From: Gammaproteobacteria bacterium AqS3
GTDB taxonomy: Bacteria; Pseudomonadota; Gammaproteobacteria; MEIF01; AqS3
Direction of reading: 5' to 3'
DNA: 64,000 nt
Assembly: GCA_001750645.1 (NCBI GenBank)
Contig: MEIF01000001.1
Span: 9,179-73,178, forward strand
Shown here: piece after piece, positions 1 to 64,000 of the stretch
Numbering within the stretch: position 1 is the first letter of the stretch
Layout: each line of letters begins with the position of its first letter
Program-made: the position numbers and the translations under genes
Notes under the pieces: model-generated
Seen by the model: only the letters and a program-made list of their open reading frames with translations
The model's database searches: none
What the model was told of the DNA's origin: nothing

Positions 1-2474
1 CTGATGGGAGTATAAAGATCTACTTCGACTTCAGGGGCGTGGATCGAGACCACCAGAGAATATCGCGCCTCCCCGTTGTAACGTTCCAATTTGGGTCTGG
101 CTTTCCACCAGCCCTGTGCCGGACAAACACCAATAGCCCCTCTGTTCGCAAGTTCGATGGCGGTGCCCTTCCAGATGTCCGAATGTATTGAGCCCTTATG
201 CCGGCTTTTTGTTCCAATCATCCAGCCGGTGTCATGATCCGCAACTGTTTTCCACTCTTGTTCACGCGCCTGTCTATTGATTCGCTTGTGGAAGTCTAGT
301 TTTGATTCCTCTGCACGTTTTACGTCATATCGCAGGCCATGAGAGTTATAGCCATAGCGGCCAGAAAAACCTCTTGCCGATGGATTGGGCTCAATAAAGT
401 ACGAAAGCGTAACCCGCATCTCCACTTCCGTATCTCCCAAAGCCTCCAACTCTTGTGAAGGCCAAGGAAGACTGTGAAGATGCATATTTCCTAAAGTTGG
501 GGCCGCACTGCCTTGTCGCTTGAAAGGATGCAATCGATCTTCACGAATCATAGTGAGCGAGTTTTGAACGCTCCACATTGCGCGCTGAAAATCCGGCACC
601 CCAAAACCGCAGCAGCGAACAAGTTCGGTCATGTCTTTCTTTGAAGGACGTTGAGGATTGGAAAGAAACATTTGACGCATTGCATCGGTCCACTCGGCAG
701 AGTGAACGATTAGCGCCCGAACTGTCTCCGGCCAAAGATTCGGATACTCGGCCATCAATTGTGCCGCCATTCGCGCCGCAAGCGATGTTGCGACACTAGT
801 CCCGTGTGAAGTGACAAACGGCCTCTCTTGCAACTCATAATTTGCAGTAAGAAGGCCCAAGCTCGCCTTGGGTTCAGCGTATGGTTTGTCATAGATGTCT
901 GTAACCGCTGCATTGCCCCCCTCGAGCACCACATCAGGTTTAAGCGGCCATTGCTTGTCCCAATTCAGCGAAGTCGTGCTGAAAGGGCTTAGGCCGCCTG
1001 CTTCGGCGATTGGCTGATAACCTTCAGCATCTGAATCCTTTATATGAACAAGATCAGTCGCCGCACCGACAGCCAGCGCGTTCCAACTCTGAGCCGGATC
1101 GTGAACCCCATCTGTTTTGTTGCTATCGGGATAGTTGAGCATGAACTCACTATCAGCATTTCCTGCGGAAACTATAAATAGTCGCGGAACCCCCTCATTC
1201 TCTTCCGCACCCGAAGCCAATCGATCAATGACTGCCGACCACGCAGATGGCCGTCCACGATCACGATCATCATCGGTGGTGATTGCCATGCTGAATACTC
1301 GACGTCGATAGGGAGCCGTAATACTCGGACGAGCCACAGCTTGAATAGTCAGGTTGCCATGAAAATTTGCGTCGCCCACATTGCCCTCGCGTTGGGGAAG
1401 AAGTTTTACGGATTCAAGACGGTGAATAATTTGGATTGTTCGGTCTGATGCCAGAGCTTCGGTCAAATCGCCCATCATGGCAAGCCCCGCCATTTCAGTG
1501 CCATGCCCATCACCATCTTCAGCAGATCCATTCGGGCCAATTGCATGAGCATCTATTGGCGAAAGCACAGTGGCAAGCAGAGGATGCCCATAGTTCACTC
1601 CCGTATCAAGAATACAGACATGCGGCACTTCTTCCCCTTCCGCAGGCACCGTTATCCGGTCAAACAGTTCGTTAAGGCGGTCTATTTGCTCCTTGCGCGG
1701 CAATACATTAAAAAACTCCGCAGTCCTCTTCGCCCGCCTCAACTCGGCGATGCTGTTCAAAATCTGGATCGACTGTTTCATTGCACCAACCGAACCGCAG
1801 ACAAGAAGCACAGTGCGCTCTGGGAATTGAAGTTCGCCGGGTGCAATCCGAAAACCCTGCTTTTTTGCGAGCCGCCTGAAGCTTTCTGTGACCGGAGCCC
1901 TGCCATCTCTCACAGGAAGCCAGACCTCCCACCAGAGCTCCTCCTCATCTGATGTGGGGAATTCCTCCAAATCATCTGTCCATAGAGCCTTGAGCGCGGC
2001 TGTGCGAATTTTGGAGATCGCATTGAGCAATTTTCCATTCCTTGGCCTTTTCTTGCCGTCCTTTGACTTATCCAAATACGCATGGATCAGATTCTCAAAC
2101 ATATCCAGTTTGCCATCTGGAATAAACACTGTCGCTATCGTGCGTTTTTTCTCATGACGAACATTTAATAGCTCAATGCCGGCACGCTCTCGGGTCAGGG
2201 AATTGAATGCAAGCTCAACATTTTTATAGCTCTCAAACTGCACCCGAAGCCCAAGACCCTCGACAAGCCCCTTGGACTGCTGTTCTTTGCGGGCAGCTTC
2301 GGCATGAGAGCGCAAACCTTTAATCTGACTCAGCAGCTTTGCTCCATGCTTATTCCGTTGGCGATCCGGCACGTCAGACCCGCCGCCGCCTCTCTGCGGA
2401 GATTGGAAGGGCTCTGTTTGAGGAATTCTTTTAAGAATGAAATGCCGATTACGCTTTTCGTCTGATTCAGCCAT
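1..2474 (-). CDS. Subtilisin-like serine peptidase (S8) with an N-terminal domain of unknown function (~255 aa) and a C-terminal extension. The 3' end lies beyond the window start. IetS-like.
   Basis: I translated the minus strand myself and found all S8 motifs in one frame: D in HVCILDTGV, H in DGDGHGTEMAG, N in VSAGNADSEF, S in SHGTSVATS. Start is ATG at 2472-2474, 15 nt downstream of and in frame with the ATPase stop. In the supplied bases the frame breaks at ~775-797 and again at ~719-721, and the two 1-nt changes compensate. The ORF track implies an uninterrupted frame here. This ORF is not in the supplied track. Confidence 0.8.
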   Translation of the reverse strand, partial: MAESDEKRNRHFILKRIPQTEPFQSPQRGGGGSDVPDRQRNKHGAKLLSQIKGLRSHAEAARKEQQSKGLVEGLGLRVQFESYKNVELAFNSLTRERAGIELLNVRHEKKRTIATVFIPDGKLDMFENLIHAYLDKSKDGKKRPRNGKLLNAISKIRTAALKALWTDDLEEFPTSDEEELWWEVWLPVRDGRAPVTESFRRLAKKQGFRIAPGELQFPERTVLLVCGSVGAMKQSIQILNSIAELRRAKRTAEFFNVLPRKEQIDRLNELFDRITVPAEGEEVPHVCILDTGVNYGHPLLATVLSPIDAHAIGPNGSAEDGDGHGTEMAGLAMMGDLTEALASDRTIQIIHRLESVKLLPQREGNVGDANFHGNLTIQAVARPSITAPYRRRVFSMAITTDDDRDRGRPSAWSAVIDRLASGAEENEGVPRLFIVSAGNADSEFMLNYPDSNKTDGVHDPAQSWNALAVGAATDLVHIKDSDAEGYQPIAEAGGLSPFSTTSLNWDKQWPLKPDVVLEGGNAAVTDIYDKPYAEPKASLGLLTANYELQERPFVTSHGTSVATSLAARMAAQLMAEYPNLWPETVRALIVHSAEWTDAMRQMFLSNPQRPSKKDMTELVRCCGFGVPDFQRAMWSVQNSLTMIREDRLHPFKRQGSAAPTLGNMHLHSLPWPSQELEALGDTEVEMRVTLSYFIEPNPSARGFSGRYGYNSHGLRYDVKRAEESKLDFHKRINRQAREQEWKTVADHDTGWMIGTKSRHKGSIHSDIWKGTAIELANRGAIGVCPAQGWWKARPKLERYNGEARYSLVVSIHAPEVEVDLYTPI

Positions 2475-2489
2475 CTGATGCGTGAAACT

Positions 2490-3497
2490 CTAGCGTCTCA
2501 GTTTTTGTGCATCAAGATGTTGCGAGGTCTGCAGTCGCTCTTCCAAGGCCCGCCGAACATCACACTCCCTGACCCTCTGGATATTATCAATCAGCGCCTC
2601 TTTTAAAACTTCCTCCGAAACACGGGACACTTCGTCATAACTCAGACCTGCGGCCTTGTTTGCAAGCCGCTTCCAGGACATGCCTTTAATCGCTATTTGC
2701 TCAAGCCTGGATTTGAGCAATGAGGCAATGCGAGTTTCATCGGGCAACTCGTAATGCAAAACGTTGTCAAAACGGCGGAAAAGCGCGTGATCCAAAATTT
2801 CGGGATGATTGGTCGCTGCAACGATCAAGCTGTGTGACACATCCTGCTCGATCATCTGCAGAAAGCTGTTCAAAATACGCCTCGCCTCGCCGATGTCGTT
2901 TTTATTACTGCGCTGCGAGCCTATGGTGTCGAATTCATCAAAGAAATATACGCCCCGTGTTTGGCTCGTCGCCTCAAACACCTGACGAAGTTTGGCGGCA
3001 GTCTCGCCCATGTACTTGGTTATCAAACCGTCCAAACGAACCTGGAACAGCGGCAAATTAAGCTCTCCGGCCAACACTGATGCCGTCATGGTTTTCCCCG
3101 TGCCGGGCGCACCCACCAATAAGAGCTTGCGCCTTGGGCTGAGTCCGTGAGCGCGGATTTTTGATGCCTGGCGCTGCTCTCGGATCACTCGTTTAAGTTG
3201 CCCCGCCAAGTGATCATCAAGCACCATTTCCACCAGCCGGCTCTTTGGGTGGCTGGCCGTAAGAATTCCGTCCAAAGCACCACGAGGGCGACTGATTGGA
3301 AGTGTCTCTGCCCTGTGCAGAGGCCAGCTCCGACGTTCCCTGGCTTGATCGATGAGATCCCGCAACTCCTTCGCGAGTTTGCCGTGACCGCGCTTCGCCT
3401 CGTGCGCTGCGACCTGCAGAGCCACAGAGAAAAAGTGCTCGTCATCTCCTTCAAGATGCGACTTCAAGATCGCCTTTAGCTGACTTGCGTTTGCCAT
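2490..3497 (-). CDS. AAA+ ATPase, IetA-like
   Basis: Walker A GAPGTGKT and Walker B VYFFDEFD. The second region of homology is SLIVAATNHPEILDHALFRRFD. The gene sits immediately upstream of the S8 gene on the same strand and in the same frame. Confidence 0.85.
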   Translation of the reverse strand: MANASQLKAILKSHLEGDDEHFFSVALQVAAHEAKRGHGKLAKELRDLIDQARERRSWPLHRAETLPISRPRGALDGILTASHPKSRLVEMVLDDHLAGQLKRVIREQRQASKIRAHGLSPRRKLLLVGAPGTGKTMTASVLAGELNLPLFQVRLDGLITKYMGETAAKLRQVFEATSQTRGVYFFDEFDTIGSQRSNKNDIGEARRILNSFLQMIEQDVSHSLIVAATNHPEILDHALFRRFDNVLHYELPDETRIASLLKSRLEQIAIKGMSWKRLANKAAGLSYDEVSRVSEEVLKEALIDNIQRVRECDVRRALEERLQTSQHLDAQKLRR

Positions 3498-3509
3498 GTT
3501 CTGATTTCT

Positions 3510-3701
3510 CTATCCCCTGAGTGCCTTGAACTGAGCACCTGCCTTGCATTGTCTACCAATTGGTAGAGTCTTGGCAATCCGTGCAAGTTTCTCAATATTC
3601 GGCTGAATGGATTCAGCGCCTGCCAAAGCCGGGCAGAAATCAAAGCCGTGCTGCGGGTTTTTTATCTGTATAAAAACACTGGTGTCCAAGAGATAGGCCA
3701 T
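3510..3701 (-). pseudogene. PIN-domain (VapC-like) N-terminal remnant. A further decayed fragment lies upstream at ~3708-4127.
   Basis: The N-terminus MAYLLDTSVFIQIK is PIN-like but the ORF stops after 63 aa. Adjacent frames show broken continuation, e.g. ...GTLHRDALYLLGYKKLDTFDS at 3708-3800. Confidence 0.35.
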
Positions 3702-4192
3702 CAGATCGGGCAGCCCAGACTGCGTTCCAGGCTGTCAAAGGTGTCGAGCTTTTTATAGCCGAGCAGATACAGCGCATCCCGATGCAGCGTCCCGCCTTCC
3801 AGGACGTTCTCAACCAGGGCGCATGCAAATCGCCTGCTCAACCGAGAGAACGATGCCGCTGCACATCACCAGAATGCCCGCATCTTCAGCGGCGGTGATG
3901 AACTGTTTCAGTGCGGCCTCCCAAGTTCTGCATTTGCTCCGGGTCTCCAGGTCGCAGCTTTCAGAGACGCCGTCGTCCCGATACCGGCCTTGGCGCTCCC
4001 TGCAGATATAGATCATCTCCAACAGATCCGGGCCGGGGTGCCGCAGCTGCCGGTTGTGCAGCGCCCGAAAGTCGGGGGCCGTCAGACGTTCTTCGGGAGG
4101 GGTGTCCACGCTCCAACCATCCAACAAGCATTTGCGACCGCATCAACTGCCAGGCGGTTTCACCGTCAGACTGTACGTTGAAGTCTAGAAGT

Positions 4193-4579
4193 CTATTTGG
4201 ACTTGGCCAGCAACCCGACGGCGGCGATCAGCGGAATGACCGTCCAAAGAATCGGAGCCGGTCCTTGCCACATCACGGGATCGTAAAAAAGAGCCATCCA
4301 GTAGGTGTTGATGCCGATGCCGACCACCATGGCGGCTGCGATCCATCCCAGCAATTTGTTGCCGGGGATGAAGGCTGAACAGGCGAACAGGGCGCTGACG
4401 CCCAGCATGTGAACCACGTCGTTGTGCCAGGAAAACGTCAGCATGGCGGTGACGTTGTTGGGCAGATCTGACGCAGCCAGCGGGTTGAGCAGCCTGGGAA
4501 TGCCGACGATTTCGTGAAACAACGCCGCCGCAAAACAAAACACAGCGCAGAGGCAATAACAGATTTTTTGGATGTTCAT
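4193..4579 (-). CDS. hypothetical 4-TM membrane protein
   Basis: 128-aa ORF with four hydrophobic helices. No family was recognised. Confidence 0.35.
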   Translation of the reverse strand: MNIQKICYCLCAVFCFAAALFHEIVGIPRLLNPLAASDLPNNVTAMLTFSWHNDVVHMLGVSALFACSAFIPGNKLLGWIAAAMVVGIGINTYWMALFYDPVMWQGPAPILWTVIPLIAAVGLLAKSK

Positions 4580-5295
4580 TTTTTTCTCCCGGCAAAAACA
4601 GAAAACATTATGCCAATCAAGCTCAACTCATCTGGCAGCCCGATCAAAGGGGCTTGCATGCCATTCGGCAGTCAATTCTCAGCCTCGTCGCTGGGATAGG
4701 GATAGCGCTCATCATCAGGGTTCGGCAGACTCGCCGGGCCGCGATAAGACAGCCATCGGTTTTCGCCGGGGTCGTAGCAGGCCTTCTGCCCCGCCAGATC
4801 CAGGCGGAAAAGTATCAGCGCCCCCTCAAAATGTAGCCGCTTCAAAACCTCTGCCACAGCACTCGCCGATATTCCAGCAGGAAGCGGCAGCCGAATGCGG
4901 TCGAGAATGCGAAGGCTGTCCTGCTCCGGGTCGGAAATGCAGAACTCAAGGCAGTCGCCCTGTCCGGGAGTGGGCGACATCCTGAAAAATGCTGCATCGA
5001 GATCGCTGAATTCAGGTGTGCCAACTTCAGGGTTGCTCGGTTCCGTCAATTTCAAACTCCCCGCGCTGTGCAGAATCAGTATATAAGCCGCCAAACGATT
5101 TGATTTTCCGGGTGTTGATTTAGAAACAAAAAACCGACAAACGCCTCCCGTCCCCGCCCAGAGCAACCCCCTCACGCGCGCTTGTTGCTGCGCACCAGCA
5201 GGCTGATTTCGGGCAGGTGAATCCGCGTCCTGTCCCAGGGCATCGGCGCCGACTGTTATGGCTCGCCCCTCATAGCCCTGCTTTGGCTGGCGCGA

Positions 5296-5720
5296 GTGAA
5301 GGTTGATGCCGGGCTGGTGCGGGTGCAGCAATACCCCGATATCCGCATCGCCTTTGACGCCACCTCCACCGGGGCGCGCCGGCGCCACAGCGAAGCGCTG
5401 CTCGCCGACGGCAAGCAGATCATCGATCTAACCCCAGCCGTCCACCGCACCGCCCGAGTGCGCTATGGCGAAATCGTCGCGTCTATTAGTTCGCGATCCG
5501 CTGGGACGGGGATGCGGGCGAACATCGACGAATTCACCCGGACCACCGCTGATAATGCGCGACACCGTGTTCTGCCTGTGCGAGGAGACCGACACCACCT
5601 CAAGTAGGACGTGCAGTTTGAGTGCTTCCGCTCCAACAGCCCGCTGCACATCACCGAAATGGACGGCGACTTCACCGGCATCAAAGTGACCGTATTTCAG
5701 GAGGTCGAGGGGGCGGCGAG
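5296..5720 (+). pseudogene. mhpF: acetaldehyde dehydrogenase (acylating) MhpF/DmpF-like remnant, truncated at the 5' end and frameshifted
   Basis: [48 protein letters not shown] and, in a second frame, [10 protein letters not shown] all match the MhpF core in order but are spread across frames. Confidence 0.6.
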
Positions 5721-6472
5721 ATGACCCGCCTCTACATCCAGGACGTCACCCTGCGCGACGGCATGCACGCCATCCGCCACCAATATGACCTAGTGTGCGT
5801 GCGCGACATCGCCCGGGCGCCAGACGAGGCCTGAGTCGACGCCATTGAAGTCGCCCACGGCGACCGACTGTCGGGCTCGACCTTCAACTATGGCTTTGGA
5901 CGGTATGCCGACGAGGTGTGGATCGTCGAGGCTGCGAAGGTGTGCCGGCGGGCGCGGCTGATGAAGAGCTACGGCGCTGCTTGTGTTTATGTCACCGACT
6001 CCGGCGGCAGGCTGACCATCGCGGCGTACGCGAGCGGTATGAGGCGCACCGGCGGATTTTGCGGGGTGACATCGAACTCGAAATTCATGCGCATGAGAAT
6101 TTGTCGGTGTCTGTTGTGAATTCTGTCGTCGCCGTCGAATGCGGGGGGACTCGTGTTGACGCCTCGCTCGCTGGCATGGGCGCCGAAGCCGGCAACTGCC
6201 ACATAGAGGCGTTTATTGCGATGGCCGATCTGCACGGCTGGACGCACAGCTGCGACCTGTTCAAGCAGCAAGACGCCGCCGAGAAACTCGTGCGTCCGCT
6301 GCAGGACCGACCCGTCCAAGTTGATCGTGAGACCCTGATGCTACGCTATGCCGGGGTGTATTCATCCTTCCCGCGCCACGCCGAGGAAGCCACAGAACTG
6401 CACGGACTCGACCCCCGCGACATCCTGGTCGAACTCGACCGCCGCAAAATGGTCGACACCAGGAGGACATGA
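5721..6472 (+). pseudogene. mhpE: 4-hydroxy-2-oxovalerate aldolase MhpE/DmpG-like remnant with internal stop and frame breaks
   Basis: [24 protein letters not shown], then a stop. Further matches follow in other frames: [73 protein letters not shown]. Confidence 0.65.
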
Positions 6473-6574
6473 TTATCGATGTGGTGTTGGATAGGGTTAG
6501 GAGAAGGGATGAAGGAGAGGAGCGGGAGGGGGAGAAGGCTGGCGGGGAGTAGACAGGGCGTTTCTCGTTCTTAA

Positions 6575-8641
6575 TCAGTTGATAAGATGAATCTCAGTCC
6601 CCGACCGCATTATTCTCTGTGGCATCGGGGGAATTTCACGCTCCGATTTAATGGTCGCGGCTCCGTCCTTACCAATCTCTAAATCGTACCGCCTGCCCGT
6701 ACCATCCGAGGCACCTGACAAGCGTCGGCATAACACATCCGCAAGAGCGGAATCTTCGACCACACAAATTATCTGCCTATCATCAAGACAAATTGCTGCC
6801 AACAACTCGATTAAGTGGATCGCCCGAAAATCATCGATATGTTGAACAGGATCATCCAAAATAAGTGTGCGTAAAGGCGTCCAAGGACGAGCCAGATATA
6901 CAGACAATAAAACCGCCAAACCAAGCACACGACGCTGTCCACTACTAAAGAAAAATTGAGGATTAAGTCCTTCACCCACTTCCAGACTTAGAGACCGTCG
7001 CAAGTTTCCACGCATACTGTATTTAATGAAACGCCAGTCATGATGCGGGCGCAAACGCTGGTATAACTCCTCCAGAAGAGGACTAATTTGAGCCAATCGC
7101 TCCTTGGTTATTTCATCCAAAATACTGCGCACACCACGCTCCATAGCTTTTGCCTTATCTAGAGCACTTTCGGATTTTTCCACCTGAAATGCTGCTGCAT
7201 CCACTTCCTTCCTTAAGATTTCCACACGATCCTCAAGCAAAGAAATATTCACGACAGTTTGTGATGCCTCAAGCGTGAGCAATGCCCTTTCCAAATCAAT
7301 GAGACGCTCCCTCTCTGCTGCAACATACTTGTCCGCTGCTTGGGGATCTTGAATGAGCTGAAAATCCAAACCATAAAGTTCAAATACTTCCTTATGCTCC
7401 TGTTGCAAAGAAACAAGACGAGATTCTTCTTCTTGGATCTCAGACCACTTTTCTTGTAGCCGCATTAGTTCATCCGTCTTTTCATTAACTATGTCACGTG
7501 CTTCATCCATTTGCTGCTGGGCAACCGCAAATCCAGCGGAAAGAGATTCCATTCGTTCACGTGCGGATACAAGACCAGCTAAGAACTCTTCATCGGTTCT
7601 TGCAGCCGAACAAAGTGGACAGTTTTCACCATGCAAACCAATCTTTTCACCGTGTTCGACAATCAAAGCAAGCGACGCAGCAAAAGAGTTAGCTTCCTTT
7701 TCAATGCTAAAGATGCGTTGCTTGTCTTCAAAAATATCATCTGCTTCAGCTTTTAATTTCTTGGCGAGTTCAAGCCGATCTTTTACGACTTCTCGAGCAG
7801 CTACAGTTTCTTTTTTATCAAATTCTCTTTGATCCTCCAAAATCTTATAGCCTCGTCTGATCATCTCATTTATGCGTGCAAGATGTCTTTGACCTTCTAT
7901 CAAAGCAGAACGTCCAGAAATAATATACGATGTAATATCTTTGAAATCATCAGATGTTGCAGCATCCAAGGTTTGTTTCGCGACCGCAATATCTTCTGTT
8001 TCAACAATATCCTCTTTTGCTTCAGACAACTGGGCCAATGCATCTGTAAGCTGGTTATGCGCATCGCTATATGCTTTTTGGTTGAGTTTATGTTTAGCTT
8101 TTATATTCTCAAGTATATTTTGGGCTTTAGCTACAAAATCAGTTTTCTGGACAGCACCAAGTGCTGAATGCACGCGTTTAAAATGTTCCGTTTCACTGAG
8201 ATCGAGACCAAGTGCAGAAATCCATTCGTCGCGTATGATCAAAGATTGACAGAGTTGATGAAGAGCATCGTCTGGTTTAACTCTGTAACAGAGAGCATTC
8301 TCGATTTCCTTTAACTCTTTGTCAGCTTTGTTTCCAGATTTTTTTGTTCTGGTAATGGAAAAATTTTTATTGTCGCCATTCTTAAATGATACTGTTACAT
8401 AATGATTATTTGGGCTTCCTTCGCCTCGCCACCATAAATAATCACTAATACTTTCTTTTGCCGATTTTCCGAAAGCATATTTATTGATGGATCCAGTTAG
8501 GGCAAATTCCACAGCATCAAGAAGCGTACTCTTTCCCACACCATTACGCCCAGTGATAACAGTAAATCCCGAACCAAAAGTGACGCGAATTTTTTCGCGA
8601 TATCCACGAAAACCACAGATCTCAACATAATCTAGTTTCAC
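6575..8641 (-). CDS. SMC/Rad50-like ABC ATPase with a long coiled-coil, LmuB/DdmC-like
   Basis: N-terminal Walker A ITGRNGVGKSTLLDAVEFAL. Several hundred residues of coiled-coil heptads. C-terminal signature FFSSGQRRV and Walker B/D-loop LILDDPVQHIDD. It is the last gene of a three-gene operon that begins with a SIR2 protein. Confidence 0.75.
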   Translation of the reverse strand: MKLDYVEICGFRGYREKIRVTFGSGFTVITGRNGVGKSTLLDAVEFALTGSINKYAFGKSAKESISDYLWWRGEGSPNNHYVTVSFKNGDNKNFSITRTKKSGNKADKELKEIENALCYRVKPDDALHQLCQSLIIRDEWISALGLDLSETEHFKRVHSALGAVQKTDFVAKAQNILENIKAKHKLNQKAYSDAHNQLTDALAQLSEAKEDIVETEDIAVAKQTLDAATSDDFKDITSYIISGRSALIEGQRHLARINEMIRRGYKILEDQREFDKKETVAAREVVKDRLELAKKLKAEADDIFEDKQRIFSIEKEANSFAASLALIVEHGEKIGLHGENCPLCSAARTDEEFLAGLVSARERMESLSAGFAVAQQQMDEARDIVNEKTDELMRLQEKWSEIQEEESRLVSLQQEHKEVFELYGLDFQLIQDPQAADKYVAAERERLIDLERALLTLEASQTVVNISLLEDRVEILRKEVDAAAFQVEKSESALDKAKAMERGVRSILDEITKERLAQISPLLEELYQRLRPHHDWRFIKYSMRGNLRRSLSLEVGEGLNPQFFFSSGQRRVLGLAVLLSVYLARPWTPLRTLILDDPVQHIDDFRAIHLIELLAAICLDDRQIICVVEDSALADVLCRRLSGASDGTGRRYDLEIGKDGAATIKSEREIPPMPQRIMRSGTEIHLIN

Positions 8642-9213
8642 TTTTGTTCCAACAGCATCTTCGCAATTTCTTCAGAATTTTGATCACCAAGAAATGCATT
8701 CAGAACATCATCGGAGACACTACTCAATCTTGAACGAAACTTATCCTCAAAACCTGCATCTGAGAAAATTGGCTTGGCTTTAATTTCAGTAATAGGTAGC
8801 AAGGCATACTCAATATCTTTTGATGTATTTATATTGACACGAGCAATTTTCCGAGTCAGAGAAAAATCCTCCTCAATCTGTTCAACTTCACGCTGCCTAG
8901 ATTGATCTTTGTCTCCAGTCAAAAAGACAGAATAAACATTCCAAGCTTTATCTCCAGACATACGAAGTGCTGCACTATGCGAACTAAGTGCTTTTTGTTG
9001 TTCAAATTTCCATTTAGAAATAAGCTCTTCCGCAGATGAGAACACATAAATAAAGCCCATAATAGTTGCGCTTTCAAAACAAGTTATTGAATGTGAATTA
9101 TCAGAATACCATGACCAAGTGTCGTAACCAGAACCCCGGAGATATATTTCGGATTGTCTTGCGATATCCATTACAACTCCAACCGTTCTTGAGCTTGTTT
9201 GAAAGTTAACCAC
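8638..9213 (-). CDS. small protein of unknown function, LmuC/DdmB-like by position
   Basis: 191-aa ORF. Its stop overlaps the downstream SMC start by 4 nt (ATGA). It lies between the SIR2 and SMC genes. Confidence 0.5.
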   Translation of the reverse strand: MVNFQTSSRTVGVVMDIARQSEIYLRGSGYDTWSWYSDNSHSITCFESATIMGFIYVFSSAEELISKWKFEQQKALSSHSAALRMSGDKAWNVYSVFLTGDKDQSRQREVEQIEEDFSLTRKIARVNINTSKDIEYALLPITEIKAKPIFSDAGFEDKFRSRLSSVSDDVLNAFLGDQNSEEIAKMLLEQK

Positions 9214-10550
9214 CGCTCCTCAGCGGTCGTTCTCAATATGTTATCCGAACTTCCTCGGCCAATTATATTTCCAGGCATACCAGTCTCCTCAGCTCCCACT
9301 GCAACAAAAATATTAGCCAGGGAAGATGCCGGCGGTTCAACAGGGAAACGCTCTGCCACACTACTTATTGACTCCCCCGCACCATTAATCACTCTGATTG
9401 AATGTTCTTTCAACGTATAGCCCTCTCGCTGCTGTTGCGCACCTGCTTTCCGCAAAAGCAGGTGAAAGCATCCCAACATTTTACTTCTAATCTTGTCTGG
9501 ACATTTTTTAGTTGCAGGCTTCCTATTAGGCACTCCTTCTGCATCTCTACGCCAAGAATACAGGTCTTCGCTACTCAGCGATGAATCAACAGACAGCCAA
9601 TTTTGATTGAAGTCCAATGTAGTTCTCTGCTCAAATTCATCTCGACCTGCTGCCATTAGTTGCCGTAGATAACTCTCAGAAAATGCCCTCCGTAATTCGT
9701 CAAGCACTTCAGCCCCCGAACCCCTCACATGGGCAAAATCAATATTCGGCTGGTGCAGAAGTGCCCAGAGTTCAGGAGCCTTTTCCTCAAGAGCTTTTTT
9801 CTCTAAAAGATCAATCACTGTAACCGATTTCGGATCGGTTCCTTGAAGAGCATCAGCAATAATCTGATTAAGATAGCACCAATCAGACCAGAAACCAACT
9901 ACAAGCAGGTCCTTCTGACTCAGATTAGTTCGCATCCAATTTTTATTTTTTTCAATGCGATCAGAAATGTTTGAATTATCAAGTTGTGATTGTGTCCATA
10001 CAGTGGAAATGCGATCAAGTCTTAAGCAGCCGTGCAACTTCAAGAGCGGGGCTTGAGAGCGAGAATAATTTACCGCTTGTTCTCCATCTAGAGAACCTCG
10101 AAAATCTGCCCCATATTTCTGTGCACCTCGCTCAATTAATTCATCAAAGTTGCAAGAAAGGCAGGCAACAGCCGCTCTTGTGATCAAAAGATCTGCTATC
10201 GCAGAATGACCAAAATTAGGGTGGCTCGCAAATTCGTCCCATGGAACTAAGTTTTCAATGAAGTACACGAGTCCATTCTGTTCTTCATTAGAAAAATGTT
10301 CTGCCAGCGCCTCCAGATTCAGACGAAGTTCAGGTGACATATCTGAATCCGTGCTATCCCGATATTTATCAAAGCATATCTCGGCAATACGACTCGCGCA
10401 AGGCAGATTGCTTGGTTCAGCCATAGACAGACCGGCACCACAAAGCACTACCAATCGGTCAGCATCTATAGATCTCAGCAACCGTTTTCGAATTTTAGGA
10501 CATAACAGAGGCTCATTCATACTTGAAAACTCTTGTCTGAAGCTTCCCAA
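9171..10550 (-). CDS. SIR2-like (SIR2_2 type) domain protein, putative Lamassu LmuA-type effector
   Basis: LVVLCGAGLSMAEPSNLP resembles the GAGxS...P NAD-binding motif, and LLKLHGCL resembles the sirtuin HG motif. First gene of the SIR2 / small / SMC operon. Confidence 0.6.
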   Translation of the reverse strand: MGSFRQEFSSMNEPLLCPKIRKRLLRSIDADRLVVLCGAGLSMAEPSNLPCASRIAEICFDKYRDSTDSDMSPELRLNLEALAEHFSNEEQNGLVYFIENLVPWDEFASHPNFGHSAIADLLITRAAVACLSCNFDELIERGAQKYGADFRGSLDGEQAVNYSRSQAPLLKLHGCLRLDRISTVWTQSQLDNSNISDRIEKNKNWMRTNLSQKDLLVVGFWSDWCYLNQIIADALQGTDPKSVTVIDLLEKKALEEKAPELWALLHQPNIDFAHVRGSGAEVLDELRRAFSESYLRQLMAAGRDEFEQRTTLDFNQNWLSVDSSLSSEDLYSWRRDAEGVPNRKPATKKCPDKIRSKMLGCFHLLLRKAGAQQQREGYTLKEHSIRVINGAGESISSVAERFPVEPPASSLANIFVAVGAEETGMPGNIIGRGSSDNILRTTAEERWLTFKQAQERLEL

Positions 10551-10652
10551 AGTGGCCTATCTTAATCTATCTAGACATTGGAAGGGAAGATATCCAAGCA
10601 ATGAGAGAAAACGATTCTTATATTTGAATGCTATAACTTCTCAGTTTCTGTT

Positions 10653-11174
10653 CTATATATCCAATTTCAGACGAACCTTCTGAACCTTTTTAGATGCCGT
10701 ATGTTCTACTGCAATATAGATATATAGCTTGGAAATATCATGTGGTTCTAGTAATCTCCAAAAGTTTTGCTGGAACATCATCAACCGCATGAAAGTTCCC
10801 GAGGCGAGATTACATGAAAGTTCGCCTTGCACTGTATTAGATGAGAAATCTCCATCCATCAGCCAAAGTCCTAAAGCTTTTTTATGCAATGGCTTATCGA
10901 AAATCTTCATGAAATAATTTGTATATGTATAACATGACACTTTAAGAATTGTCGTGGGCAATCCACTCTTGTTAACTATGGTGATACCAAGAGCTGCAAA
11001 TATAGTTCCATCGGGTAAAGGTTCATCATTATTCCAACTTCCCATGTTTGGTCTAATTTCAATTCGCAGCCGATCTCTTTTTCTATATTCAGCATATATG
11101 TTCCAAGCAAGCGAAATAGTAGCGATAAACACCCCCACCCATGCGGCAATATCTGTATAACTAAATTCTTCCAA
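10653..11174 (-). CDS. small protein with a single N-terminal TM helix. Paralog of 18877..19395.
   Basis: MEEFSYTDIAAWVGVFIATISLAWNIY... Hydrophobic helix at residues ~8-27, then a soluble domain. Unknown family. Confidence 0.55.
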   Translation of the reverse strand: MEEFSYTDIAAWVGVFIATISLAWNIYAEYRKRDRLRIEIRPNMGSWNNDEPLPDGTIFAALGITIVNKSGLPTTILKVSCYTYTNYFMKIFDKPLHKKALGLWLMDGDFSSNTVQGELSCNLASGTFMRLMMFQQNFWRLLEPHDISKLYIYIAVEHTASKKVQKVRLKLDI

Positions 11175-11315
11175 TTTATACTCCTGGTATTTAACTCAAA
11201 CCAATCGGGATGATCAGTTTACCAGTCATCTCGGGATTCAAATAAATCGCTGTAATATCAAAAAGCCTCAGCACAAAATTAATCCAACAGCGAGCATGTT
11301 GCGAATGTAATTACC

Positions 11316-12794
11316 CTAAGAAGTCAACTTTATTAGTCTCTTATATCGCGAGTCATCTTCGAACTGAGGCTGGACTCTTACTATCATTTCAAGACAATCT
11401 TTGAGATGCCCTTTTGATATTTGAGGAACCTTTGCATCAATAATGAGAGCTAAGAAGTCTAAAGTTTCTGCAGGCTTGATTCCACATAACTCTGACTTAT
11501 GCAACTCGTAAATCTGGTCGGAAGGCACATCCGCTGTAATAGGGACCAACCAATCGCGAAGGAGATTTAGTGCTTCGGGAAAGTTCTCATGCGCCGCAAC
11601 ACACAAACGGCCCAGACCTTCAGAAATATCAGCATGTTCATCAGGAGTCAAATTCCCCGGATTTTCTGGCCAAATTGCTTTCAAGTAGGGAGCAATCCGA
11701 TTCAACCAATAATCAGCACGCTGATCACCCGCATCTCTCAGTGTTCTCACTAACGTCTGAGTCACCTTTTGCAGACCATCCGGCGGCAGAAGGCGAGTAG
11801 CCTCGGCCAACTCGGAATTGAGGAAATTACCATCAGGGTTTAGGGCAGTGACAGTGATGAAATCAGCATATTGCCTACCGTGTGTTCCCAGAGCTTGATA
11901 ATGATTTACAGTGTCAAGAACGTTGTGCTTGATAGCCTCCATCAAAGGAGGATAAACGTAGGGGTTCAACAAGAATCCTCTCCAAATCGAGGCTGCTTCA
12001 TCTGGAAATCGATCCCAATCAAACAAAGGAAGCAGATATAAATCTGTCCATTCCTTATCCACAGTAAATAGCGCATCAGCATAGTTGGCAAGTATCACAC
12101 GACCATGGCGGTATTGTTGGATCTGTAAATCACACAACTTGGTGAATACAGGCTCAAGCTCGCTCGGTAACTTTTGACCTTCTTTGGGCGGCCACCGATA
12201 CCACCAACGAAACAGTGCTTCTGTCACATCTCCCACTGGATGATTGATAGCGCAAAAGACAGGATCTTCGCTATGTATCAAGATTTTATGTTCTATGGCA
12301 AGTATTCGCTTTACTAGTGAGAAAAAATGTGTTTCATCTTTTTCAAAGCTTTTGGCCATCAGCCATAACCACCGACTGATTTCCTCGGCAATGTCAGGCA
12401 ATTTATCGTCTGGAATACCAGCCAATAGAACAGCCATTTTGCCCCAAGATTTGTGAATGACCTCCTCCTCAGGCCAAGACTGAAAAGCTTCGTGCCAGAA
12501 CATAAGCCGCCAGTTATCTTTATCAGCCAGCTCACATAAGGCATCAGCTGTCGCATCAAAATCGTCGCGACATTTTTTCCGCCAATCTTCTCGCGCATGC
12601 GTATTGGTGACAGAATGTTTATTGAGCCAAACAATCAGTTTTTGAACTTTAACAGAATGAGATTCATCATTCTTACTTCCCTTAGAGTAACGGCGAGAGA
12701 GCTCCTCAAGCTTTCTCCTAGATTCTTCACTCAAATCTATACCTGAAGCCTTCATCTCTGACAACCTCAACCAGATTTCTCGATCCTTACTCAT
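11316..12794 (-). CDS. C-terminal half of DSR2-like protein, unit 3, helical partner domain
   Basis: Homologous to the C-terminal third of the 1242-aa fused protein and to 14979..16772. Shared blocks are INHPVGxxTEAL..WWYR, KYRHGRV.LA, LLPLF.W and YADFITV.AL. It is in the same frame as the upstream SIR2 ORF, separated by TAG + AAC. Confidence 0.7.
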   Translation of the reverse strand: MSKDREIWLRLSEMKASGIDLSEESRRKLEELSRRYSKGSKNDESHSVKVQKLIVWLNKHSVTNTHAREDWRKKCRDDFDATADALCELADKDNWRLMFWHEAFQSWPEEEVIHKSWGKMAVLLAGIPDDKLPDIAEEISRWLWLMAKSFEKDETHFFSLVKRILAIEHKILIHSEDPVFCAINHPVGDVTEALFRWWYRWPPKEGQKLPSELEPVFTKLCDLQIQQYRHGRVILANYADALFTVDKEWTDLYLLPLFDWDRFPDEAASIWRGFLLNPYVYPPLMEAIKHNVLDTVNHYQALGTHGRQYADFITVTALNPDGNFLNSELAEATRLLPPDGLQKVTQTLVRTLRDAGDQRADYWLNRIAPYLKAIWPENPGNLTPDEHADISEGLGRLCVAAHENFPEALNLLRDWLVPITADVPSDQIYELHKSELCGIKPAETLDFLALIIDAKVPQISKGHLKDCLEMIVRVQPQFEDDSRYKRLIKLTS

Positions 12795-12797
12795 GTT

Positions 12798-14915
12798 CTA
12801 CTCCTCAAACTCTGAATCGTGATTAGCCGGCCCTGCGATAATCGCCTCCTCAAGCCTCTTGAACTCATCTGGATTTAGCCTCTTCGGGAGTACCCTGAGT
12901 AACTCCAGAACTTCAGGTTCACTTTCCGAAGCCCAGAGCCATTTACCCTCCTCTTCCAAAAGCCAATCTAAAGCGATACTAGCAGGGATTGCGTCACCTT
13001 GAGCGGCAGCGAACAACGCGAGCCTTTGAAAAAGCGGGCAAGGTTCAGTCCACCAAGATATTGCCTCAGCAGTCGCCTTATATGTCGACTGCCTTTCCAA
13101 GGCTAGCCAAGCATTACGGATAGGGTCTATCAACGTCATCCAATCGTGAATATTATCATCTCGAGAATGCTCATTGATCGAAGTCTGTCGAATATATACC
13201 AATCCACTTTCTTGATTTGCGGACTCAGTTTTCTGGATAAGATTAAAAGCATTTCGTAATGAATCAGTAAATTCAGGCAGAAGTGTCGGCAACGCCGATA
13301 TCCATTGTTCTTCATTATTAAGCTCCATCAAAGAATCAGTATTTCCGCCTGCCAAAGCAACCTCCCAATAAATCAAAACTCCCTCATCCTCGGGCACTTG
13401 TCCCCTAGCCAATTTATCAAAATCGCGCAACAATATGCGCGGGTTCAGAAGTTTCCGAAGCTCTTGAAGTGAGAATTTAGTCAGCCCATCAAGCCTAAAT
13501 TCGTTACACCAGATCTGAAAAGACCGACTCCGCCCTTCACGTCTAATACTCCTTTCAATCAACCGCTCCCAAAGTTCTCGCATGAACGGATTGAAGCCGC
13601 CTTCATCCCTACTATCATTAGTCTCTCCATCAATCAGCTTATATAGATGCCTGCGAAAAAACCAAGAAAATTTCTCGCGTAATTCACTGCCATCATTGGC
13701 GAGCCATTCCAGCAGTCTTGGATCATTAAAGTGACTAGTTAACCAAGAAATCAGGGGCTTCTGCATTTCATTCGCTGTTCTTTCTTGAACTCGTGTATCG
13801 GTAACGTTCGTTAAAGACTCCTTGAATCTTCGATTTTCAGCCATGGGCTTCAACCAAGCTAAAGAGTGAGCCGGATTCGACTGTGCGAAGCATTCAGATG
13901 GTTTGCCACTAGGATCTCTTAGTACCCATAACATTAAACCGACAAAGTAGCTCTCCGGGGTGTTATTAATAGGGTCGTAATGGACATACTTTTTAACGAT
14001 ATTCACTTTACCTTGCTCTTTTTCATCATAAATTTTTGCCCACTCTTTTAGCGTCTCATGTAGGAGAGTATGTTTAGGATCGGCATAGTACAAAATAGGT
14101 GTGACATTTTTAGCATTCCATTTATCGGCTGTCTGTTCCCTTTCATCAATTTTATGATCTGCAAAAGCAAACATTTCTCTAGTCGGTTCTCCAAGCAGAC
14201 TGTCCGCAGCGAGCGCATCAGTCATGTAACGTATCACTGGATCATTAAGACTATAACCGACAAAGCAAATGATGTATCTACGAAACAACTCGCTCACAAA
14301 ACGAGCCGCCCAACGTTCTGTAAGATATGCCCGACCAAAATCTCCGCTGGAAAGCACCAAGGAATCCAGATCGTCCTCTGTAGGCTCTTGCATCAAAAGG
14401 CCATGCAAATAAACCAGTCCATCCCATCCCTCTTTAGGCACAGGTAATAATGGTGCTTGAAAAGTCTTGGACAGCATCGAACTATCATCATTCATTACCG
14501 TTTCAAATAGACGGTCAAAGTTGGTAGTAACCAAGCGCATGCGGGATTTCTTTTTTGGCTGCTCCCGCGTCTTACTGAGTTTTAACAGTGAATTGTGAGT
14601 TGCAGTCGCATCTGGACAATTAAGTTTGGGCTTCAAAATATCAGGCAGTATGTCTCGCACTTTCTTGCGCCCAAAACGCTGGTTTTTCTCCAACAAATGA
14701 ATGGCACTATCAAATCGCTCCTTATCTATTTCCGATTGTGGCAAAGGGTCATTTGCATCTGAAAACTGATTTACAAGCTGCTGTGCCAAGCAAGCAAAAT
14801 CAGGTAACTTAGCTGAGCGGGATATTCCAGCACCGCAGAAGAACACCACATTGCCCTTCTCATGCTCATCCAATAGATGCTCAGGAATGTCAGGGCCGTT
14901 TTCAGTAAATTGCAT
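12798..14915 (-). CDS. DSR2-like SIR2 (NADase-type) domain protein, N-terminal half of unit 3
   Basis: N-terminal motifs VVFFCGAGIS..LP.F, LVTTNFDRLFE and LVYLHGLL, the SIR2_2 pattern seen in DSR2/ThsA. The C-terminus ends ...ALDWLL..WLW..LLRVL..IIAGP, which is part of the shared linker region. Confidence 0.8.
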   Translation of the reverse strand: MQFTENGPDIPEHLLDEHEKGNVVFFCGAGISRSAKLPDFACLAQQLVNQFSDANDPLPQSEIDKERFDSAIHLLEKNQRFGRKKVRDILPDILKPKLNCPDATATHNSLLKLSKTREQPKKKSRMRLVTTNFDRLFETVMNDDSSMLSKTFQAPLLPVPKEGWDGLVYLHGLLMQEPTEDDLDSLVLSSGDFGRAYLTERWAARFVSELFRRYIICFVGYSLNDPVIRYMTDALAADSLLGEPTREMFAFADHKIDEREQTADKWNAKNVTPILYYADPKHTLLHETLKEWAKIYDEKEQGKVNIVKKYVHYDPINNTPESYFVGLMLWVLRDPSGKPSECFAQSNPAHSLAWLKPMAENRRFKESLTNVTDTRVQERTANEMQKPLISWLTSHFNDPRLLEWLANDGSELREKFSWFFRRHLYKLIDGETNDSRDEGGFNPFMRELWERLIERSIRREGRSRSFQIWCNEFRLDGLTKFSLQELRKLLNPRILLRDFDKLARGQVPEDEGVLIYWEVALAGGNTDSLMELNNEEQWISALPTLLPEFTDSLRNAFNLIQKTESANQESGLVYIRQTSINEHSRDDNIHDWMTLIDPIRNAWLALERQSTYKATAEAISWWTEPCPLFQRLALFAAAQGDAIPASIALDWLLEEEGKWLWASESEPEVLELLRVLPKRLNPDEFKRLEEAIIAGPANHDSEFEE

Positions 14916-14978
14916 TTGAACTTATGGAATCAGGATGTGACTACAAAATAACCGGACAATATTACAGCAAGCCATATC

Positions 14979-16772
14979 TTAACCACCACCATGTTGGCGA
15001 GCCAAAGTATTCAATCTCACATATTGAGGATGCTTTTTAAGATGCGGTGCTTCATCCCGTATCGCATCAAGACAGCTCCTAAGTTGATCTACCGGTAAAT
15101 ACGGTATCTCGTTCTTGACAATCAAATCCAAAAACTCCAGTGCCTTGTCCGGATGATTTTTACAGAGGCCAGAATCATTAAGGGCATCGATTTGGTAGGA
15201 ATGGTCGGTTCTAATTGCACCCAACCAAGACCGAAGAAGATCGAATGCTTCTGGAAAGTTCTCTTCTGCCGCGATACATAAACGGCCTAGGTTTTCAGAG
15301 ATTTCAGGATCAACTCCCTGATTATCCTGTGGCCATATATCCTGTATGTAGGGAACAATTCGATTCTGCCAACAATCCCTCCGCTGCTCTCGCGAACCTT
15401 CAAGCACTTCCCATAATGTTTGAGCCGACCTACTTAAACCTTCTTTTGGAAGTTTTTTAATAGCCTTTGCCAGCTCTTTCTTTGTGAATGTTTCGCCCGC
15501 ATCAAGAGCAAGGAAAGTAAGGAAATCAGCATACTGACTACTGTGATCGCCCAAATCACCATAATGGTCTGGTTCTGCTGTATCAAGAAAATCGGCTTTG
15601 AGAGCATCCATCAGAGGAAGATATAAGCGGGGTGTCCAAAGAAAACTCCTCCAAGCCAAGTAAGCTTCTTGCGAAGATTTCCAGCTGAATAAGGGCAACA
15701 AATTTTCATGCGTCCACTTAGGATCAACCCTGAATATCGTGATGACATTGTCAGCTAGGAACACACGGCTATGACGATATTTTTTAATTTCGATGTTACA
15801 TAACTCAGTAAATATTGATCTAACTTTTTCATCTAATCCAAGATTATCTCTAAGTGATTGGCGATACCACCAGAATATTAATGCTTCGGTTGCATGCCCA
15901 ATTGGGTGGTTAATAGCTTCTCCGACAGGATCTTTTCTATGCTCATCATCTTCATTGTCAAAGTTAACAATCTCAACATTAGCTGCTTTTACGTTCTCAT
16001 GATCCGAACTGAGAATTCGTTCCACAAGCTCGAAAAAATATTCTTCTTGCCCATCAAGCACTTTGGCAATGTCCCGCAACCATAAACTAACATAACGAAC
16101 AAGATCTGGGAATACATCCTCTGGAACTTTAACTAAAGTCCAAGCCAACTTCTCCCAAGATTCTTGGAAACGCTTTTCTTCCGACCAAGCCCGCAGGGCG
16201 TCTCGCCAGCGCACAGAGCACCAATGATTCTCTTTAGCTAGTGCACACAAAGCATCAGAGGTCAAAGCGAAATTGTCCCGGCAACGCTGCCGCCAGTCAT
16301 CTCGCTGTAGGCCATCCGTGCCAGGGTTCTGTTTGAGCCACTTAATGAGTTCAGGGAGCGTGCTCGGTGTGGTGGTAAATTCAGTTGCCTCGTCACCTTC
16401 ACTCACCCGGAAAGAAAATTCGTCTCTTTGATCCTCTGACAGCTCCCACTCTGGATGCTGACTAGAAATATCTTTCAGCTGATCTTTAGCAATTTCACTC
16501 AAATCTGCTCCTGCTTCCTCCATTTTTGCCAGACGAAACCAAATGTTCATGTCTCTATATCTGCGCCAGTACTCAGGGTCAATACCCTCTCCATAAAGGG
16601 CGCGGGGCGGGCCTGCAAGAATGGCTTGTTCTAGCTCAGCCAGCAAGTCTTGTTCAAGTTTCGGTGCGAGTGACACCAGCAAACGCATAACTTCTCGCTT
16701 GGTTTCAGGGACCCAAAGCCATCGGTGCTCACTATCCAAGAGCCAGCCCAATGCACGACGATTAGAAATCAT
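14979..16772 (-). CDS. C-terminal half of DSR2-like protein, unit 2
   Basis: Start chosen at MISNRR, where the ATG overlaps the upstream TGA as ATGA at 16769-16772. The track's longer ORF is an N-terminal extension. The protein begins with the linker block RALGWLL..HRWLW..VMRLLVSL..ILAGP and continues through the same conserved blocks as unit 3 and the fused protein. Confidence 0.7.
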   Translation of the reverse strand: MISNRRALGWLLDSEHRWLWVPETKREVMRLLVSLAPKLEQDLLAELEQAILAGPPRALYGEGIDPEYWRRYRDMNIWFRLAKMEEAGADLSEIAKDQLKDISSQHPEWELSEDQRDEFSFRVSEGDEATEFTTTPSTLPELIKWLKQNPGTDGLQRDDWRQRCRDNFALTSDALCALAKENHWCSVRWRDALRAWSEEKRFQESWEKLAWTLVKVPEDVFPDLVRYVSLWLRDIAKVLDGQEEYFFELVERILSSDHENVKAANVEIVNFDNEDDEHRKDPVGEAINHPIGHATEALIFWWYRQSLRDNLGLDEKVRSIFTELCNIEIKKYRHSRVFLADNVITIFRVDPKWTHENLLPLFSWKSSQEAYLAWRSFLWTPRLYLPLMDALKADFLDTAEPDHYGDLGDHSSQYADFLTFLALDAGETFTKKELAKAIKKLPKEGLSRSAQTLWEVLEGSREQRRDCWQNRIVPYIQDIWPQDNQGVDPEISENLGRLCIAAEENFPEAFDLLRSWLGAIRTDHSYQIDALNDSGLCKNHPDKALEFLDLIVKNEIPYLPVDQLRSCLDAIRDEAPHLKKHPQYVRLNTLARQHGGG

Positions 16773-18706
16773 GAGCTTTCTGCCAAAGCTAAAAATACAA
16801 GCCTGCGAAATATTGGGTAACGAATACCCCACCAACGCTCCACCTCCATGGCTGCTTGCTCAGGGGATTCTTCTTTCAGAGCAATCCACGCATCCCAGGT
16901 CAGATCAATTAATGCAGTCCAATCATGAAAAGCTCTGTTTTGGGAATGCCTGCTAATGGATGGTTGATAGATATAGGACATGTCATTCATATCATCAGCC
17001 GCTTCAAGCCCCCTCATAAGATCAAGCACCGAACGCAACAAACTAGTAAATTCGGGCAGAAGTTCCGGCAGTGCTTTCTGCCACTGAGGATCATTAGAAA
17101 GTCTTTTGACAGCATCATGGACATTACCCGCTGATAATTTAATCTCCCAATTAACTAGGTCGTTGATGTGTTGAGGTTTTTCACCATCAGCATTCTCGAT
17201 CGAACCGCGGAATGGCTCGCTTAACGATATATATGGGGTCAGATTTTTTCTAAGTTCTCGACGCGAGGTCGGAGTGAACCCATATCGCTTGAATCGATCA
17301 TGCCAAAGATACATATCAAAGTTGCGTGCTCCGGGCTTAACACATCCTGTCATCAAGAGGCACCAAAGTTTCCACATTAATCGACTGGGAATACCATTGG
17401 GAGAATTTTGACGAATACGCCTCAATTCATCAATTTTACGCTTGTTTTTCAGCTCAGACAACTCGTTCAATCTATCTTCGATTAATCTCACAAATCTATC
17501 ATCCAATCTGTCACCGTACTGAGAAAGCCAAAGTAATAATCGCGGATCATTAAGATGACGTGTCAACCAGGGCATCAATTGTCGTGTCACATCGTCCCAA
17601 TTACCTCTTTGAACACCTGTTTCAAAGATATTGGTCAGGGGGCTTAGGTACAGCCAATCTAAAAATGGTGCCGAGTTATGCTCAGAAAAGCGTTTGGCAG
17701 GCAGGCCGGTAGGATCCTTCAAAGCCCATAACATCCGAGCAATAAAGTTATCCTCTTGAGTGCTCTCTCTGGGTTTTGTGCGAGCAAGTTCAATGACGAT
17801 CTGTTCCTTGCCTCTCACTCCATCACGATAAGTTTCAGCCCACCGCAATAAGGTCTTATGCAAGTAAGTGTGGCCACTATTTTCAAGGTACAAAATAGGT
17901 CTAACACTCTTTGCCTCCCATTCATGTCGAGACTGCTCTTCTTCATTTTCTGCATGGCTGCCAAAGGCAAAGACCTCTCTTGACATATTTTCAGGCGAAC
18001 GATCAGCGGCAAGTGCATCCATCATATAACGCAGCATTGGATCGCCAATGCTATACCCAACAAAACATACGGTGTAATTGCGAAACAATTCACTTAGAAA
18101 ACGTGCCGCCCAGCCATCTCTAAGATATGCCCTTCCAAAATCACCACTTGAAACAATTAAATCTCCCTGATTATCCCTGGGCCATTGTCCCGTCAAAAGA
18201 CCATGCAGATAGACCAATCCATCCCACTGATCATCTTTTGGAATGGGTAGCAGCGGTGCCTGAAAACGGTCGACTTTCAGTAATCTCTCGGCAATTGCTT
18301 TTTCAAATAGACGATCAAAGTTAGTCGTGACTAAATGCATAGAATTGCTGCGCGTCTTACCCAGTGTCAATAGAGCTTCGTGTGTGTCAGTGGGAGCATC
18401 AAGGCGTACCTTCAAAATATTGGCAAGTCCTTTTCTAATGGTTTTGGAACCGCCAGCTATATATTTTTCCATCAGATTAATAGCAATATCTAATTGACTA
18501 TCACAAATCGCCCTATTAATGGTGTCCCTGATTTGAGGATCAACCCTATCTGAAAAATTGTCATATAGCTTCCTTACCAACCCATCAAAACCCGGCAATC
18601 CAGCTGGATAGGAAATTCCAGCACCGCAGAAGAACACCACTCGACCATCCTCGTGTGCTTGTAACAAGGATTCTGGAATATCGGGGCCGTTGGGGATAAA
18701 TTGCAT
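16769..18706 (-). CDS. DSR2-like SIR2 domain protein, N-terminal half of unit 2
   Basis: MQFIPNGPDIPESLL, VVFFCGAGISYPAGLPGF, LVTTNFDRLFE, LVYLHGLL. Ends FRRLVFLALAESS, just before the linker block. Confidence 0.8.
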   Translation of the reverse strand: MQFIPNGPDIPESLLQAHEDGRVVFFCGAGISYPAGLPGFDGLVRKLYDNFSDRVDPQIRDTINRAICDSQLDIAINLMEKYIAGGSKTIRKGLANILKVRLDAPTDTHEALLTLGKTRSNSMHLVTTNFDRLFEKAIAERLLKVDRFQAPLLPIPKDDQWDGLVYLHGLLTGQWPRDNQGDLIVSSGDFGRAYLRDGWAARFLSELFRNYTVCFVGYSIGDPMLRYMMDALAADRSPENMSREVFAFGSHAENEEEQSRHEWEAKSVRPILYLENSGHTYLHKTLLRWAETYRDGVRGKEQIVIELARTKPRESTQEDNFIARMLWALKDPTGLPAKRFSEHNSAPFLDWLYLSPLTNIFETGVQRGNWDDVTRQLMPWLTRHLNDPRLLLWLSQYGDRLDDRFVRLIEDRLNELSELKNKRKIDELRRIRQNSPNGIPSRLMWKLWCLLMTGCVKPGARNFDMYLWHDRFKRYGFTPTSRRELRKNLTPYISLSEPFRGSIENADGEKPQHINDLVNWEIKLSAGNVHDAVKRLSNDPQWQKALPELLPEFTSLLRSVLDLMRGLEAADDMNDMSYIYQPSISRHSQNRAFHDWTALIDLTWDAWIALKEESPEQAAMEVERWWGIRYPIFRRLVFLALAESS

Positions 18707-18876
18707 CTGAATCTAAGAAAATGAAATAGAACCCTACATTTGACAACAAATCTCTTGCAGGCTGTCTATATGTGCTACAGACGAACAGGCAATTCTACAC
18801 CCACTATTTGGCAATTCTCCATAGCACTTAAAACCTTTATTGACCTAAGTAATAGGATCACGCAAAAAACAGAAGG

Positions 18877-19395
18877 TCAATTTCCCTTCTTATTAGCCTG
18901 AAATTCCTTATCCAACTCAAGAATGGCCTTCAAATTTAAGCGACAAATTTTTGGTGTTTTAGATAGCTCATGCCAAGCATAAACATACAACAAGTTTTCA
19001 CCATATTGCTCTACAGATTTAAGTATAGGTTCAATCTCCACTACATTTTCCCATATATCACTGGATTCCAAAGCATGCGGCAACTTGAAATATTCACGCG
19101 GAACAAGATTTCCCTGTACTGGGCTATTAATAATCTTTGCCCATCTATTCTTATACATCAGAAAATCCAAACGAGTTAGGTTAGTGCGCGAATATCCTCT
19201 ATTGCTTATAGACATGATAAGAAAAGGCGGTCGACGGGGCAGAATTCCTTCGTCGAAATAGCCTTTTTCTAGCTTCACATTAATATTTAGCTTAGGTTTA
19301 TTTGAGTGCTCTCAATAAACATTCCAGAAAAAAGTAAATAATCCGACAATTGCACCAACCCATGCTGCATATTCTGTATAGCTAAATTCTTTCAT
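18877..19395 (-). pseudogene. paralog of the N-terminal-TM small protein (10653..11174), carrying an in-frame TGA at 19312-19314
   Basis: MKEFSYTEYAAWVGAIVGLFTFFWNVY, then TGA, then the same frame continues to 18877. The N-terminus aligns with MEEFSYTDIAAWVGVFIATISLAWNIY. Total length is 173 codons, against 174 for the intact paralog. Confidence 0.55.
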
Positions 19396-20002
19396 CTTGC
19401 CCTCCATTATCAACTTGGTTAACCAAGCTCCCCTCCTCTCCTTCAGAGCATAAAGCTAGACACTCTTCGCGATTTTTGATCATATATTTCCAGATATCAT
19501 CTTCAAATGTATATGGCATCGTTGACAAACTGCCTGACCGCGTTGACACTATCTTTTTATCCACTAAGCCCATTACAGTTGCATTTCTAGAATTTCTATA
19601 GAATGTTTGATCCTTATTATTTAGACATTCCCATAAAATTTCTTTCTCTGGCACATTTAAATACTGGAGTTTCTTGATCTTATCGCCTAATAATTTTTGT
19701 TTCTCCTTAGATTCCTTTCGTCTTTGAAGAATATATTTCAAAATTCCTTTGGGCCCTAAAATACACATCCACACCAATGCAACTAAACTAAATAAACAAG
19801 ATAAAAAAATTATAGATTTTGTAAGAACAAGCCAAGTTTCAATATCAATAGATGTAGAAAGTCCATGCACGTCAATAAGTGCAACAACCTTATCCCAACA
19901 AACAAGAATAACTAAAGTACCCAGAGAAATAGTGCAAGCGGTAGGCTTCCCCCCATCACGCAGCAATGTTGAGAAAGCTGAAATTTCTGATATCACTGAC
20001 AT
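19382..20002 (-). CDS. hypothetical 2-TM membrane protein
   Basis: 206-aa ORF with two hydrophobic helices at ~25-45 and ~60-85 and a Lys-rich charged segment. It lies directly downstream of the fused DSR2-like gene. Confidence 0.45.
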   Translation of the reverse strand: MSVISEISAFSTLLRDGGKPTACTISLGTLVILVCWDKVVALIDVHGLSTSIDIETWLVLTKSIIFLSCLFSLVALVWMCILGPKGILKYILQRRKESKEKQKLLGDKIKKLQYLNVPEKEILWECLNNKDQTFYRNSRNATVMGLVDKKIVSTRSGSLSTMPYTFEDDIWKYMIKNREECLALCSEGEEGSLVNQVDNGGQDERI

Positions 20003-20050
20003 TCCCTAGCCCGCCCTTAACCATTGGGAGAAAATTTTCTGAATCATTTT

Positions 20051-23000
20051 TTAGCTGCCCTTTCGCTCTCGAACAAAATTCATCAGCTTTTCATATTGAT
20101 CGTTCTCTTTAACAAGTCTAGGTGCCTCTGTTCGTATGACCTTAAGACAAGTTTCAAGTTCATCCTCTGAGATCCAAAGGGTTTCATTTCCGATGACACG
20201 GTTCAAAAAATCTAGTGTTTTATCTGGATAGGTTTTACACCAATCTGATTGACTAAGAATATGAACCAAGAAAAAAGGATCTGATAATGTCTGAAGGAAT
20301 GGACTAATAAAATCAAAAATCTCCGGAAACAACTCTTTATCTACCATGCACAAGCGACCAAGACTTTCGGAAACTCCATCTAAAATATTCCCATTCTGTT
20401 TGGGAAAAATATTTTGCAAATAAGGTTTGATTTGATTTTCCCAACAGTCTTTTATTTCAACTTCCGGAGATTGCAGTGTTCTCTCTAATGCTTGAACCGC
20501 TCTTTGCAAACCTTCTGACGACAGTTTGCTAGTCACCTCTTTCAACTCTTCGTTATTGAATGTGCCATCCGGGTGGAGTGCAATAACAGTGATGAAATCA
20601 GCGTATTGGCCACTATGTTCGCCGAGCTTGTGGTAATGATTCACAGTGTCAAGAACATCGTGTTTGATTGAGCTCATTAAAGGAGGATATACGTAAGGAG
20701 ACCCCAAGAATCCTCTCCAAACGCAAGCCGCCTCGTCAGGAGATTTATCCCAGCTAAATAACGGTGACAGATGCTGGGCCGCCCAATCTGGATCCACGCC
20801 AAATAAAGTGCCCGCATAGTCGGCCAGCACCACACGGCCATGACGATATTTTTCTACATCTGTATTGCTGCATAACTCAGTGAAAATTGGCTTGATTTTC
20901 TCAGGTAATCCTTGATTGGGTTTGAGCGCCTGTCGATACCACCAACGTATCAGTGCCTCAGTAACACAGCCTACGGGATGATTTATGGCATCCAGGACAG
21001 GATCTCTGTCTATTTCCTCATCAAACCCAAGTTCTTCAGCGGTAAAATGCTTAACTCTTGGATCATCTTTGTCCTTTAGATTAAGGATTCGGTTTACAAG
21101 AGTGAAAAAATACTCCTCGTGCTCTTTAAAAGTTTTTGCAGTGGCCTCTAACCATCGAGCAACTTCAGTAGAGGTATCTTGAAGCACTTCTTCTGGGACA
21201 TTAATCAAAATCGGTGCCAGTTTGTTCCAAGATTTGTAAAGAAGTTCTCCCTCCGACCAAACCTGCAAGGCTTTATTCCAGCGTCTAGACGACCAATTAT
21301 TTTCTCCAGCCAACATGGATAGCAAATCAGATGCCGTATCAAACTCGTCACGACAATATTGCTCCCAATTGTCTTGTTTCCAAGGATTGGTGTCAGGGTT
21401 CTGCCTGAGGTATTCGATCAACTTCAAGCTGTTGCGAGGCATCTCAACTTGTTCAGGCTTCTGCGCTCCTTCACTGGTCCAGATAGGAAACTCATCACTC
21501 TCATCTTCCTGTAACTCCCATTCTGGATGATCAGCTTCAAGATTATCCAGCCGCTCTCTAGCTTGTTCACCTAAAACAACACCTGCATCAGCAATCTTTG
21601 CCAGTCTGAGCCAAATAGCCCCATCTTTGATCAGCTCGCGATGCTCAGGCTCAATATCATTCTGAAGCATGGCATCAGGCAAGCCGGCAAGAATCACGCT
21701 CTCCAGCTTCTCCAATCCTTCCGGCATCTCTTCTTGAAGCTTGGGAGTAAGTACCCTCAATAAACGCATGACTTCTCGTTTGGCATCAGACCCCCAAAGC
21801 CATCTGTATTCATCTGCCAAGAGCCAGTCCAATGCCAGATGGTTAGGTATTACCTCGTCTTGCGCTGCAGCGAAAAAGGCGAGCCTGCGAAACAATGGAT
21901 AAGGTATGTCCCACCAAGATTTCGCTTCCCTAGCGGCATGCTCAAGTGATTCCTCTGATGTCTCCTTCAAAGCGAGCCAGGCATCACGGACCAGATCAAT
22001 CAACACCGTCCAATCGTAGTAATTTTTGTTCTGGGGATGTCTACTGATCGAGGGCTGATATATGTAGGACAGATCTCGTTCACTATTTGCCCCCTCAAGT
22101 TCTTCCATAAGTTCGAGAGTATCTCTCAGTAGATTAGTAAATTCTGGCAAGAGTTCAGTGAGCTCAGATTTCCACAACTCATACTCACTAAGTTCTTTGA
22201 TGTATGAATGAACTTTGCCAACAGACAAGGTAATTTCCCAATTAACCAAATCTTTGATGCACTCAGGTTCACGCCCTTTATCATCAACCGTCCGATATGA
22301 CGGTTCACGCAGCAGTATACACGGCGACAGATTCTCACGAAGTTCCCGACGTAAAGTTAACGTAAGTCCATCCTGCTTGAATCGTTCACACCAGTGATGC
22401 ATGCGATACATATCACGATGGCCGGTCTTGGATTTGACATTTCCAGCAAGTAGCAGACGCCAAAGTTTCTGCATTGGCAAGTCCAGAATCCCATTGGGTA
22501 AATTTTCACGAATGTTTTTTAGCTTCGCTGCGTCACCATTACCTTCAAATCCGACCAGTACATCCAGACGGTTTTCAATTAGCCTGGTAATCTCATCATA
22601 TAGCGGCCCGTCGCGCTGAGAGAACCAAATCAGCAGTTTGGGATCATTAAGATAACGCATTAACCGGAGCCCCAGTTGCGGCATTACTTTTTTCCAATTA
22701 TTTCCCTGAGAACCTGCGTCTGCAATCTTTATCAAAAGTGGCAGCTGATCAAAAGAATCAATGGAATCAAGCTCATCAAAGCTCTCGGCGGGCAGATCTC
22801 TAGAATCACTTAATGCCCATAGCATTCGATCAACAACGGTATCTTCTTTGACACTTTCCAAGGGAGGAATTCTTACAGATGCGACGACAACCTGCTCCTT
22901 ACCCTGCACACCATCACTATACGCTTGTGCCCAGATTTTTAACGTTTCATGCAAACATTCATGCTCAGCATCTTCGCAATACAAAATAGGTTGAACGCCT

Positions 23001-23779
23001 TTAATGCCCCACTCATTTTCGACCTTTTCTTTCCCATCGCTTTTATAGCCTCCAAATGCATATATCGACGGCGATGTGCCTTTAATATCTAAAGAATCTA
23101 TAACATAACCTAGCACCCTATCACCAACGCTATGTCCTACAAAACAGATTACATATTTCTTGAATAATTCACGCAAAAAACTTGTTGCCCAATTATCATC
23201 ACCCATATATGCAAAACTAAAATCACGACTTGACAAAATCAGACGATCCAGTTCTGTAGCTATGGGTATATTACTTAAAAGGCCATGAATATAAATCAGT
23301 CCATTCCATCGATTTTTTAGAGAAGGCAGCAAAGGAGGCTGAAAACGTTCAACAGATAACGCCCCCTTATCAATTGCTCTTTCAAACAGACGGTCATAAT
23401 TGGTGGTGATCAAGCGCGTGCAATTATCTCGATTCCTACCAAGCGTAAGCAGTGCCTCGTGAGTTGCTATCTCATTCTGCATATCAGGTTTGGGGGTCAG
23501 AATATTTGGAAGCTCTCGTCTCACCATCTCTCGACCATTGAATGTATTTTTCTCCAGCAAGTGAATGGCCTTATCAAAATCACCAGCTTCTATTGCCAAT
23601 CTGGGCGCTGGATCATTAGGATCTTCAAATTTGGCCAAGAGCTGTTTCGCTAGACATTCATAGCCCGGCAAGCCTGCTTGGAAAGAAATCCCAGCACCGC
23701 AAATAAACACCACACGCCCATCCTCATGAGCTTGCAACAGATGCTCAGGAATATCAGGGCCGTTCGGGACAAATTTCAT
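20051..23779 (-). CDS. DSR2-like defense sirtuin, full-length fused form (SIR2 N-domain + long helical C-domain), unit 1
   Basis: 1242 aa. N-terminal MKFVPNGPDIPEHLL, VVFICGAGISFQAGLPGY, LITTNYDRLFE, LIYIHGLL. The middle carries the linker block LALDWLLADEYRWLW..VMRLLRVL..ILAGLP. The C-terminal blocks are INHPVGCVTEALIRWWYR, KYRHGRVVLADYA and YADFITVIALHPDG. It is collinear with the sum of the two split units. Confidence 0.8.
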   Translation of the reverse strand: MKFVPNGPDIPEHLLQAHEDGRVVFICGAGISFQAGLPGYECLAKQLLAKFEDPNDPAPRLAIEAGDFDKAIHLLEKNTFNGREMVRRELPNILTPKPDMQNEIATHEALLTLGRNRDNCTRLITTNYDRLFERAIDKGALSVERFQPPLLPSLKNRWNGLIYIHGLLSNIPIATELDRLILSSRDFSFAYMGDDNWATSFLRELFKKYVICFVGHSVGDRVLGYVIDSLDIKGTSPSIYAFGGYKSDGKEKVENEWGIKGVQPILYCEDAEHECLHETLKIWAQAYSDGVQGKEQVVVASVRIPPLESVKEDTVVDRMLWALSDSRDLPAESFDELDSIDSFDQLPLLIKIADAGSQGNNWKKVMPQLGLRLMRYLNDPKLLIWFSQRDGPLYDEITRLIENRLDVLVGFEGNGDAAKLKNIRENLPNGILDLPMQKLWRLLLAGNVKSKTGHRDMYRMHHWCERFKQDGLTLTLRRELRENLSPCILLREPSYRTVDDKGREPECIKDLVNWEITLSVGKVHSYIKELSEYELWKSELTELLPEFTNLLRDTLELMEELEGANSERDLSYIYQPSISRHPQNKNYYDWTVLIDLVRDAWLALKETSEESLEHAAREAKSWWDIPYPLFRRLAFFAAAQDEVIPNHLALDWLLADEYRWLWGSDAKREVMRLLRVLTPKLQEEMPEGLEKLESVILAGLPDAMLQNDIEPEHRELIKDGAIWLRLAKIADAGVVLGEQARERLDNLEADHPEWELQEDESDEFPIWTSEGAQKPEQVEMPRNSLKLIEYLRQNPDTNPWKQDNWEQYCRDEFDTASDLLSMLAGENNWSSRRWNKALQVWSEGELLYKSWNKLAPILINVPEEVLQDTSTEVARWLEATAKTFKEHEEYFFTLVNRILNLKDKDDPRVKHFTAEELGFDEEIDRDPVLDAINHPVGCVTEALIRWWYRQALKPNQGLPEKIKPIFTELCSNTDVEKYRHGRVVLADYAGTLFGVDPDWAAQHLSPLFSWDKSPDEAACVWRGFLGSPYVYPPLMSSIKHDVLDTVNHYHKLGEHSGQYADFITVIALHPDGTFNNEELKEVTSKLSSEGLQRAVQALERTLQSPEVEIKDCWENQIKPYLQNIFPKQNGNILDGVSESLGRLCMVDKELFPEIFDFISPFLQTLSDPFFLVHILSQSDWCKTYPDKTLDFLNRVIGNETLWISEDELETCLKVIRTEAPRLVKENDQYEKLMNFVRERKGS

Positions 23780-23848
23780 TGGTACTCACCAAAAACAGAA
23801 ACCGAAGGCATATTGAGCAGCAGGCTTTATACATATTTAATCCTCAAT

Positions 23849-26800
23849 CTATGTCCCGGTCTTTACCGAAATTAAATCCATCAGTTCCGCATAAGTGCTG
23901 ACAACGTCATAGCGAACGTTTTTCGGTGGATCATCTTTACTAATCTCCTCGAAGAACCTTTGTGCGCACTTAATCTTGGCTTGCTCTTCCGGCCTCAGCT
24001 TCATCGACGAAAGGCTGCCCTTCGTTTCGGCAACAAAGTAGATATGACGCACATGGCCTTCTTCAAAGGAGATGGCCCAGTCAGGGTTATAGTCTCCGAC
24101 AGGTGTGGGGATTCGAAAGCCTCTGGGAAGCTTTGCATAGACGATCACTTCCTTTCTTGTATCCAGCTCATCCACAAACTTACGCTCGACAATGCTATCA
24201 ACAATGGCATAGTCAAACACATGTTTTTGAAGCTTTTTGGTGGCTTTGGAGAAGTCCTTCCCCGCCTGCGCCTCTGTGAAAATTCCCACATCATGCCGCT
24301 TGTCAACGGTGTCATAAGTCAGTTTTTCGATGACCATCGCCGCCTTTTGCTCTTTGATTAGCCTACCGGCTTCAAAAATGAACTGCTCAGGGTTTACTTT
24401 GAATTTATCAAACACTTCTTTCTGTATTCCGACAAGAATGTTTGCAACAGTTCGACGGGTCAAATGTGCCGCTTCAGCAATTTCATGTAAGAGATCGTAT
24501 TTGACACTGGAAGGCACAGGCTCCTCATACTCCATTGGAGTGCGTCTTTCTCTTACTTCAAAAATTCCATCATTTTGAACCTGCTCATGTGTTATAGGGT
24601 TGCCAGTCTGCTCACCCTCCTCAACCAGATATTTGAGCGGGGTGACTCTTAACTCCTGATCCAAAGCCTCGACACATTTTTCAACCAACTCATCGCTGTC
24701 AAAGTCCACTCGATAGATAGCCTGGTAATTAATACGTTCCCAAAGTTCTTGAAATTCCTTTTTGTTGAAGTTTTCGTTGAGAAGGTTCGTCTTGGGCCTG
24801 CGTCCATCCCCTATAAAATCAGCCAAAGCAGCGTCACTGTATACGCTGTCAATAAGCTGGAATATCTGCGGTGCATATTCCGCCAAGCCATTGGGCAATG
24901 GAGCCAAGGTTTCTTCTTTTTTGTCTTGATGATATTTGTCTGCCACCTGATCATCTAAATCCAAATAATCATTTTTGATTAAATAACGTTCGATCTGTCT
25001 AGCCATCTCCGGCGTTACTGGAACTTCTTTCTGTTCCAAGCGCAGCACCTTACCCTCAAAATATTCTTTGTTTGCTTTGCGCGGGCGCGAGCCGAGCGCC
25101 GCGGCAATTTCATCCTGCAAGTTTGACACAAAGTCTTTGTAACTCTCGCTGGCAACCACCGTCAGAACATTGATGTCATGCACATCGGCAGGATTGTCCA
25201 TGCGCTCACCAGCCTGATTGACACAGAGGCGCAATCCTCGCCCAACTTCCTGGCGGCGGGAAATCGTATTGTCACTGTGCTTCAGCATGCACATCGTGAA
25301 GACATTGGGATTGTCCCAGCCCTCTCGCAAGGCAGAGTGCGAAAAGATAAACCGCACCGGCTCTTCTTGGGATAAAAGCCTTTCTTTATTGCGGAGAATC
25401 AAGTCATAGGCACCTTCGTCCTCTGAATGCCCCTTTCCTTCTCCAGTTTTTCTCACGCTAGGATCAACCAAATGGCCGCTTTTCTTGTCAATCGAGAAGT
25501 AACCCTCATGCACTTTTGCGACCGGATCACGTTCAAGGAAGGTCCGATATGCTTGATGTTCTGCTGAAAGGCTCTCTGAATACTCCTTTTGAAGTTCCAA
25601 ATATTCCTCCTCAAATATCCGAGCGTATTCGCCTTTCGTATCTTCCTCTTCGTAATCACGGTATTTGGAAACAGAATCAATGAAGAATAGGGAGAGTACC
25701 TTAATCCCCTTGTCATAAAGCGTTTTTTCTTTTTCAAAATGTGCGCGGATGGTTTCACGAATTTGAATTCTCCGTTTGTGCTTTTCAGTGGGATCTTGAG
25801 TTGCCACACCTGCCGCCAGCTCCAGCCCATTTGAAAACTCCACAATATCCTTGTTCGCATCAATCTGTGAGATTTTGAACCCGCTATAGACCTGAAGGCC
25901 ATTTGAAGCCAACACCAGATCGTCTCTATACCTCAATCGCTTCACCTGCCTTTTGATCTTGCCGCCGGCCGTTTTGACCTCTATATCAATTCGGGCAACT
26001 GGTGCATTCTTGGAGACTTCAATCCCTTCAAGATACATGTATGCTTCGGTGCCGGACAGACCCTGCACTTGAATTCCGCGCACGGCAATTTTCTTAACCA
26101 GCTTTTGATTGAAGGCATCCAGCGCATCAAGACAATGCACCTTGTTGTAGGAAGTCTTATGAGTGGCTGAATAGCGCAGAATCATGAGAGGATTGAATTC
26201 TTCCAGCGCTTTTGTTGTTGCCTTGCCCCCCATCTTTTGCGGCTCATCCAAGACCAGGATCGGACGGTTGCTTGCAATCACATCTATAGGCTTGCGCGAC
26301 TGAAAATCATCAAGCTCCATGTAAATGCGGCGCTGATCTTTGCCCCGTGCTGCAAAAGCCTGAGTGTTGATCACCATAATGTTAATTCCCGCATCACTGG
26401 AGAAGCTCTCCAATTCGTGCAGACGCTTGGAGTTGTATATGAAAAACCGCGCCTTTTTATGATAGGTTTCTGCGAAGTGCTCAGCAGTGATTTGCAGAGA
26501 TTTATATACCCCCTCACGAATTGCGATGCTCGGCACCATGATGATGAACTTGGACCAACCATATCTTTTGTTCATCTCAAACATGGTTTTTATGTAGCAA
26601 TAAGTCTTGCCCGTCCCTGTCTCCATCTCAATATCAAGGTTATAGTCGCAATTCGAAGTGGAACTGAGTTCATTCGAAACAGTCAAATTCTGGCGAGTCT
26701 GCACAGCCTGAATATTCTTCAGCACCTCATCTTTTGTCAGCCTAATATTTGCATTTTTAAAACCATCTTCATTACGCCAGAGATACCTGGACTGGCCCGG

Positions 26801-26908
26801 ATCAATGCGATACGAGATGCCATCATTGCGCGGCTGGCCGATAAAACAATCGACAACTGCCCCAACAGCAGCCGTCTGATAAGCCTGTTCTTTGAACTTC
26901 AGTTTCAT
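23849..26908 (-). CDS. res: Type III restriction endonuclease Res subunit (helicase-nuclease)
   Basis: Helicase motif [16 protein letters not shown] and motif [12 protein letters not shown]. Start taken at MKLKFKEQ (ATG 26906-26908) with AAGGA 7 nt upstream. The track's earlier start is an extension. The gene lies 10 nt downstream of mod1. Confidence 0.85.
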
Positions 26909-26918
26909 ATCAACATCC

Positions 26919-28833
26919 TTAAATCGCCTTGACCACAGTCTCAGGTGAGAGCTGCTTGAAAATCTGCTCCGCATTGATCTTCAAATCATCACTCACAAAG
27001 CCGTTGTCTCGGAAAACAACACGCTCTGGCGTAAGCTCTGCAATCTTTCTAACCAGCTCTTCTGTTACGCCCTTTTCAAAGCAGGCGATGAGTGCATTGC
27101 CATCCACAAAAAAGACTCTCTTATCCGCAATAACTTCACTACTGATTGGCAGGGTCAAATCCACTCCCCAATCAACAAGAACTTGGAATAGAAGATCTTC
27201 ATGGGTTCGATCAGGTTTGATGTTATCCACCAAGTTTTTAAGGCTTTCTTGACCAGTCTGATCTGGCGTGTAATACACATCCTTCATATTAGATGTATCG
27301 ACCTTCAGGACGCGAAAGCCCACGTCACGGTTCCAGTCAGGATGACACTCTCCCTCAAGTATTTTGTCACCGGCTTGACGGATACGCTCCTTAGAAATTT
27401 CAGCTATTGTTGTGTATCCCCGCTTGAACGCAGGCAGACTGCCATCTATACCTGCCGGTATTTGAACCTGTATAAAACGCCTGTTTCCGCCATCGTTAGC
27501 ATTCAATTCCATAACAGCGTGTGCGGTAGTGGCCGAGCCTGCAAAAAAGTCCAATATGATTGCATCTTTGTTATTTCCGGTGACTGCCTCAATCGCATCA
27601 TAGACTGCCCAAAGACTTTTGGGAAAAGTAAACCCCGCCCCTTCCACAAGGGCATTCACGAGCTTGGTTCCATATTCATTGGCATCGTAACGCTTATCTG
27701 TCCAAACGCTTCTATACTTTCCGAAAGTTTTACCGATTTCGATCTGATATCCATCATCCGATTTTCGAGCACGCAGCATGGCTTCTATTTGCTCAACACT
27801 TTGACGTGAATATCGCCATTTACGCTCAATACCAGAGTTATCAATCGGGTATACATAGGCGACACCATCACACCACTCAGTTTGTTTCGGATGAAAATCA
27901 TCTGCACAAACATCGCCAAAACCGAGAATATTTCCACTCCTAACCTTAACTGGATAAAAACAATTTTTTGCATCGAACCTTTCAGAACCCCCCCCCCCAA
28001 TTTCTAAATTGCGACCAATTCACATTTTCTTCTTTAATTATTCGATTTCCTATTGATTTTGTTCCGCTGGGAAAAACAAAAATAAGATATTCATTAATGT
28101 AAGAAAAATTATTGCCTTGCTGTCCTCTTGGATTATGTATTACGCTTATATATGCATGTTCCCACGCAGTTCCACTAAATATCTCCTTCATTAAAACAGA
28201 GAGTGTTCCAAATTCATTTTCGTCAATGGCACAGACAAGAACCCCATCTTTTGTCAAAAGTGTTTTAGCGACTCTGAGTCTCTGGTGCATCATCGTTAGC
28301 CAATCAGAATGAAACCGGCCGCCAGTTTCAGGATTTGCAACTAATCTTCCGCCTTCTGTATCTCTCTGACCCGACCGTTCAAGAAAATCAGAAGTGTCTT
28401 CGCTAAAATTATTCTTATATATGAGATTTCTTCCAGTGTTATAAGGCGGGTCTATATATATCATTTTGACAGCACCAAGATAGGCCTCTTGCATAATCTT
28501 AAGAGCCTCAAAATTATCGCCTTCGATAAATACGTTCTGCGTCTCATCAAAATTTTTACTTTCGCAAATGCGGGGGCGAAGAGTTTTGATTATCTGCGCG
28601 TTGGCGAGTGCCATCGATTTCCGCTTGCCTGGCCAGTCCAATCGATATCTCTCTTGAGGCCCCTCAACAACTTGATTATTTAACTCTTGCCGGAGCTGAT
28701 CAAAATCCACAACCAAGCGAATCTGACCGGTCGTTTCATCATACGCTTCCGTCACGCAGTTTGGAAAAATCTCTCGGATTCTAGCAACCTTCTCCTGGCC
28801 CATATCAGAACTATGCATCTTTAGCTTGTCCAC
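26919..28833 (-). CDS. mod: Type III N6-adenine DNA methyltransferase Mod, paralog 1, interrupted at a G11 tract (phase-variable, OFF as sequenced)
   Basis: The N-terminal ORF 27982..28833 carries [10 protein letters not shown] (motif IV) and ends ...NWGGGF then TGA, right after the tract. The C-terminal ORF 26919..27779 carries [15 protein letters not shown] (motif I). The central region is homologous to Mod2/Mod3 (YPV..., WRYS...EQIEAM), and its frame relation to the flanks differs between the supplied bases and the ORF track. Confidence 0.85.
27988..27998. repeat. homopolymeric tract, C11 on the plus strand (G11 in mod1 coding sense)
   Basis: Read directly: ...cagaa ccccccccccc aatttc... 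Confidence 0.9.
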
Positions 28834-28875
28834 GGTAACACTCCCAATCGTCCCTCCCGTCTGATACCAAAGTAC

Positions 28876-30824
28876 TCAGATTACTTTGATATCAGTCCTT
28901 GGAGAGAGCTGCTTGAAGATTTGTTCGGCGTTGATTTTAACAGAGTCGCTAACAAATCCTCCGTTTCGAAAAACAACACGCTCAGGTTTGCGATCAGCAA
29001 GCTCTTTAACTAGTTCTTCAGTCACACTAGTTTCAAAGCAGGCGATGAGCACATTTCCATCTACAAAAAATATCTTCTTGTTTTGGATCACTTCATTGCT
29101 GATTGGCAATGCCAGATCCACTCCCCAATCAATGAGAACTTGAAACAAAAGGTCTTCATGCGTTCGGTCAGATTTGATGTTATCTACTAAATTTGCAAGG
29201 TTTTCTTGGTCAGTCTGATCTGGTGTGTAATACACATCCTTCATATTAGATGTATCGACCTTCAAAACACGAAAGCCTACATCACAATTCCGACTTGAGT
29301 CATGCTCTTCATTAACTATTTCCTCACCAGTTCTACGAATGCGTTCTTTTGCAATGTCAGAAATAGTCTTATAGCCCGCTTTAGAAGCTTCAGATTCCTC
29401 ATTGCAAATTTCGGGCAACTGCACCATAACAAAGCGCCGATTACCTCCGTCTTCGGCATTGAGTTGCATCACCGCATGTGCTGTCGTAGCTGAACCAGCG
29501 AAGAAATCAAGTGCTATATCACAGTCTCCTAAGGCAAATTTTGCAAAATGTTTCACAAGATCATATGGCTTAGGCTTATCAAAGATATCCTTCCCGAGCA
29601 GACCTTTCAAATATTCACTGCCTCGACGGGTTGGTATGGTTACGATACTTTTAAGATTATCTTCACTTTCTTGGATATAAAGCTTTCGATATGCCCTATC
29701 ATTTCGATATACGATTCGTCCTTCTTCAAAAAGCTGGTCAATATAGTCCTGCCCCATCCAATGTCGTCCCTCGGGTGCAGGAATGAGCTTGCCCCCAAAT
29801 TTTCTCGGAGGACCTGCCCCTTCTCCAGTTAGATCTACAGGGTAATAGACCTGCCAGTCTTCATCAATATTTACATAATTGCTCAACCATGAATAAAGCT
29901 TTGTTTTGTTTTCTTTATCTTTCTTTCTATAGTATTCAATTTTTTGCTTGATAAATTTAATTCCATCTTCTACTGAACCTCTGCCCTTTCTTATTTTTTT
30001 AATGCCGCTAAGGATATCCTCAGATTCTTTACGTTTTATTCTCCAGCTTTCAAGAAAAGATATATTCTTTGCATAAACCAAAACGTACTCATGCTCTATA
30101 GCAATATAATCACTTACTCTCGAAGAGTTATGCCAAATTATCTGACTTATAAAATTATTTTCTCCAAAAGTCTCATCACAGAGCTTCCTCAAATTTGCAA
30201 CTTCACCATCATCAATAGAAATAAAAATCACTCCATTATTAGCAAGCAAATTACGCGCAAGTTTGAGACGTGGCAACATCATTGACAACCAATCAGAATG
30301 AAAACGCCCAGAAGTTTCCGGATTAGAGACTAGGCGAGCACCATCTTTGTTACGTTGACCACCATCTTTTTCATACTCAAAAAGATTTTTTTTGAAGCTA
30401 TCCTTATAGATAAAGTCCTTACCCGTGTTATAAGGAGGATCAATATAAATCATTTTAATCTTTCCCAAATAAGTTTCTTGGATAAGTTTTAGTGCTTCAG
30501 CATTATCGCCTTCAATAAAGAGATTGCTTGTTTGGAAAAAATTTTTACTTTCTTCTAAATCAGGGCGTAGGGTTTTGAAAGTCGATATATTTCCCAGTGC
30601 AATCGCCTTACGCTTTCCCGGCCAATCTAAGCGGTAGTGCTCCGACCCCCCCCTTGAATTATTCCGTCGCCCAACTCCTGTCGAAGTTGATCAAAATCCA
30701 CAGCCAGGCGCACCTGACCAGTCTCTTCATCCCTAGACTCAGTGACACATCCCGGAAATAACTCGCGGATTTTGGCGATGTTATCTTGAGTCATATCTGA
30801 ACTGTGCATTTTGAGCTTGTCCAT
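28876..30824 (-). CDS. mod: Type III Mod methyltransferase, paralog 2, interrupted at a G8 tract near the 5' end (phase-variable, OFF as sequenced)
   Basis: N-terminal ORF 30627..30824 is [11 protein letters not shown]...LRQELGDGIIQGGG, then out of frame. Another frame continues [19 protein letters not shown]...[10 protein letters not shown] into the 530-aa ORF, which carries [13 protein letters not shown]. One extra G (G9) would fuse the two frames. Confidence 0.85.
30646..30653. repeat. homopolymeric tract C8 (G8 in mod2 coding sense)
   Basis: Read directly: ...tccga cccccccc ttgaatt... Confidence 0.9.
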
Positions 30825-30866
30825 AGCGGCAATACCAGCACCCCAGTCAACTTCACCTTCATAGCC

Positions 30867-32752
30867 TCAGATCGCTCTTACGTCTGTCTCGGGTGAGAGC
30901 TGCTTGAAGATTTGTTCGGCGTTGATTTTAGCAGTATCACTAGCAAAGCCGCTATTCCGGAAAACAGCACACTCGGGCTTATGGCTGGCAAGCTTCTTGA
31001 CTAGCCCCTCATTAATGCTCGACTCAAAACAGGCGATAAGTAAGCCGTCGTCAACGAAAAAGACGTTCTTGCCTTGAACCGTCTCCTTTCTGATAGATAG
31101 CGACAAGTCCAAGCCCCAATCAATAAGAACCTGGAATAACAAGTCTTCACCAGTTCGACCGTGCTTGATGTTATCGGATAAGTTGGAAAGGTTTTGCTGG
31201 TTAGTTTCCTCGGGCGTGTAGTACACGTCTTTCATGTTAGATGAATCCACTTTAAAGGCCCTAAATCCCACATCACGGTTCCAGTCGATATCACACTCTC
31301 CTTCAAGGACTTTATTTCCAGCCAGGTGGATTCGCTCTCTTGTAATTTCTGAGATAGTTGTAAAGCCCGAAGAAGCAGCTTCAGACTTTTCATCTACATT
31401 TTCAGCTGCCTGGACAAGAATAAACTGCCTGTTTTCTCCTGTTTCAGCACAAAGCTGAAACAGGGCATCAGCAGTCGTACCCGACCCAGCAAAAAAATCC
31501 ATCACGATATCGCCAGATGAACTTCCAATTCTAATGATCTCTTTTAATAGACGTGTGGGCTTGGGAAAGGTAAAAATTTTCTTTTTCCCAAAAAGCTCAT
31601 TAACTTCTGTTGATCCTTCATTATTATGACCAAAATCTGTGAAAGACCACCAAGTTGAGGGGACGACCCCATCCGGCACTTCACTTAAGTATCGTTTCAT
31701 TCTTGGACGTTCATAGCTCATGTCCGGACCCCAATAAAGTCTATCTTCAGCAACCATTTTTTCATGTTTTTCTTTGGAATATCTCCACGCATTTTCACCA
31801 GGCCACACATTCTCGCCAGTTTTTGGATGGACAATAGGGTAATAAAGCGTAGGACGATCTGCTTTTGAATTATTGCTGATGTAGTTATCAGATGACCAAG
31901 GTCCTCTAGGGTCATTGTCTGGATTTGCATATCTATCATCTTGCTTTTTTGATCGGGGTAGGAGATTGCGAGCAAAATGAGGAGATTTGCGAAAGACCAA
32001 TATGTGATCATGCATATCAGCAATTCCAGGATCATCATTAGATACTGAATATTTTTTCTGCCATATTATGTTGGCCACAAAATTAGTTTCACCAAAGATC
32101 TCGTCCCCAATCTTTCTGAGATTGGCGCACTCGCCATCATCAATACTAATGAAAATAACTCCATCATCGCTGAGTAGATTTTTAGCCAATCTTAAACGAG
32201 AGTACATCATAGCAATCCAATCAGAATGAAATCTTCCGTTTGACGAGGTATTAGCTATTAGCTTATCTCCAGATGCGTCCTGCTGAGCGGAAGAAATTAA
32301 AAAGTCATTCTTTTTGATTTTGAAATCATCTTCGTATATAAAATCATTTCCGGTGTTATAAGGAGGATCAATATAGATCATTTTGATGCGCCCTAAATAG
32401 GTTTCTTGGATGAGCTTCAGAACCTCAAGATTGTCACCTTCAATAAATAGGTTGCCGGTTTCGAAAAAGTTTTTGCTGGCCTCTACATCAGGACGCAATG
32501 TTTTTGAAATTGGCGTATTGGCCAGTGCAATCGCCTCTCGCTTTCCTGGCCAATCCAAGCGATATCGCTCTACCCCCCCCCATCAATTTGCTGATCACCC
32601 AACTCCTGTCGAAGGCGGTCAAAGTCCACAGCCAAGCGCAACTCGCCAGTGTCCTCATCAATAACCTCGGTAACGCATCCTGGAAACAGGTCACGGATTT
32701 TCGCAATGTTGGCTTGCGTTGGATCAGGGCTGTGCATTTTGAGTTTGTTCAT
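30867..32752 (-). CDS. mod: Type III Mod methyltransferase, paralog 3, interrupted at a G9 tract near the 5' end (phase-variable, OFF as sequenced)
   Basis: N-terminal piece is MNKLKMHSPDP...LRQELGDQQIDGGG then TAG. Another frame continues [18 protein letters not shown]...[10 protein letters not shown] into the 563-aa ORF, which carries DFFAGSGTTADAL. G10 would fuse the frames. Confidence 0.85.
32573..32581. repeat. homopolymeric tract C9 (G9 in mod3 coding sense)
   Basis: Read directly: ...tctac ccccccccc atcaattt... Confidence 0.9.
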
Positions 32753-33029
32753 GATCGCATCCCCCTGCACCCGCGCTACTGTCACGGACGGCCTATTCTA
32801 AATATCGCAGCCCCTTCTATCAATGCCTAGAACTTGCCGAGGTATGTGCCCCTTTTCATCCAGCAATTCAGAGAGCCAATGCTCCCAACCAAGACTGATG
32901 AAGGCGACAATCAGCAAGATGGCTGATGCACTACATAGCAAGCCCACATCACCAGAGCGAATGGTTTGCCATATAGATGCCGGTCGTGTATAAAGCCCGC
33001 CAGCTGAGGCGGGACATAGGGAGACAACC

Positions 33030-33467
33030 ATGACCGTCACCATCAGATATGCCCAACCAGAGGATCAGCAGCGGTGCTCTGAGCTGCTGGGCGTCTTGGC
33101 CGAGCACACAGGCGGGCCTTTTGAGTCGTTTGATTCAGAGGCTTTTGAATATCTGCTTACCAATGAGCGCGGCTGCCTGATCGTCGCAGAGGAGGATGGC
33201 AACATCCTCGGCTTGGCTTCGATTTCCTTCAACTTCGCACTGAGATACAACGGGGAATACTGCACTCTTGAGGAGCTGGTGCTTGATCAGGATGCCAGGG
33301 GTAAGAACGTCGGCGGGCGGTTGGTTGAGGAAACCATCCGCCTGGCAAAGGAGAGAGGCTGCAAGGAATATGGGCTTTACATCCTCGAATCGACCCTGCA
33401 GAACCAAACCTTTTATGAGAAGTTTGGCTTTGCCAAAGTGGGCATTGACATGCGGCAGAAGCTGTAG
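33030..33467 (+). CDS. GNAT family N-acetyltransferase
   Basis: 145 aa. Acetyl-CoA binding motif ARGKNVGGRLVEETIRLAKERGC, then YEKFGF. Confidence 0.8.
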   Translation: MTVTIRYAQPEDQQRCSELLGVLAEHTGGPFESFDSEAFEYLLTNERGCLIVAEEDGNILGLASISFNFALRYNGEYCTLEELVLDQDARGKNVGGRLVEETIRLAKERGCKEYGLYILESTLQNQTFYEKFGFAKVGIDMRQKL

Positions 33468-33587
33468 CGATCTGGGAAACCATTATTTCTCACCGGTTGC
33501 CAGTTATTTGATTCAACTTTATCTATCGGCTTATTGGCAACAGCCGATTAAAAATAGGAACTACCTCTCCAACTAAGAATTACCATA

Positions 33588-34061
33588 ATGAGTGCAGGCT
33601 ATCCGAATGTAACCGACAATCAATTCCAGTGGATGATGGTCTATCGCTACTATGGGGGAGGAATTTGGTCAGTCGAAGAGATAGCTAATTTCTTCGACTT
33701 CTCCGAGACCACTGTCCGCAATAGAACCTGTGAGAGGCATAGGAAAGGACAAGCCCTAAAAGATAGAAAGTGGCGCGAGACAACCGGCAATACGGCCAAG
33801 TTCTATCTCCCCAACGGAAAGTATCTTCGGTATGATCAGGCCGCAAAATTACTTCTGCAGCGGGATAAGAAGTGCTGCCGCCCAGGATGCGATAAGGTGA
33901 TGAGTTTCCGCAAACGAAATTTCACGATTGATCACATCTACCCTGTATCTCTCTGCCACAGGGACGGCTGGACAGTCGAGAGGACTCAGAGCATCGATAA
34001 CATTCAACTGATGTGCAGGGGCTGCAATTCCAAAAAGAGCAATGATTTAAGGCGGGCGTAA
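33588..34061 (+). CDS. HNH endonuclease domain protein
   Basis: CCRPGCDKV...FTIDHIYPVSLCHRDGW...NIQLMCRGCNSKKSN: Cys-rich HNH motif with the catalytic His and a conserved Asn. Confidence 0.8.
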   Translation: MSAGYPNVTDNQFQWMMVYRYYGGGIWSVEEIANFFDFSETTVRNRTCERHRKGQALKDRKWRETTGNTAKFYLPNGKYLRYDQAAKLLLQRDKKCCRPGCDKVMSFRKRNFTIDHIYPVSLCHRDGWTVERTQSIDNIQLMCRGCNSKKSNDLRRA

Positions 34062-34116
34062 GAATAGACTTAAATCTTGGGACTGATATATAAATCAACA
34101 CAGAGGAGGATTCGAA

Positions 34117-34458
34117 GTGAAACATCTGGTTAATTCAATAAAATCCATCTCCGGCTTTATGTATGGCCTGGGAGGGGCAGTAACTGTAGGGTGCTTTTGG
34201 CTGCTCTGCATACTCGCACCGCTGTGGAGATTAGGCCTGTTGGACGAATGGACAGACCGACCTGAACAGGAAGCTGAGGTTCAGCGGCAGTATTCACAAG
34301 TGCAGATAACAGCGTGCAAGGCATTGCAAACGCAGCTGGAAGGAGAGTTCAGACTGATTGCATTTGGCGATGAGAACATAAACAATGCACTGGAAGAAGC
34401 GGGCTTGGACTTGATTATTTCAGTGGATTGCCGGCATCGCTACGGGAGCGCCAAATAA
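34117..34458 (+). CDS. hypothetical small membrane protein
   Basis: 113-aa ORF with one clear TM helix. Unknown family. Confidence 0.35.
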   Translation: MKHLVNSIKSISGFMYGLGGAVTVGCFWLLCILAPLWRLGLLDEWTDRPEQEAEVQRQYSQVQITACKALQTQLEGEFRLIAFGDENINNALEEAGLDLIISVDCRHRYGSAK

Positions 34459-34540
34459 TAGGCTATGCCAAGTTGTATACAATTCCCCAAGCCTTTGACT
34501 AGGCCGCGCTTTTTATTCTCAAATTGGAGGACATCGGAAA

Positions 34541-34786
34541 ATGAGTAAATTAAACTGGATATATGCCTTGGTGGCGGTTTTGCTTGCAGTCATTCTTTTC
34601 ATGAACTTTGTCAATTACGAAAGATTGGACGAGCTGGAAGAAGGAGCTGTCAAGACCATAGATGCACAGAAGGCGCAGATAGACAAACAGAAGGCGCAGA
34701 TAGACAAACAGAAGGCGCAGATAGAGGAGCAGAAAAAGCTCCTGGCCATTCTGGAGCAAAAGTGTGAAAAGGCTCCGCCAAAATGA
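34541..34786 (+). CDS. small membrane-anchored coiled-coil protein with QKAQIDK heptad repeats
   Basis: N-terminal TM helix IYALVAVLLAVILFM, then three copies of QKAQIDK encoded by a 21-nt tandem repeat. Confidence 0.5.
   Translation: MSKLNWIYALVAVLLAVILFMNFVNYERLDELEEGAVKTIDAQKAQIDKQKAQIDKQKAQIEEQKKLLAILEQKCEKAPPK
34667..34729 (+). repeat. 21-nt tandem repeat, about three copies of cagaaggcgcagatagacaaa, in frame
   Basis: Copies at 34667-34687, 34688-34708 and a diverged copy at 34709-34729. Confidence 0.85.
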
Positions 34787-34890
34787 ACAATAAATGATTC
34801 AGCCATTCCCCAGGCGATGAATTCCCGGCATTCTGCCCGCCGGCGAGCTGCGGCCACTCTCCCAGCCAGATCGGTTTTCGCACCTTCTTA

Positions 34891-34900
34891 CCCCCCCCCC
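34891..34900. repeat. homopolymeric tract C10, intergenic between convergent 3' ends
   Basis: Read directly: ...cttctta cccccccccc tcaccc... Confidence 0.85.
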
Positions 34901-34905
34901 TCACC

Positions 34906-35262
34906 CTACTGCCTCTCCAGTATCTCCGCAACCAAATCCTCGGCTGTTCCGATGTATTTCTCGCGGCCGCTGAACAGGGTGATGACCTCCTGAGTAAAGA
35001 ATCCCTTGACTCGCACAAAGCTGACAAAGCCGTTCGGGCATCGGTACAAAACCAGGGTGGATGTCGCCGCCAGCAATGGCTCGGCCCCGTCCAGGCAGTC
35101 AATGCGATGATCCTGCCCGCAGCCGCATTCATAAAACAGGTTTTCAAATCTGGATAAATTGAGGAACTCCGTCGTCCTGAAATAAATCCCCTTTATCTCC
35201 TCGTCGAACATCTCTTTTGTTTCCAATAGTTTCATTTTCTCCTCCCGAATTCGGCGCTTCAT
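34906..35262 (-). CDS. hypothetical Cys-containing protein
   Basis: 118-aa ORF (CGCGQDHRIDC...CPNGF). Its start overlaps the stop of the downstream hydrolase by 4 nt. Confidence 0.4.
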   Translation of the reverse strand: MKRRIREEKMKLLETKEMFDEEIKGIYFRTTEFLNLSRFENLFYECGCGQDHRIDCLDGAEPLLAATSTLVLYRCPNGFVSFVRVKGFFTQEVITLFSGREKYIGTAEDLVAEILERQ

Positions 35263-36299
35263 TTAATCGAGTTGTCTTCAATTTTGTCAATGATTCTGAT
35301 CAAGGCATTGGCAATGTCACCGGGCACTTCCTCCTGAAGAAAGTGACCCGCAGCGGTTTCGGTAACCGGTGCATCGGGAAAGTTTGCCTTCATATTGGGC
35401 AGAAGCCTCCCCAAAACCGGATCGTTCATCCCCCATACAATCTCTGCCGGAATATCGAGACTTTCAACGTAGTCTTCAATCAGCCGCAATTGCGGTGTGC
35501 TGGGATGATCAGGTCCGTCTGTAACCATTCGCATGAGCGTGAGCGGAGCCTTGCCATTGCCGCTTTCGGTCACCGGGCGACCGTATAGTTCCAAAACCTC
35601 GGATGGCATCGAGAGTGGGTCGCCCTGCACATCGGGAAGTCTATCAAAGATGGATACAAGAACCTCGAACATCAGCTCCCCCAGAACGGGCGTTTTGGCC
35701 AAAGCATGTGCCGCCGAGATATCCCGCACCTCCGTGGGGGCATTAAGTGCCGTATTAAGAATCACTGCGCCCCTGAGCATCTCAGGGTTCAATGCGAGCG
35801 CACCCATGCCAATAGGTCCGCCCCAGTCCTGCCCAACGAATATCAGTTCAGACAATTGCAGCTGCTTCAGCACTTCAGCCATCCAGCGCACATGATTATC
35901 CAGGGTATGCCGGCTTGCGGGTATCTTGCTGGAGAAACCAAGCCCCACCATAGTGGGCATGATCAGCCTGACCTGCCGCCCCTTGAGTTCCGCTGCAACC
36001 TTTCTGTACAGAAAACCTGATGTGGGATTGCCATGCTGCAGATAAACGGGAAATCCCTCGCCCACTTCAAGAATATGAACCTTAATATCCGGCTCCACTT
36101 CTATGAAATAACTTTTGTAGTCGGAATCAATCATTTTTGCGGCGTAATCGGGTAAGGGATACGCCTCGTAAGCTCCCGAATCCAAAACAATCTCACCTTC
36201 TCCCGAAGGAGTGATAACCCCGCCATCCCTGGTTATATAAATAACGAAGGCCGTTATGACAATGAGCGCGGGGATTAATATTTTCAAAAAGGTTTTCAT
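35259..36299 (-). CDS. alpha/beta-fold hydrolase (haloalkane-dehalogenase-like) with an N-terminal signal/TM anchor
   Basis: HGNPTSGFLYR (oxyanion region) and FVGQDWGGPIGMGAL (nucleophile elbow, with D as the nucleophile as in dehalogenases). N-terminus MKTFLKILIPALIVITAFVIY. Confidence 0.75.
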   Translation of the reverse strand: MKTFLKILIPALIVITAFVIYITRDGGVITPSGEGEIVLDSGAYEAYPLPDYAAKMIDSDYKSYFIEVEPDIKVHILEVGEGFPVYLQHGNPTSGFLYRKVAAELKGRQVRLIMPTMVGLGFSSKIPASRHTLDNHVRWMAEVLKQLQLSELIFVGQDWGGPIGMGALALNPEMLRGAVILNTALNAPTEVRDISAAHALAKTPVLGELMFEVLVSIFDRLPDVQGDPLSMPSEVLELYGRPVTESGNGKAPLTLMRMVTDGPDHPSTPQLRLIEDYVESLDIPAEIVWGMNDPVLGRLLPNMKANFPDAPVTETAAGHFLQEEVPGDIANALIRIIDKIEDNSIK

Positions 36300-36350
36300 C
36301 GTTCTCTCCTGCTTAAAATTTTGGCTGATGCTGATCCGGGTGCAACGAAA

Positions 36351-37961
36351 TCACTCCCACTCAATCGTCGCCGGGGGTTTGTTCGAGATGTCGTAGACCA
36401 CCCTGGCGATGTCTTCGATTTCGTTGAGTATGCGCGTGCCGATCTGGTCGAGCAGGTCGTGCGGCAGATGCGACCAGTGCGCAGTCATAAAGTCCTGGGT
36501 TTCGACGGCGCGCAGCACGATCGTCCAGGCGTAGCGCCGGGCATCGCCGACGACGCCGACGGCCTTGACCGGCAGAAACACGGCGAAGGCCTGGGACAAC
36601 CTCTCATACCAGCCGCTCGCCCTCAACTCCTCGATGTAAATCGCATCAGCGCGCCGCAGAACTTCCAGATATTCCTCCCGCACCTCGCCCAAAACCCGCA
36701 CGGCCAGGCTGGGGCCGGGGAAGGGGTGCTGGCCGATCAGGTGTTCGGGCACGCCCAAACTCCGACCGATCATCCGCACTTCGTCCTTGAACAATGTCCG
36801 CAGCGGTTCGACCAGCTCAAAGCGCATGTCCTCGGGCAGGCCGCCGACGTTGTGGTGCGATTTGATGACTTTCGACGCACCGGCGCCCGCACCGGTCGAG
36901 GCAGCGCCGGATTCAATCACATCGGAGTAAATCGTCCCCTGGCCGAGAAACTTGAACTCGCCCAGCGCATCCGCTGCCTCGTCAAAGACGCGCACGAACA
37001 CCTCGCCGATGGCCTTGCGCTTGGCCTCGGGTTCGTCCAGCCCGGCGAGCGCCGCCAAAAACCGCGCACCGGCATCGACGCACCTGACCCGCACGCCGCC
37101 CTGCTCGGCGAACACCTGCATGACGCGCTCGCCCTCGCCGAGCCGCAGCAGTCCGTTGTCGACGAATACGCACTGCAGCTGATCGCCGATGGCCCGGTGC
37201 AGCAGCACGGCGGCGACGCTGGAGTCGACCCCGCCCGAGACGCCCATCAGCACGCGCCCTGCCCCGACCCTCCGGCGAATGTCTTCGATGATGCCGTCGA
37301 TGATGTCCTCGGCGGTCCAGTTGCGCTCGCTCGCACAGATGTCCTCGACAAAGGCCCGCAGCACTTCCCTGCCGCAGGGGGTGTGGTCGACTTCGGGGTG
37401 GAACTGCAGGCCGTAGATGCGCCGCCGGGCGTCGGCGATGGCGGCGTTGGGCGAGCCGGCCGAGCGCGCAATGCTGGCAAAGCCGTCGGGCAAACTCTCG
37501 ACGTGGTCGCCGTGGCTCATCCACACGGAGTGCTCGCCCCCCTCAACCCCCTCGCCCCCCTCAACCCCGGCAAACAGCGCCGAGCCGGCATCGGTGATCT
37601 CCAGCATCGCCGGGCCGAATTCGCCCGCGTCCCCGCCCCGAACACCGCCGCCGAAGGTGGAGCAGATCAGCTGCAGGCCGTAGCAGATGCCCAGCACGGG
37701 CACGCCGGCATCGAGCACGGCCTCATCCAGCCCGGGTGCGCCCTCGCGGGTGACCGATTCCGGCCCGCCGCTCAAAATCACGCCGCTGCATTGCAGGCCG
37801 TCCAGCGCCGCGCGGGCGCCGTTCCACGGGTGGACTTCGCAGTAGACGCCGAGCTCGCGCACGCGCCGGACGATGAGCTGGGTGTACTGCGAGCCGAAGT
37901 CGAGCACCAGCATTCCGCGCCTTCCTGTGCCCGCAACCGCACCCGCACCGTCTCCCATCAC
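36351..37961 (-). CDS. guaA: GMP synthase (glutamine-hydrolysing)
   Basis: LVLDFGSQYTQLIVRRVRELGVYCEV, SGGVDSSV (PP-loop), C-terminal KPPATIEWE. The true start may be the internal MLVLDFG (~37912). Confidence 0.95.
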   Translation of the reverse strand: MMGDGAGAVAGTGRRGMLVLDFGSQYTQLIVRRVRELGVYCEVHPWNGARAALDGLQCSGVILSGGPESVTREGAPGLDEAVLDAGVPVLGICYGLQLICSTFGGGVRGGDAGEFGPAMLEITDAGSALFAGVEGGEGVEGGEHSVWMSHGDHVESLPDGFASIARSAGSPNAAIADARRRIYGLQFHPEVDHTPCGREVLRAFVEDICASERNWTAEDIIDGIIEDIRRRVGAGRVLMGVSGGVDSSVAAVLLHRAIGDQLQCVFVDNGLLRLGEGERVMQVFAEQGGVRVRCVDAGARFLAALAGLDEPEAKRKAIGEVFVRVFDEAADALGEFKFLGQGTIYSDVIESGAASTGAGAGASKVIKSHHNVGGLPEDMRFELVEPLRTLFKDEVRMIGRSLGVPEHLIGQHPFPGPSLAVRVLGEVREEYLEVLRRADAIYIEELRASGWYERLSQAFAVFLPVKAVGVVGDARRYAWTIVLRAVETQDFMTAHWSHLPHDLLDQIGTRILNEIEDIARVVYDISNKPPATIEWE

Positions 37962-37982
37962 TGCCCCCTCAAGCCCCGGCGC

Positions 37983-39464
37983 TCAACCGGGCAGGCCATA
38001 GTTGGGGGCTTCCTTGGTGATGTCGACGTCGTGGACGTGGCTCTCGACGATGCCGGCGGAGGTGATCTGCACAAACTCGGTGTCCCGGCGCAGGGCTTCG
38101 AGGTCGGCACAGCCGGTGTAGCCCATGGCCGAGCGCAGCCCGCCGAGCAGCTGGTAGACGACGGATTCGAGCTTGCCCTTGATGGCGACGCGCCCCTCGA
38201 CGCCCTCGGGGACGAGCTTGTCGGGCTTGCTGTTGTCCTGGAAGTAGCGGTCGGCGGACTGTCCGGACATCGCCCCGAGCGAGCCCATGCCGCGGTAGGT
38301 TTTGTAGGCGCGGCCCTGGTAGAGCTCGACTTCGCCGGGGGCCTCGTCGGTTCCGGCGAGCAGGCTGCCGAGCATCACCGAGTGTGCTCCGAACGCCAGC
38401 GCCTTGGCGATGTCGCCGGCAAACCTGATCCCGCCGTCGGCGATGATGGGGACTTCGACGTGGCCGGCGACGTCCTCGATGGCGCCGAGCTGCGGGACGC
38501 CGACGCCGGTGACGATGCGCGTGGTGCAGATCGATCCGGGGCCGATGCCGATCTTGATGCCGTCGGCGCCGGCGGCCTCGACCGCCTGGGCGCCCTCCCG
38601 GGTGGCGACGTTGCCGGCGATGATGTCGGCGTCGGGGCACTTCGCCCGCGTCAGCTTGATGGCCTCGATGACGCCCTGGGAGTGGCCGTGGGCGCTGTCA
38701 ATCAGCAGGACGTCGACCTCGGCCGCCCTGAGCCGCTCGATGCGCTCGGTGAGGTCGGCCCCGACCCCGAGTGCGGCGGCGACGCGCAGCCGGCCGTCGG
38801 CGTCCTTGCTGGCGATGGGGAAGTTGCGGGCGTTCTCGATGTCGCGCAGGGTGATGAGCCCCTCGAGGCGGCCATCGGGCGAGACCACGAGCAGTTTCTC
38901 AAGGCGGTGGCGGTAGAGTTTTTCGAGGATCTCCCGCTCGTCGGCGTTGCGCCCGACGGTGATGAGCTTGTCGAACGGGGTCATGATTTCGGCGACCTCG
39001 GCGCTCATGTTGGGTTCGTAGCGGAAGTCGCGGGAGGTGACGATGCCCTTGAGTTCGCCGTCGTCGACCACGGGCATGCCGGAGACGTTGTGCCGCTCGG
39101 TGAGCTGGATCAATTCCCCGACGCTGCGGTCGGAGCGGATGGTGACGGGGTCCCTGACGATGCCGCTCTCGAATTTCTTGACCTTGGCGACCTCCTCGGC
39201 CTGCTGCTGCGGGGTGTTGTTTTTGTGGATGACGCCGATGCCGCCGAGCTGCGCCATGACGATGGCGAGGCGCGCCTCGGTGACGGTGTCCATGGCGGCG
39301 GAGATCAGCGGGATGTTGAGCTGGATGTTGCGCGTCAGGGGGGTGTTGAGGACGGCCTCGGAGGGAAGCACCTCGGAGTAGCGCGGCTTGAGCAGGACAT
39401 CGTCAAAGGTCAGCCCCACCCCAACGACTTTGCCCATCTCTCTGCCCGTCGCCACGTGGCGCAC
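37983..39464 (-). CDS. guaB: IMP dehydrogenase
   Basis: [13 protein letters not shown] pair, [34 protein letters not shown]. Confidence 0.95.
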
Positions 39465-39513
39465 TTTACCGACTTAGCACACCGCTGGCAAGACGGCGGG
39501 GCTGTTTCGGAGT

Positions 39514-39546
39514 TTTTTTCAGGGATTTTTCAGGGATTTTTCAGGT
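39514..39546. repeat. tandem 11-nt repeat (cagggattttt, ~2.5 copies) upstream of guaB
   Basis: Read directly: tttttttcagggatttttcagggatttttcaggt. Confidence 0.7.
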
Positions 39547-41006
39547 CATTCGGGGTGGGCGGACGGCGGCTTGGCGAGGCTCATCCACTCGAGGACGGCG
39601 TCGCGCCAGGCGGTGAGCTCGCCGCGCAGCCGCTCGTCGATGTCGTCGCCGGCTTCGGCGAGCTCGCGCTCGAAGTCGGCCAGCGTGCGCCCGGGGCCGC
39701 CCTTGATGCGCGCGCAGATGCGCCGGTGCCAGACCTGCCACTGCGGCTCGGACAGCAGGTCGGGGCGGTTGCGCCCGAGGACGTTGAGCAGCTGGTCGAA
39801 GTAGTCCGCATCGTCAAAGGTGGTGCGCTCGGCGAGCCAGTCGTCGAGCGGCAGCTGCCGCAGCCGGCCGAGCCGCTTCTGGTCGGCGCGCGAGGGGAAG
39901 CCGCGCTGATACAGGCGCCCGTCGGGGTCGGCATGGCCGCTGTCGTCGGTGTCGTCCCGGGCGTTGCGCGCAGCCTCGTCGTCGTCGAGCAGCATGGCGA
40001 AGTGCGAGAGCAGGTGGTTGCGCAGCGAGGCGCCCCGGATGAGCTCCTCGCCGAGGTGCCGCTGGGCGGCGATGTCGATGCCGAGCCGCTCGCTGCGCGC
40101 ATCGGTCAGGGCGCTGAGGGGGAAGAGCATCGGGCTCTGGTTGGCGCGCACCTGAGAGAGCGGCAGGGCACCGTCGTGGCGCAGCTGCTTCATCTCCTCC
40201 AGGCTGGGGCGCTGCAGCAGCACGTCGGCGCCCTCGTCGAGGTGCGCCAGCACCCAGCCGCGCGGCCCCCGCAGGGATTCCTGCAGCGGCAGCACCAGCG
40301 AGCAGCACAGATGCTGCTTCGGCAGCCTGGCCGAGACCCAGACCATGGGCTCGAGCAGCTGGACGCTGAGCGACCCGGGCAGGCGGTGCCGGCTGCACCA
40401 GTCCCAGAACTTCGGGGAGTTGCGGTGCAGCAGCCGGGCCAGCTCGAGCGTGGTGCGGGCATCGTCAAGGGCATCGTGGGCATCGGCGGCGATGCCGTTG
40501 GCGGCGGCGATGTCGGCGAGCCGGTAGCAGGGCCGCCCGTCCTCGTAGTCGGGCCACTGCATGCCCTGGGGCGACAGGGCGCGCGCCGCCCGGGCGACCT
40601 CCTGAAAGTCCCAGCGGCTGCACTCGTTGCGGGTGTGAAAGTCATACGGCGGCAGCAGGTTGCGGTAGAACAGGTGGCGCATGAAGTGGTCGTCGAAGCG
40701 GTAGTTGTTGTAGCCGATGTTGCAGGTGCCGCTCTGGCTGGTGTGGTCGTGGATGGCGCAGGCAAAGTCGTACTCGGCCTGGCCGCTGCGGTTCTGATCC
40801 AGCGGGCCGATGCCGTGCACCTGGGTCGAGTGGACGCTGGGGAGGTGGTCGGGGTTCAGCCGGCAGCGCAGCCGAATGGGTGCGCCGATGGGGTTGAGCG
40901 CCGCATCGGTGCGCTGGGCGCCGTATTCGACGATGCGGTCGTGGGCAATGTCGATGCCGGTGGTTTCGTAGTCAAACCAGAGGTAACTCGCCTGGGTACC
41001 AGACAC
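39546..41006 (-). CDS. sbcB: exodeoxyribonuclease I
   Basis: SYLWFDYETTGID (Exo I motif, cf. E. coli FLFHDYETFG), NIGYNNYRFDDHFMRHLFYRN, RWDFQEVARAARAL, NGIAADAHDALDDARTTLELARLL. Confidence 0.85.
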   Translation of the reverse strand: MSGTQASYLWFDYETTGIDIAHDRIVEYGAQRTDAALNPIGAPIRLRCRLNPDHLPSVHSTQVHGIGPLDQNRSGQAEYDFACAIHDHTSQSGTCNIGYNNYRFDDHFMRHLFYRNLLPPYDFHTRNECSRWDFQEVARAARALSPQGMQWPDYEDGRPCYRLADIAAANGIAADAHDALDDARTTLELARLLHRNSPKFWDWCSRHRLPGSLSVQLLEPMVWVSARLPKQHLCCSLVLPLQESLRGPRGWVLAHLDEGADVLLQRPSLEEMKQLRHDGALPLSQVRANQSPMLFPLSALTDARSERLGIDIAAQRHLGEELIRGASLRNHLLSHFAMLLDDDEAARNARDDTDDSGHADPDGRLYQRGFPSRADQKRLGRLRQLPLDDWLAERTTFDDADYFDQLLNVLGRNRPDLLSEPQWQVWHRRICARIKGGPGRTLADFERELAEAGDDIDERLRGELTAWRDAVLEWMSLAKPPSAHPE

Positions 41007-41015
41007 TCGCTCCCT

Positions 41016-41355
41016 TCAACCGGCCTGTGCCAGCAAGTCAGTCCGGGCGGCGGCGATGAAATCGTTTTTATGCAGGCCGCCGATTTTGTGTGTCCACCAC
41101 TGCACCGTCACCTTGCCCCATTCCAGCAGGATGGCAGGGTGGTGGTCGAGCTCCTCGGCGAGCTCGGCGATGCGGTCGGTCAGCTGCACCGCGGCGCCGT
41201 AGCCGTCGAGCAGAAAGATGCGCTCAAGGCGCGCGATGCCGTCGACCTCGATGCGCTGCCAGTCGGGGATCTGCTCGCCCCACTCGATGCACTGTGCGTC
41301 GCTGGCGCGCTCGGCGTCGGGGCGGCAGGCCACGCATTTCTGGTCGACGAGCGGT

Positions 41356-41363
<8 letters not shown>
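41016..41363 (-). CDS. phhB: pterin-4a-carbinolamine dehydratase
   Basis: 115 aa. ELDHHPAILLEWGKVTVQWWTH is the PCD active-site motif. Confidence 0.85.
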
Positions 41364-42768
<1,405 letters not shown>

Positions 42769-42806
42769 TGCGACCCTCTCCCTGCCCGCGCAGCGGCGGC
42801 ATTCTA

Positions 42807-43658
42807 TCAGTGCGGCAGACCTGCCTCCACAACGATGTTGTCGATCAGCCGAGTCTGCCCCAGAACAGCACAGGCCAGCAGCGCCACCGGAGCGTCGCCG
42901 GGGGACGGCTCCCGCAGGTCGTCCCAGCGCGCCGCCCCCAGATAGCGCACCGAAAACCCCTGCACGCCCAGGTCGGCCGAGGCCGTGTCCAGCACCTGCC
43001 GAAGCGGGCGGCCGGACTGGATCTGCTCGGTGCACTCCTTCAGGGTGCGGTAGAGCATCGGCGCCCGCTCGCGCTCGAAATCGCTCAGGTAGGCGTTGCG
43101 CGAGCTCATGGCCAGCCCGTCGGCCTCGCGCACGGTCGGGGCGGCGATGATCTCAATCGGAAAGGCCAGGTCGGTGCAGAGCTGCTCGATGATCCTCAGC
43201 TGCTGCAGGTCCTTGCACCCGAACACCGCCGCATCGGGGCGGATCAGGTTGAACAGCCGCACCACCACCTGGCAGATCCCCGGGAAGAACAGCGGCCGGT
43301 CGGCGCCGCAGAAGCGCTCGGCCAGCAGCGGGACCTCGATTCGGGTGCGGCCTTCGCTGGGATACATGGTGGCGTCGTCGGGGGTGAATACCGCATCGCA
43401 GGGGGTTTCGCCCAGCGCCTCGAGGTCGGCGTCGAGGCTGCGCGGGTACTCGGCCAGGTCCTCGCCCGCGGCGAACTGCATCGGGTTGACGTAGATGCTG
43501 GTCAGGACGAAGTCGGCGCACTCGGCGGCACGGTGCACCAGCGAGAGATGCCCCCGGTGCAGCGATCCCATGGTCGCAACGAGGGCGATGCGGCGCCCCG
43601 AGCTGCGCACCTCGGCGAGCAGCCGGTGCAGCGCGTTGCGGTCGGCGACCACCTGCAC
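42807..43658 (-). CDS. panC: pantoate--beta-alanine ligase
   Basis: IALVATMGSLHRGHLSL, YVNPMQF. Confidence 0.9.
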   Translation of the reverse strand: MQVVADRNALHRLLAEVRSSGRRIALVATMGSLHRGHLSLVHRAAECADFVLTSIYVNPMQFAAGEDLAEYPRSLDADLEALGETPCDAVFTPDDATMYPSEGRTRIEVPLLAERFCGADRPLFFPGICQVVVRLFNLIRPDAAVFGCKDLQQLRIIEQLCTDLAFPIEIIAAPTVREADGLAMSSRNAYLSDFERERAPMLYRTLKECTEQIQSGRPLRQVLDTASADLGVQGFSVRYLGAARWDDLREPSPGDAPVALLACAVLGQTRLIDNIVVEAGLPH

Positions 43659-43679
43659 TGTGCGCCCCCGCCGGCGAGC

Positions 43680-44474
43680 CTATGAGAAGGAGTGCTCGGC
43701 GGCGGGAAACTCCCGCTCGCGGACGGCCTGGACGTAGCGCCGCACGGCGTCGCCGATGCCGTCGGCCCCGGCGAGGAAGTCGCGCGCAAAGCGGGGCGGC
43801 TTTTCGGTGATCCCGATCAGGTCGTGCAGGACCAGGATCTGGCCGTCGACCCGGCTGCCGGCGCCGATGCCGACCACCGGGATGTCCAGCTCGGAGGCGA
43901 TGCCGCCGGCCAGATCGGCGGGGACGCACTCGAGGATCAGCATCTGCGCCCCGGCCTGCCGCAGCTCGAGCGCCTGGGCGGTGATGCCCTCGGCGGCGGT
44001 GCGGTCCCGCCCCTGGACGTAGTAGCCGCCGAGGACGTTGACCGACTGCGGGTTCAGCCCGAGGTGGCCGCAGACCGGAATGCCCTGCACGCGGCAGGCG
44101 CGCACCAGCTCGCACATCTGAGCGCCGCCGCCCTCGAACTTGACGCACTCGGCGCCGGCGCGCATCGCCCTGGCGGCGCTGCGCAGGCCGGTTGCGGTGT
44201 CGGGGGCGCTCATGAAGGGCATGTCGGCGATCAGCAGGGCATCGCCCTTGCTGCGGGCCACGGCGCGCAGGTGGTAGACGATGTCGGAGACGCGCACCGG
44301 CAGCGTGCTGGCGTGACCCTGAACCACCATGCCGAGGGTGTCGCCGACCAGCAGCGCCTCGACTCCGGACTCGACGATGACCCGGGCAAATGTGGCGTCG
44401 TAGGCGGTCAGGCAGGCAAACGGCGGCTCGCCCTGCTGCTTGCGCTGACGAAGGTGCTCCAGTGTGGCCATCAC
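43680..44474 (-). CDS. panB: 3-methyl-2-oxobutanoate hydroxymethyltransferase
   Basis: LTAYDATFA, LLVGDTLGMVVQGH, ADMPFMS. Confidence 0.9.
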   Translation of the reverse strand: MMATLEHLRQRKQQGEPPFACLTAYDATFARVIVESGVEALLVGDTLGMVVQGHASTLPVRVSDIVYHLRAVARSKGDALLIADMPFMSAPDTATGLRSAARAMRAGAECVKFEGGGAQMCELVRACRVQGIPVCGHLGLNPQSVNVLGGYYVQGRDRTAAEGITAQALELRQAGAQMLILECVPADLAGGIASELDIPVVGIGAGSRVDGQILVLHDLIGITEKPPRFARDFLAGADGIGDAVRRYVQAVREREFPAAEHSFS

Positions 44475-44493
44475 CGCACTCCTGGCCGGGCTG

Positions 44494-46584
44494 CTAGCCG
44501 TCGATGCCCAGCATGGTCAGCTTGATGCGGCCGCGCGCGTCCACATCGAGAACCTTGACCCTGACCACCTGACCCTTGGAGAGGTAGTCGTTGACGTCGT
44601 TGACGCGCTCCTCGGCGATCTGCGAGATGTGCACCAGGCCGTCGCGCCCCGGCATGATGTTGACGAAGGCGCCGAAGTCGGTGATGTTCTCGACCGTGCC
44701 CTGGTAGATGGTGCCGACCTCGGGCTCGGAGGTGAGCTCGCGGATGCGGCGGATGACGATGTCGCGGCTCTCGCTGGAGGCGGCGAAGATGTTGATGGTG
44801 CCGTCGTCCTCGATGTCGACGTTGGCGCCGCTCTCCTCGACGATGGAGCGGATGGTCGAGCCGCCCTTGCCGATGACGTCGCGGACTTTGTCGCGGTCGA
44901 TGACGATGGAGTGGTGCTTGGGTGCGTATTCCGAAAGCTCCTCGTTGGGCCTGTCGATGACGGCGTTCATGGCGCCGAGGATGTGCAGGATTGCGGCGCG
45001 CGCCTGGCCGATGGCGCGCTCCATGATGTCCTCGTCAATGCCCTCGATCTTGATGTCCATCTGCAGGGCGGTGATGCCCTCGGCGGTGCCGGCGACTTTG
45101 AAGTCCATGTCGCCGAGGTGGTCCTCGTCGCCGAGGATGTCGGTCAGCACGGCGGTGCGATCGCCCTCCTTGACCAGGCCCATGGCGACCCCGGCGACCG
45201 GCGCCGCCGTCGGGACGCCGGCGTGCATCAGCGCCAGGCTGGTGCCGCAGACGCTGGCCATGGAGCTCGAGCCGTTCGACTCGGTGATCTCGGAGACCAC
45301 GCGCACCACATAGGGGAACTGGTCGCCCCTCGGCAGCACGGCGGCAATGCCGCGCCGTGCCAGCCGGCCGTGGCCGGTCTCGCGCCGGGAGGTGCCGCCC
45401 ATGCGACCGGTCTCGCCGACGCTGTAGGGCGGGAAGTTGTAGTGCAGCATGAAGGAGTCGCGCATCGGCCCGCCCAGGGTCTCGACGTTCTGGGCGTCGC
45501 GATCACCGCCCAGCGTGACCGCCACCACAGCCTGGGTCTCGCCGCGCGTGAACAGCGCCGAGCCGTGCGCCTGGTCGAGCACGCCGATCTGGATGTCGAG
45601 GTCGCGCACTTCGTCGTGCCCGCGCCCGTCAATGCGCGCGGCGCCGTCGAGGATGCGCTCGCGCACGACCGATTTCTCGAGGCTCTTGAAGCCGCCCGAG
45701 ATGTCGTCGGCGCTGAATCCCTCGCCGCCGTCGGACGACCCCAGCTGTGCCACGGCCGCATCGCGCAGGGAGCCCAGGCGCTCGTAGCGCTCGGCCTTGG
45801 CCTGAATGTTGTAGGCCGAGGCGATCTGCTCGCCAAAGCCGGACTTCAGCGCCTCGACGAGGGCGGCGTCGGTCTCGGGGGCGTTCCAGTCCCAGCGCGG
45901 CTTGCCGGCGGCCTCGGCCAGGGACTTGATGGCCTGTATCGCCGTCTGCATTTCGGCGTGGCCGAAGAGCAGCGCACCCAGCATCTGATCGTCGGTGAGG
46001 CGCTGGGCCTGCGACTCGACCATCAGCAGCGCCTGATCGGTTCCGGCGACCACCATGTCGAGCGCCGAGTTCTGCAGCTGCAGCGGGCTCGGGTTGAGCA
46101 CGTAGTGGTTGTCGATGAAGCCGACGCGGGCACAGCCGATCGGCCCGCTGAAGGGAATGCCGGAGAGCGCCAGGGCGGCCGAGGCGCCCAGCATGGCGAT
46201 GACATCGGGTTCGTTTTCGCCGTCGTAGGACATCACCGTGGCAATGACCTGAATCTCGTTCATGAAGCCCTTCGGGAACAGCGGGCGAATCGGGCGGTCG
46301 ATCAGGCGGGAGATCAGGGTCTCGGCCTCGGTCGGGCGCCCCTCCCTGCGGAAGTAGCCGCCCGGGATGCGTCCGGCGGCGTAGGTCTTCTCCTGGTAGT
46401 TGACGGTGAGCGGGAAGAAGCTCTGGCCGGGGCGCGCCTCGCGGTTGCCGACTGCGGTGACCAGAACCTGGGTTCCTCCCATGGTGACAAATACCGCTCC
46501 GTCCGCCTGCCGGGCGATGCGCCCCGTCTCCAGCGTCACCTCGGTATTGCCGTAGTTAAAGGTCTGTGTGTGAGTTTCAAACAT
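44494..46584 (-). CDS. pnp: polynucleotide phosphorylase
   Basis: Two RNase PH domains, a KH domain and an S1 domain. C-terminal [18 protein letters not shown]. Confidence 0.95.
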
Positions 46585-46665
46585 GGTTGATTCCTTCCTT
46601 GCGTATTCGGTTGATTTTCTCTGTGCGAGATGGTTTCAGGGTTGCGTCCTTACCAGCCAGGTTGA

Positions 46666-46935
46666 CTAGCGGCGCAGCCCGAGCGACTTGATGATCGCCC
46701 GGTAGCGCTCCGGATCGCGCTTGTTGAGATAGTTCAGGAGCCGGCGACGGCGGTTGACCTTGTGCAGCAGACCGCGACGCGAAAAGCGGTCCTTGCTGTA
46801 GGCCTTGAAATGCCCCTGCAGGGTGTTGATGTCTTCGGTTAGCAGGGCGATCTGGACCTCGGTGCGCCCGGTGTCTTTTTCCGATTGGCCGTATTGCCTA
46901 ACAATCGCCGCTTTGGTCTGCCGGTCCAGCGCCAT
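46666..46935 (-). CDS. rpsO: 30S ribosomal protein S15
   Basis: 89 aa, [43 protein letters not shown]... Confidence 0.95.
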
Positions 46936-46947
46936 ATTCTCAAAATC

Positions 46948-47931
46948 CTATCGTGGTGCGTCCTCAGCACGACCGCCCTTCGCTGCCGCTTTTAACTGGG
47001 GAACCGCGGATGCGCACATCCGGCGGGGCGCAATTATACATGCACCCTCATCGATTTCGACGCAGCCGATGCCGATAAATCCCTCCGGTCCAATGAGCTG
47101 GTGCGCTCCGGAGCATTCGAGGGGTTCGCCCTCCACCGCAAGACGGACGCCCCGCAGCAGCAGGCCGGCCTGCTCGGCGTCGAATTGCAGTGCGGGCAGG
47201 TGTCCCAGCGCGGTCTCGATCGGGATGACGGCATCCTCCAGGGCATCGATGTCGGCGGCATCGCGCAGCGACTGCAGGTGTTCCAAGGTGTGCGCGGCAT
47301 CGACCCGCATGGCGCCGACCGCCGCACGGCGCAGCTCGGCAATGCACCCGCCGCAGCCGAGCGCCGCGCCGATGTCGCGCGCCAGCGAGCGGATGTAGGT
47401 GCCCTTGCCGCAGCGCACCTCGATGCGCAGCGTGGAGCCTTCAAGCCCGAGCGCGCGGATCGACTCGATCTCAACCTGGCGCGCGGGCACCTCGGGCGCC
47501 TCGCCGCGGCGGGCGCGCCGGTAGAGACGCTCGCCGCCCTGGTGCAGCGCCGAGTAGAGCGGCGGGGTCTGCCGGATCGAGCCGCAGAACTCGGGCAGCA
47601 GCGCCTCGACGGTTTCGATGTCGAGGTCGGCCGGCAGCTCGCATGAGGCGATGACTTCGCCGTCGACATCGTCGGTGTCGGTCTGCCTGCCCAGCAGGAT
47701 CGAGGCGCGGTAGGTCTTCTGCGTCGCCACCAGCCAGGGGGAGAATTTGGTCATCTCGCCCAGGCACAGCGGCAGCAGCCCGCTGGCGAGGGGGTCGAGA
47801 GTGCCGGTGTGCCCCGCCTTGGGCCGCCCGTAGATGCCCCGGACGCGCTGCAGGGCGCGGTTGGAGGTGAGCTGCACGGGTTTGTCGAGCAGCAGCACGC
47901 CGGCGGTGTCAATCAGTTCGTGCCGCACCAT
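46948..47931 (-). CDS. truB: tRNA pseudouridine(55) synthase
   Basis: GVLLLDKP..TSN, GHTGTLDPLASGLLPLCLGE. Confidence 0.9.
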   Translation of the reverse strand: MVRHELIDTAGVLLLDKPVQLTSNRALQRVRGIYGRPKAGHTGTLDPLASGLLPLCLGEMTKFSPWLVATQKTYRASILLGRQTDTDDVDGEVIASCELPADLDIETVEALLPEFCGSIRQTPPLYSALHQGGERLYRRARRGEAPEVPARQVEIESIRALGLEGSTLRIEVRCGKGTYIRSLARDIGAALGCGGCIAELRRAAVGAMRVDAAHTLEHLQSLRDAADIDALEDAVIPIETALGHLPALQFDAEQAGLLLRGVRLAVEGEPLECSGAHQLIGPEGFIGIGCVEIDEGACIIAPRRMCASAVPQLKAAAKGGRAEDAPR

Positions 47932-47934
47932 CAG

Positions 47935-48318
47935 TTATTCCGAACGCCCGGCGTCCGCATCCGATGAATCCGACCCCCCGCCCTGCCGCAGCAGCTCGTC
48001 AATGCGCCGCGCCTCGTCCCAGCTCTCGTCGAGGTGAAAGCGCAGGTCGGGAACCCGCATCCCGCCCCAGGTCTTGGCCAGCTCGCTGCGCAGAAAACCG
48101 CGGCTGCGCTCCAGGCTGCGCAGCGCTTCGGCGGGTGCGACCCCGCCGGGGTCGGCGGCGAAGTGGATGTCGACCCAGTAGAGGTCTGTGCTGATGCGGG
48201 CGCTGGTCAGCGTGATGCCGCGCAGCCTGGGGTCGCGCACCCTGCTGCGCAGGATCTGCGCCAGCGATCTCAGGATGTTTTCGGCGGCGCGATGCTCGCG
48301 CACTCCGGAGCCGGCCAC
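47935..48318 (-). CDS. rbfA: ribosome-binding factor A
   Basis: 127 aa with the RbfA KH-like core (VRDPRL.GITLTSARISTDL). Confidence 0.9.
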   Translation of the reverse strand: MAGSGVREHRAAENILRSLAQILRSRVRDPRLRGITLTSARISTDLYWVDIHFAADPGGVAPAEALRSLERSRGFLRSELAKTWGGMRVPDLRFHLDESWDEARRIDELLRQGGGSDSSDADAGRSE

Positions 48319-50991
48319 TTAGAGTGTGCGCGCCAGCTGCTTGCGCTCGAAGACTTCGATCCGGTCGCCGACGCCGACGTCTTCGTAGTCCTTGACCGCA
48401 ATGCCGCACTCGGTGCCGAAGCGGATCTCGTTGACGTCCTCCTGGAAGTGGCGCAGCGACTCCAGGACCCCCTCGTAGATCACCACGTTGTCGCGCAGCA
48501 CGCGGATCGGCTGGTTGCGCAGCACCGTCCCGTCGATGACCATGCAGCCGGCGACCTTGCCGTAGCGCGGCGAATTGAAGATGTCGCGCACCTCGGCCGT
48601 GCCGAGAATGTTCTCCTCGTATCTCGGCGCCAGCATGCCGCTCATCAGCCCCTTGATGTCCTCGGTCAGGGCGTAGATGACGCTGTAGTAGCGCAGCGAA
48701 ATCCCGGACTGCTCGGCCAGCGCTGCGGCATCCGGCTCGGCGCGGACGTGGAAGCCGACCATCAGCGCCGATGCGTTCTGCGCCAGGTGGACATCGGCCT
48801 TGGTGAGGCCGCCGACACCCGAGGCGACCACCTTGACCTTGATCTCGTCATTGCCCAGCTTTTCGAGCTCGCGCTCCACCGCCTCGGCGGTGCCCTTGGT
48901 GTCCGACTTGAACACGATGTTGAGCTCGCCGGCGCTGCTTATCTGGGTGAAGAATTCCTCGTCGGTGGCGCCGGTGTCGGCCTCAAGGGCGGCGGCCTGG
49001 ACTTCCTGCTCCAGCTCGGCCCTGTGCTCGGCGATGCGGCGCGCCTGCTTTTCGCTGTCCAGTGCGTTGAAGATCAGCCCGGCGTCGACAAAGTCGCCCA
49101 GCCCCTGAACCTCGACCGCGGTCCCGGGCAGCGCCGACCTGATGCGCGCACCGTTCTCGTTCTCCAGCGAGCGCACCTTGCCGTAGGTGCTGCCGCAGAC
49201 CAGCACGTTGCCCGTTTTCAGGCAGCCGCTCTGCACCAGCAGGGTCGAGACCACCCCCTTGCCCCGGTCGATGCGCGATTCCACCACCACCCCCTGGGCG
49301 ACGCCCTTAACCGGGGCCTTCAGCTCGAGCAGCTCGGCCTGCACCATGATCGCATCGAGCAGGGTATCGATGCCCTGCCCCGTGGCCGCCGACACCTCGA
49401 CGAACTGCACCTCGCCGCCCCACTGCTCGGAGAGCACGCCGTAGTTGGACAGCTCGCGCCGCACCCGGTCGGGGTTGGCATTCTCAAGGTCCATCTTGTT
49501 GAGCACCACCACCATCGGCGTCTCCGCCGTCTTGATGTGGCGCAGCGCCTCCTCGGTCTGCGGGCGCACCCCGTCATCGGCGGCGACCACGAGAATGACG
49601 ACGTCGGTGCTCGAGGCGCCGCGCGCGCGCATCGCGCTGAAGGCCTCGTGGCCGGGCGTGTCGAGGAAGGTGATCGGCCCCTTTGCGGTCTCGGCCCGGT
49701 AGGCGCCGATGTGCTGGGTGATGCCGCCGGCCTCGCCCGCCGCCACGCGGGAGTTGCGAATGTAGTCCAGCAGCGAGGTCTTGCCGTGATCGACGTGGCC
49801 CATGACGGCGACCACCGGATGCCTGGGCTGAATGTCGAACTGGTTTGCGGCGACGAATGCCTCAAGCTCGTCCTCGATCTGGCGGTCGACCACCAGCTGG
49901 ATTTTGTGGCCCAGCTCCTCGACGAGGATCTGTGCGGTATCGATGTCGAGCACCGTGTCCATGTCGGCCTCGACCCCGATGCCCCTGAGCACCTTGATCA
50001 CCTCATCGGTCTTGATCGACATGCTGTGCGCCATCTGCGCCACGGTCGAGCGGCCGGTGATGCGCACCTTGCGGACCACGGGCTGGGGCGGCGGCTTCTG
50101 GGCATCGCCGCGACGCCGCCCATCGTGCCGGCGGCGCCGTCCCGAGCGCGAGTCCTCGTCGACATCGAGCCAGTAGCGCTTGCGGTTGCCGCCGCCGCGG
50201 GCCGGCTTGGTGGCCATCGCCTGACGCTGGGTGCGCCGGCGCTTGGCGTCGCCCTCATGACCCTCGCCCCGCCTGCGCGTCGCACCGGCTCTCGGGCGTC
50301 CGCGCACCGTGCGGGAATCGGATGGCGGGGGCGCCGCAGTCATGGTGCTGCTCTCGCGCTTGGAGCGCTCGATGCGCTCCCTGCGCTCGCGTTCGCGCTC
50401 CTCCTCCTTGGCCCTGCGCTCGGCCTCGTCCTGGGCGCGCTGCTCCCTGATGCGCCTGGCTTCCCGGTACTGGGCGAAGCGACGCTGCACCTCGGGATCG
50501 CTCATGTCGGCGTCGGCGAAGGGGTCTTCCTCCTCCTCGGGTTCCGGCTCGGGCTCCGGGTCGGACTCGATCGGCGAGGGCATGAAGAACTCCCGGTCCT
50601 CCTCGCGGCTGTCCTCGCCTTGGTAGTCGTCCAGCGGATCCAGCTCTTCCCCGTCGCGCTCGCCGGCTGCGGCGGGCTTTTCGGCTGCGCGCCGGCGCTT
50701 GGGCATGACCTGAACCGATATGCCGCGGTCGTCCTGCATGTAGGGGTCGTAATCGGGGATCGGCGCCGGGTCAACCGCCGCCCTGTCGGCGCTCAGGGTC
50801 GTCTCCTCCTCGGGAGTCTCGGCGGCATCAACGCCGATGATCTCCAGGAAAAACTCAAGGTCGTCTGCGGGTATGACGGAATCGGCGCTGTTGCCGTACC
50901 CGGCCGCCTCAGCGTCTATGCACAGCTGCTCAAGCGAGAGCTTGTGGTGCTTGGCCAGCTCCCTGAGTGTCATGTCCGATTCTTGGGTCAC
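48319..50991 (-). CDS. infB: translation initiation factor IF-2
   Basis: G domain [32 protein letters not shown]. Acidic/charged N-terminal region. Confidence 0.95.
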
Positions 50992-50992
50992 C

Positions 50993-52552
50993 CTAGTTCA
51001 CGCCCTCCCCGACAGGCTCGGCCGCAGCCGCCGCCTCGCTCAGTTTTCTGCGCGCCGCGATGATCCAGCTGTCGGCGATGGACTCCTTGAAGCCCTCGAG
51101 CTCCAGGTCCTGCAGGTCGTAGGTCGACTGCTCGGCCAGATCCTCCAGCGTGGAGATGCCGTGCTTGGCCAGTGCGTATGCGGTTGCGGTCTCCATGTTG
51201 TCGAGATCGAGCAGCTCCTGGGCCGGGGCGGAGCCGATCAGATCGCGGACGCTTTCATCGCCCCGGGCGATCAGAACCAGGGTGCGGCGCACGCGCTTGG
51301 CCAGCTCCTTGGCCAGGTCGGCGCCGATGCCCTCGATGCCGGCCAGACTCTCGATCGGGGTGTCGCGGATGTCCTCCAGGGTGTAGAAGCCCTCGTTGAA
51401 CAGGATGTCCGCCATGTTGTCGTCGATGTTGAGCCCCTTCATGAACAGCTCGCGCGGCCCCTGGCGGTTGCGCTCCATCTTGCTGCGCAGCTCGTCCGCA
51501 GTCATCACGTTGAGCTTCCAGCCGCACAGCTCGCTCGAGAGCCGCACATTCTGGCCGTATTTGCCGATGGCGTGGCCGAGGTCCTGCTCCTCGATGGTGA
51601 TGTCCATGCTGCGGCTGTTTTCGTCGACAAAGATCCGCGCGGTCTGCGGCAGGGACATGGAGTTGATCACGTACTGGGTGACGTTCTCGTCCCACGGGAC
51701 GATGTCGATGCGCTCCTGGGCCAGCTCGTCGGTGACGGTCTGGACGCGCACGCCGCGGGCGCCGATGCAGGCCCCGACCGCATCCACGCGCCCGTCGCCC
51801 GAGCGCACGGCAACCTTGGAGCGCACCCCCGGCTCCCTGGCCACGCCGCAGATCTCGACGGTGCCGTCGGCGATCTCGGGCACCTCGAGGTGGAACAGGT
51901 GCTTGATGATGTCCGTGCCCTGGCGCGTCAGCAGCAGCTGCTGGCCGGAGGATTTTTCGTCGATGATCTCGAGCACTGCGCGGACCTGGTCGCCGATCTT
52001 GTACTTGTCGCCGGAGAGGGCGTTGGAGCGCGGCAGGCGCGCCTCGACCCCGGTGCTGAGCTCGACCAGGATGACCTCGTCGGTGACGCGCTTGACCTCG
52101 CCGGAGAGCAGCTCGCCGACCTGGTTGCGGTAGCGCTGCGCGATCTGCTCGGAGACCGCCTCGCGGATCTTGCGCATCCACATCTGCTTGGTGCGCCGGG
52201 CGCTGATGCGCGTGTCGCCGATGTTCTTGAGATCCTCGCGCAGCTGCTCGCCGATCTGAATCTCGGGGTTGTCGCTGCGGGCCTGCTCGACGGTGACCTG
52301 GCGCTCGGCGTCCTCGACCTCCTCCTCGCTCGCCACGACGGTCCAGACGCGGAAGGTTTCATACTCGGTCAGCCGCGCGTTGGTGAAGCGAACCCGCACT
52401 TCAATGCCGGTCTCGCGCTCGCGCGCATCGCCGCCGTAGTGCTGGCGCGCCGCCTCGGAAAGCCCGTCCTCAATGGCGCGCACAACCGAATCGCGCGGCA
52501 GGTCCCGCTCGGCGGCGACCATGTCGGCAAGTATTTCCAGTTCGTTGTCCAT
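50993..52552 (-). CDS. nusA: transcription termination/antitermination factor NusA
   Basis: S1 + KH domains. N-terminal MDNELEILADMVAAERDLPRD. Confidence 0.95.
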   Translation of the reverse strand: MDNELEILADMVAAERDLPRDSVVRAIEDGLSEAARQHYGGDARERETGIEVRVRFTNARLTEYETFRVWTVVASEEEVEDAERQVTVEQARSDNPEIQIGEQLREDLKNIGDTRISARRTKQMWMRKIREAVSEQIAQRYRNQVGELLSGEVKRVTDEVILVELSTGVEARLPRSNALSGDKYKIGDQVRAVLEIIDEKSSGQQLLLTRQGTDIIKHLFHLEVPEIADGTVEICGVAREPGVRSKVAVRSGDGRVDAVGACIGARGVRVQTVTDELAQERIDIVPWDENVTQYVINSMSLPQTARIFVDENSRSMDITIEEQDLGHAIGKYGQNVRLSSELCGWKLNVMTADELRSKMERNRQGPRELFMKGLNIDDNMADILFNEGFYTLEDIRDTPIESLAGIEGIGADLAKELAKRVRRTLVLIARGDESVRDLIGSAPAQELLDLDNMETATAYALAKHGISTLEDLAEQSTYDLQDLELEGFKESIADSWIIAARRKLSEAAAAAEPVGEGVN

Positions 52553-53017
52553 TTAACCCTCCTCCTGCTCCAGGTCGTAGATCAGCTGAGCCCGGTAGAC
52601 CTGATTGAGATCAAAAGCAATGCGCTCGTCTCCGGGGAGCTCGAGCGTGACCACGTCGCCCTCAAACGATGCGATGGTCCCCTCGTAGCGCCGCCGCCCG
52701 GAGCTGTGCGCGTGCAGCCGCACCGCAACCTGCGAGCCGACGTAGCGCCGCCAGTGCTCGGCGCGAAACAGCCGCCGGTCCAGGCCGGGGGAGGACACCT
52801 CCAGCGAATAGCTGTCCGGCAGCGGATCCTCGACATCCAGCAGCGCACTGATCTGATCGCTGACCCGCTCGCAGTCGCTGATCTGCAGCGGGCCGGGCCG
52901 CTTGTCAATGTAGATGCGCAGCAGGCTCTGCCCGGAAAAGTGCTCGATGCCCCAGAGCTCATAGCCCATGGCCTCGACCGTCGGGGTCATGAGCTGCTGA
53001 AGGCGTTGTTCAAGCAT
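52553..53017 (-). CDS. rimP: ribosome maturation factor RimP
   Basis: 154 aa, LEQRLQQLMTPTVEAMGYELWGIE. Confidence 0.9.
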   Translation of the reverse strand: MLEQRLQQLMTPTVEAMGYELWGIEHFSGQSLLRIYIDKRPGPLQISDCERVSDQISALLDVEDPLPDSYSLEVSSPGLDRRLFRAEHWRRYVGSQVAVRLHAHSSGRRRYEGTIASFEGDVVTLELPGDERIAFDLNQVYRAQLIYDLEQEEG

Positions 53018-53071
53018 GGCTTGGTCTCAGTCTGTCTGCTGTGGGCTGGAGAGGCCGGCAAAATTCGGGGC

Positions 53072-53104
53072 AAAAAAAAGGCTCTTGAACAAGAGCCCTT
53101 TTCT
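53072..53104 (-). terminator. intrinsic terminator (hairpin ggctcttg-aa-caagagcc) with T8 on the minus strand and a weaker T-run on the plus strand
   Basis: Read directly: caaaaaaaaggctcttgaacaagagcccttttct. Confidence 0.6.
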
Positions 53105-53273
53105 ACACACCAAAGATGTATGGCAACAGCTTTGTAGGCGCGCATTCTATGGATTCTGAGCCATGCCCGCAACAGTTCGGCGGGCGGCGGCTGAACTTTT
53201 TGGTCTGTGGGCGATACTCATAATGGTGTAAAGTTGCCCCCGGCTCCGCTCCGGTCACTTTGGAGAATTCATC

Positions 53274-53948
53274 ATGAATCAGCACCAGCCGAATCCTTCC
53301 ACCCACACCTACGAAGAAGTCAATCAGGCGACGGTCAATCGAACGCTGTCGCAGACCTGGAAGCTGCTTTCCATGACGCTGTTCTTCGCCGCCGCCATGG
53401 CGATGCTGGCGCTGGAGACGGGCGTGTTCTTCGGCCCGCTGATCACCCTGGGCGTCTACTTTGTCCTGCTGTTCGTGGTCGCGCGCACCGAGGACCGTGC
53501 CATCGGGCTGTTCTGGGTGTTCATGCTGACCGGCTGGCTCGGCTTCAGCCTCGGACCGCTGCTGAGCTACGTGCTGGCACTGAACGGCGGCAGCGATACG
53601 GTTCTGACCGCACTGGCCGGCACCGGCGGCATCTTCCTGCTGACCTCGGCGTTCGGGCGCAACCCGGAGCGGGATCTCAGCTCGATGGGGCCGTTTCTGA
53701 TGGTGGGCGTGCTGGTGGCCTTCGTCACCGGACTGGTCAACGTGTTCTTCCTCGAGATCCCCGCCCTGCAGAGTGCGATAGCGGCGGCCTTCATGCTGCT
53801 CTCATCGGGGATCATCGCCTGGTACACCAACGTCATCGTGCGGGGCGGCGAGACCAACTACATCAGGGCCACCGTGATGCTGTTCGTTGCGGTCTACAAC
53901 CTGTTCACCTCGCTGCTGATGCTGCTGGGCTTCAACAGCGACGACTAG
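53274..53948 (+). CDS. Bax-inhibitor-1/YccA family membrane protein
   Basis: 224 aa with seven predicted TM helices. The architecture is typical of the BI-1 family. Confidence 0.75.
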   Translation: MNQHQPNPSTHTYEEVNQATVNRTLSQTWKLLSMTLFFAAAMAMLALETGVFFGPLITLGVYFVLLFVVARTEDRAIGLFWVFMLTGWLGFSLGPLLSYVLALNGGSDTVLTALAGTGGIFLLTSAFGRNPERDLSSMGPFLMVGVLVAFVTGLVNVFFLEIPALQSAIAAAFMLLSSGIIAWYTNVIVRGGETNYIRATVMLFVAVYNLFTSLLMLLGFNSDD

Positions 53949-53952
53949 TTAG

Positions 53953-55233
53953 CTAGTCGCCCGGCCCCTCGGGCTCCAGCAGCTCCCGACCGTCCATCCA
54001 GGGGCGCAGTGCCTCCGGGATGCTGACGCTGCCGTCGGTGCGCTGGCCGTTCTCGATCAGCGCCACCAGCGTGCGCCCGACCGCAAGCCCCGAGCCGTTC
54101 AGGCTGTGCAGCAGCTCGGTTCCTGAATCGCCCCGGCGGCGCGCCCGAAGCCGGCGCGCCTGGAAGTCGGTGCAGTTGCTGCAGGATGAGATCTCGCGAT
54201 AGGCGCTCTGCCCGGGCATCCAGACCTCCAGATCGAAAGTGCGCGCCGCCGAGGTGCCCAGATCGCCGCAGCACAGCTCGACGACGCGGTAGGGCAGCTC
54301 CAGCGAGCGCAGCACCGCCTCGGCATGGCCGCGCAGCTCGTCCAGAGCCTGGGCGCTCTCATCGGCGCGAACCCACTGCACCAGCTCGACCTTTTCAAAC
54401 TGGTGCTGGCGAATCACGCCGCGCGTGTCGCGTCCGTAGCTGCCGGCCTCGCTGCGGTAGCAGGGGGTGTGCGAGACCATCTTCAGCGGCAGCTCCCCCT
54501 CGGCAAAGATGCGATCGGCCCCGATGTGCGCCAGCGCCACCTCCGCCGTCGGTATCAGGTACAGGTCGCGCTCGTGCAGGCGAAACAGGTCCTCGGCAAA
54601 TTTGGGGAGCTTGCCACTGCCGTAGAGCGCGGCGCTCGAGACGATGCTGGGGACGTAGACCTCGGTGTAGCCGTGCCTGCCGGTGTGCAGGGCGATCATG
54701 TGCTGGATCAGGGCCCTGTGCAGCTGCGCCAGCGCCCCCCACATCACGCTGAAGCGCGCACCGGACATGGCCGAGGCCGAGGCCAGGTCCAGCCCCAGCG
54801 GGGTGCCCAGGTCGATGTGATCCCTGGGCTCGAAATCAAATTCGGGAATCTCGCCCCAGCGCTCGACCTCGACGTTGGCCGACTCGTCCGCACCCTCGGG
54901 GGCTTCGTCGGCGGGCAGGTTGGGAATGTCGTCCAGGAGCGCCCGGCGCTCCCCGGTGAGCGCCCCGAGCCGCTCGGCGGCGCTCGTGTTGACCCGGTCC
55001 AGCCGCTCGACCTCGGCGAGGAGTTCGGCGGCGTCGCCGCCCTGGCGCTTCTGCTCGCCGATTTTCCTGGAGAGGCTGTTGCGCTCGGCGGCGCGCTCCT
55101 GCTTGTCGGTCTCCAGGGCGCGCAGCTCCCGGTCGCAGGCCAGCAGGCACTCGATGTCCAGGATGTAGCCGCGCCGTTTCAGGTGCGCCGCCACGCCCTC
55201 GGGGTCCTCGCGCAGCAGCCTGAGATCGATCAT
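53953..55233 (-). CDS. serS: seryl-tRNA synthetase
   Basis: MIDLRLLREDPEGV..., N-terminal coiled-coil arm, class II motifs. Start at ATG 55231-55233. The track ORF extends spuriously upstream. Confidence 0.9.
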   Translation of the reverse strand: MIDLRLLREDPEGVAAHLKRRGYILDIECLLACDRELRALETDKQERAAERNSLSRKIGEQKRQGGDAAELLAEVERLDRVNTSAAERLGALTGERRALLDDIPNLPADEAPEGADESANVEVERWGEIPEFDFEPRDHIDLGTPLGLDLASASAMSGARFSVMWGALAQLHRALIQHMIALHTGRHGYTEVYVPSIVSSAALYGSGKLPKFAEDLFRLHERDLYLIPTAEVALAHIGADRIFAEGELPLKMVSHTPCYRSEAGSYGRDTRGVIRQHQFEKVELVQWVRADESAQALDELRGHAEAVLRSLELPYRVVELCCGDLGTSAARTFDLEVWMPGQSAYREISSCSNCTDFQARRLRARRRGDSGTELLHSLNGSGLAVGRTLVALIENGQRTDGSVSIPEALRPWMDGRELLEPEGPGD

Positions 55234-55589
55234 GCGCGCATCCAGACATAGCCCAGCCCGGCCAGGGCGGTGCAGAGCATGAGCGTGGCGACAATGTAGA
55301 GCCCCGCCTGCAGCCAGGCGCCGGCCTGCAGCCAGCGAAACGCATCCCAGGCAAAGGCCGACATCGTCGTGAAGGAGCCGAGCACTCCGACAGCCACGCC
55401 GTCGCGCAGGACGGCGTCCAGGGACATCCGGTCGGCCAGACCCCAGAGCGCGCCGATGGCCAGGGAGCCGGCGGCATTGATCAGCAGAATGACCCACTGC
55501 GGTGCGCCCAGCGGCGCCGTCAGCACAACCAGGCCGTAGCGCAGCAGCGACCCGATGGCCCCGCCGCCGGCCACTGCCAGCCAGATCAT
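55230..55589 (-). CDS. crcB: fluoride ion channel CrcB/FluC
   Basis: 119 aa, four TM helices, GSLLRY and GSFTTMSAF motifs. Confidence 0.85.
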   Translation of the reverse strand: MIWLAVAGGGAIGSLLRYGLVVLTAPLGAPQWVILLINAAGSLAIGALWGLADRMSLDAVLRDGVAVGVLGSFTTMSAFAWDAFRWLQAGAWLQAGLYIVATLMLCTALAGLGYVWMRA

Positions 55590-56209
55590 CGGGGCTGATC
55601 CAGGCGCAGAATCTGCGTGCCGGGGGGCGGGCTCTGGCGGAACAGCTTGTTGGAGTAGGAATCGACGGTGATGGAGGCGATCTCAAGGCGCGTCTGGTTG
55701 CCCATCAGATCGATCCACTCGAGGGCGCTCGGGATGTCGTTCTCAAAAAACAGCTTCAGGAAGGGTTCGGCCTCCCCCATTTTGGCGAAGCCATAGCCCT
55801 GCACCTCGCCCGGCAGGCGCGAAATGGCGATGTCCCGCGCCTCTCTGGCGCGCTTGCCGAACACCATCAGCGGCAGCTGCTCGAGGTCGTTGTCAGGGGA
55901 GTCGTAGACCGCCTGGGCGATGTCGGGCTCGTAGATGACGCGCCGCTTGGCGTCGCCGGTGATGATGGTGCCGTCGTCCAGCTCCAGGCGATATTTCTCC
56001 GGCCCCTTGAACCACAGCTTGGAGACCACCAGATCGCCGGAGGGCAGCCGGCGGTGCAATTCCGCATTGAAGGACTTGTAGGGCTTCAGGATCTCGCGCA
56101 GCGCCTCATCGGCCGGCTCCTCCTCGACTTCCTCGACCGGCTGTGCCCCGACATGCGGTGCGCACAGCAGCACGGCGGCAAGGCATAAAGGCAGTAATTT
56201 CGAACTCAT
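55586..56209 (-). CDS. lolA: outer-membrane lipoprotein carrier LolA-like
   Basis: Signal peptide MSSKLLPLCLAAVLLCAPHVGA. Positioned immediately after ftsK as in many gammaproteobacteria. Sequence similarity to LolA is modest. Confidence 0.65.
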   Translation of the reverse strand: MSSKLLPLCLAAVLLCAPHVGAQPVEEVEEEPADEALREILKPYKSFNAELHRRLPSGDLVVSKLWFKGPEKYRLELDDGTIITGDAKRRVIYEPDIAQAVYDSPDNDLEQLPLMVFGKRAREARDIAISRLPGEVQGYGFAKMGEAEPFLKLFFENDIPSALEWIDLMGNQTRLEIASITVDSYSNKLFRQSPPPGTQILRLDQPR

Positions 56210-58575
56210 GATTCACCCCCTGTCTCTTGATCACTTCCAGCGCCACCGCCCAGCGGCGGGGCGATGACCTGACGCACACCCATGTCTCCCTGGGCCGACA
56301 CGATGCCGTGCCGTTCCATGCTTTCGACCAGGCGCGCGGCGCGGTTATAGCCAATCTTAAACTGTCGCTGCACCGAGGAGATCGAGGCCTTGCGCGTGCG
56401 CCTGACATATTCGACCGCATCCGGGTAGAGCCGGTCCTCGTCCGCCGCCTCATCGCCCTCCTCGAGCGTCAGTCCGGGAATGTGGCCCTGCGTCGGGTCG
56501 CCCTCGACAATGTCGCCGATGTACTCGGGCTTGCCCTGGCTACGCCAGAACCGGGCGACCTTGTTGACCTCGTCATTGCTGACAAAGGCGCCGTGCACCC
56601 GCAGCGATGTCGAGGTCCCCGGCGGAATGAACAGCCCGTCGCCATAGCCCAGCAGCTGCTCGGCGCCGTTGCGGTCCAGGATGACGCGCGAGTCGACGCT
56701 GGATGAAACCTGGTAGGCCAGGCGGGCGGGGATGTTGCTCTTGATCAGTCCGGTGATGACGTCGGCCGAGGGGCGCTGGGTCGCCAGGATCAGGTGAATG
56801 CCGGCGGCGCGCGATTTCTGCGCCAGCCGGGCGATCAGCTCCTCGGCCTTTTTGCTGCTGCTCTGCAGCGCCATCATCATGTCGGCGAACTCATCGATGA
56901 TCACCACGATGATGGGCAGCGGCGGGGTCTCAGGGTTGTTGGCCCGGAGCATCTTGGCGTTGTAGCCCTCAAGGTTGCGCTCCTGCAGTGCCGCCAGCAG
57001 GGCATAGCGCCGCTCCATCTCCTCGACGCACCAGCGCAGGGCATTGATGGCCTTGCCGACATCGGTGATCACGGGGGTCAGCAGGTGCGGGATGTCCTTG
57101 TAGAGCGACAGCTCGAGCATCTTGGGGTCGATCATGATCAGCTTGACATCCTCGGGAGAGGATTTGTAGAGCAGGCTCATCAGCATGGCGTTGAGCCCGA
57201 CGGATTTGCCCGACCCCGTGGTGCCCGCCACCAGAAGGTGCGGCATGCGCATCAGGTCGATCACCACCGCCGCCCCGGAGATGTCCTGGCCCAGCACCAG
57301 CGACAGCGGCGAGTTCTGCTTGGCAAAGGTGTCGGAGTCGAGCAGGTCCTTGAGGTAGACCGCCTGCCGCTCCTTGTTGGGGATCTCAACGCCGACGCAG
57401 GACTTGCCCGGGATGATCTCCTGAACCCGCACGCTGGGCACCATGAGCGAGCGCGCCAGATCCGTCGACAGGGTGGCGATGCGGCTCGCCTTGGTTCCGG
57501 GGGGCAGCTCCAGCTCGAAGCGGCTGACGACCGGCCCCTTAACGCAGTTGATCACTTCGCAGTCCCTGACGCCGAAGTTGGCCAGGTGCTCCTCGAGCAT
57601 GGCCGCCATCTGGTTGCGCTCGGTGATCTGCGCCGCCTCGTTCTCGCTGGTGTCGGGGCGCTCGTTGAGCAGCCCGAGCGAGGGGCGCTCCCGGCTGCGG
57701 CGGGGGACGACATCGGCGACGGGCTTCAGACCGGTCGAGCCCTCGGGCTCGGAGGCTGGGTCGGGTTCGGCCTCGATGACTTCGCCCCCGGCGACCTCCT
57801 CCTGACCCTGCGGGGTGCGCGCAACCGGGGCGGGCCCGGACAGCTGCGGGGCGGTCAAGGTCTGTTGCTCGGGCGCCTCGACCGGAGCCGGGCGCCGCAG
57901 GCGCTCCCGGAGCGCCGAGATCAGCAGCCACAGCCCCCTGACCATGTCGATTCCGGCGCCCACCGTCCAGAGGCATCCGGCGCCGATCCGGTCCAGGATG
58001 ACCAGCCAGCTGACCCCGAACGCTCCAGGCACAACGCCCAGTCCCAGTGCGCAGCACAGCAGGGTGAAGCCGATGCCGCCGATCCAGGGTTGGGCGGCAC
58101 CGCTGATTGACTTGCCCAGCCAGCCGCCGCCGTCGCCGGGAAGTTTCCACCAGTTGGCCTTCCAGTAGACCGCGGCCAGTGCGCAGGTCACCAGCATGAG
58201 CACCACCAGCGAGCCGAAGCGCAGGGAAACCACCGCCGGCCTGAAGCCGCCGACGCCCCGCTCCCGGTAGGCGTTCAGCCCGGTCAGCACCAGCCAGAGC
58301 GGCAGGATGAACACCGGATAGCCGAAGATCGTCAGCAGAAAGTCGGCCAGCATGGCGCCCAGCGCACCGCCCCAGTTGCTCACCTGGTCCTGGTCATTGA
58401 CGATTTTGAATACGCCGGAATCTTGGGAGTCGTAGCTGCCCAGCGAAATCATGGCGTAGAGGCACAGGCCCAGGGTCAGAAACAGCAGCGCAACCCAGAG
58501 CGGATGCCGGATGAAATCCTGCTGCTCCAGCTCGGGCTCGGGCCGAGACTGCGGCGGGCTAGGATTTTTCAGCAT
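56206..58575 (-). CDS. ftsK: DNA translocase FtsK
   Basis: N-terminal TM helices, Pro/Gln-rich linker, motor domain with Walker A GTTGSGKSV. C-terminal gamma domain. Confidence 0.9.
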   Translation of the reverse strand: MLKNPSPPQSRPEPELEQQDFIRHPLWVALLFLTLGLCLYAMISLGSYDSQDSGVFKIVNDQDQVSNWGGALGAMLADFLLTIFGYPVFILPLWLVLTGLNAYRERGVGGFRPAVVSLRFGSLVVLMLVTCALAAVYWKANWWKLPGDGGGWLGKSISGAAQPWIGGIGFTLLCCALGLGVVPGAFGVSWLVILDRIGAGCLWTVGAGIDMVRGLWLLISALRERLRRPAPVEAPEQQTLTAPQLSGPAPVARTPQGQEEVAGGEVIEAEPDPASEPEGSTGLKPVADVVPRRSRERPSLGLLNERPDTSENEAAQITERNQMAAMLEEHLANFGVRDCEVINCVKGPVVSRFELELPPGTKASRIATLSTDLARSLMVPSVRVQEIIPGKSCVGVEIPNKERQAVYLKDLLDSDTFAKQNSPLSLVLGQDISGAAVVIDLMRMPHLLVAGTTGSGKSVGLNAMLMSLLYKSSPEDVKLIMIDPKMLELSLYKDIPHLLTPVITDVGKAINALRWCVEEMERRYALLAALQERNLEGYNAKMLRANNPETPPLPIIVVIIDEFADMMMALQSSSKKAEELIARLAQKSRAAGIHLILATQRPSADVITGLIKSNIPARLAYQVSSSVDSRVILDRNGAEQLLGYGDGLFIPPGTSTSLRVHGAFVSNDEVNKVARFWRSQGKPEYIGDIVEGDPTQGHIPGLTLEEGDEAADEDRLYPDAVEYVRRTRKASISSVQRQFKIGYNRAARLVESMERHGIVSAQGDMGVRQVIAPPLGGGAGSDQETGGES

Positions 58576-60610
58576 GAAACTGCCTGATGCGGGCGCGCAG
58601 ATCGTGCTCGACCCACTCCAGCACTTCCTTCCAGCTGTGCGACACGCTCTGGCGCATGATCCGAAGGCTCGGATACCACTGGTTGGTCTCCAGGCCGCTG
58701 AGCCAGCGCCAGTCGGCCGAGTAGGGCATCATCACCCAGACCGGCACGCCCATGGCCCCGCACAGGTGCACCAGGCCCGTGTCCACCGAGACCACCAGGT
58801 CAATCTGCTTGAGCAGCGATGCGGTGTTGGCAAAGTTGCCCATCAGCGGCTTGAGATCAATCAGACGGCCGTCGTCAAAGAACGCCTGCCCCTCGGCGTG
58901 CGGCTCGCTCAGCTGCATGTTGTAGAAGCGCGCCCCCTCGATTTTGAACAGCGGCTCCAGATTGGTGAACGGCATGTTGCGCTTGAGCAGCTTGATGTTG
59001 GCCAGGTTGGAGCTCCAGGTGACTGCGATCTTCATCAGGTCGCTGTCTTTTTCGGGCAGCTCGACCTCGTAATCGGGGCGCGTGTGGATGTAGGGGATGT
59101 CGATGGGCACATTCCTGAGGCGCGTCCTCATCAGCTGCGGCAGCGTCAGCAGCGCCTGGTGATAGTCAATGCGGGGAATGCTCTTGCCGTGCTCCGCCGG
59201 CGGGGCGGCCAAATCCTTGGCCAGCACCAGGTTGAGACTCTTCACGGTCTCAAAGGTCTCGACCAGCTCGGGCTGGCAGTGCATGACGATCTTCACCGAT
59301 GGGTAGCGCTCCTGAACCATGTCGGCGTAGCGCACAAACTGAAGGCAGTCGCCAAAACCCTGCTCGGTGTACAGCAGCAGCACCTTGCCGGACAGGTCGG
59401 CCCTGCCGTCCCACTCCTCGCTGGGGTAGATCGGCTTGAACCCCTTGAGGGTGGAGGCCTCCCAGCGCATCGCATACCCCTCCCAGCCGTCGTCCAGGTT
59501 TCCGGCCAGGAGGTCCAGGAGGCCGATGTTGAACAGCGCCTCCTGATAGGTGGGGCTGACCTCCATCGAGCGGTAGTAGTGCTTGCGCGCGTTGTACAGG
59601 TCGTCGGCCTCGACCAGCAGCAGACCCAGATTGTTGAGCCCGTCGGGATAGTTGGGATTCATGCGCACCGCGCGCCGGCTGTAGTTGAGCGCCTCGCTCA
59701 CCTGCCCCATGCCGGACAGCGCCACCGCCATGCCGGCCCACAGCTCGGGGCGATCCGGATCCTCCAGCTGGGCGCGGTCAAACCAGTGTTTCGCCTGCTT
59801 GTGATGGCTCAGATCACTCAGCCCCAGGCCGATGCCCATCAGTGCGGCCATGTTGTAGGCGTCCACCTGCAGGACCTTCTCATACAGCGTCATGGCCTCG
59901 CCGCGATTCTGCTCCTCGCGCAGCAGATTGGCGTAGTGGAGCATCACATCGACGTCGTCGGGATGCTTTTCATACAGCTTGGCGATATGCTCGATGGCCT
60001 CCTTGCGCTCGCCCTTGCGCGCCCTGAGCAGGTGCATGAACAGGTTGGCCGGAAGGTGCTCGGAATCCAGCTGCAGCAGCCTGGAGAAGTGCTCCTCGCT
60101 CAGCTCGTTTTGGCCGATGTCCATCATGAGTTTGCCGTATCCCAGCCTCAGGCCGATGTGATCCGGATCCAATTCCAGACCGACTGTGAAGGCGGCGGTT
60201 GCCGTATGGATGTCGCCGAGGCTGAACTGAATCTGGCCGTAGAGCAGCCAGGTTTCAGCCCAGTTCGGCGCCATGTGCGCCAGCTCCCGCACTTCCCTTT
60301 CGGCGCGCCGCCAATCCTGGCAGTCGCGCAGCACCTGAACGTGGGTGTGCTTGAATTTCGGGTTGAGCGAGTCGCCTGCGACGGCCTGATTCGAATGCGT
60401 TCTGGCCATCTGCGGCAGCTCGGAGGAGAGGTAGATGCGCGCCAAAAGGTCGTGGACAAATGCATAGTGGGGGCGACCGTGAAGAATCTGTTCGGATATC
60501 AGAACAGCCTGCTGAACATTGCCCTGGCGATAGAAATCTTCGGCCAGCGACAGCGCCTCGTACTCGGAGATGCCCTGTTCCTGATTCGGCGCCTCAGCAG
60601 TCTGCAGCAT
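58559..60610 (-). CDS. TPR-repeat protein fused to a GT9 (heptosyltransferase-like) glycosyltransferase domain
   Basis: Multiple TPR units in the first ~400 aa. C-terminal GT9 motif DLVVSVDTGLVHLCGAMGVPVWVMM. Confidence 0.7.
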   Translation of the reverse strand: MLQTAEAPNQEQGISEYEALSLAEDFYRQGNVQQAVLISEQILHGRPHYAFVHDLLARIYLSSELPQMARTHSNQAVAGDSLNPKFKHTHVQVLRDCQDWRRAEREVRELAHMAPNWAETWLLYGQIQFSLGDIHTATAAFTVGLELDPDHIGLRLGYGKLMMDIGQNELSEEHFSRLLQLDSEHLPANLFMHLLRARKGERKEAIEHIAKLYEKHPDDVDVMLHYANLLREEQNRGEAMTLYEKVLQVDAYNMAALMGIGLGLSDLSHHKQAKHWFDRAQLEDPDRPELWAGMAVALSGMGQVSEALNYSRRAVRMNPNYPDGLNNLGLLLVEADDLYNARKHYYRSMEVSPTYQEALFNIGLLDLLAGNLDDGWEGYAMRWEASTLKGFKPIYPSEEWDGRADLSGKVLLLYTEQGFGDCLQFVRYADMVQERYPSVKIVMHCQPELVETFETVKSLNLVLAKDLAAPPAEHGKSIPRIDYHQALLTLPQLMRTRLRNVPIDIPYIHTRPDYEVELPEKDSDLMKIAVTWSSNLANIKLLKRNMPFTNLEPLFKIEGARFYNMQLSEPHAEGQAFFDDGRLIDLKPLMGNFANTASLLKQIDLVVSVDTGLVHLCGAMGVPVWVMMPYSADWRWLSGLETNQWYPSLRIMRQSVSHSWKEVLEWVEHDLRARIRQFHAEKS

Positions 60611-60724
60611 TGCTTTTCAGGGCACTTATCGGCGGTCCCGGCATTGTAGCAAAGCGCCCCGGCCAAAAGCCCGGAAAACAGCGGTTTTTAGCGGTTTTTC
60701 AGGGCTTTTGGGCACCCGAAAACA

Positions 60725-64000
<3,276 letters not shown>

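What the first reader, a model, noticed from the sequence alone, without database searches (positions are those of the whole stretch)
16769..16772. Unit 2 split is a frame change with an ATGA stop/start overlap
The SIR2 half ends ...FRRLVFLALAESS-TGA and the partner starts MISNRRALGWLL in a different frame, with the ATG overlapping the TGA. This is a different lesion type at a different linker position from unit 3. It argues for two independent fission events of a DSR2-like ancestor. The ATGA overlap suggests translational coupling rather than simple decay.
Basis: partly seen in the sequence, partly recalled or inferred. Interest (0 to 1): 0.6.

Follow-up and report, generated by a model that had tools for sequence, protein, structure and literature searches.

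The report
Split Dsr1 defence gene, overlapping stop/start
One of three tandem copies of the anti-phage sirtuin gene Dsr1 is cut into two genes joined by an ATGA stop/start overlap, and at least three other bacterial lineages have independently cut Dsr1 at the same spot, one of them demonstrably keeping both halves under selection, so this is most likely a working two-gene variant and not a broken gene.

Summary
On the minus strand the 645-aa SIR2 gene (18706..16769) ends ...AESS-TGA. The 597-aa partner (16772..14979) starts ATG-ATT-TCT (MISNRR...) in the -1 frame, sharing ATGA at 16772..16769.

The family is Dsr1, not Dsr2: both halves match the PADLOC Dsr1 model colinearly. The junction equals the fused gene minus one nucleotide, with no residue lost.

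The three units (44-49% identical) group together and share a deletion. Unit 1 is fused. Unit 3 is cut about 70 codons further on by a TGG-to-TAG-type stop, so there were two separate fissions.

The same site is cut with a 4-nt overlap in six other loci. Counting unit 2, that is at least four independent lineages. In one clade both halves evolve at dN/dS 0.13-0.23.

About a fifth of fused genes (16 of 77) carry a latent GTGA at this site. The site lies in a short inter-helix loop of the predicted alpha-solenoid.

Unit 2 has no Shine-Dalgarno sequence, no slippery site and no stimulatory RNA structure. Termination-reinitiation coupling is therefore the best mechanism, but it is inferred.

A sequencing error or a very young pseudogene cannot be excluded, because no independent copy of the locus was found. 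Verdict: a new two-gene variant of a known system, of moderate interest.

The parts
16769..16772 (-). ATGA stop/start overlap. TGA (16771..16769) ends the SIR2 half and ATG (16772..16770) starts the C-terminal half.
   Evidence: Read directly from the sequence.
16769..18706 (-). Unit 2 upstream gene, 645 aa: SIR2 NADase domain plus the first part of the helical sensor (Dsr1 family positions 1 to about 642).
   Evidence: Pfam SIR2_2 E=4.8e-25. PADLOC Dsr1 PDLC02183 E=4e-222. The TTNFD and YLHG motifs are present.
14979..16772 (-). Unit 2 downstream gene, 597 aa: the rest of the helical sensor (Dsr1 family positions 643 to 1242).
   Evidence: PADLOC Dsr1 E=2.9e-165, model positions 688-1273. Colinear with fused unit 1. 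1824 relatives in the representative library, and most of the 150 best-scoring are fused proteins of 1200-1290 aa.
20051..23779 (-). Unit 1: intact single-gene Dsr1 (1242 aa), the fused paralogue used as the reference for coordinates.
   Evidence: PADLOC Dsr1 E=0 over the full length. GenBank MBF2753687.1.
12798..14915 (-). Unit 3 upstream gene (705 aa, SIR2 plus a longer part of the sensor), ending at TAG 12800..12798.
   Evidence: The TAG aligns with TGG (W) of unit 2 and with a conserved W of the family.
11316..12794 (-). Unit 3 downstream gene (492 aa), starting at ATG 12794 in the same frame as the upstream gene, one codon after the stop.
12801..12806 (-). GAGGAG Shine-Dalgarno-like hexamer, 6 nt before the unit 3 downstream ATG.
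   Evidence: Anti-SD duplex of -8.8 kcal/mol against an in-gene background mean of -2.8.
16833..16835 (-). Alternative TTG start of the downstream frame, giving a 618-aa product that overlaps the upstream gene by 67 nt. It is probably not used.
   Evidence: It is preceded by GGAGGTGGAG (-10.6 kcal/mol). However, the 21-aa extension is an out-of-frame reading of the conserved ...EVERWWG... motif and has no homology to Dsr1.

Best explanation
Unit 2 is a genuine two-gene form of the anti-phage sirtuin Dsr1. A 1-nt deletion between family codons 642 and 643 put a TGA in frame for the upstream part (SIR2 NADase plus the first third of the alpha-solenoid sensor). It left an ATG as the first codon of the remaining sensor, so the two cistrons share ATGA.

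The inferred mechanism is as follows. There is no Shine-Dalgarno sequence, promoter or terminator at the junction. Ribosomes terminating at UGA would therefore re-initiate on the overlapping AUG and make the two halves in linked amounts from one mRNA. The halves would then re-stack across the cut inter-helix loop to rebuild the Dsr1 sensor. In single-chain E. coli Dsr1 that sensor recognises a phage major capsid protein and licenses NAD+ depletion.

What is shown:
- the anatomy of the junction;
- membership of the Dsr1 family;
- independent recurrence of the same cut elsewhere, with selective maintenance in one clade;
- the location of the cut in a predicted loop.

What is inferred: translational coupling, heterodimer assembly and retained defence activity of unit 2 itself.
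For: 1. The junction is colinear with fused unit 1. No residue is lost and the sequence equals the fused gene minus 1 nt.
2. The same family position carries a 4-nt overlap, with upstream homology intact to within 1-4 residues of the stop, in six other loci. These are L002, L003, L084 and L085 (GTGA), L083 (GTGA) and L088 (ATGA).
3. These loci, together with unit 2, fall in at least four lineages separated by many fused genes. In the N-half NJ tree, the smallest clade joining any two of the three split lineages sampled there (unit 2, the L002 clade, L083) always holds at least 20 fused taxa in 100 bootstraps. In the C-half tree, which adds the L088 clade, Fitch parsimony needs 4-5 changes. The junction lengths also differ: -1 nt, +2 nt and +5 nt.
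4. In the L002/L003/L084/L085 clade both halves evolve at dN/dS 0.13-0.23 with dS 0.64-1.1. A Dsr1 cut at this site therefore stays under purifying selection.
5. That clade has strong SD sequences at the junction (-10 to -12.7 kcal/mol), against a mean of -3.3 at the same site in 77 fused genes.
6. In fused genes codon 643 is GTG in 21 of 77 loci and ATG in 0 of 77. Unit 2 and L088 have ATG, which suggests start-codon optimisation after the cut.
7. Unit 2 has a single lesion in 3.7 kb of 43-46% GC DNA. It keeps 84% (N half) and 91% (C half) of family-conserved columns, more than the intact unit 1 at 75% and 83%.
8. The AF2 model (pLDDT 87.6) puts the cut in a 7-residue ordered loop between two helices of a continuous solenoid.
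9. There is no promoter or terminator signal at the junction.
Against: - There is no close orthologue of unit 2. The best non-self hit is 54% identical. Selection on unit 2's own halves after the cut could therefore not be measured.
- There is no Shine-Dalgarno sequence before the ATG (-2.6 kcal/mol, equal to background). Efficient translation of the second half is assumed, not shown.
- GenBank gives protein accessions to unit 1 and to both unit 3 halves but to neither unit 2 half. This suggests the annotators called unit 2 a frameshifted pseudogene (inference).
- The island holds other broken-looking genes, such as a type III mod gene frameshifted at a G11 run.
- All three units are unusually divergent from the family, so relaxed selection in this symbiont is possible.
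- The NJ grouping of the three long-branched units could partly reflect long-branch attraction.
Confidence: 0.65

Rival explanations
1. Unit 2 is a very young pseudogene. A natural 1-nt deletion inactivated one redundant Dsr1 copy in a decaying defence island of a sponge symbiont, and the ATGA overlap is incidental.
For: - The lesion is the minimal possible one.
- GenBank appears not to give proteins for unit 2.
- Two paralogues could supply redundancy.
- Random single lesions are seen in other Dsr1 genes: L024, L043, L070, L071, L072 and L078.
- L089 shows that an upstream frameshift can simply run into the latent TGA at this site.
- There is no SD sequence at the junction.
Against: - A random indel in a 3.7-kb gene would have to fall within a few nucleotides of the one site that is independently cut in three other lineages and, in the one clade that could be tested, kept under selection.
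- It would also have to coincide with an ATG that is never seen at that codon in 77 fused genes.
- Unit 2 has no second lesion and is better conserved than the intact unit 1.
- A cut made at this site would be expected to be viable at once, so 'young' does not imply 'dead'.
Confidence: 0.17
2. The frame change is an assembly or sequencing error in the MAG, and the real gene is a fused 1242-aa Dsr1.
For: - The source is a metagenome-assembled genome.
- No independent copy of the locus was found in the protein collection or in the metagenome contigs.
- One extra base would restore a perfect frame.
Against: - The junction is not in a homopolymer; the longest runs are AAA and TTT.
- AqS genomes are described as built from Illumina and Chicago short reads (bioRxiv 10.64898/2026.08.05.743132). 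Whether this applies to this very assembly is an inference.
- The same positional and ATG coincidence argument applies as for the pseudogene rival.
Confidence: 0.07
3. Programmed -1 ribosomal frameshifting, or transcriptional slippage, at the junction produces a full-length fused Dsr1 from the two frames.
For: The downstream frame is -1 relative to the upstream frame, and the two products are exactly colinear with the fused protein.
Against: - There is no X XXY YYZ slippery heptamer before the stop, either in the window (GCA GAA AGC TCA TGA) or in any of the other split lineages.
- The split lineages share no conserved nucleotide motif beyond xTGA.
- The 101-nt region around the junction folds no better than shuffles (z = +0.32).
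- The L002 clade has evolved strong SD sequences, which points to initiation rather than frameshifting.
Confidence: 0.03

Closest known systems
Dsr1 (defence-associated sirtuin 1), a single-gene anti-phage system
   Same: - Both halves of unit 2 match the PADLOC Dsr1 model colinearly, with an N-terminal SIR2_2 domain carrying the TTN[FY]D and HG motifs.
- The rest of the protein is a helical solenoid.
- Dsr1 lowers NAD+ on infection (bioRxiv 10.1101/2021.12.14.472415). The sensor of E. coli Dsr1 is homologous to the Avs7 sensor and is triggered by a phage major capsid protein (PMC13581612).
   Different: - Published Dsr1 is one polypeptide; here it is two cistrons with an ATGA overlap.
- All three AqS3 copies lack 30-40 residues after family position 345.
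- Activity, trigger and assembly are untested here.
- A search for DSR1 + sirtuin + split returned six papers, none with a title or abstract about a split Dsr1; their texts were not read for this.
Dsr2
   Same: It has an N-terminal SIR2 NADase followed by a helical sensor, and the same general logic of sensor-gated NAD+ depletion.
   Different: No PADLOC Dsr2 model matched at E <= 0.01. A Dsr1 profile matches solved DSR2 chains only within the SIR2 domain (residues about 19-220, E = 6e-5). The proteins differ in length (1005 aa against about 1240 aa) and in their sensors.
Translationally coupled gene pairs with ATGA/GTGA overlaps (general bacterial operon feature; from established knowledge)
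   Same: There is a four-base stop/start overlap on one strand, with no intervening promoter or terminator.
   Different: Here the two cistrons are the halves of what is normally one protein. Unit 2 lacks the SD sequence that often accompanies such overlaps. Coupling itself is not demonstrated.
Two-gene Dsr1 loci in metagenomes (L002/L003/L084/L085, L083, L088)
   Same: They are cut at the same family position with the same 4-nt overlap, giving halves of 684-686 aa and 576-580 aa.
   Different: - They are only 44-48% identical to unit 2 and are phylogenetically separate from it.
- L002/L003/L084/L085 and L083 use GTG with an SD-like sequence (-6.9 to -12.7 kcal/mol); L088 uses ATG with a weak one (-4.1), like unit 2.
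- The junction indel differs in L083 (+2 nt) and L088 (+5 nt).

Membership tests
Dsr1 | N-terminal SIR2-like domain with catalytic Asn (TTN[FY]D) and His (LHG) | tested here: met
   Pfam SIR2_2 E=4.8e-25 for the 645-aa gene. VTTNFDRLFE and YLHGLL are present in unit 2. Both columns are invariant in the family alignments.
Dsr1 | Full-length colinear similarity to the Dsr1 profile, including the region after SIR2 | tested here: met
   PADLOC PDLC02183: the upstream gene scores E=4e-222; its match to the second Dsr1 model (PDLC04167) spans positions 1-650 of 1248. The downstream gene matches PDLC02183 positions 688-1273 (E=2.9e-165). The alignment to fused unit 1 has no gap at the junction.
Dsr1 | Single-polypeptide (single-gene) architecture, as described in the literature | tested here: not met
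   There are two ORFs in different frames sharing ATGA. Unit 2 is therefore filed as a two-gene variant, not a canonical member.
Dsr1 | Helical, Avs7-like bilobed sensor | tested here: inconclusive
   The AF2 model of unit 1 residues 340-1242 is an all-helical solenoid (pLDDT 87.6, pTM 0.57). Foldseek against the PDB finds only generic HEAT/ARM solenoids. Homology to Avs7 is taken from PMC13581612 and was not tested here.
Dsr1 | NAD+ depletion and phage defence | not testable with these tools
   This needs expression and infection assays.
Dsr2 | Similarity to Dsr2 profiles or structures beyond the SIR2 domain | tested here: not met
   There was no Dsr2 model among the PADLOC hits. PDB DSR2 chains match only profile positions 19-220.
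Translationally coupled overlapping cistrons | Stop and start codons overlap on the same strand within one transcription unit | tested here: met
   ATGA lies at 16772..16769. No promoter-like or terminator-like site lies near the junction, and counts in the region do not exceed those in shuffles.
Translationally coupled overlapping cistrons | Shine-Dalgarno sequence within the end of the upstream gene | tested here: not met
   The anti-SD duplex is -2.6 kcal/mol, against an in-gene mean of -2.8. By contrast the values are -6.9 to -12.7 in L083 and the L002 clade.
Translationally coupled overlapping cistrons | Downstream translation depends on upstream translation | not testable with these tools
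   This needs reporter fusions with an upstream premature stop or a start-codon mutant.
Programmed -1 ribosomal frameshift site | Slippery heptamer plus a downstream stimulatory structure, conserved among relatives | tested here: not met
   No X XXY YYZ motif occurs in any split lineage. The RNA fold z-score is +0.32.
Decaying pseudogene | Several disabling lesions and loss of family-conserved residues | tested here: not met
   There is one lesion only. Retention of conserved columns is 0.84/0.91, against 0.75/0.83 for the intact unit 1. A pseudogene younger than about the time to the next mutation cannot be excluded.

The most novel reading that the evidence does not exclude
Dsr1 carries a pre-adapted fission site. 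This is a conserved Val-Ile pair, often encoded GTG-ATx, in an inter-helix loop, so that a latent start and a latent stop are already superimposed. Lineages repeatedly convert the one-gene sensor-effector into an effector-plus-half-sensor subunit and a separate sensor subunit. In tandem arrays such as this one (fused, cut at 642 and cut at about 712), the free C-terminal lobes might pair with more than one SIR2 subunit. That would widen the range of phage capsids recognised, a combinatorial immune-receptor logic not described for bacterial sirtuin systems.
Probability: 0.12. Interest if true: 0.7.

Novelty: new variant of a known kind. Interest (0 to 1): 0.45.

Why it matters
Dsr1 is treated as a single-gene system by the literature read here. 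Detection tools that model Dsr1 as one gene, and genome annotation, may therefore miss two-gene forms or call them pseudogenes; neither point was tested here.

Independent cuts at exactly one loop, kept under purifying selection in the one clade that could be tested, mark a natural seam in the roughly 900-residue sensor. This gives experimenters a ready-made way to separate 'SIR2 plus N-lobe' from 'C-lobe'. It could be used to ask how capsid recognition is transmitted to the NADase.

It is also a clean example of convergent gene fission helped by a latent start/stop overlap.

Tried and rejected
- **Close orthologues of unit 2, to test for a sequencing error or measure dN/dS.** None exist; the best non-self hit is 54% identical. 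Exact look-ups of the window proteins gave no contig.
- **Exact DNA scans of metagenome contigs** for the junction (with or without one extra base) and for a flank 60 nt upstream. Both returned 0 hits.
- **Using shared protein end points alone as evidence of a shared cut.** Rejected as unsafe. L089 (P0280) and P0109 end at the same TGA only because an upstream frameshift runs into the latent stop. Only loci checked at DNA level were counted. P0284 and the other members of the P0279 clade remain unverified.
- **Fused-to-split ratio from the search for homologous proteins.** Not usable, because no listed hit exceeds 1121 aa. The representative library shows that fused proteins dominate.
- **Module shuffling.** The nearest relatives of the N and C halves are the same groups for unit 2, L083 and L003, so there is no sign of exchange.
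- **Solved structure for the sensor.** Sequence and profile searches hit only SIR2 domains. Foldseek gave generic solenoids.
- **Promoter or terminator at the junction.** Nothing above expectation.
- **Frameshift-stimulating RNA structure.** None.
- **Alternative TTG start at 16835 with a strong SD sequence.** Judged a by-product of the conserved upstream coding sequence.
Full report
**1. The observation**

All genes concerned lie on the minus strand.
- The sequence reads ...GCA GAA AGC TCA TGA, with ATG ATT TCT AAT CGT CGT starting at the A of TCA.
- ORF 16769..18706 encodes 645 aa ending ...FRRLVFLALAESS.
- The ORF from ATG 16772 to the stop at 14979 encodes 597 aa starting MISNRRALGWLL.
- The four bases ATGA (16772..16769) serve as both stop and start. 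The downstream frame is -1 relative to the upstream one.

**2. The genes**

Three tandem units are present.
- Unit 1 (20051..23779) is 1242 aa in one ORF.
- Unit 2 is 645 + 597 aa.
- Unit 3 is 705 aa (12798..14915) plus 492 aa (11316..12794).

Pfam finds SIR2_2 at each N-terminus. PADLOC identifies all of them as Dsr1. Unit 1 matches the 1275-position model end to end (E=0). The pieces of units 2 and 3 match the corresponding parts colinearly.

No Dsr2 model matched. A Dsr1 family profile matches solved DSR2 structures only inside the SIR2 domain.

The source is the MAG 'Gammaproteobacteria bacterium AqS3', a symbiont of the sponge Amphimedon queenslandica. GenBank has protein records for unit 1 and both unit 3 halves, but apparently none for the unit 2 halves. 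I take this to mean unit 2 was annotated as a frameshifted pseudogene; that is an inference.

**3. Anatomy of the two junctions**

A virtual fusion of unit 2 aligns with unit 1 without any gap:
- Unit 1 reads FRRLAFFAAAQDE-VIPNHLALDWLL.
- Unit 2 reads FRRLVFLALAESS-MISNRRALGWLL.

The split equals the fused gene minus one nucleotide.

Unit 3 is different. It reads GAG TTT GAG GAG TAG AAC ATG, all in one frame. The TAG aligns with TGG of unit 2 and with a conserved family Trp. A GAGGAG Shine-Dalgarno-like sequence lies 6 nt before the ATG.

**4. History of the three units**

- The units are only 44-49% identical.
- In a neighbour-joining tree of 199 N-terminal halves they form one group in 91 of 100 bootstraps.
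- All three lack 30-40 residues that nearly all other members have after family position 345; L063 and L074 are also short there.
- Unit 1 is fused, as were 70 of the 79 genome loci retrieved. That set was selected for the best full-length matches.

One caveat applies: all three units sit on long branches, so the tree grouping alone would be weak. The shared deletion adds support.

**5. Decay or working architecture?**

Unit 2 has no close orthologue; the best non-self hit is 54% identical. It cannot be tested directly, so I looked at the rest of the family.

*The same cut occurs elsewhere.* Several homologues of 684-686 aa end at exactly the same family position. Ten clusters of about 576-597 aa begin exactly there. 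Six loci were checked at DNA level:

| Locus | Overlap | Halves / note |
|---|---|---|
| L002 | GTGA | 686 aa + C half with a second frame break |
| L003 | GTGA | 686 + 578 aa |
| L084 | GTGA | C half cut by contig end |
| L085 | GTGA | C half cut by contig end |
| L083 | GTGA | 685 + 576 aa |
| L088 | ATGA | 684 + 580 aa |

In all six, upstream homology continues to within 1-4 residues of the stop.

One further candidate, L089, proved spurious. There a frameshift further upstream merely runs into the latent TGA. Protein end points alone are therefore not sufficient evidence.

*The cuts arose independently.*
- In the N-half tree, the three split lineages sampled there (unit 2, the L002 clade, L083) are always separated by at least 20 fused genes.
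- In the C-half tree, which adds the L088 clade, parsimony needs 4-5 changes in 100 bootstraps.
- The junction indels differ: -1 nt in unit 2 and the L002 clade, +2 nt in L083 and +5 nt in L088.

Counting unit 2, the cut therefore arose at least four times.

*The cut is maintained.* Within the L002/L003/L084/L085 clade the two halves have diverged to dS 0.64-1.1 while keeping dN/dS at 0.13-0.23. Both cistrons are under purifying selection long after the cut.

**6. Why this site?**

- In fused genes the site is usually Val-Ile. It is encoded GTG-ATx, that is, a latent GTGA, in 16 of 77 loci.
- A one-base deletion just upstream then creates, in one step, a stop for the first part and a start for the second.
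- ATG is never found at this codon in the 77 fused loci, yet unit 2 and L088 have it.
- The L002 clade has strong SD sequences (-10 to -12.7 kcal/mol). The same site in fused genes averages -3.3, and only 1.2% of in-gene positions reach -10.

Both features look like adjustment after the cut.

An AlphaFold2 model of unit 1 residues 340-1242 (mean pLDDT 87.6) is an all-helical solenoid. Site 642/643 lies in a short, confidently modelled loop between the helices PYPLFRRLAFFAA and ALDWLLAD. It is a seam between stacked helices, not a flexible linker. The unit 3 site lies at the next long loop and helix start. The closest solved folds are generic HEAT/ARM solenoids.

**7. Unit 2 itself**

- It has one lesion in 3.7 kb of AT-rich DNA, where a neutral sequence would soon collect stops.
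- The catalytic motifs are intact.
- It keeps 84% (N half) and 91% (C half) of the columns conserved in at least 90% of fused genes. The intact unit 1 keeps 75% and 83%.
- It has no SD sequence before the ATG (-2.6 kcal/mol, equal to background). The starts of units 1, 2 and 3 are equally poor (-3.0, +0.4, -1.0).
- No promoter-like or terminator-like site lies at the junction.
- There is no slippery heptamer and no unusual RNA structure (z = +0.32).

**8. Mechanism proposed**

The two cistrons are transcribed together. Ribosomes finishing the first at UGA restart at the overlapping AUG. The products re-stack across the cut loop to give a two-chain Dsr1.

From the literature:
- Dsr1 lowers NAD+ during infection (bioRxiv 10.1101/2021.12.14.472415).
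- The sensor of E. coli Dsr1 is homologous to the Avs7 sensor and responds to a phage major capsid protein (PMC13581612).

Coupling, assembly and activity of unit 2 are inferred, not shown. I give this reading about 0.65.

**9. Rivals**

| Rival | Probability | Main point |
|---|---|---|
| Very young natural pseudogene | about 0.17 | Needs an unlikely positional and ATG coincidence |
| Assembly error | about 0.07 | Same coincidence needed; site is not a homopolymer |
| Programmed frameshifting | about 0.03 | No supporting feature found |

- The pseudogene and error rivals both need a random indel to land within a few bases of the one site that three other lineages have independently cut, and to coincide with an otherwise unseen ATG.
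- The AqS genomes are described as short-read assemblies.
- Neither the pseudogene nor the error rival could be excluded, because no second copy of the locus exists in the collections searched.

**10. Novelty**

The papers read here present Dsr1 as a single protein. A search for a split form returned no paper with a title or abstract on the subject. This is a new two-gene variant of a known system, together with evidence for a convergent fission hotspot. It is useful for annotation and for dissecting the sensor. It is not a new kind of system.

Noticed in passing
window 27988-27998 (minus strand): A run of 11 G lies inside a type III methyltransferase (mod) gene. The reading frame changes exactly there, splitting mod into ORFs 27982..28833 and 26919..27779. 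This looks like either a phase-variable homopolymer switch caught in the OFF state or a homopolymer sequencing error.
   Followed up: partly
window 26919-32558 and 23849-26974: Three tandem type III mod paralogues sit upstream of a single type III res gene (1041 aa: ResIII helicase plus endonuclease domain). The paralogues are 26919..28833 (frameshifted), 28876..30468 and 30867..32558. This is a second tandem triplication next to the triple Dsr1 array.
   Followed up: partly
window ~6000-35000: The whole defence island is 39-49% GC, while the flanking 36-64 kb is 60-70% GC. This suggests a horizontally acquired block of about 30 kb. The Dsr1 duplications and cuts may therefore pre-date its arrival in AqS3. 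No tRNA gene is present in the window.
   Followed up: partly
window 6575-10550 (minus strand): A Lamassu-like trio is present: an LmuB-like SMC/AAA ATPase (6575..8641), a 191-aa ORF (8638..9213, which itself overlaps the ATPase gene by 4 nt) and a 459-aa SIR2_2 protein (9171..10550). This makes a fourth SIR2 effector in the island.
   Followed up: partly
window 19382-20002 and 18877-19278 (minus strand): A 206-aa protein with a SieB (superinfection exclusion B) Pfam match and an unannotated 133-aa ORF lie in the 1.3-kb gap between unit 1 and unit 2.
   Followed up: no
window 2490-3497 (minus strand): A 335-aa protein matches the PADLOC IetA model (E=2e-76). This may be another defence system at the island edge; no partner IetS was looked for.
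   Followed up: no
window 12794-12806; L086 8222-8238: The unit 3 junction has its own good SD sequence (GAGGAG). Its stop aligns with TGG of unit 2 and with a conserved Trp of the family.

A high-coverage 5.8-Mb genome (L086) splits Dsr1 within about 10 residues of the same place (745 + 523 aa, 17-nt overlap). Several stand-alone C-terminal proteins also start just before the IWLRLAK helix (P0355, P0332, P0181, P0214). This may be a second recurrent fission site.
   Followed up: partly
L054 (OZ244118.1, Candidatus Porisulfidus MAG) 581-19133: This locus holds a tandem array of four Dsr1 paralogues. Three are complete and fused; the fourth runs off the locus. The paralogues are each other's relatives (distances 0.32-0.46) and are not close to the AqS3 units, so tandem Dsr1 arrays have arisen more than once.
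   Followed up: partly
window 20051-23779, 14979-18706, 11316-14915: All three AqS3 Dsr1 copies lack 30-40 residues (consensus ...PLSEERYRHxDLxRFGV...RRPSPY...) that are conserved in almost all other Dsr1 proteins just after the SIR2 domain. They also keep only 75-84% of otherwise conserved N-half positions.
   Followed up: partly
L002 11150-11320; L087 8200-8450; L001 8082-9493: Other broken Dsr1 genes look like plain decay. L002 has a second frame break near family position 1040. L087 has a stop plus a frameshift. L001 is interrupted by an IS (DDE transposase).
   Followed up: no
tool behaviour: the search for homologous proteins listed no protein longer than 1121 aa, although fused Dsr1 proteins of 1200-1300 aa dominate the representative library. 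Length distributions from that tool should not be read as architecture frequencies.
   Followed up: partly

Follow-up and report, generated by a model that had tools for sequence, protein, structure and literature searches.

The closest described counterpart of the locus studied here is Mbo45ORF167P of Mycoplasma bovis PG45, in which one res gene is accompanied by three co-located mod genes with conserved 5′ and 3′ ends and variable target-recognition regions (TRDs) (Atack 2018 NAR, PMC5909438; Ahmed 2026 bioRxiv, 10.64898/2026.05.01.722158), each mod gene carrying a separate GA/AG[n] tract (PMC5909438). With its repeat put in frame, M. bovis Mod1 combines with Res into an active Mod2Res1 enzyme, and a passage of the same preprint describes a similar cluster in M. 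pulmonis (10.64898/2026.05.01.722158). Several mod genes gated by simple-sequence repeats, and able to give combinatorial methylation states, are also found in Neisseria (modA, modB, modD) and Helicobacter pylori (modH, modJ, modL), where effects on regulons have been shown; there, however, the mods lie at separate loci, each with a res of its own that is often inactive. In Type I systems such as M. pulmonis hsd and S. pneumoniae ivr, alternative specificity modules serve one nuclease/methylase machinery and produce methylome subpopulations, the switch being a site-specific or homologous inversion. As for the enzymes themselves, Type III cleavage is ATP-dependent, needs two inversely oriented unmethylated sites and is carried out by a Mod2Res1 complex, in which Res reaches DNA only through Mod. 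In the H. pylori mods the repeats are homopolymeric G tracts.

The locus discussed here comes from the MAG of Gammaproteobacteria bacterium AqS3 from the sponge Amphimedon queenslandica, and all positions refer to the window, that is, the whole analysed stretch of 64,000 nucleotides. Its features are the following, the tracts being read as C runs on the plus strand.

32795..32823, minus strand: candidate operon promoter, sigma-70-like TTGATA-17-TAGAAT, 10 of 12 matches
30867..32752, minus strand: mod3, promoter-proximal Type III methyltransferase gene, 628 aa at G10 or G7
32573..32581, minus strand: mod3 tract, G9, codons 58-60 (Gly-Gly-Gly), in the linker between the N-terminal module of ~60 aa and the MTase core
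30825..30866, minus strand: mod3/mod2 spacer, 42 nt, unrelated in sequence to the mod2/mod1 spacer
28876..30824, minus strand: mod2, Type III methyltransferase gene, 649 aa at G9 or G6
30646..30653, minus strand: mod2 tract, G8, at the site equivalent to that of the mod3 tract
28834..28875, minus strand: mod2/mod1 spacer, 42 nt, with a GGGAG Shine-Dalgarno-like motif before the mod1 GTG start
26919..28833, minus strand: mod1, GTG start, directly upstream of res, 637 aa at G10 or G13
27988..27998, minus strand: mod1 tract, G11, inside the TRD, codons ~279-282 (W-G-G-G)
23849..26908, minus strand: res, intact Type III restriction subunit, 1019 aa

The layout is real: a Type III restriction-modification cluster, in the order mod3-mod2-mod1-res, lies in a low-GC defence island acquired by horizontal transfer, and its gene coordinates, strand, co-direction and both 42-nt spacers are just as the initial annotation had given them. 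The res ATG lies 10 nt downstream of the mod1 stop codon in the same direction, and a co-directional arrangement with mod upstream of res is also found in about 60 relatives. The four genes appear to form one operon. Namely, the candidate promoter, approximately 40 nt upstream of the mod3 ATG, is the top-scoring sigma-70-like site of a 10-kb scan, but it is weak evidence, because the promoter and terminator sites of that scan were in total no more numerous than expected by chance. An Rfam scan of the locus gave no match.

Each of the three mod ORFs contains a simple-sequence repeat whose length sets the reading frame, as in phase-variable mod genes. In particular, mod3 as assembled stops at codon 61, with a TAG immediately 3′ of its tract, mod2 stops after 65 aa and mod1 after 283 aa. 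The tract positions and lengths first reported hold exactly, and so does the claim that every mod gene is broken at a homopolymeric G run: in all three genes the frameshift is found there and nowhere else. The frame is restored at G10 or G7 in mod3, at G9 or G6 in mod2 and at G10 or G13 in mod1, meaning that the addition of one G does repair mod2 and mod3, as had been claimed, whereas mod1 needs the loss of one G or the gain of two. At these lengths each gene is open through 628-649 codons with no further stop, the sole lesion per gene being a G run of at least 8, with no second one across ~1900 codons. The further claim that all three genes are OFF is true of the assembly, but that state belongs to an Illumina population consensus and not to a clone.

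A chance origin of the three tracts is excluded. Namely, the 5.8-kb array contains 3 G/C runs of at least 8 versus 0.04 expected, an excess of about 75-fold, and this count was matched in none of 300 first-order Markov resamples, while in 28 kb of native DNA with 66% GC there is not one G/C run of at least 7, against 5.9 expected. Homology to solved Mod structures starts at residue ~60, so the mod2 and mod3 tracts lie in a linker just before the structure-homologous region, where extra glycines should be tolerated.

The proteins encoded at the restored lengths are recognizable Type III subunits. The Pfam domain N6_N4_Mtase (PF01555) matches all three Mod products, which are homologous to EcoP15I Mod (4ZCF) and H. 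pylori Mod (6K0W), and each shows the order typical of Type III Mods, with motif IV (DPPY) followed by the TRD and then by motif I (FxGxG). The initial annotation had named DPPY, FxGSxTT and the C-terminal motif [13 protein letters not shown] as common to the three, and all are indeed present in every Mod, DPPY at aa 128-129 and FFAGS(A/G)TT at aa 420-441, the C-terminal motif having the same letters in each. Between the paralogs, identity is 55-85% at the ends and 2-30% in the target-recognition centres, in line with the initial annotation, which had called the centres unrelated. That said, the description of the N-termini as near-identical was too strong, as their identity is 64-78% in protein and 60-80% in DNA. 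Res, for its part, matches Pfam ResIII and RE_endonuc and, over its full length, PADLOC REase_III (1075 bits); it combines the N-terminal SF2 helicase/ATPase and the C-terminal PD-(D/E)xK endonuclease expected of Type III, and shows PD...E-T-K as well as [20 protein letters not shown]. It is 100% identical to an NCBI protein of the AqS3 MAG (P0001). Neither the Dsr1-like SIR2 protein (20051-23779) nor Res, one query for which carried an extra N-terminal codon, gave a match in exact look-ups, and homology searches for other assemblies of the locus, made with Res and in-frame Mod2, yielded no record of at least 90% identity besides that of AqS3.

The relatives of these proteins show where the tracts came from. 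None of the mod genes in 80 related loci has such a tract, and a scan of JGI metagenome contigs for runs of at least G8 at the mod2/mod3 site produced no true match; two contigs it brought up were rejected as chance matches, one (L083) being full of G runs and without Mod homology, the other (L084) having no Mod N-terminus upstream. At the site of the mod3 tract, relatives have GAG GGT CCG or GAA GGG GCA. At that of the mod1 tract, an intact Reyranella Mod (L035) has TGG GGT GGG GAA within the conserved motif FRNWGGESER, so that the uninterrupted run arose by substitutions in the AqS3 lineage. Comparison of these sequences shows that the tracts grew from G-rich ancestral codons in this lineage, and their presence at two different sites indicates that tracts arose independently at least twice in the same locus. 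Moreover, the DNA directly flanking the tract is not alike in mod2 and mod3, which speaks against recent gene conversion; together with the modest DNA identity of the conserved ends (only 60-80%), this led us to reject recent duplication as well.

The nearest relatives are single-mod alphaproteobacterial systems, and divergence from the nearest homologs is ~24-30% at the amino-acid level, a distance at which dS would be saturated. Mod1 is 76% identical overall to the Reyranella Mod and 81% in the TRD, while between mod3 and an intact Brevundimonas Mod (L004) the TRDs share 83% identity; as these counterparts belong to intact single-mod systems, the two TRDs represent real specificities. None of the 80 loci has a TRD close to that of mod2, the highest identity being 33%; the best full-length homolog of mod2 (P0122) is 66% identical. 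In a tree of 60 family sequences, the three window Mods and 57 relatives, the C-modules of the three form an exclusive clade, a pattern that fits adaptation to one Res.

How does this locus compare with that of M. bovis? Both have one res, three co-directional mods with conserved ends and variable centres, a final mod abutting res and a separate repeat in each mod, and the sequenced M. bovis array, too, has at least its mod1 out of frame. Consequently, the suggestion that a tandem three-allele array had not been described does not hold, since Mbo45ORF167P already has that design (PMC5909438; 10.64898/2026.05.01.722158). The repeats nevertheless differ: in M. bovis they are AG/GA dinucleotides of 11, 14 and 24 units, all at one site, whereas in AqS3 they are poly-G and occupy two sites, the mod1 tract lying within the TRD and those of mod2 and mod3 at codon ~58, so that duplication of a single tract position, as in M. 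bovis, does not describe them. Among themselves the M. bovis Mods share ~70% identity overall. As for descent, AqS3 mod3 aligns with the Mbo45V chain 7DSU at 97 bits (E = 8e-27), over the MTase core, its alignment with the H. pylori Mod 6K0W reaching 262 bits; the three-mod, one-res array is common to both organisms, but common descent with the Mycoplasma Mods is not seen, and as the two families are only distantly related, the design is convergent. The hosts differ as well, one being a sponge symbiont gammaproteobacterium and the other a mollicute pathogen. In this sense, the AqS3 locus is a poly-G example of an already described design and not a new class of mechanism. Compared with Neisseria and H. 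pylori, it differs in placing its three mods in one array before a single intact res.

The reading we favour, and consider moderately probable, is that of a Type III operon in an acquired island whose three Mods, with common ends and distinct TRDs, are each gated by their own poly-G tract. The three mods are probably switchable, though the G8 of mod2 is close to the shortest run that slips often. Slipped-strand mispairing at replication would shift a tract by one G and thereby bring a mod gene into or out of frame, and the cells of a population would then differ in which Mods are active, with as many as 8 genotypes. Since Res finds DNA only via Mod, each Mod that is ON would contribute one motif for methylation and one specificity for restriction, while with every Mod OFF there would be no restriction and no danger to the cell. 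If the genes do form a single operon, expression of the downstream mods and of res would probably fall whenever an upstream mod has a premature stop, and such polarity, if present, would likely make the switches hierarchical rather than fully independent. The anatomy, the reading frames, the non-random tracts with their origin in this lineage and the intactness of Res are shown by the sequence; slippage itself, Mod activity, the sharing of Res, polarity and any influence on gene regulation are inferred. One can go further and propose a working hierarchical switch, both epigenetic and defensive, in a vertically inherited extracellular animal symbiont, with poly-G evolved de novo at two sites convergently with the Mycoplasma design, polarity damping the downstream mods and res, possible mixed Mod dimers with new properties, and a mosaic of methylomes and restriction barriers within one sponge; in this full form, the proposal is in our view doubtful.

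A serious rival, which we nonetheless judge unlikely, is decay: with selection on the defence island relaxed in a symbiont that is passed on vertically, the three mods would be pseudogenes, their homopolymers having simply broken first, with no useful reversible switching. All three mods are OFF simultaneously, and ordinary lesions are present in the same island, where two of the three adjacent Dsr1 paralogs are broken, one by a TAG nonsense codon and one by a frameshift in non-repetitive sequence. The association of AqS3 with its sponge is, moreover, stable and maternally inherited, which could reduce phage pressure. Conservation of the Mods points both ways. When scored at 73 near-invariant N-module sites and 35 C-module sites against 57 intact relatives, mod1 is changed at 8 of the 73 and mod2 at 7, more than almost all of these relatives (mean 1.5, maximum 7), an excess expected under decay; mod3, changed at 3, is normal by this measure. 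On the other hand, the Mod C-modules, with 0-1 of 35 sites changed as in intact relatives, and Res are fully conserved, and for several of the unusual N-module substitutions more than one paralog is changed at the position concerned, which resembles altered constraint and not random loss. Decay also leaves the absence of any second lesion in ~1900 mod codons to be accounted for, and it does not explain why runs of G8-G11 formed here, when relatives are without them and runs of this kind are avoided elsewhere in the genome.

It could also be that the tracts are real but their assembled lengths are consensus or homopolymer errors, in which case at least one mod would be in frame in most cells and the all-OFF state an artefact. 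The assembly is, after all, an Illumina + HiRise population consensus of an uncultured symbiont, every mod is exactly one G from being in frame, and indel error grows with the length of a G run. However, Illumina consensus is usually correct for runs of 8-11 at good coverage, and three independent errors in two directions (+1, +1, -1) would be required, so we regard miscalling as quite improbable; even if it occurred, it would alter the state of the switch and not the nature of the locus. Least probable by far is that specificity changes by recombination among the paralogs, through shuffling or deletion of TRDs as in Type I hsdS shufflons, in place of slippage. Conserved ends are directly repeated around differing TRDs, and a mod-mod chimera is known from a Bathymodiolus symbiont; yet all copies are in direct orientation, with DNA identity of only 66-77%, and recombination between direct repeats would delete copies without providing a reversible switch. 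Unlike the Type I systems that switch by inversion, the locus has no significant inverted repeats, the three inverted pairs that it does contain being weak and 19-24 nt long, and the flanking ORFs contain no recombinase domains, for which reasons we rejected a shufflon mechanism.

Returning to gating by poly-G, if the tracts do slip, then several switchable Mods on one Res have evolved more than once, also outside mollicute pathogens, and the design is present in an environmental, host-restricted symbiont; AqS3 populations in the sponge holobiont would then be epigenetically and immunologically heterogeneous. The ancestral tract sequences, still legible in relatives (TGG GGT GGG GAA to G11), give a clean example of the making of a contingency locus. 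Finally, the same Mod/Res family includes two loci, in a Eubacteriales MAG (L048) and a Pseudohongiella MAG (L018), whose Res proteins are 50-62% identical and which have two intact mods with different TRDs upstream of one res. Both mods are in frame there and without homopolymer tracts, so that these loci represent constitutive multi-specificity and not a switchable one.

The array consists of four consecutive genes, and each mod carries its own poly-G tract, which reads as a run of C on the plus strand:

30867-32752, minus strand: mod3, the first of the four genes
32573-32581: C9 tract inside mod3
28876-30824, minus strand: mod2
30646-30653: C8 tract inside mod2
26919-28833, minus strand: mod1, start codon GTG
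27988-27998: C11 tract inside mod1
23849-26908, minus strand: res, the last of the four

The two spacers between the mods are 42 nt each, and the distance from the mod1 stop to the res ATG is 10 nt. As assembled, all three mods run into premature stops, with products of 283 aa (mod1), 65 aa (mod2) and 60 aa (mod3). With tract lengths of G10 or G13 in mod1, G9 or G6 in mod2, and G10 or G7 in mod3, the genes encode unbroken proteins of 637, 649 and 628 aa, respectively. All three Mods match PF01555, while Res matches ResIII and RE_endonuc, as well as PADLOC REase_III over its full length, and carries the motifs [20 protein letters not shown] and PD...E-x-K. Coordinates, frame restoration and domain matches thus confirm the gene order, the tracts and the OFF frames of the initial annotation; a +1 change is wrong for mod1, the frame of which is restored by -1 or +2. 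The N- and C-terminal parts of the in-frame Mods are 55-85% identical, and the N-termini, earlier called near-identical, are in fact only similar. The central target-recognition regions (TRDs), at 2-30% identity, are almost wholly different, as had been claimed. Around 32558 (minus strand), in the OFF frame of mod3, a TAG directly follows the tract and a TTG 15 nt beyond it opens a 563-aa ORF (MDWPGKREA...). As this ORF takes in the whole part with homology to solved Mod structures, re-initiation could conceivably give an N-terminally truncated Mod3; mod2 lacks such a start.

While the observation is confirmed, the interpretation first placed on it is supported only in part. Namely, the suggestion that such an array is undescribed does not hold: M. 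bovis PG45 has three co-located mods, M1-M3.Mbo45ORF167P, each with a GA[n] tract, conserved 5' and 3' domains and variable central TRDs (Atack et al. 2018, PMC5909438). That locus comprises three mods and one res, with tracts of 11, 14 and 24 AG units, and the sequenced mod1 is out of frame; Mod1 together with Res makes up an active Mod2Res1 enzyme recognising YAATC, and Mbo45V has been shown to be Mod2Res1 (Ahmed et al. 2026). Ahmed et al. 2026 also mention a similar cluster in M. pulmonis, and in Neisseria and H. pylori several independently switching mods occupy separate loci (PMC5909438). The AqS3 array differs from that of M. bovis in that its repeat is poly-G, its tracts lie at two sites, one of them within a TRD, and its host is a sponge symbiont; our literature search returned no paper tying phase-variable restriction-modification systems to sponge symbionts. 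What is more, its Mods are only distantly related to those of Mycoplasma (mod3 matches 7DSU at 97 bits), and the array is therefore a convergent further case of an already described design of several mods with a single res. As such, it shows, in a natural setting, how a contingency locus can be constructed.

The tracts are far in excess of chance. In the 5.8-kb array there are three G/C runs of at least 8 against 0.04 expected, a number reached in 0 of 300 resamples, while the native 66% GC DNA at 36001-64000 (28 kb) has no run of at least 7 against 5.9 expected from dinucleotide content. In other words, the host genome strongly avoids slippage-prone runs, yet such runs cluster in the mods. 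ON/OFF switching of each mod by slipped strands is, judging from the sequence, the best-supported reading. A shufflon was also considered and is ruled out, since meaningful inverted repeats are absent and the genes flanking the locus include no recombinase. Only one other G/C homopolymer of at least 8 occurs in the 64-kb window, namely C10 at 34891-34900 (G10 on the minus strand). This run lies between genes, 5 nt past the stop of a 118-aa ORF (34906-35262, minus strand) without a Pfam match and opposite the end of an 81-aa ORF (34541-34786, plus strand), in which three 21-nt tandem repeats (34658-34734) code for QKAQIDK heptads after a hydrophobic N-terminus.

Type III Res is active only when complexed with Mod. 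With each Mod switched ON, the cell would consequently gain one further methylation motif together with one restriction specificity, and having all three OFF would do no harm. A 10-kb scan for promoter-like sites, with an overall count equal to that of chance, placed its best site just upstream of mod3. Should the four genes share one operon, premature stops would have polar effects on the genes downstream, and through this polarity switching may be hierarchical rather than freely combinatorial.

At 100% identity, the Res of the window matches a protein from "MAG: Gammaproteobacteria bacterium AqS3" (record P0001). The sponge Amphimedon queenslandica hosts AqS3 as one of its three symbionts, all extracellular and maternally inherited. 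As the assembly was made from Illumina data with HiRise scaffolding, the sequence is a population consensus; the window contains no Ns, and the mod-res locus was found in one assembly only. The locus lies in an island of 36-47% GC at roughly 6-36 kb, adjoining DNA of 63-70% GC; at its right edge (~36000) GC rises from about 50% to 63-70%. The left edge is marked by 184 aa of a truncated HMGL/DmpG-like aldolase, the C-terminal part only (5918-6472, plus strand). The window yielded neither an integrase nor a tRNA. A GNAT gene, an HNH gene and small ORFs lie upstream of mod3, and the island is a defence island:

6575-8641, minus strand: Lamassu-like LmuB/SMC ATPase
8638-9213, minus strand: small ORF beside LmuB
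9171-10550, minus strand: weak SIR2-domain protein
11316-14915, minus strand: Dsr1 copy C, in-frame TAG at 12798-12800
14979-18706, minus strand: Dsr1 copy B, frameshift near 16770-16817 in non-repetitive sequence
19382-20002, minus strand: SieB-like ORF
20051-23779, minus strand: Dsr1 copy A, intact, 1242 aa

The three tandem Dsr1 (defence-associated SIR2) paralogs, 41-49% identical to one another, directly follow res (11316-23779, minus strand), so that the island holds two triplicated defence genes. Two of them are broken, and this genuine decay beside the array, together with the OFF state of all three mods, raises the question of whether the mods are decaying rather than switching. Over 73 N-module positions near-invariant in 57 intact relatives, mod1 is changed at 8 and mod2 at 7, where the relatives average 1.5 and reach 7 at most, while mod3 is normal (3 of 73). 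That said, the C-modules show normal conservation (changes at 0-1 of 35 positions), and several of the odd N-module positions are common to different paralogs. The latter is more readily read as altered constraint than as random decay, although it does not settle the question, and decay of the array is the less likely but still serious alternative.

In 80 loci with Res relatives (47-75% identity) from species-representative genomes, a single mod almost always lies directly upstream of res. Only two have more than one: a Eubacteriales MAG (L048, 6222-13099) has two intact tandem mods, 67% identical and 12 nt apart, before res, and a Pseudohongiella MAG (L018, 578-13108) has two mods, 63% identical, with other ORFs between them and before res. 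Neither pair has repeats, and a further locus (L021) has a partial extra copy. The closest Res, that of Ruegeria pomeroyi (76%), has one mod; its locus (L085, 3988-13039) reads SNF2 helicase-DUF4391-mod-res, then McrBC, the SNF2 and DUF4391 genes being absent from the AqS3 locus. None of the 80 loci has a G/C run of at least 7 inside a mod. In a pattern scan of 241 million metagenome records, G8 or longer shortly upstream of the conserved D-W-P-G-K-R/K codons was matched twice, in both cases judged to be chance. As the relatives lack such tracts and that scan gave no true match, the tracts arose in the AqS3 lineage, and what they were built from is still legible. At the mod1 site, the intact Reyranella counterpart (TRD 81% identical to that of mod1) reads TGG GGT GGG GAA within a conserved FRNWGGESER motif, while at the mod2/mod3 site GAG GGT CCG or GAA GGG GCA stands in relatives, and mod1 has no more than GGGG, which implies that tracts originated independently at least twice in this one locus. 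The mod2/mod3 tract belongs to a linker: homology to solved Mod structures sets in at residue ~60, immediately after it, and added glycines should therefore be tolerated there.

The paralogs themselves are old, as their DNA identity is 60-80% even in the conserved ends, their spacers are unrelated and their tract flanks differ. In neighbour-joining trees of 60 family sequences, the C-modules of the three Mods form an exclusive clade and mod2 and mod3 have sister N-modules, while the N-module of mod1 falls with that of the foreign Reyranella Mod; the mod3 TRD has an 83% identical counterpart in a Brevundimonas Mod. Duplication may thus have been followed by replacement of TRDs, and of the mod1 N-module, through horizontal exchange, a scenario that is only suggestive because the trees are without bootstrap support. 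Such a route has also been proposed for M. bovis by Atack et al. (PMC5909438). Finally, a mod-mod chimera occurs in a Bathymodiolus platifrons gill symbiont (L081, BDMN01000066.1, 8985-12001), where a nearly complete Mod jumps at ...NALVACFD to [16 protein letters not shown]... and into a second DPPY-TRD-FFSGSATT module before the contig ends, reflecting either tandem-mod recombination or assembly collapse. A C10 run lies ~260 nt upstream (L081:8722), and TIR and SIR2-HerA defence genes adjoin.
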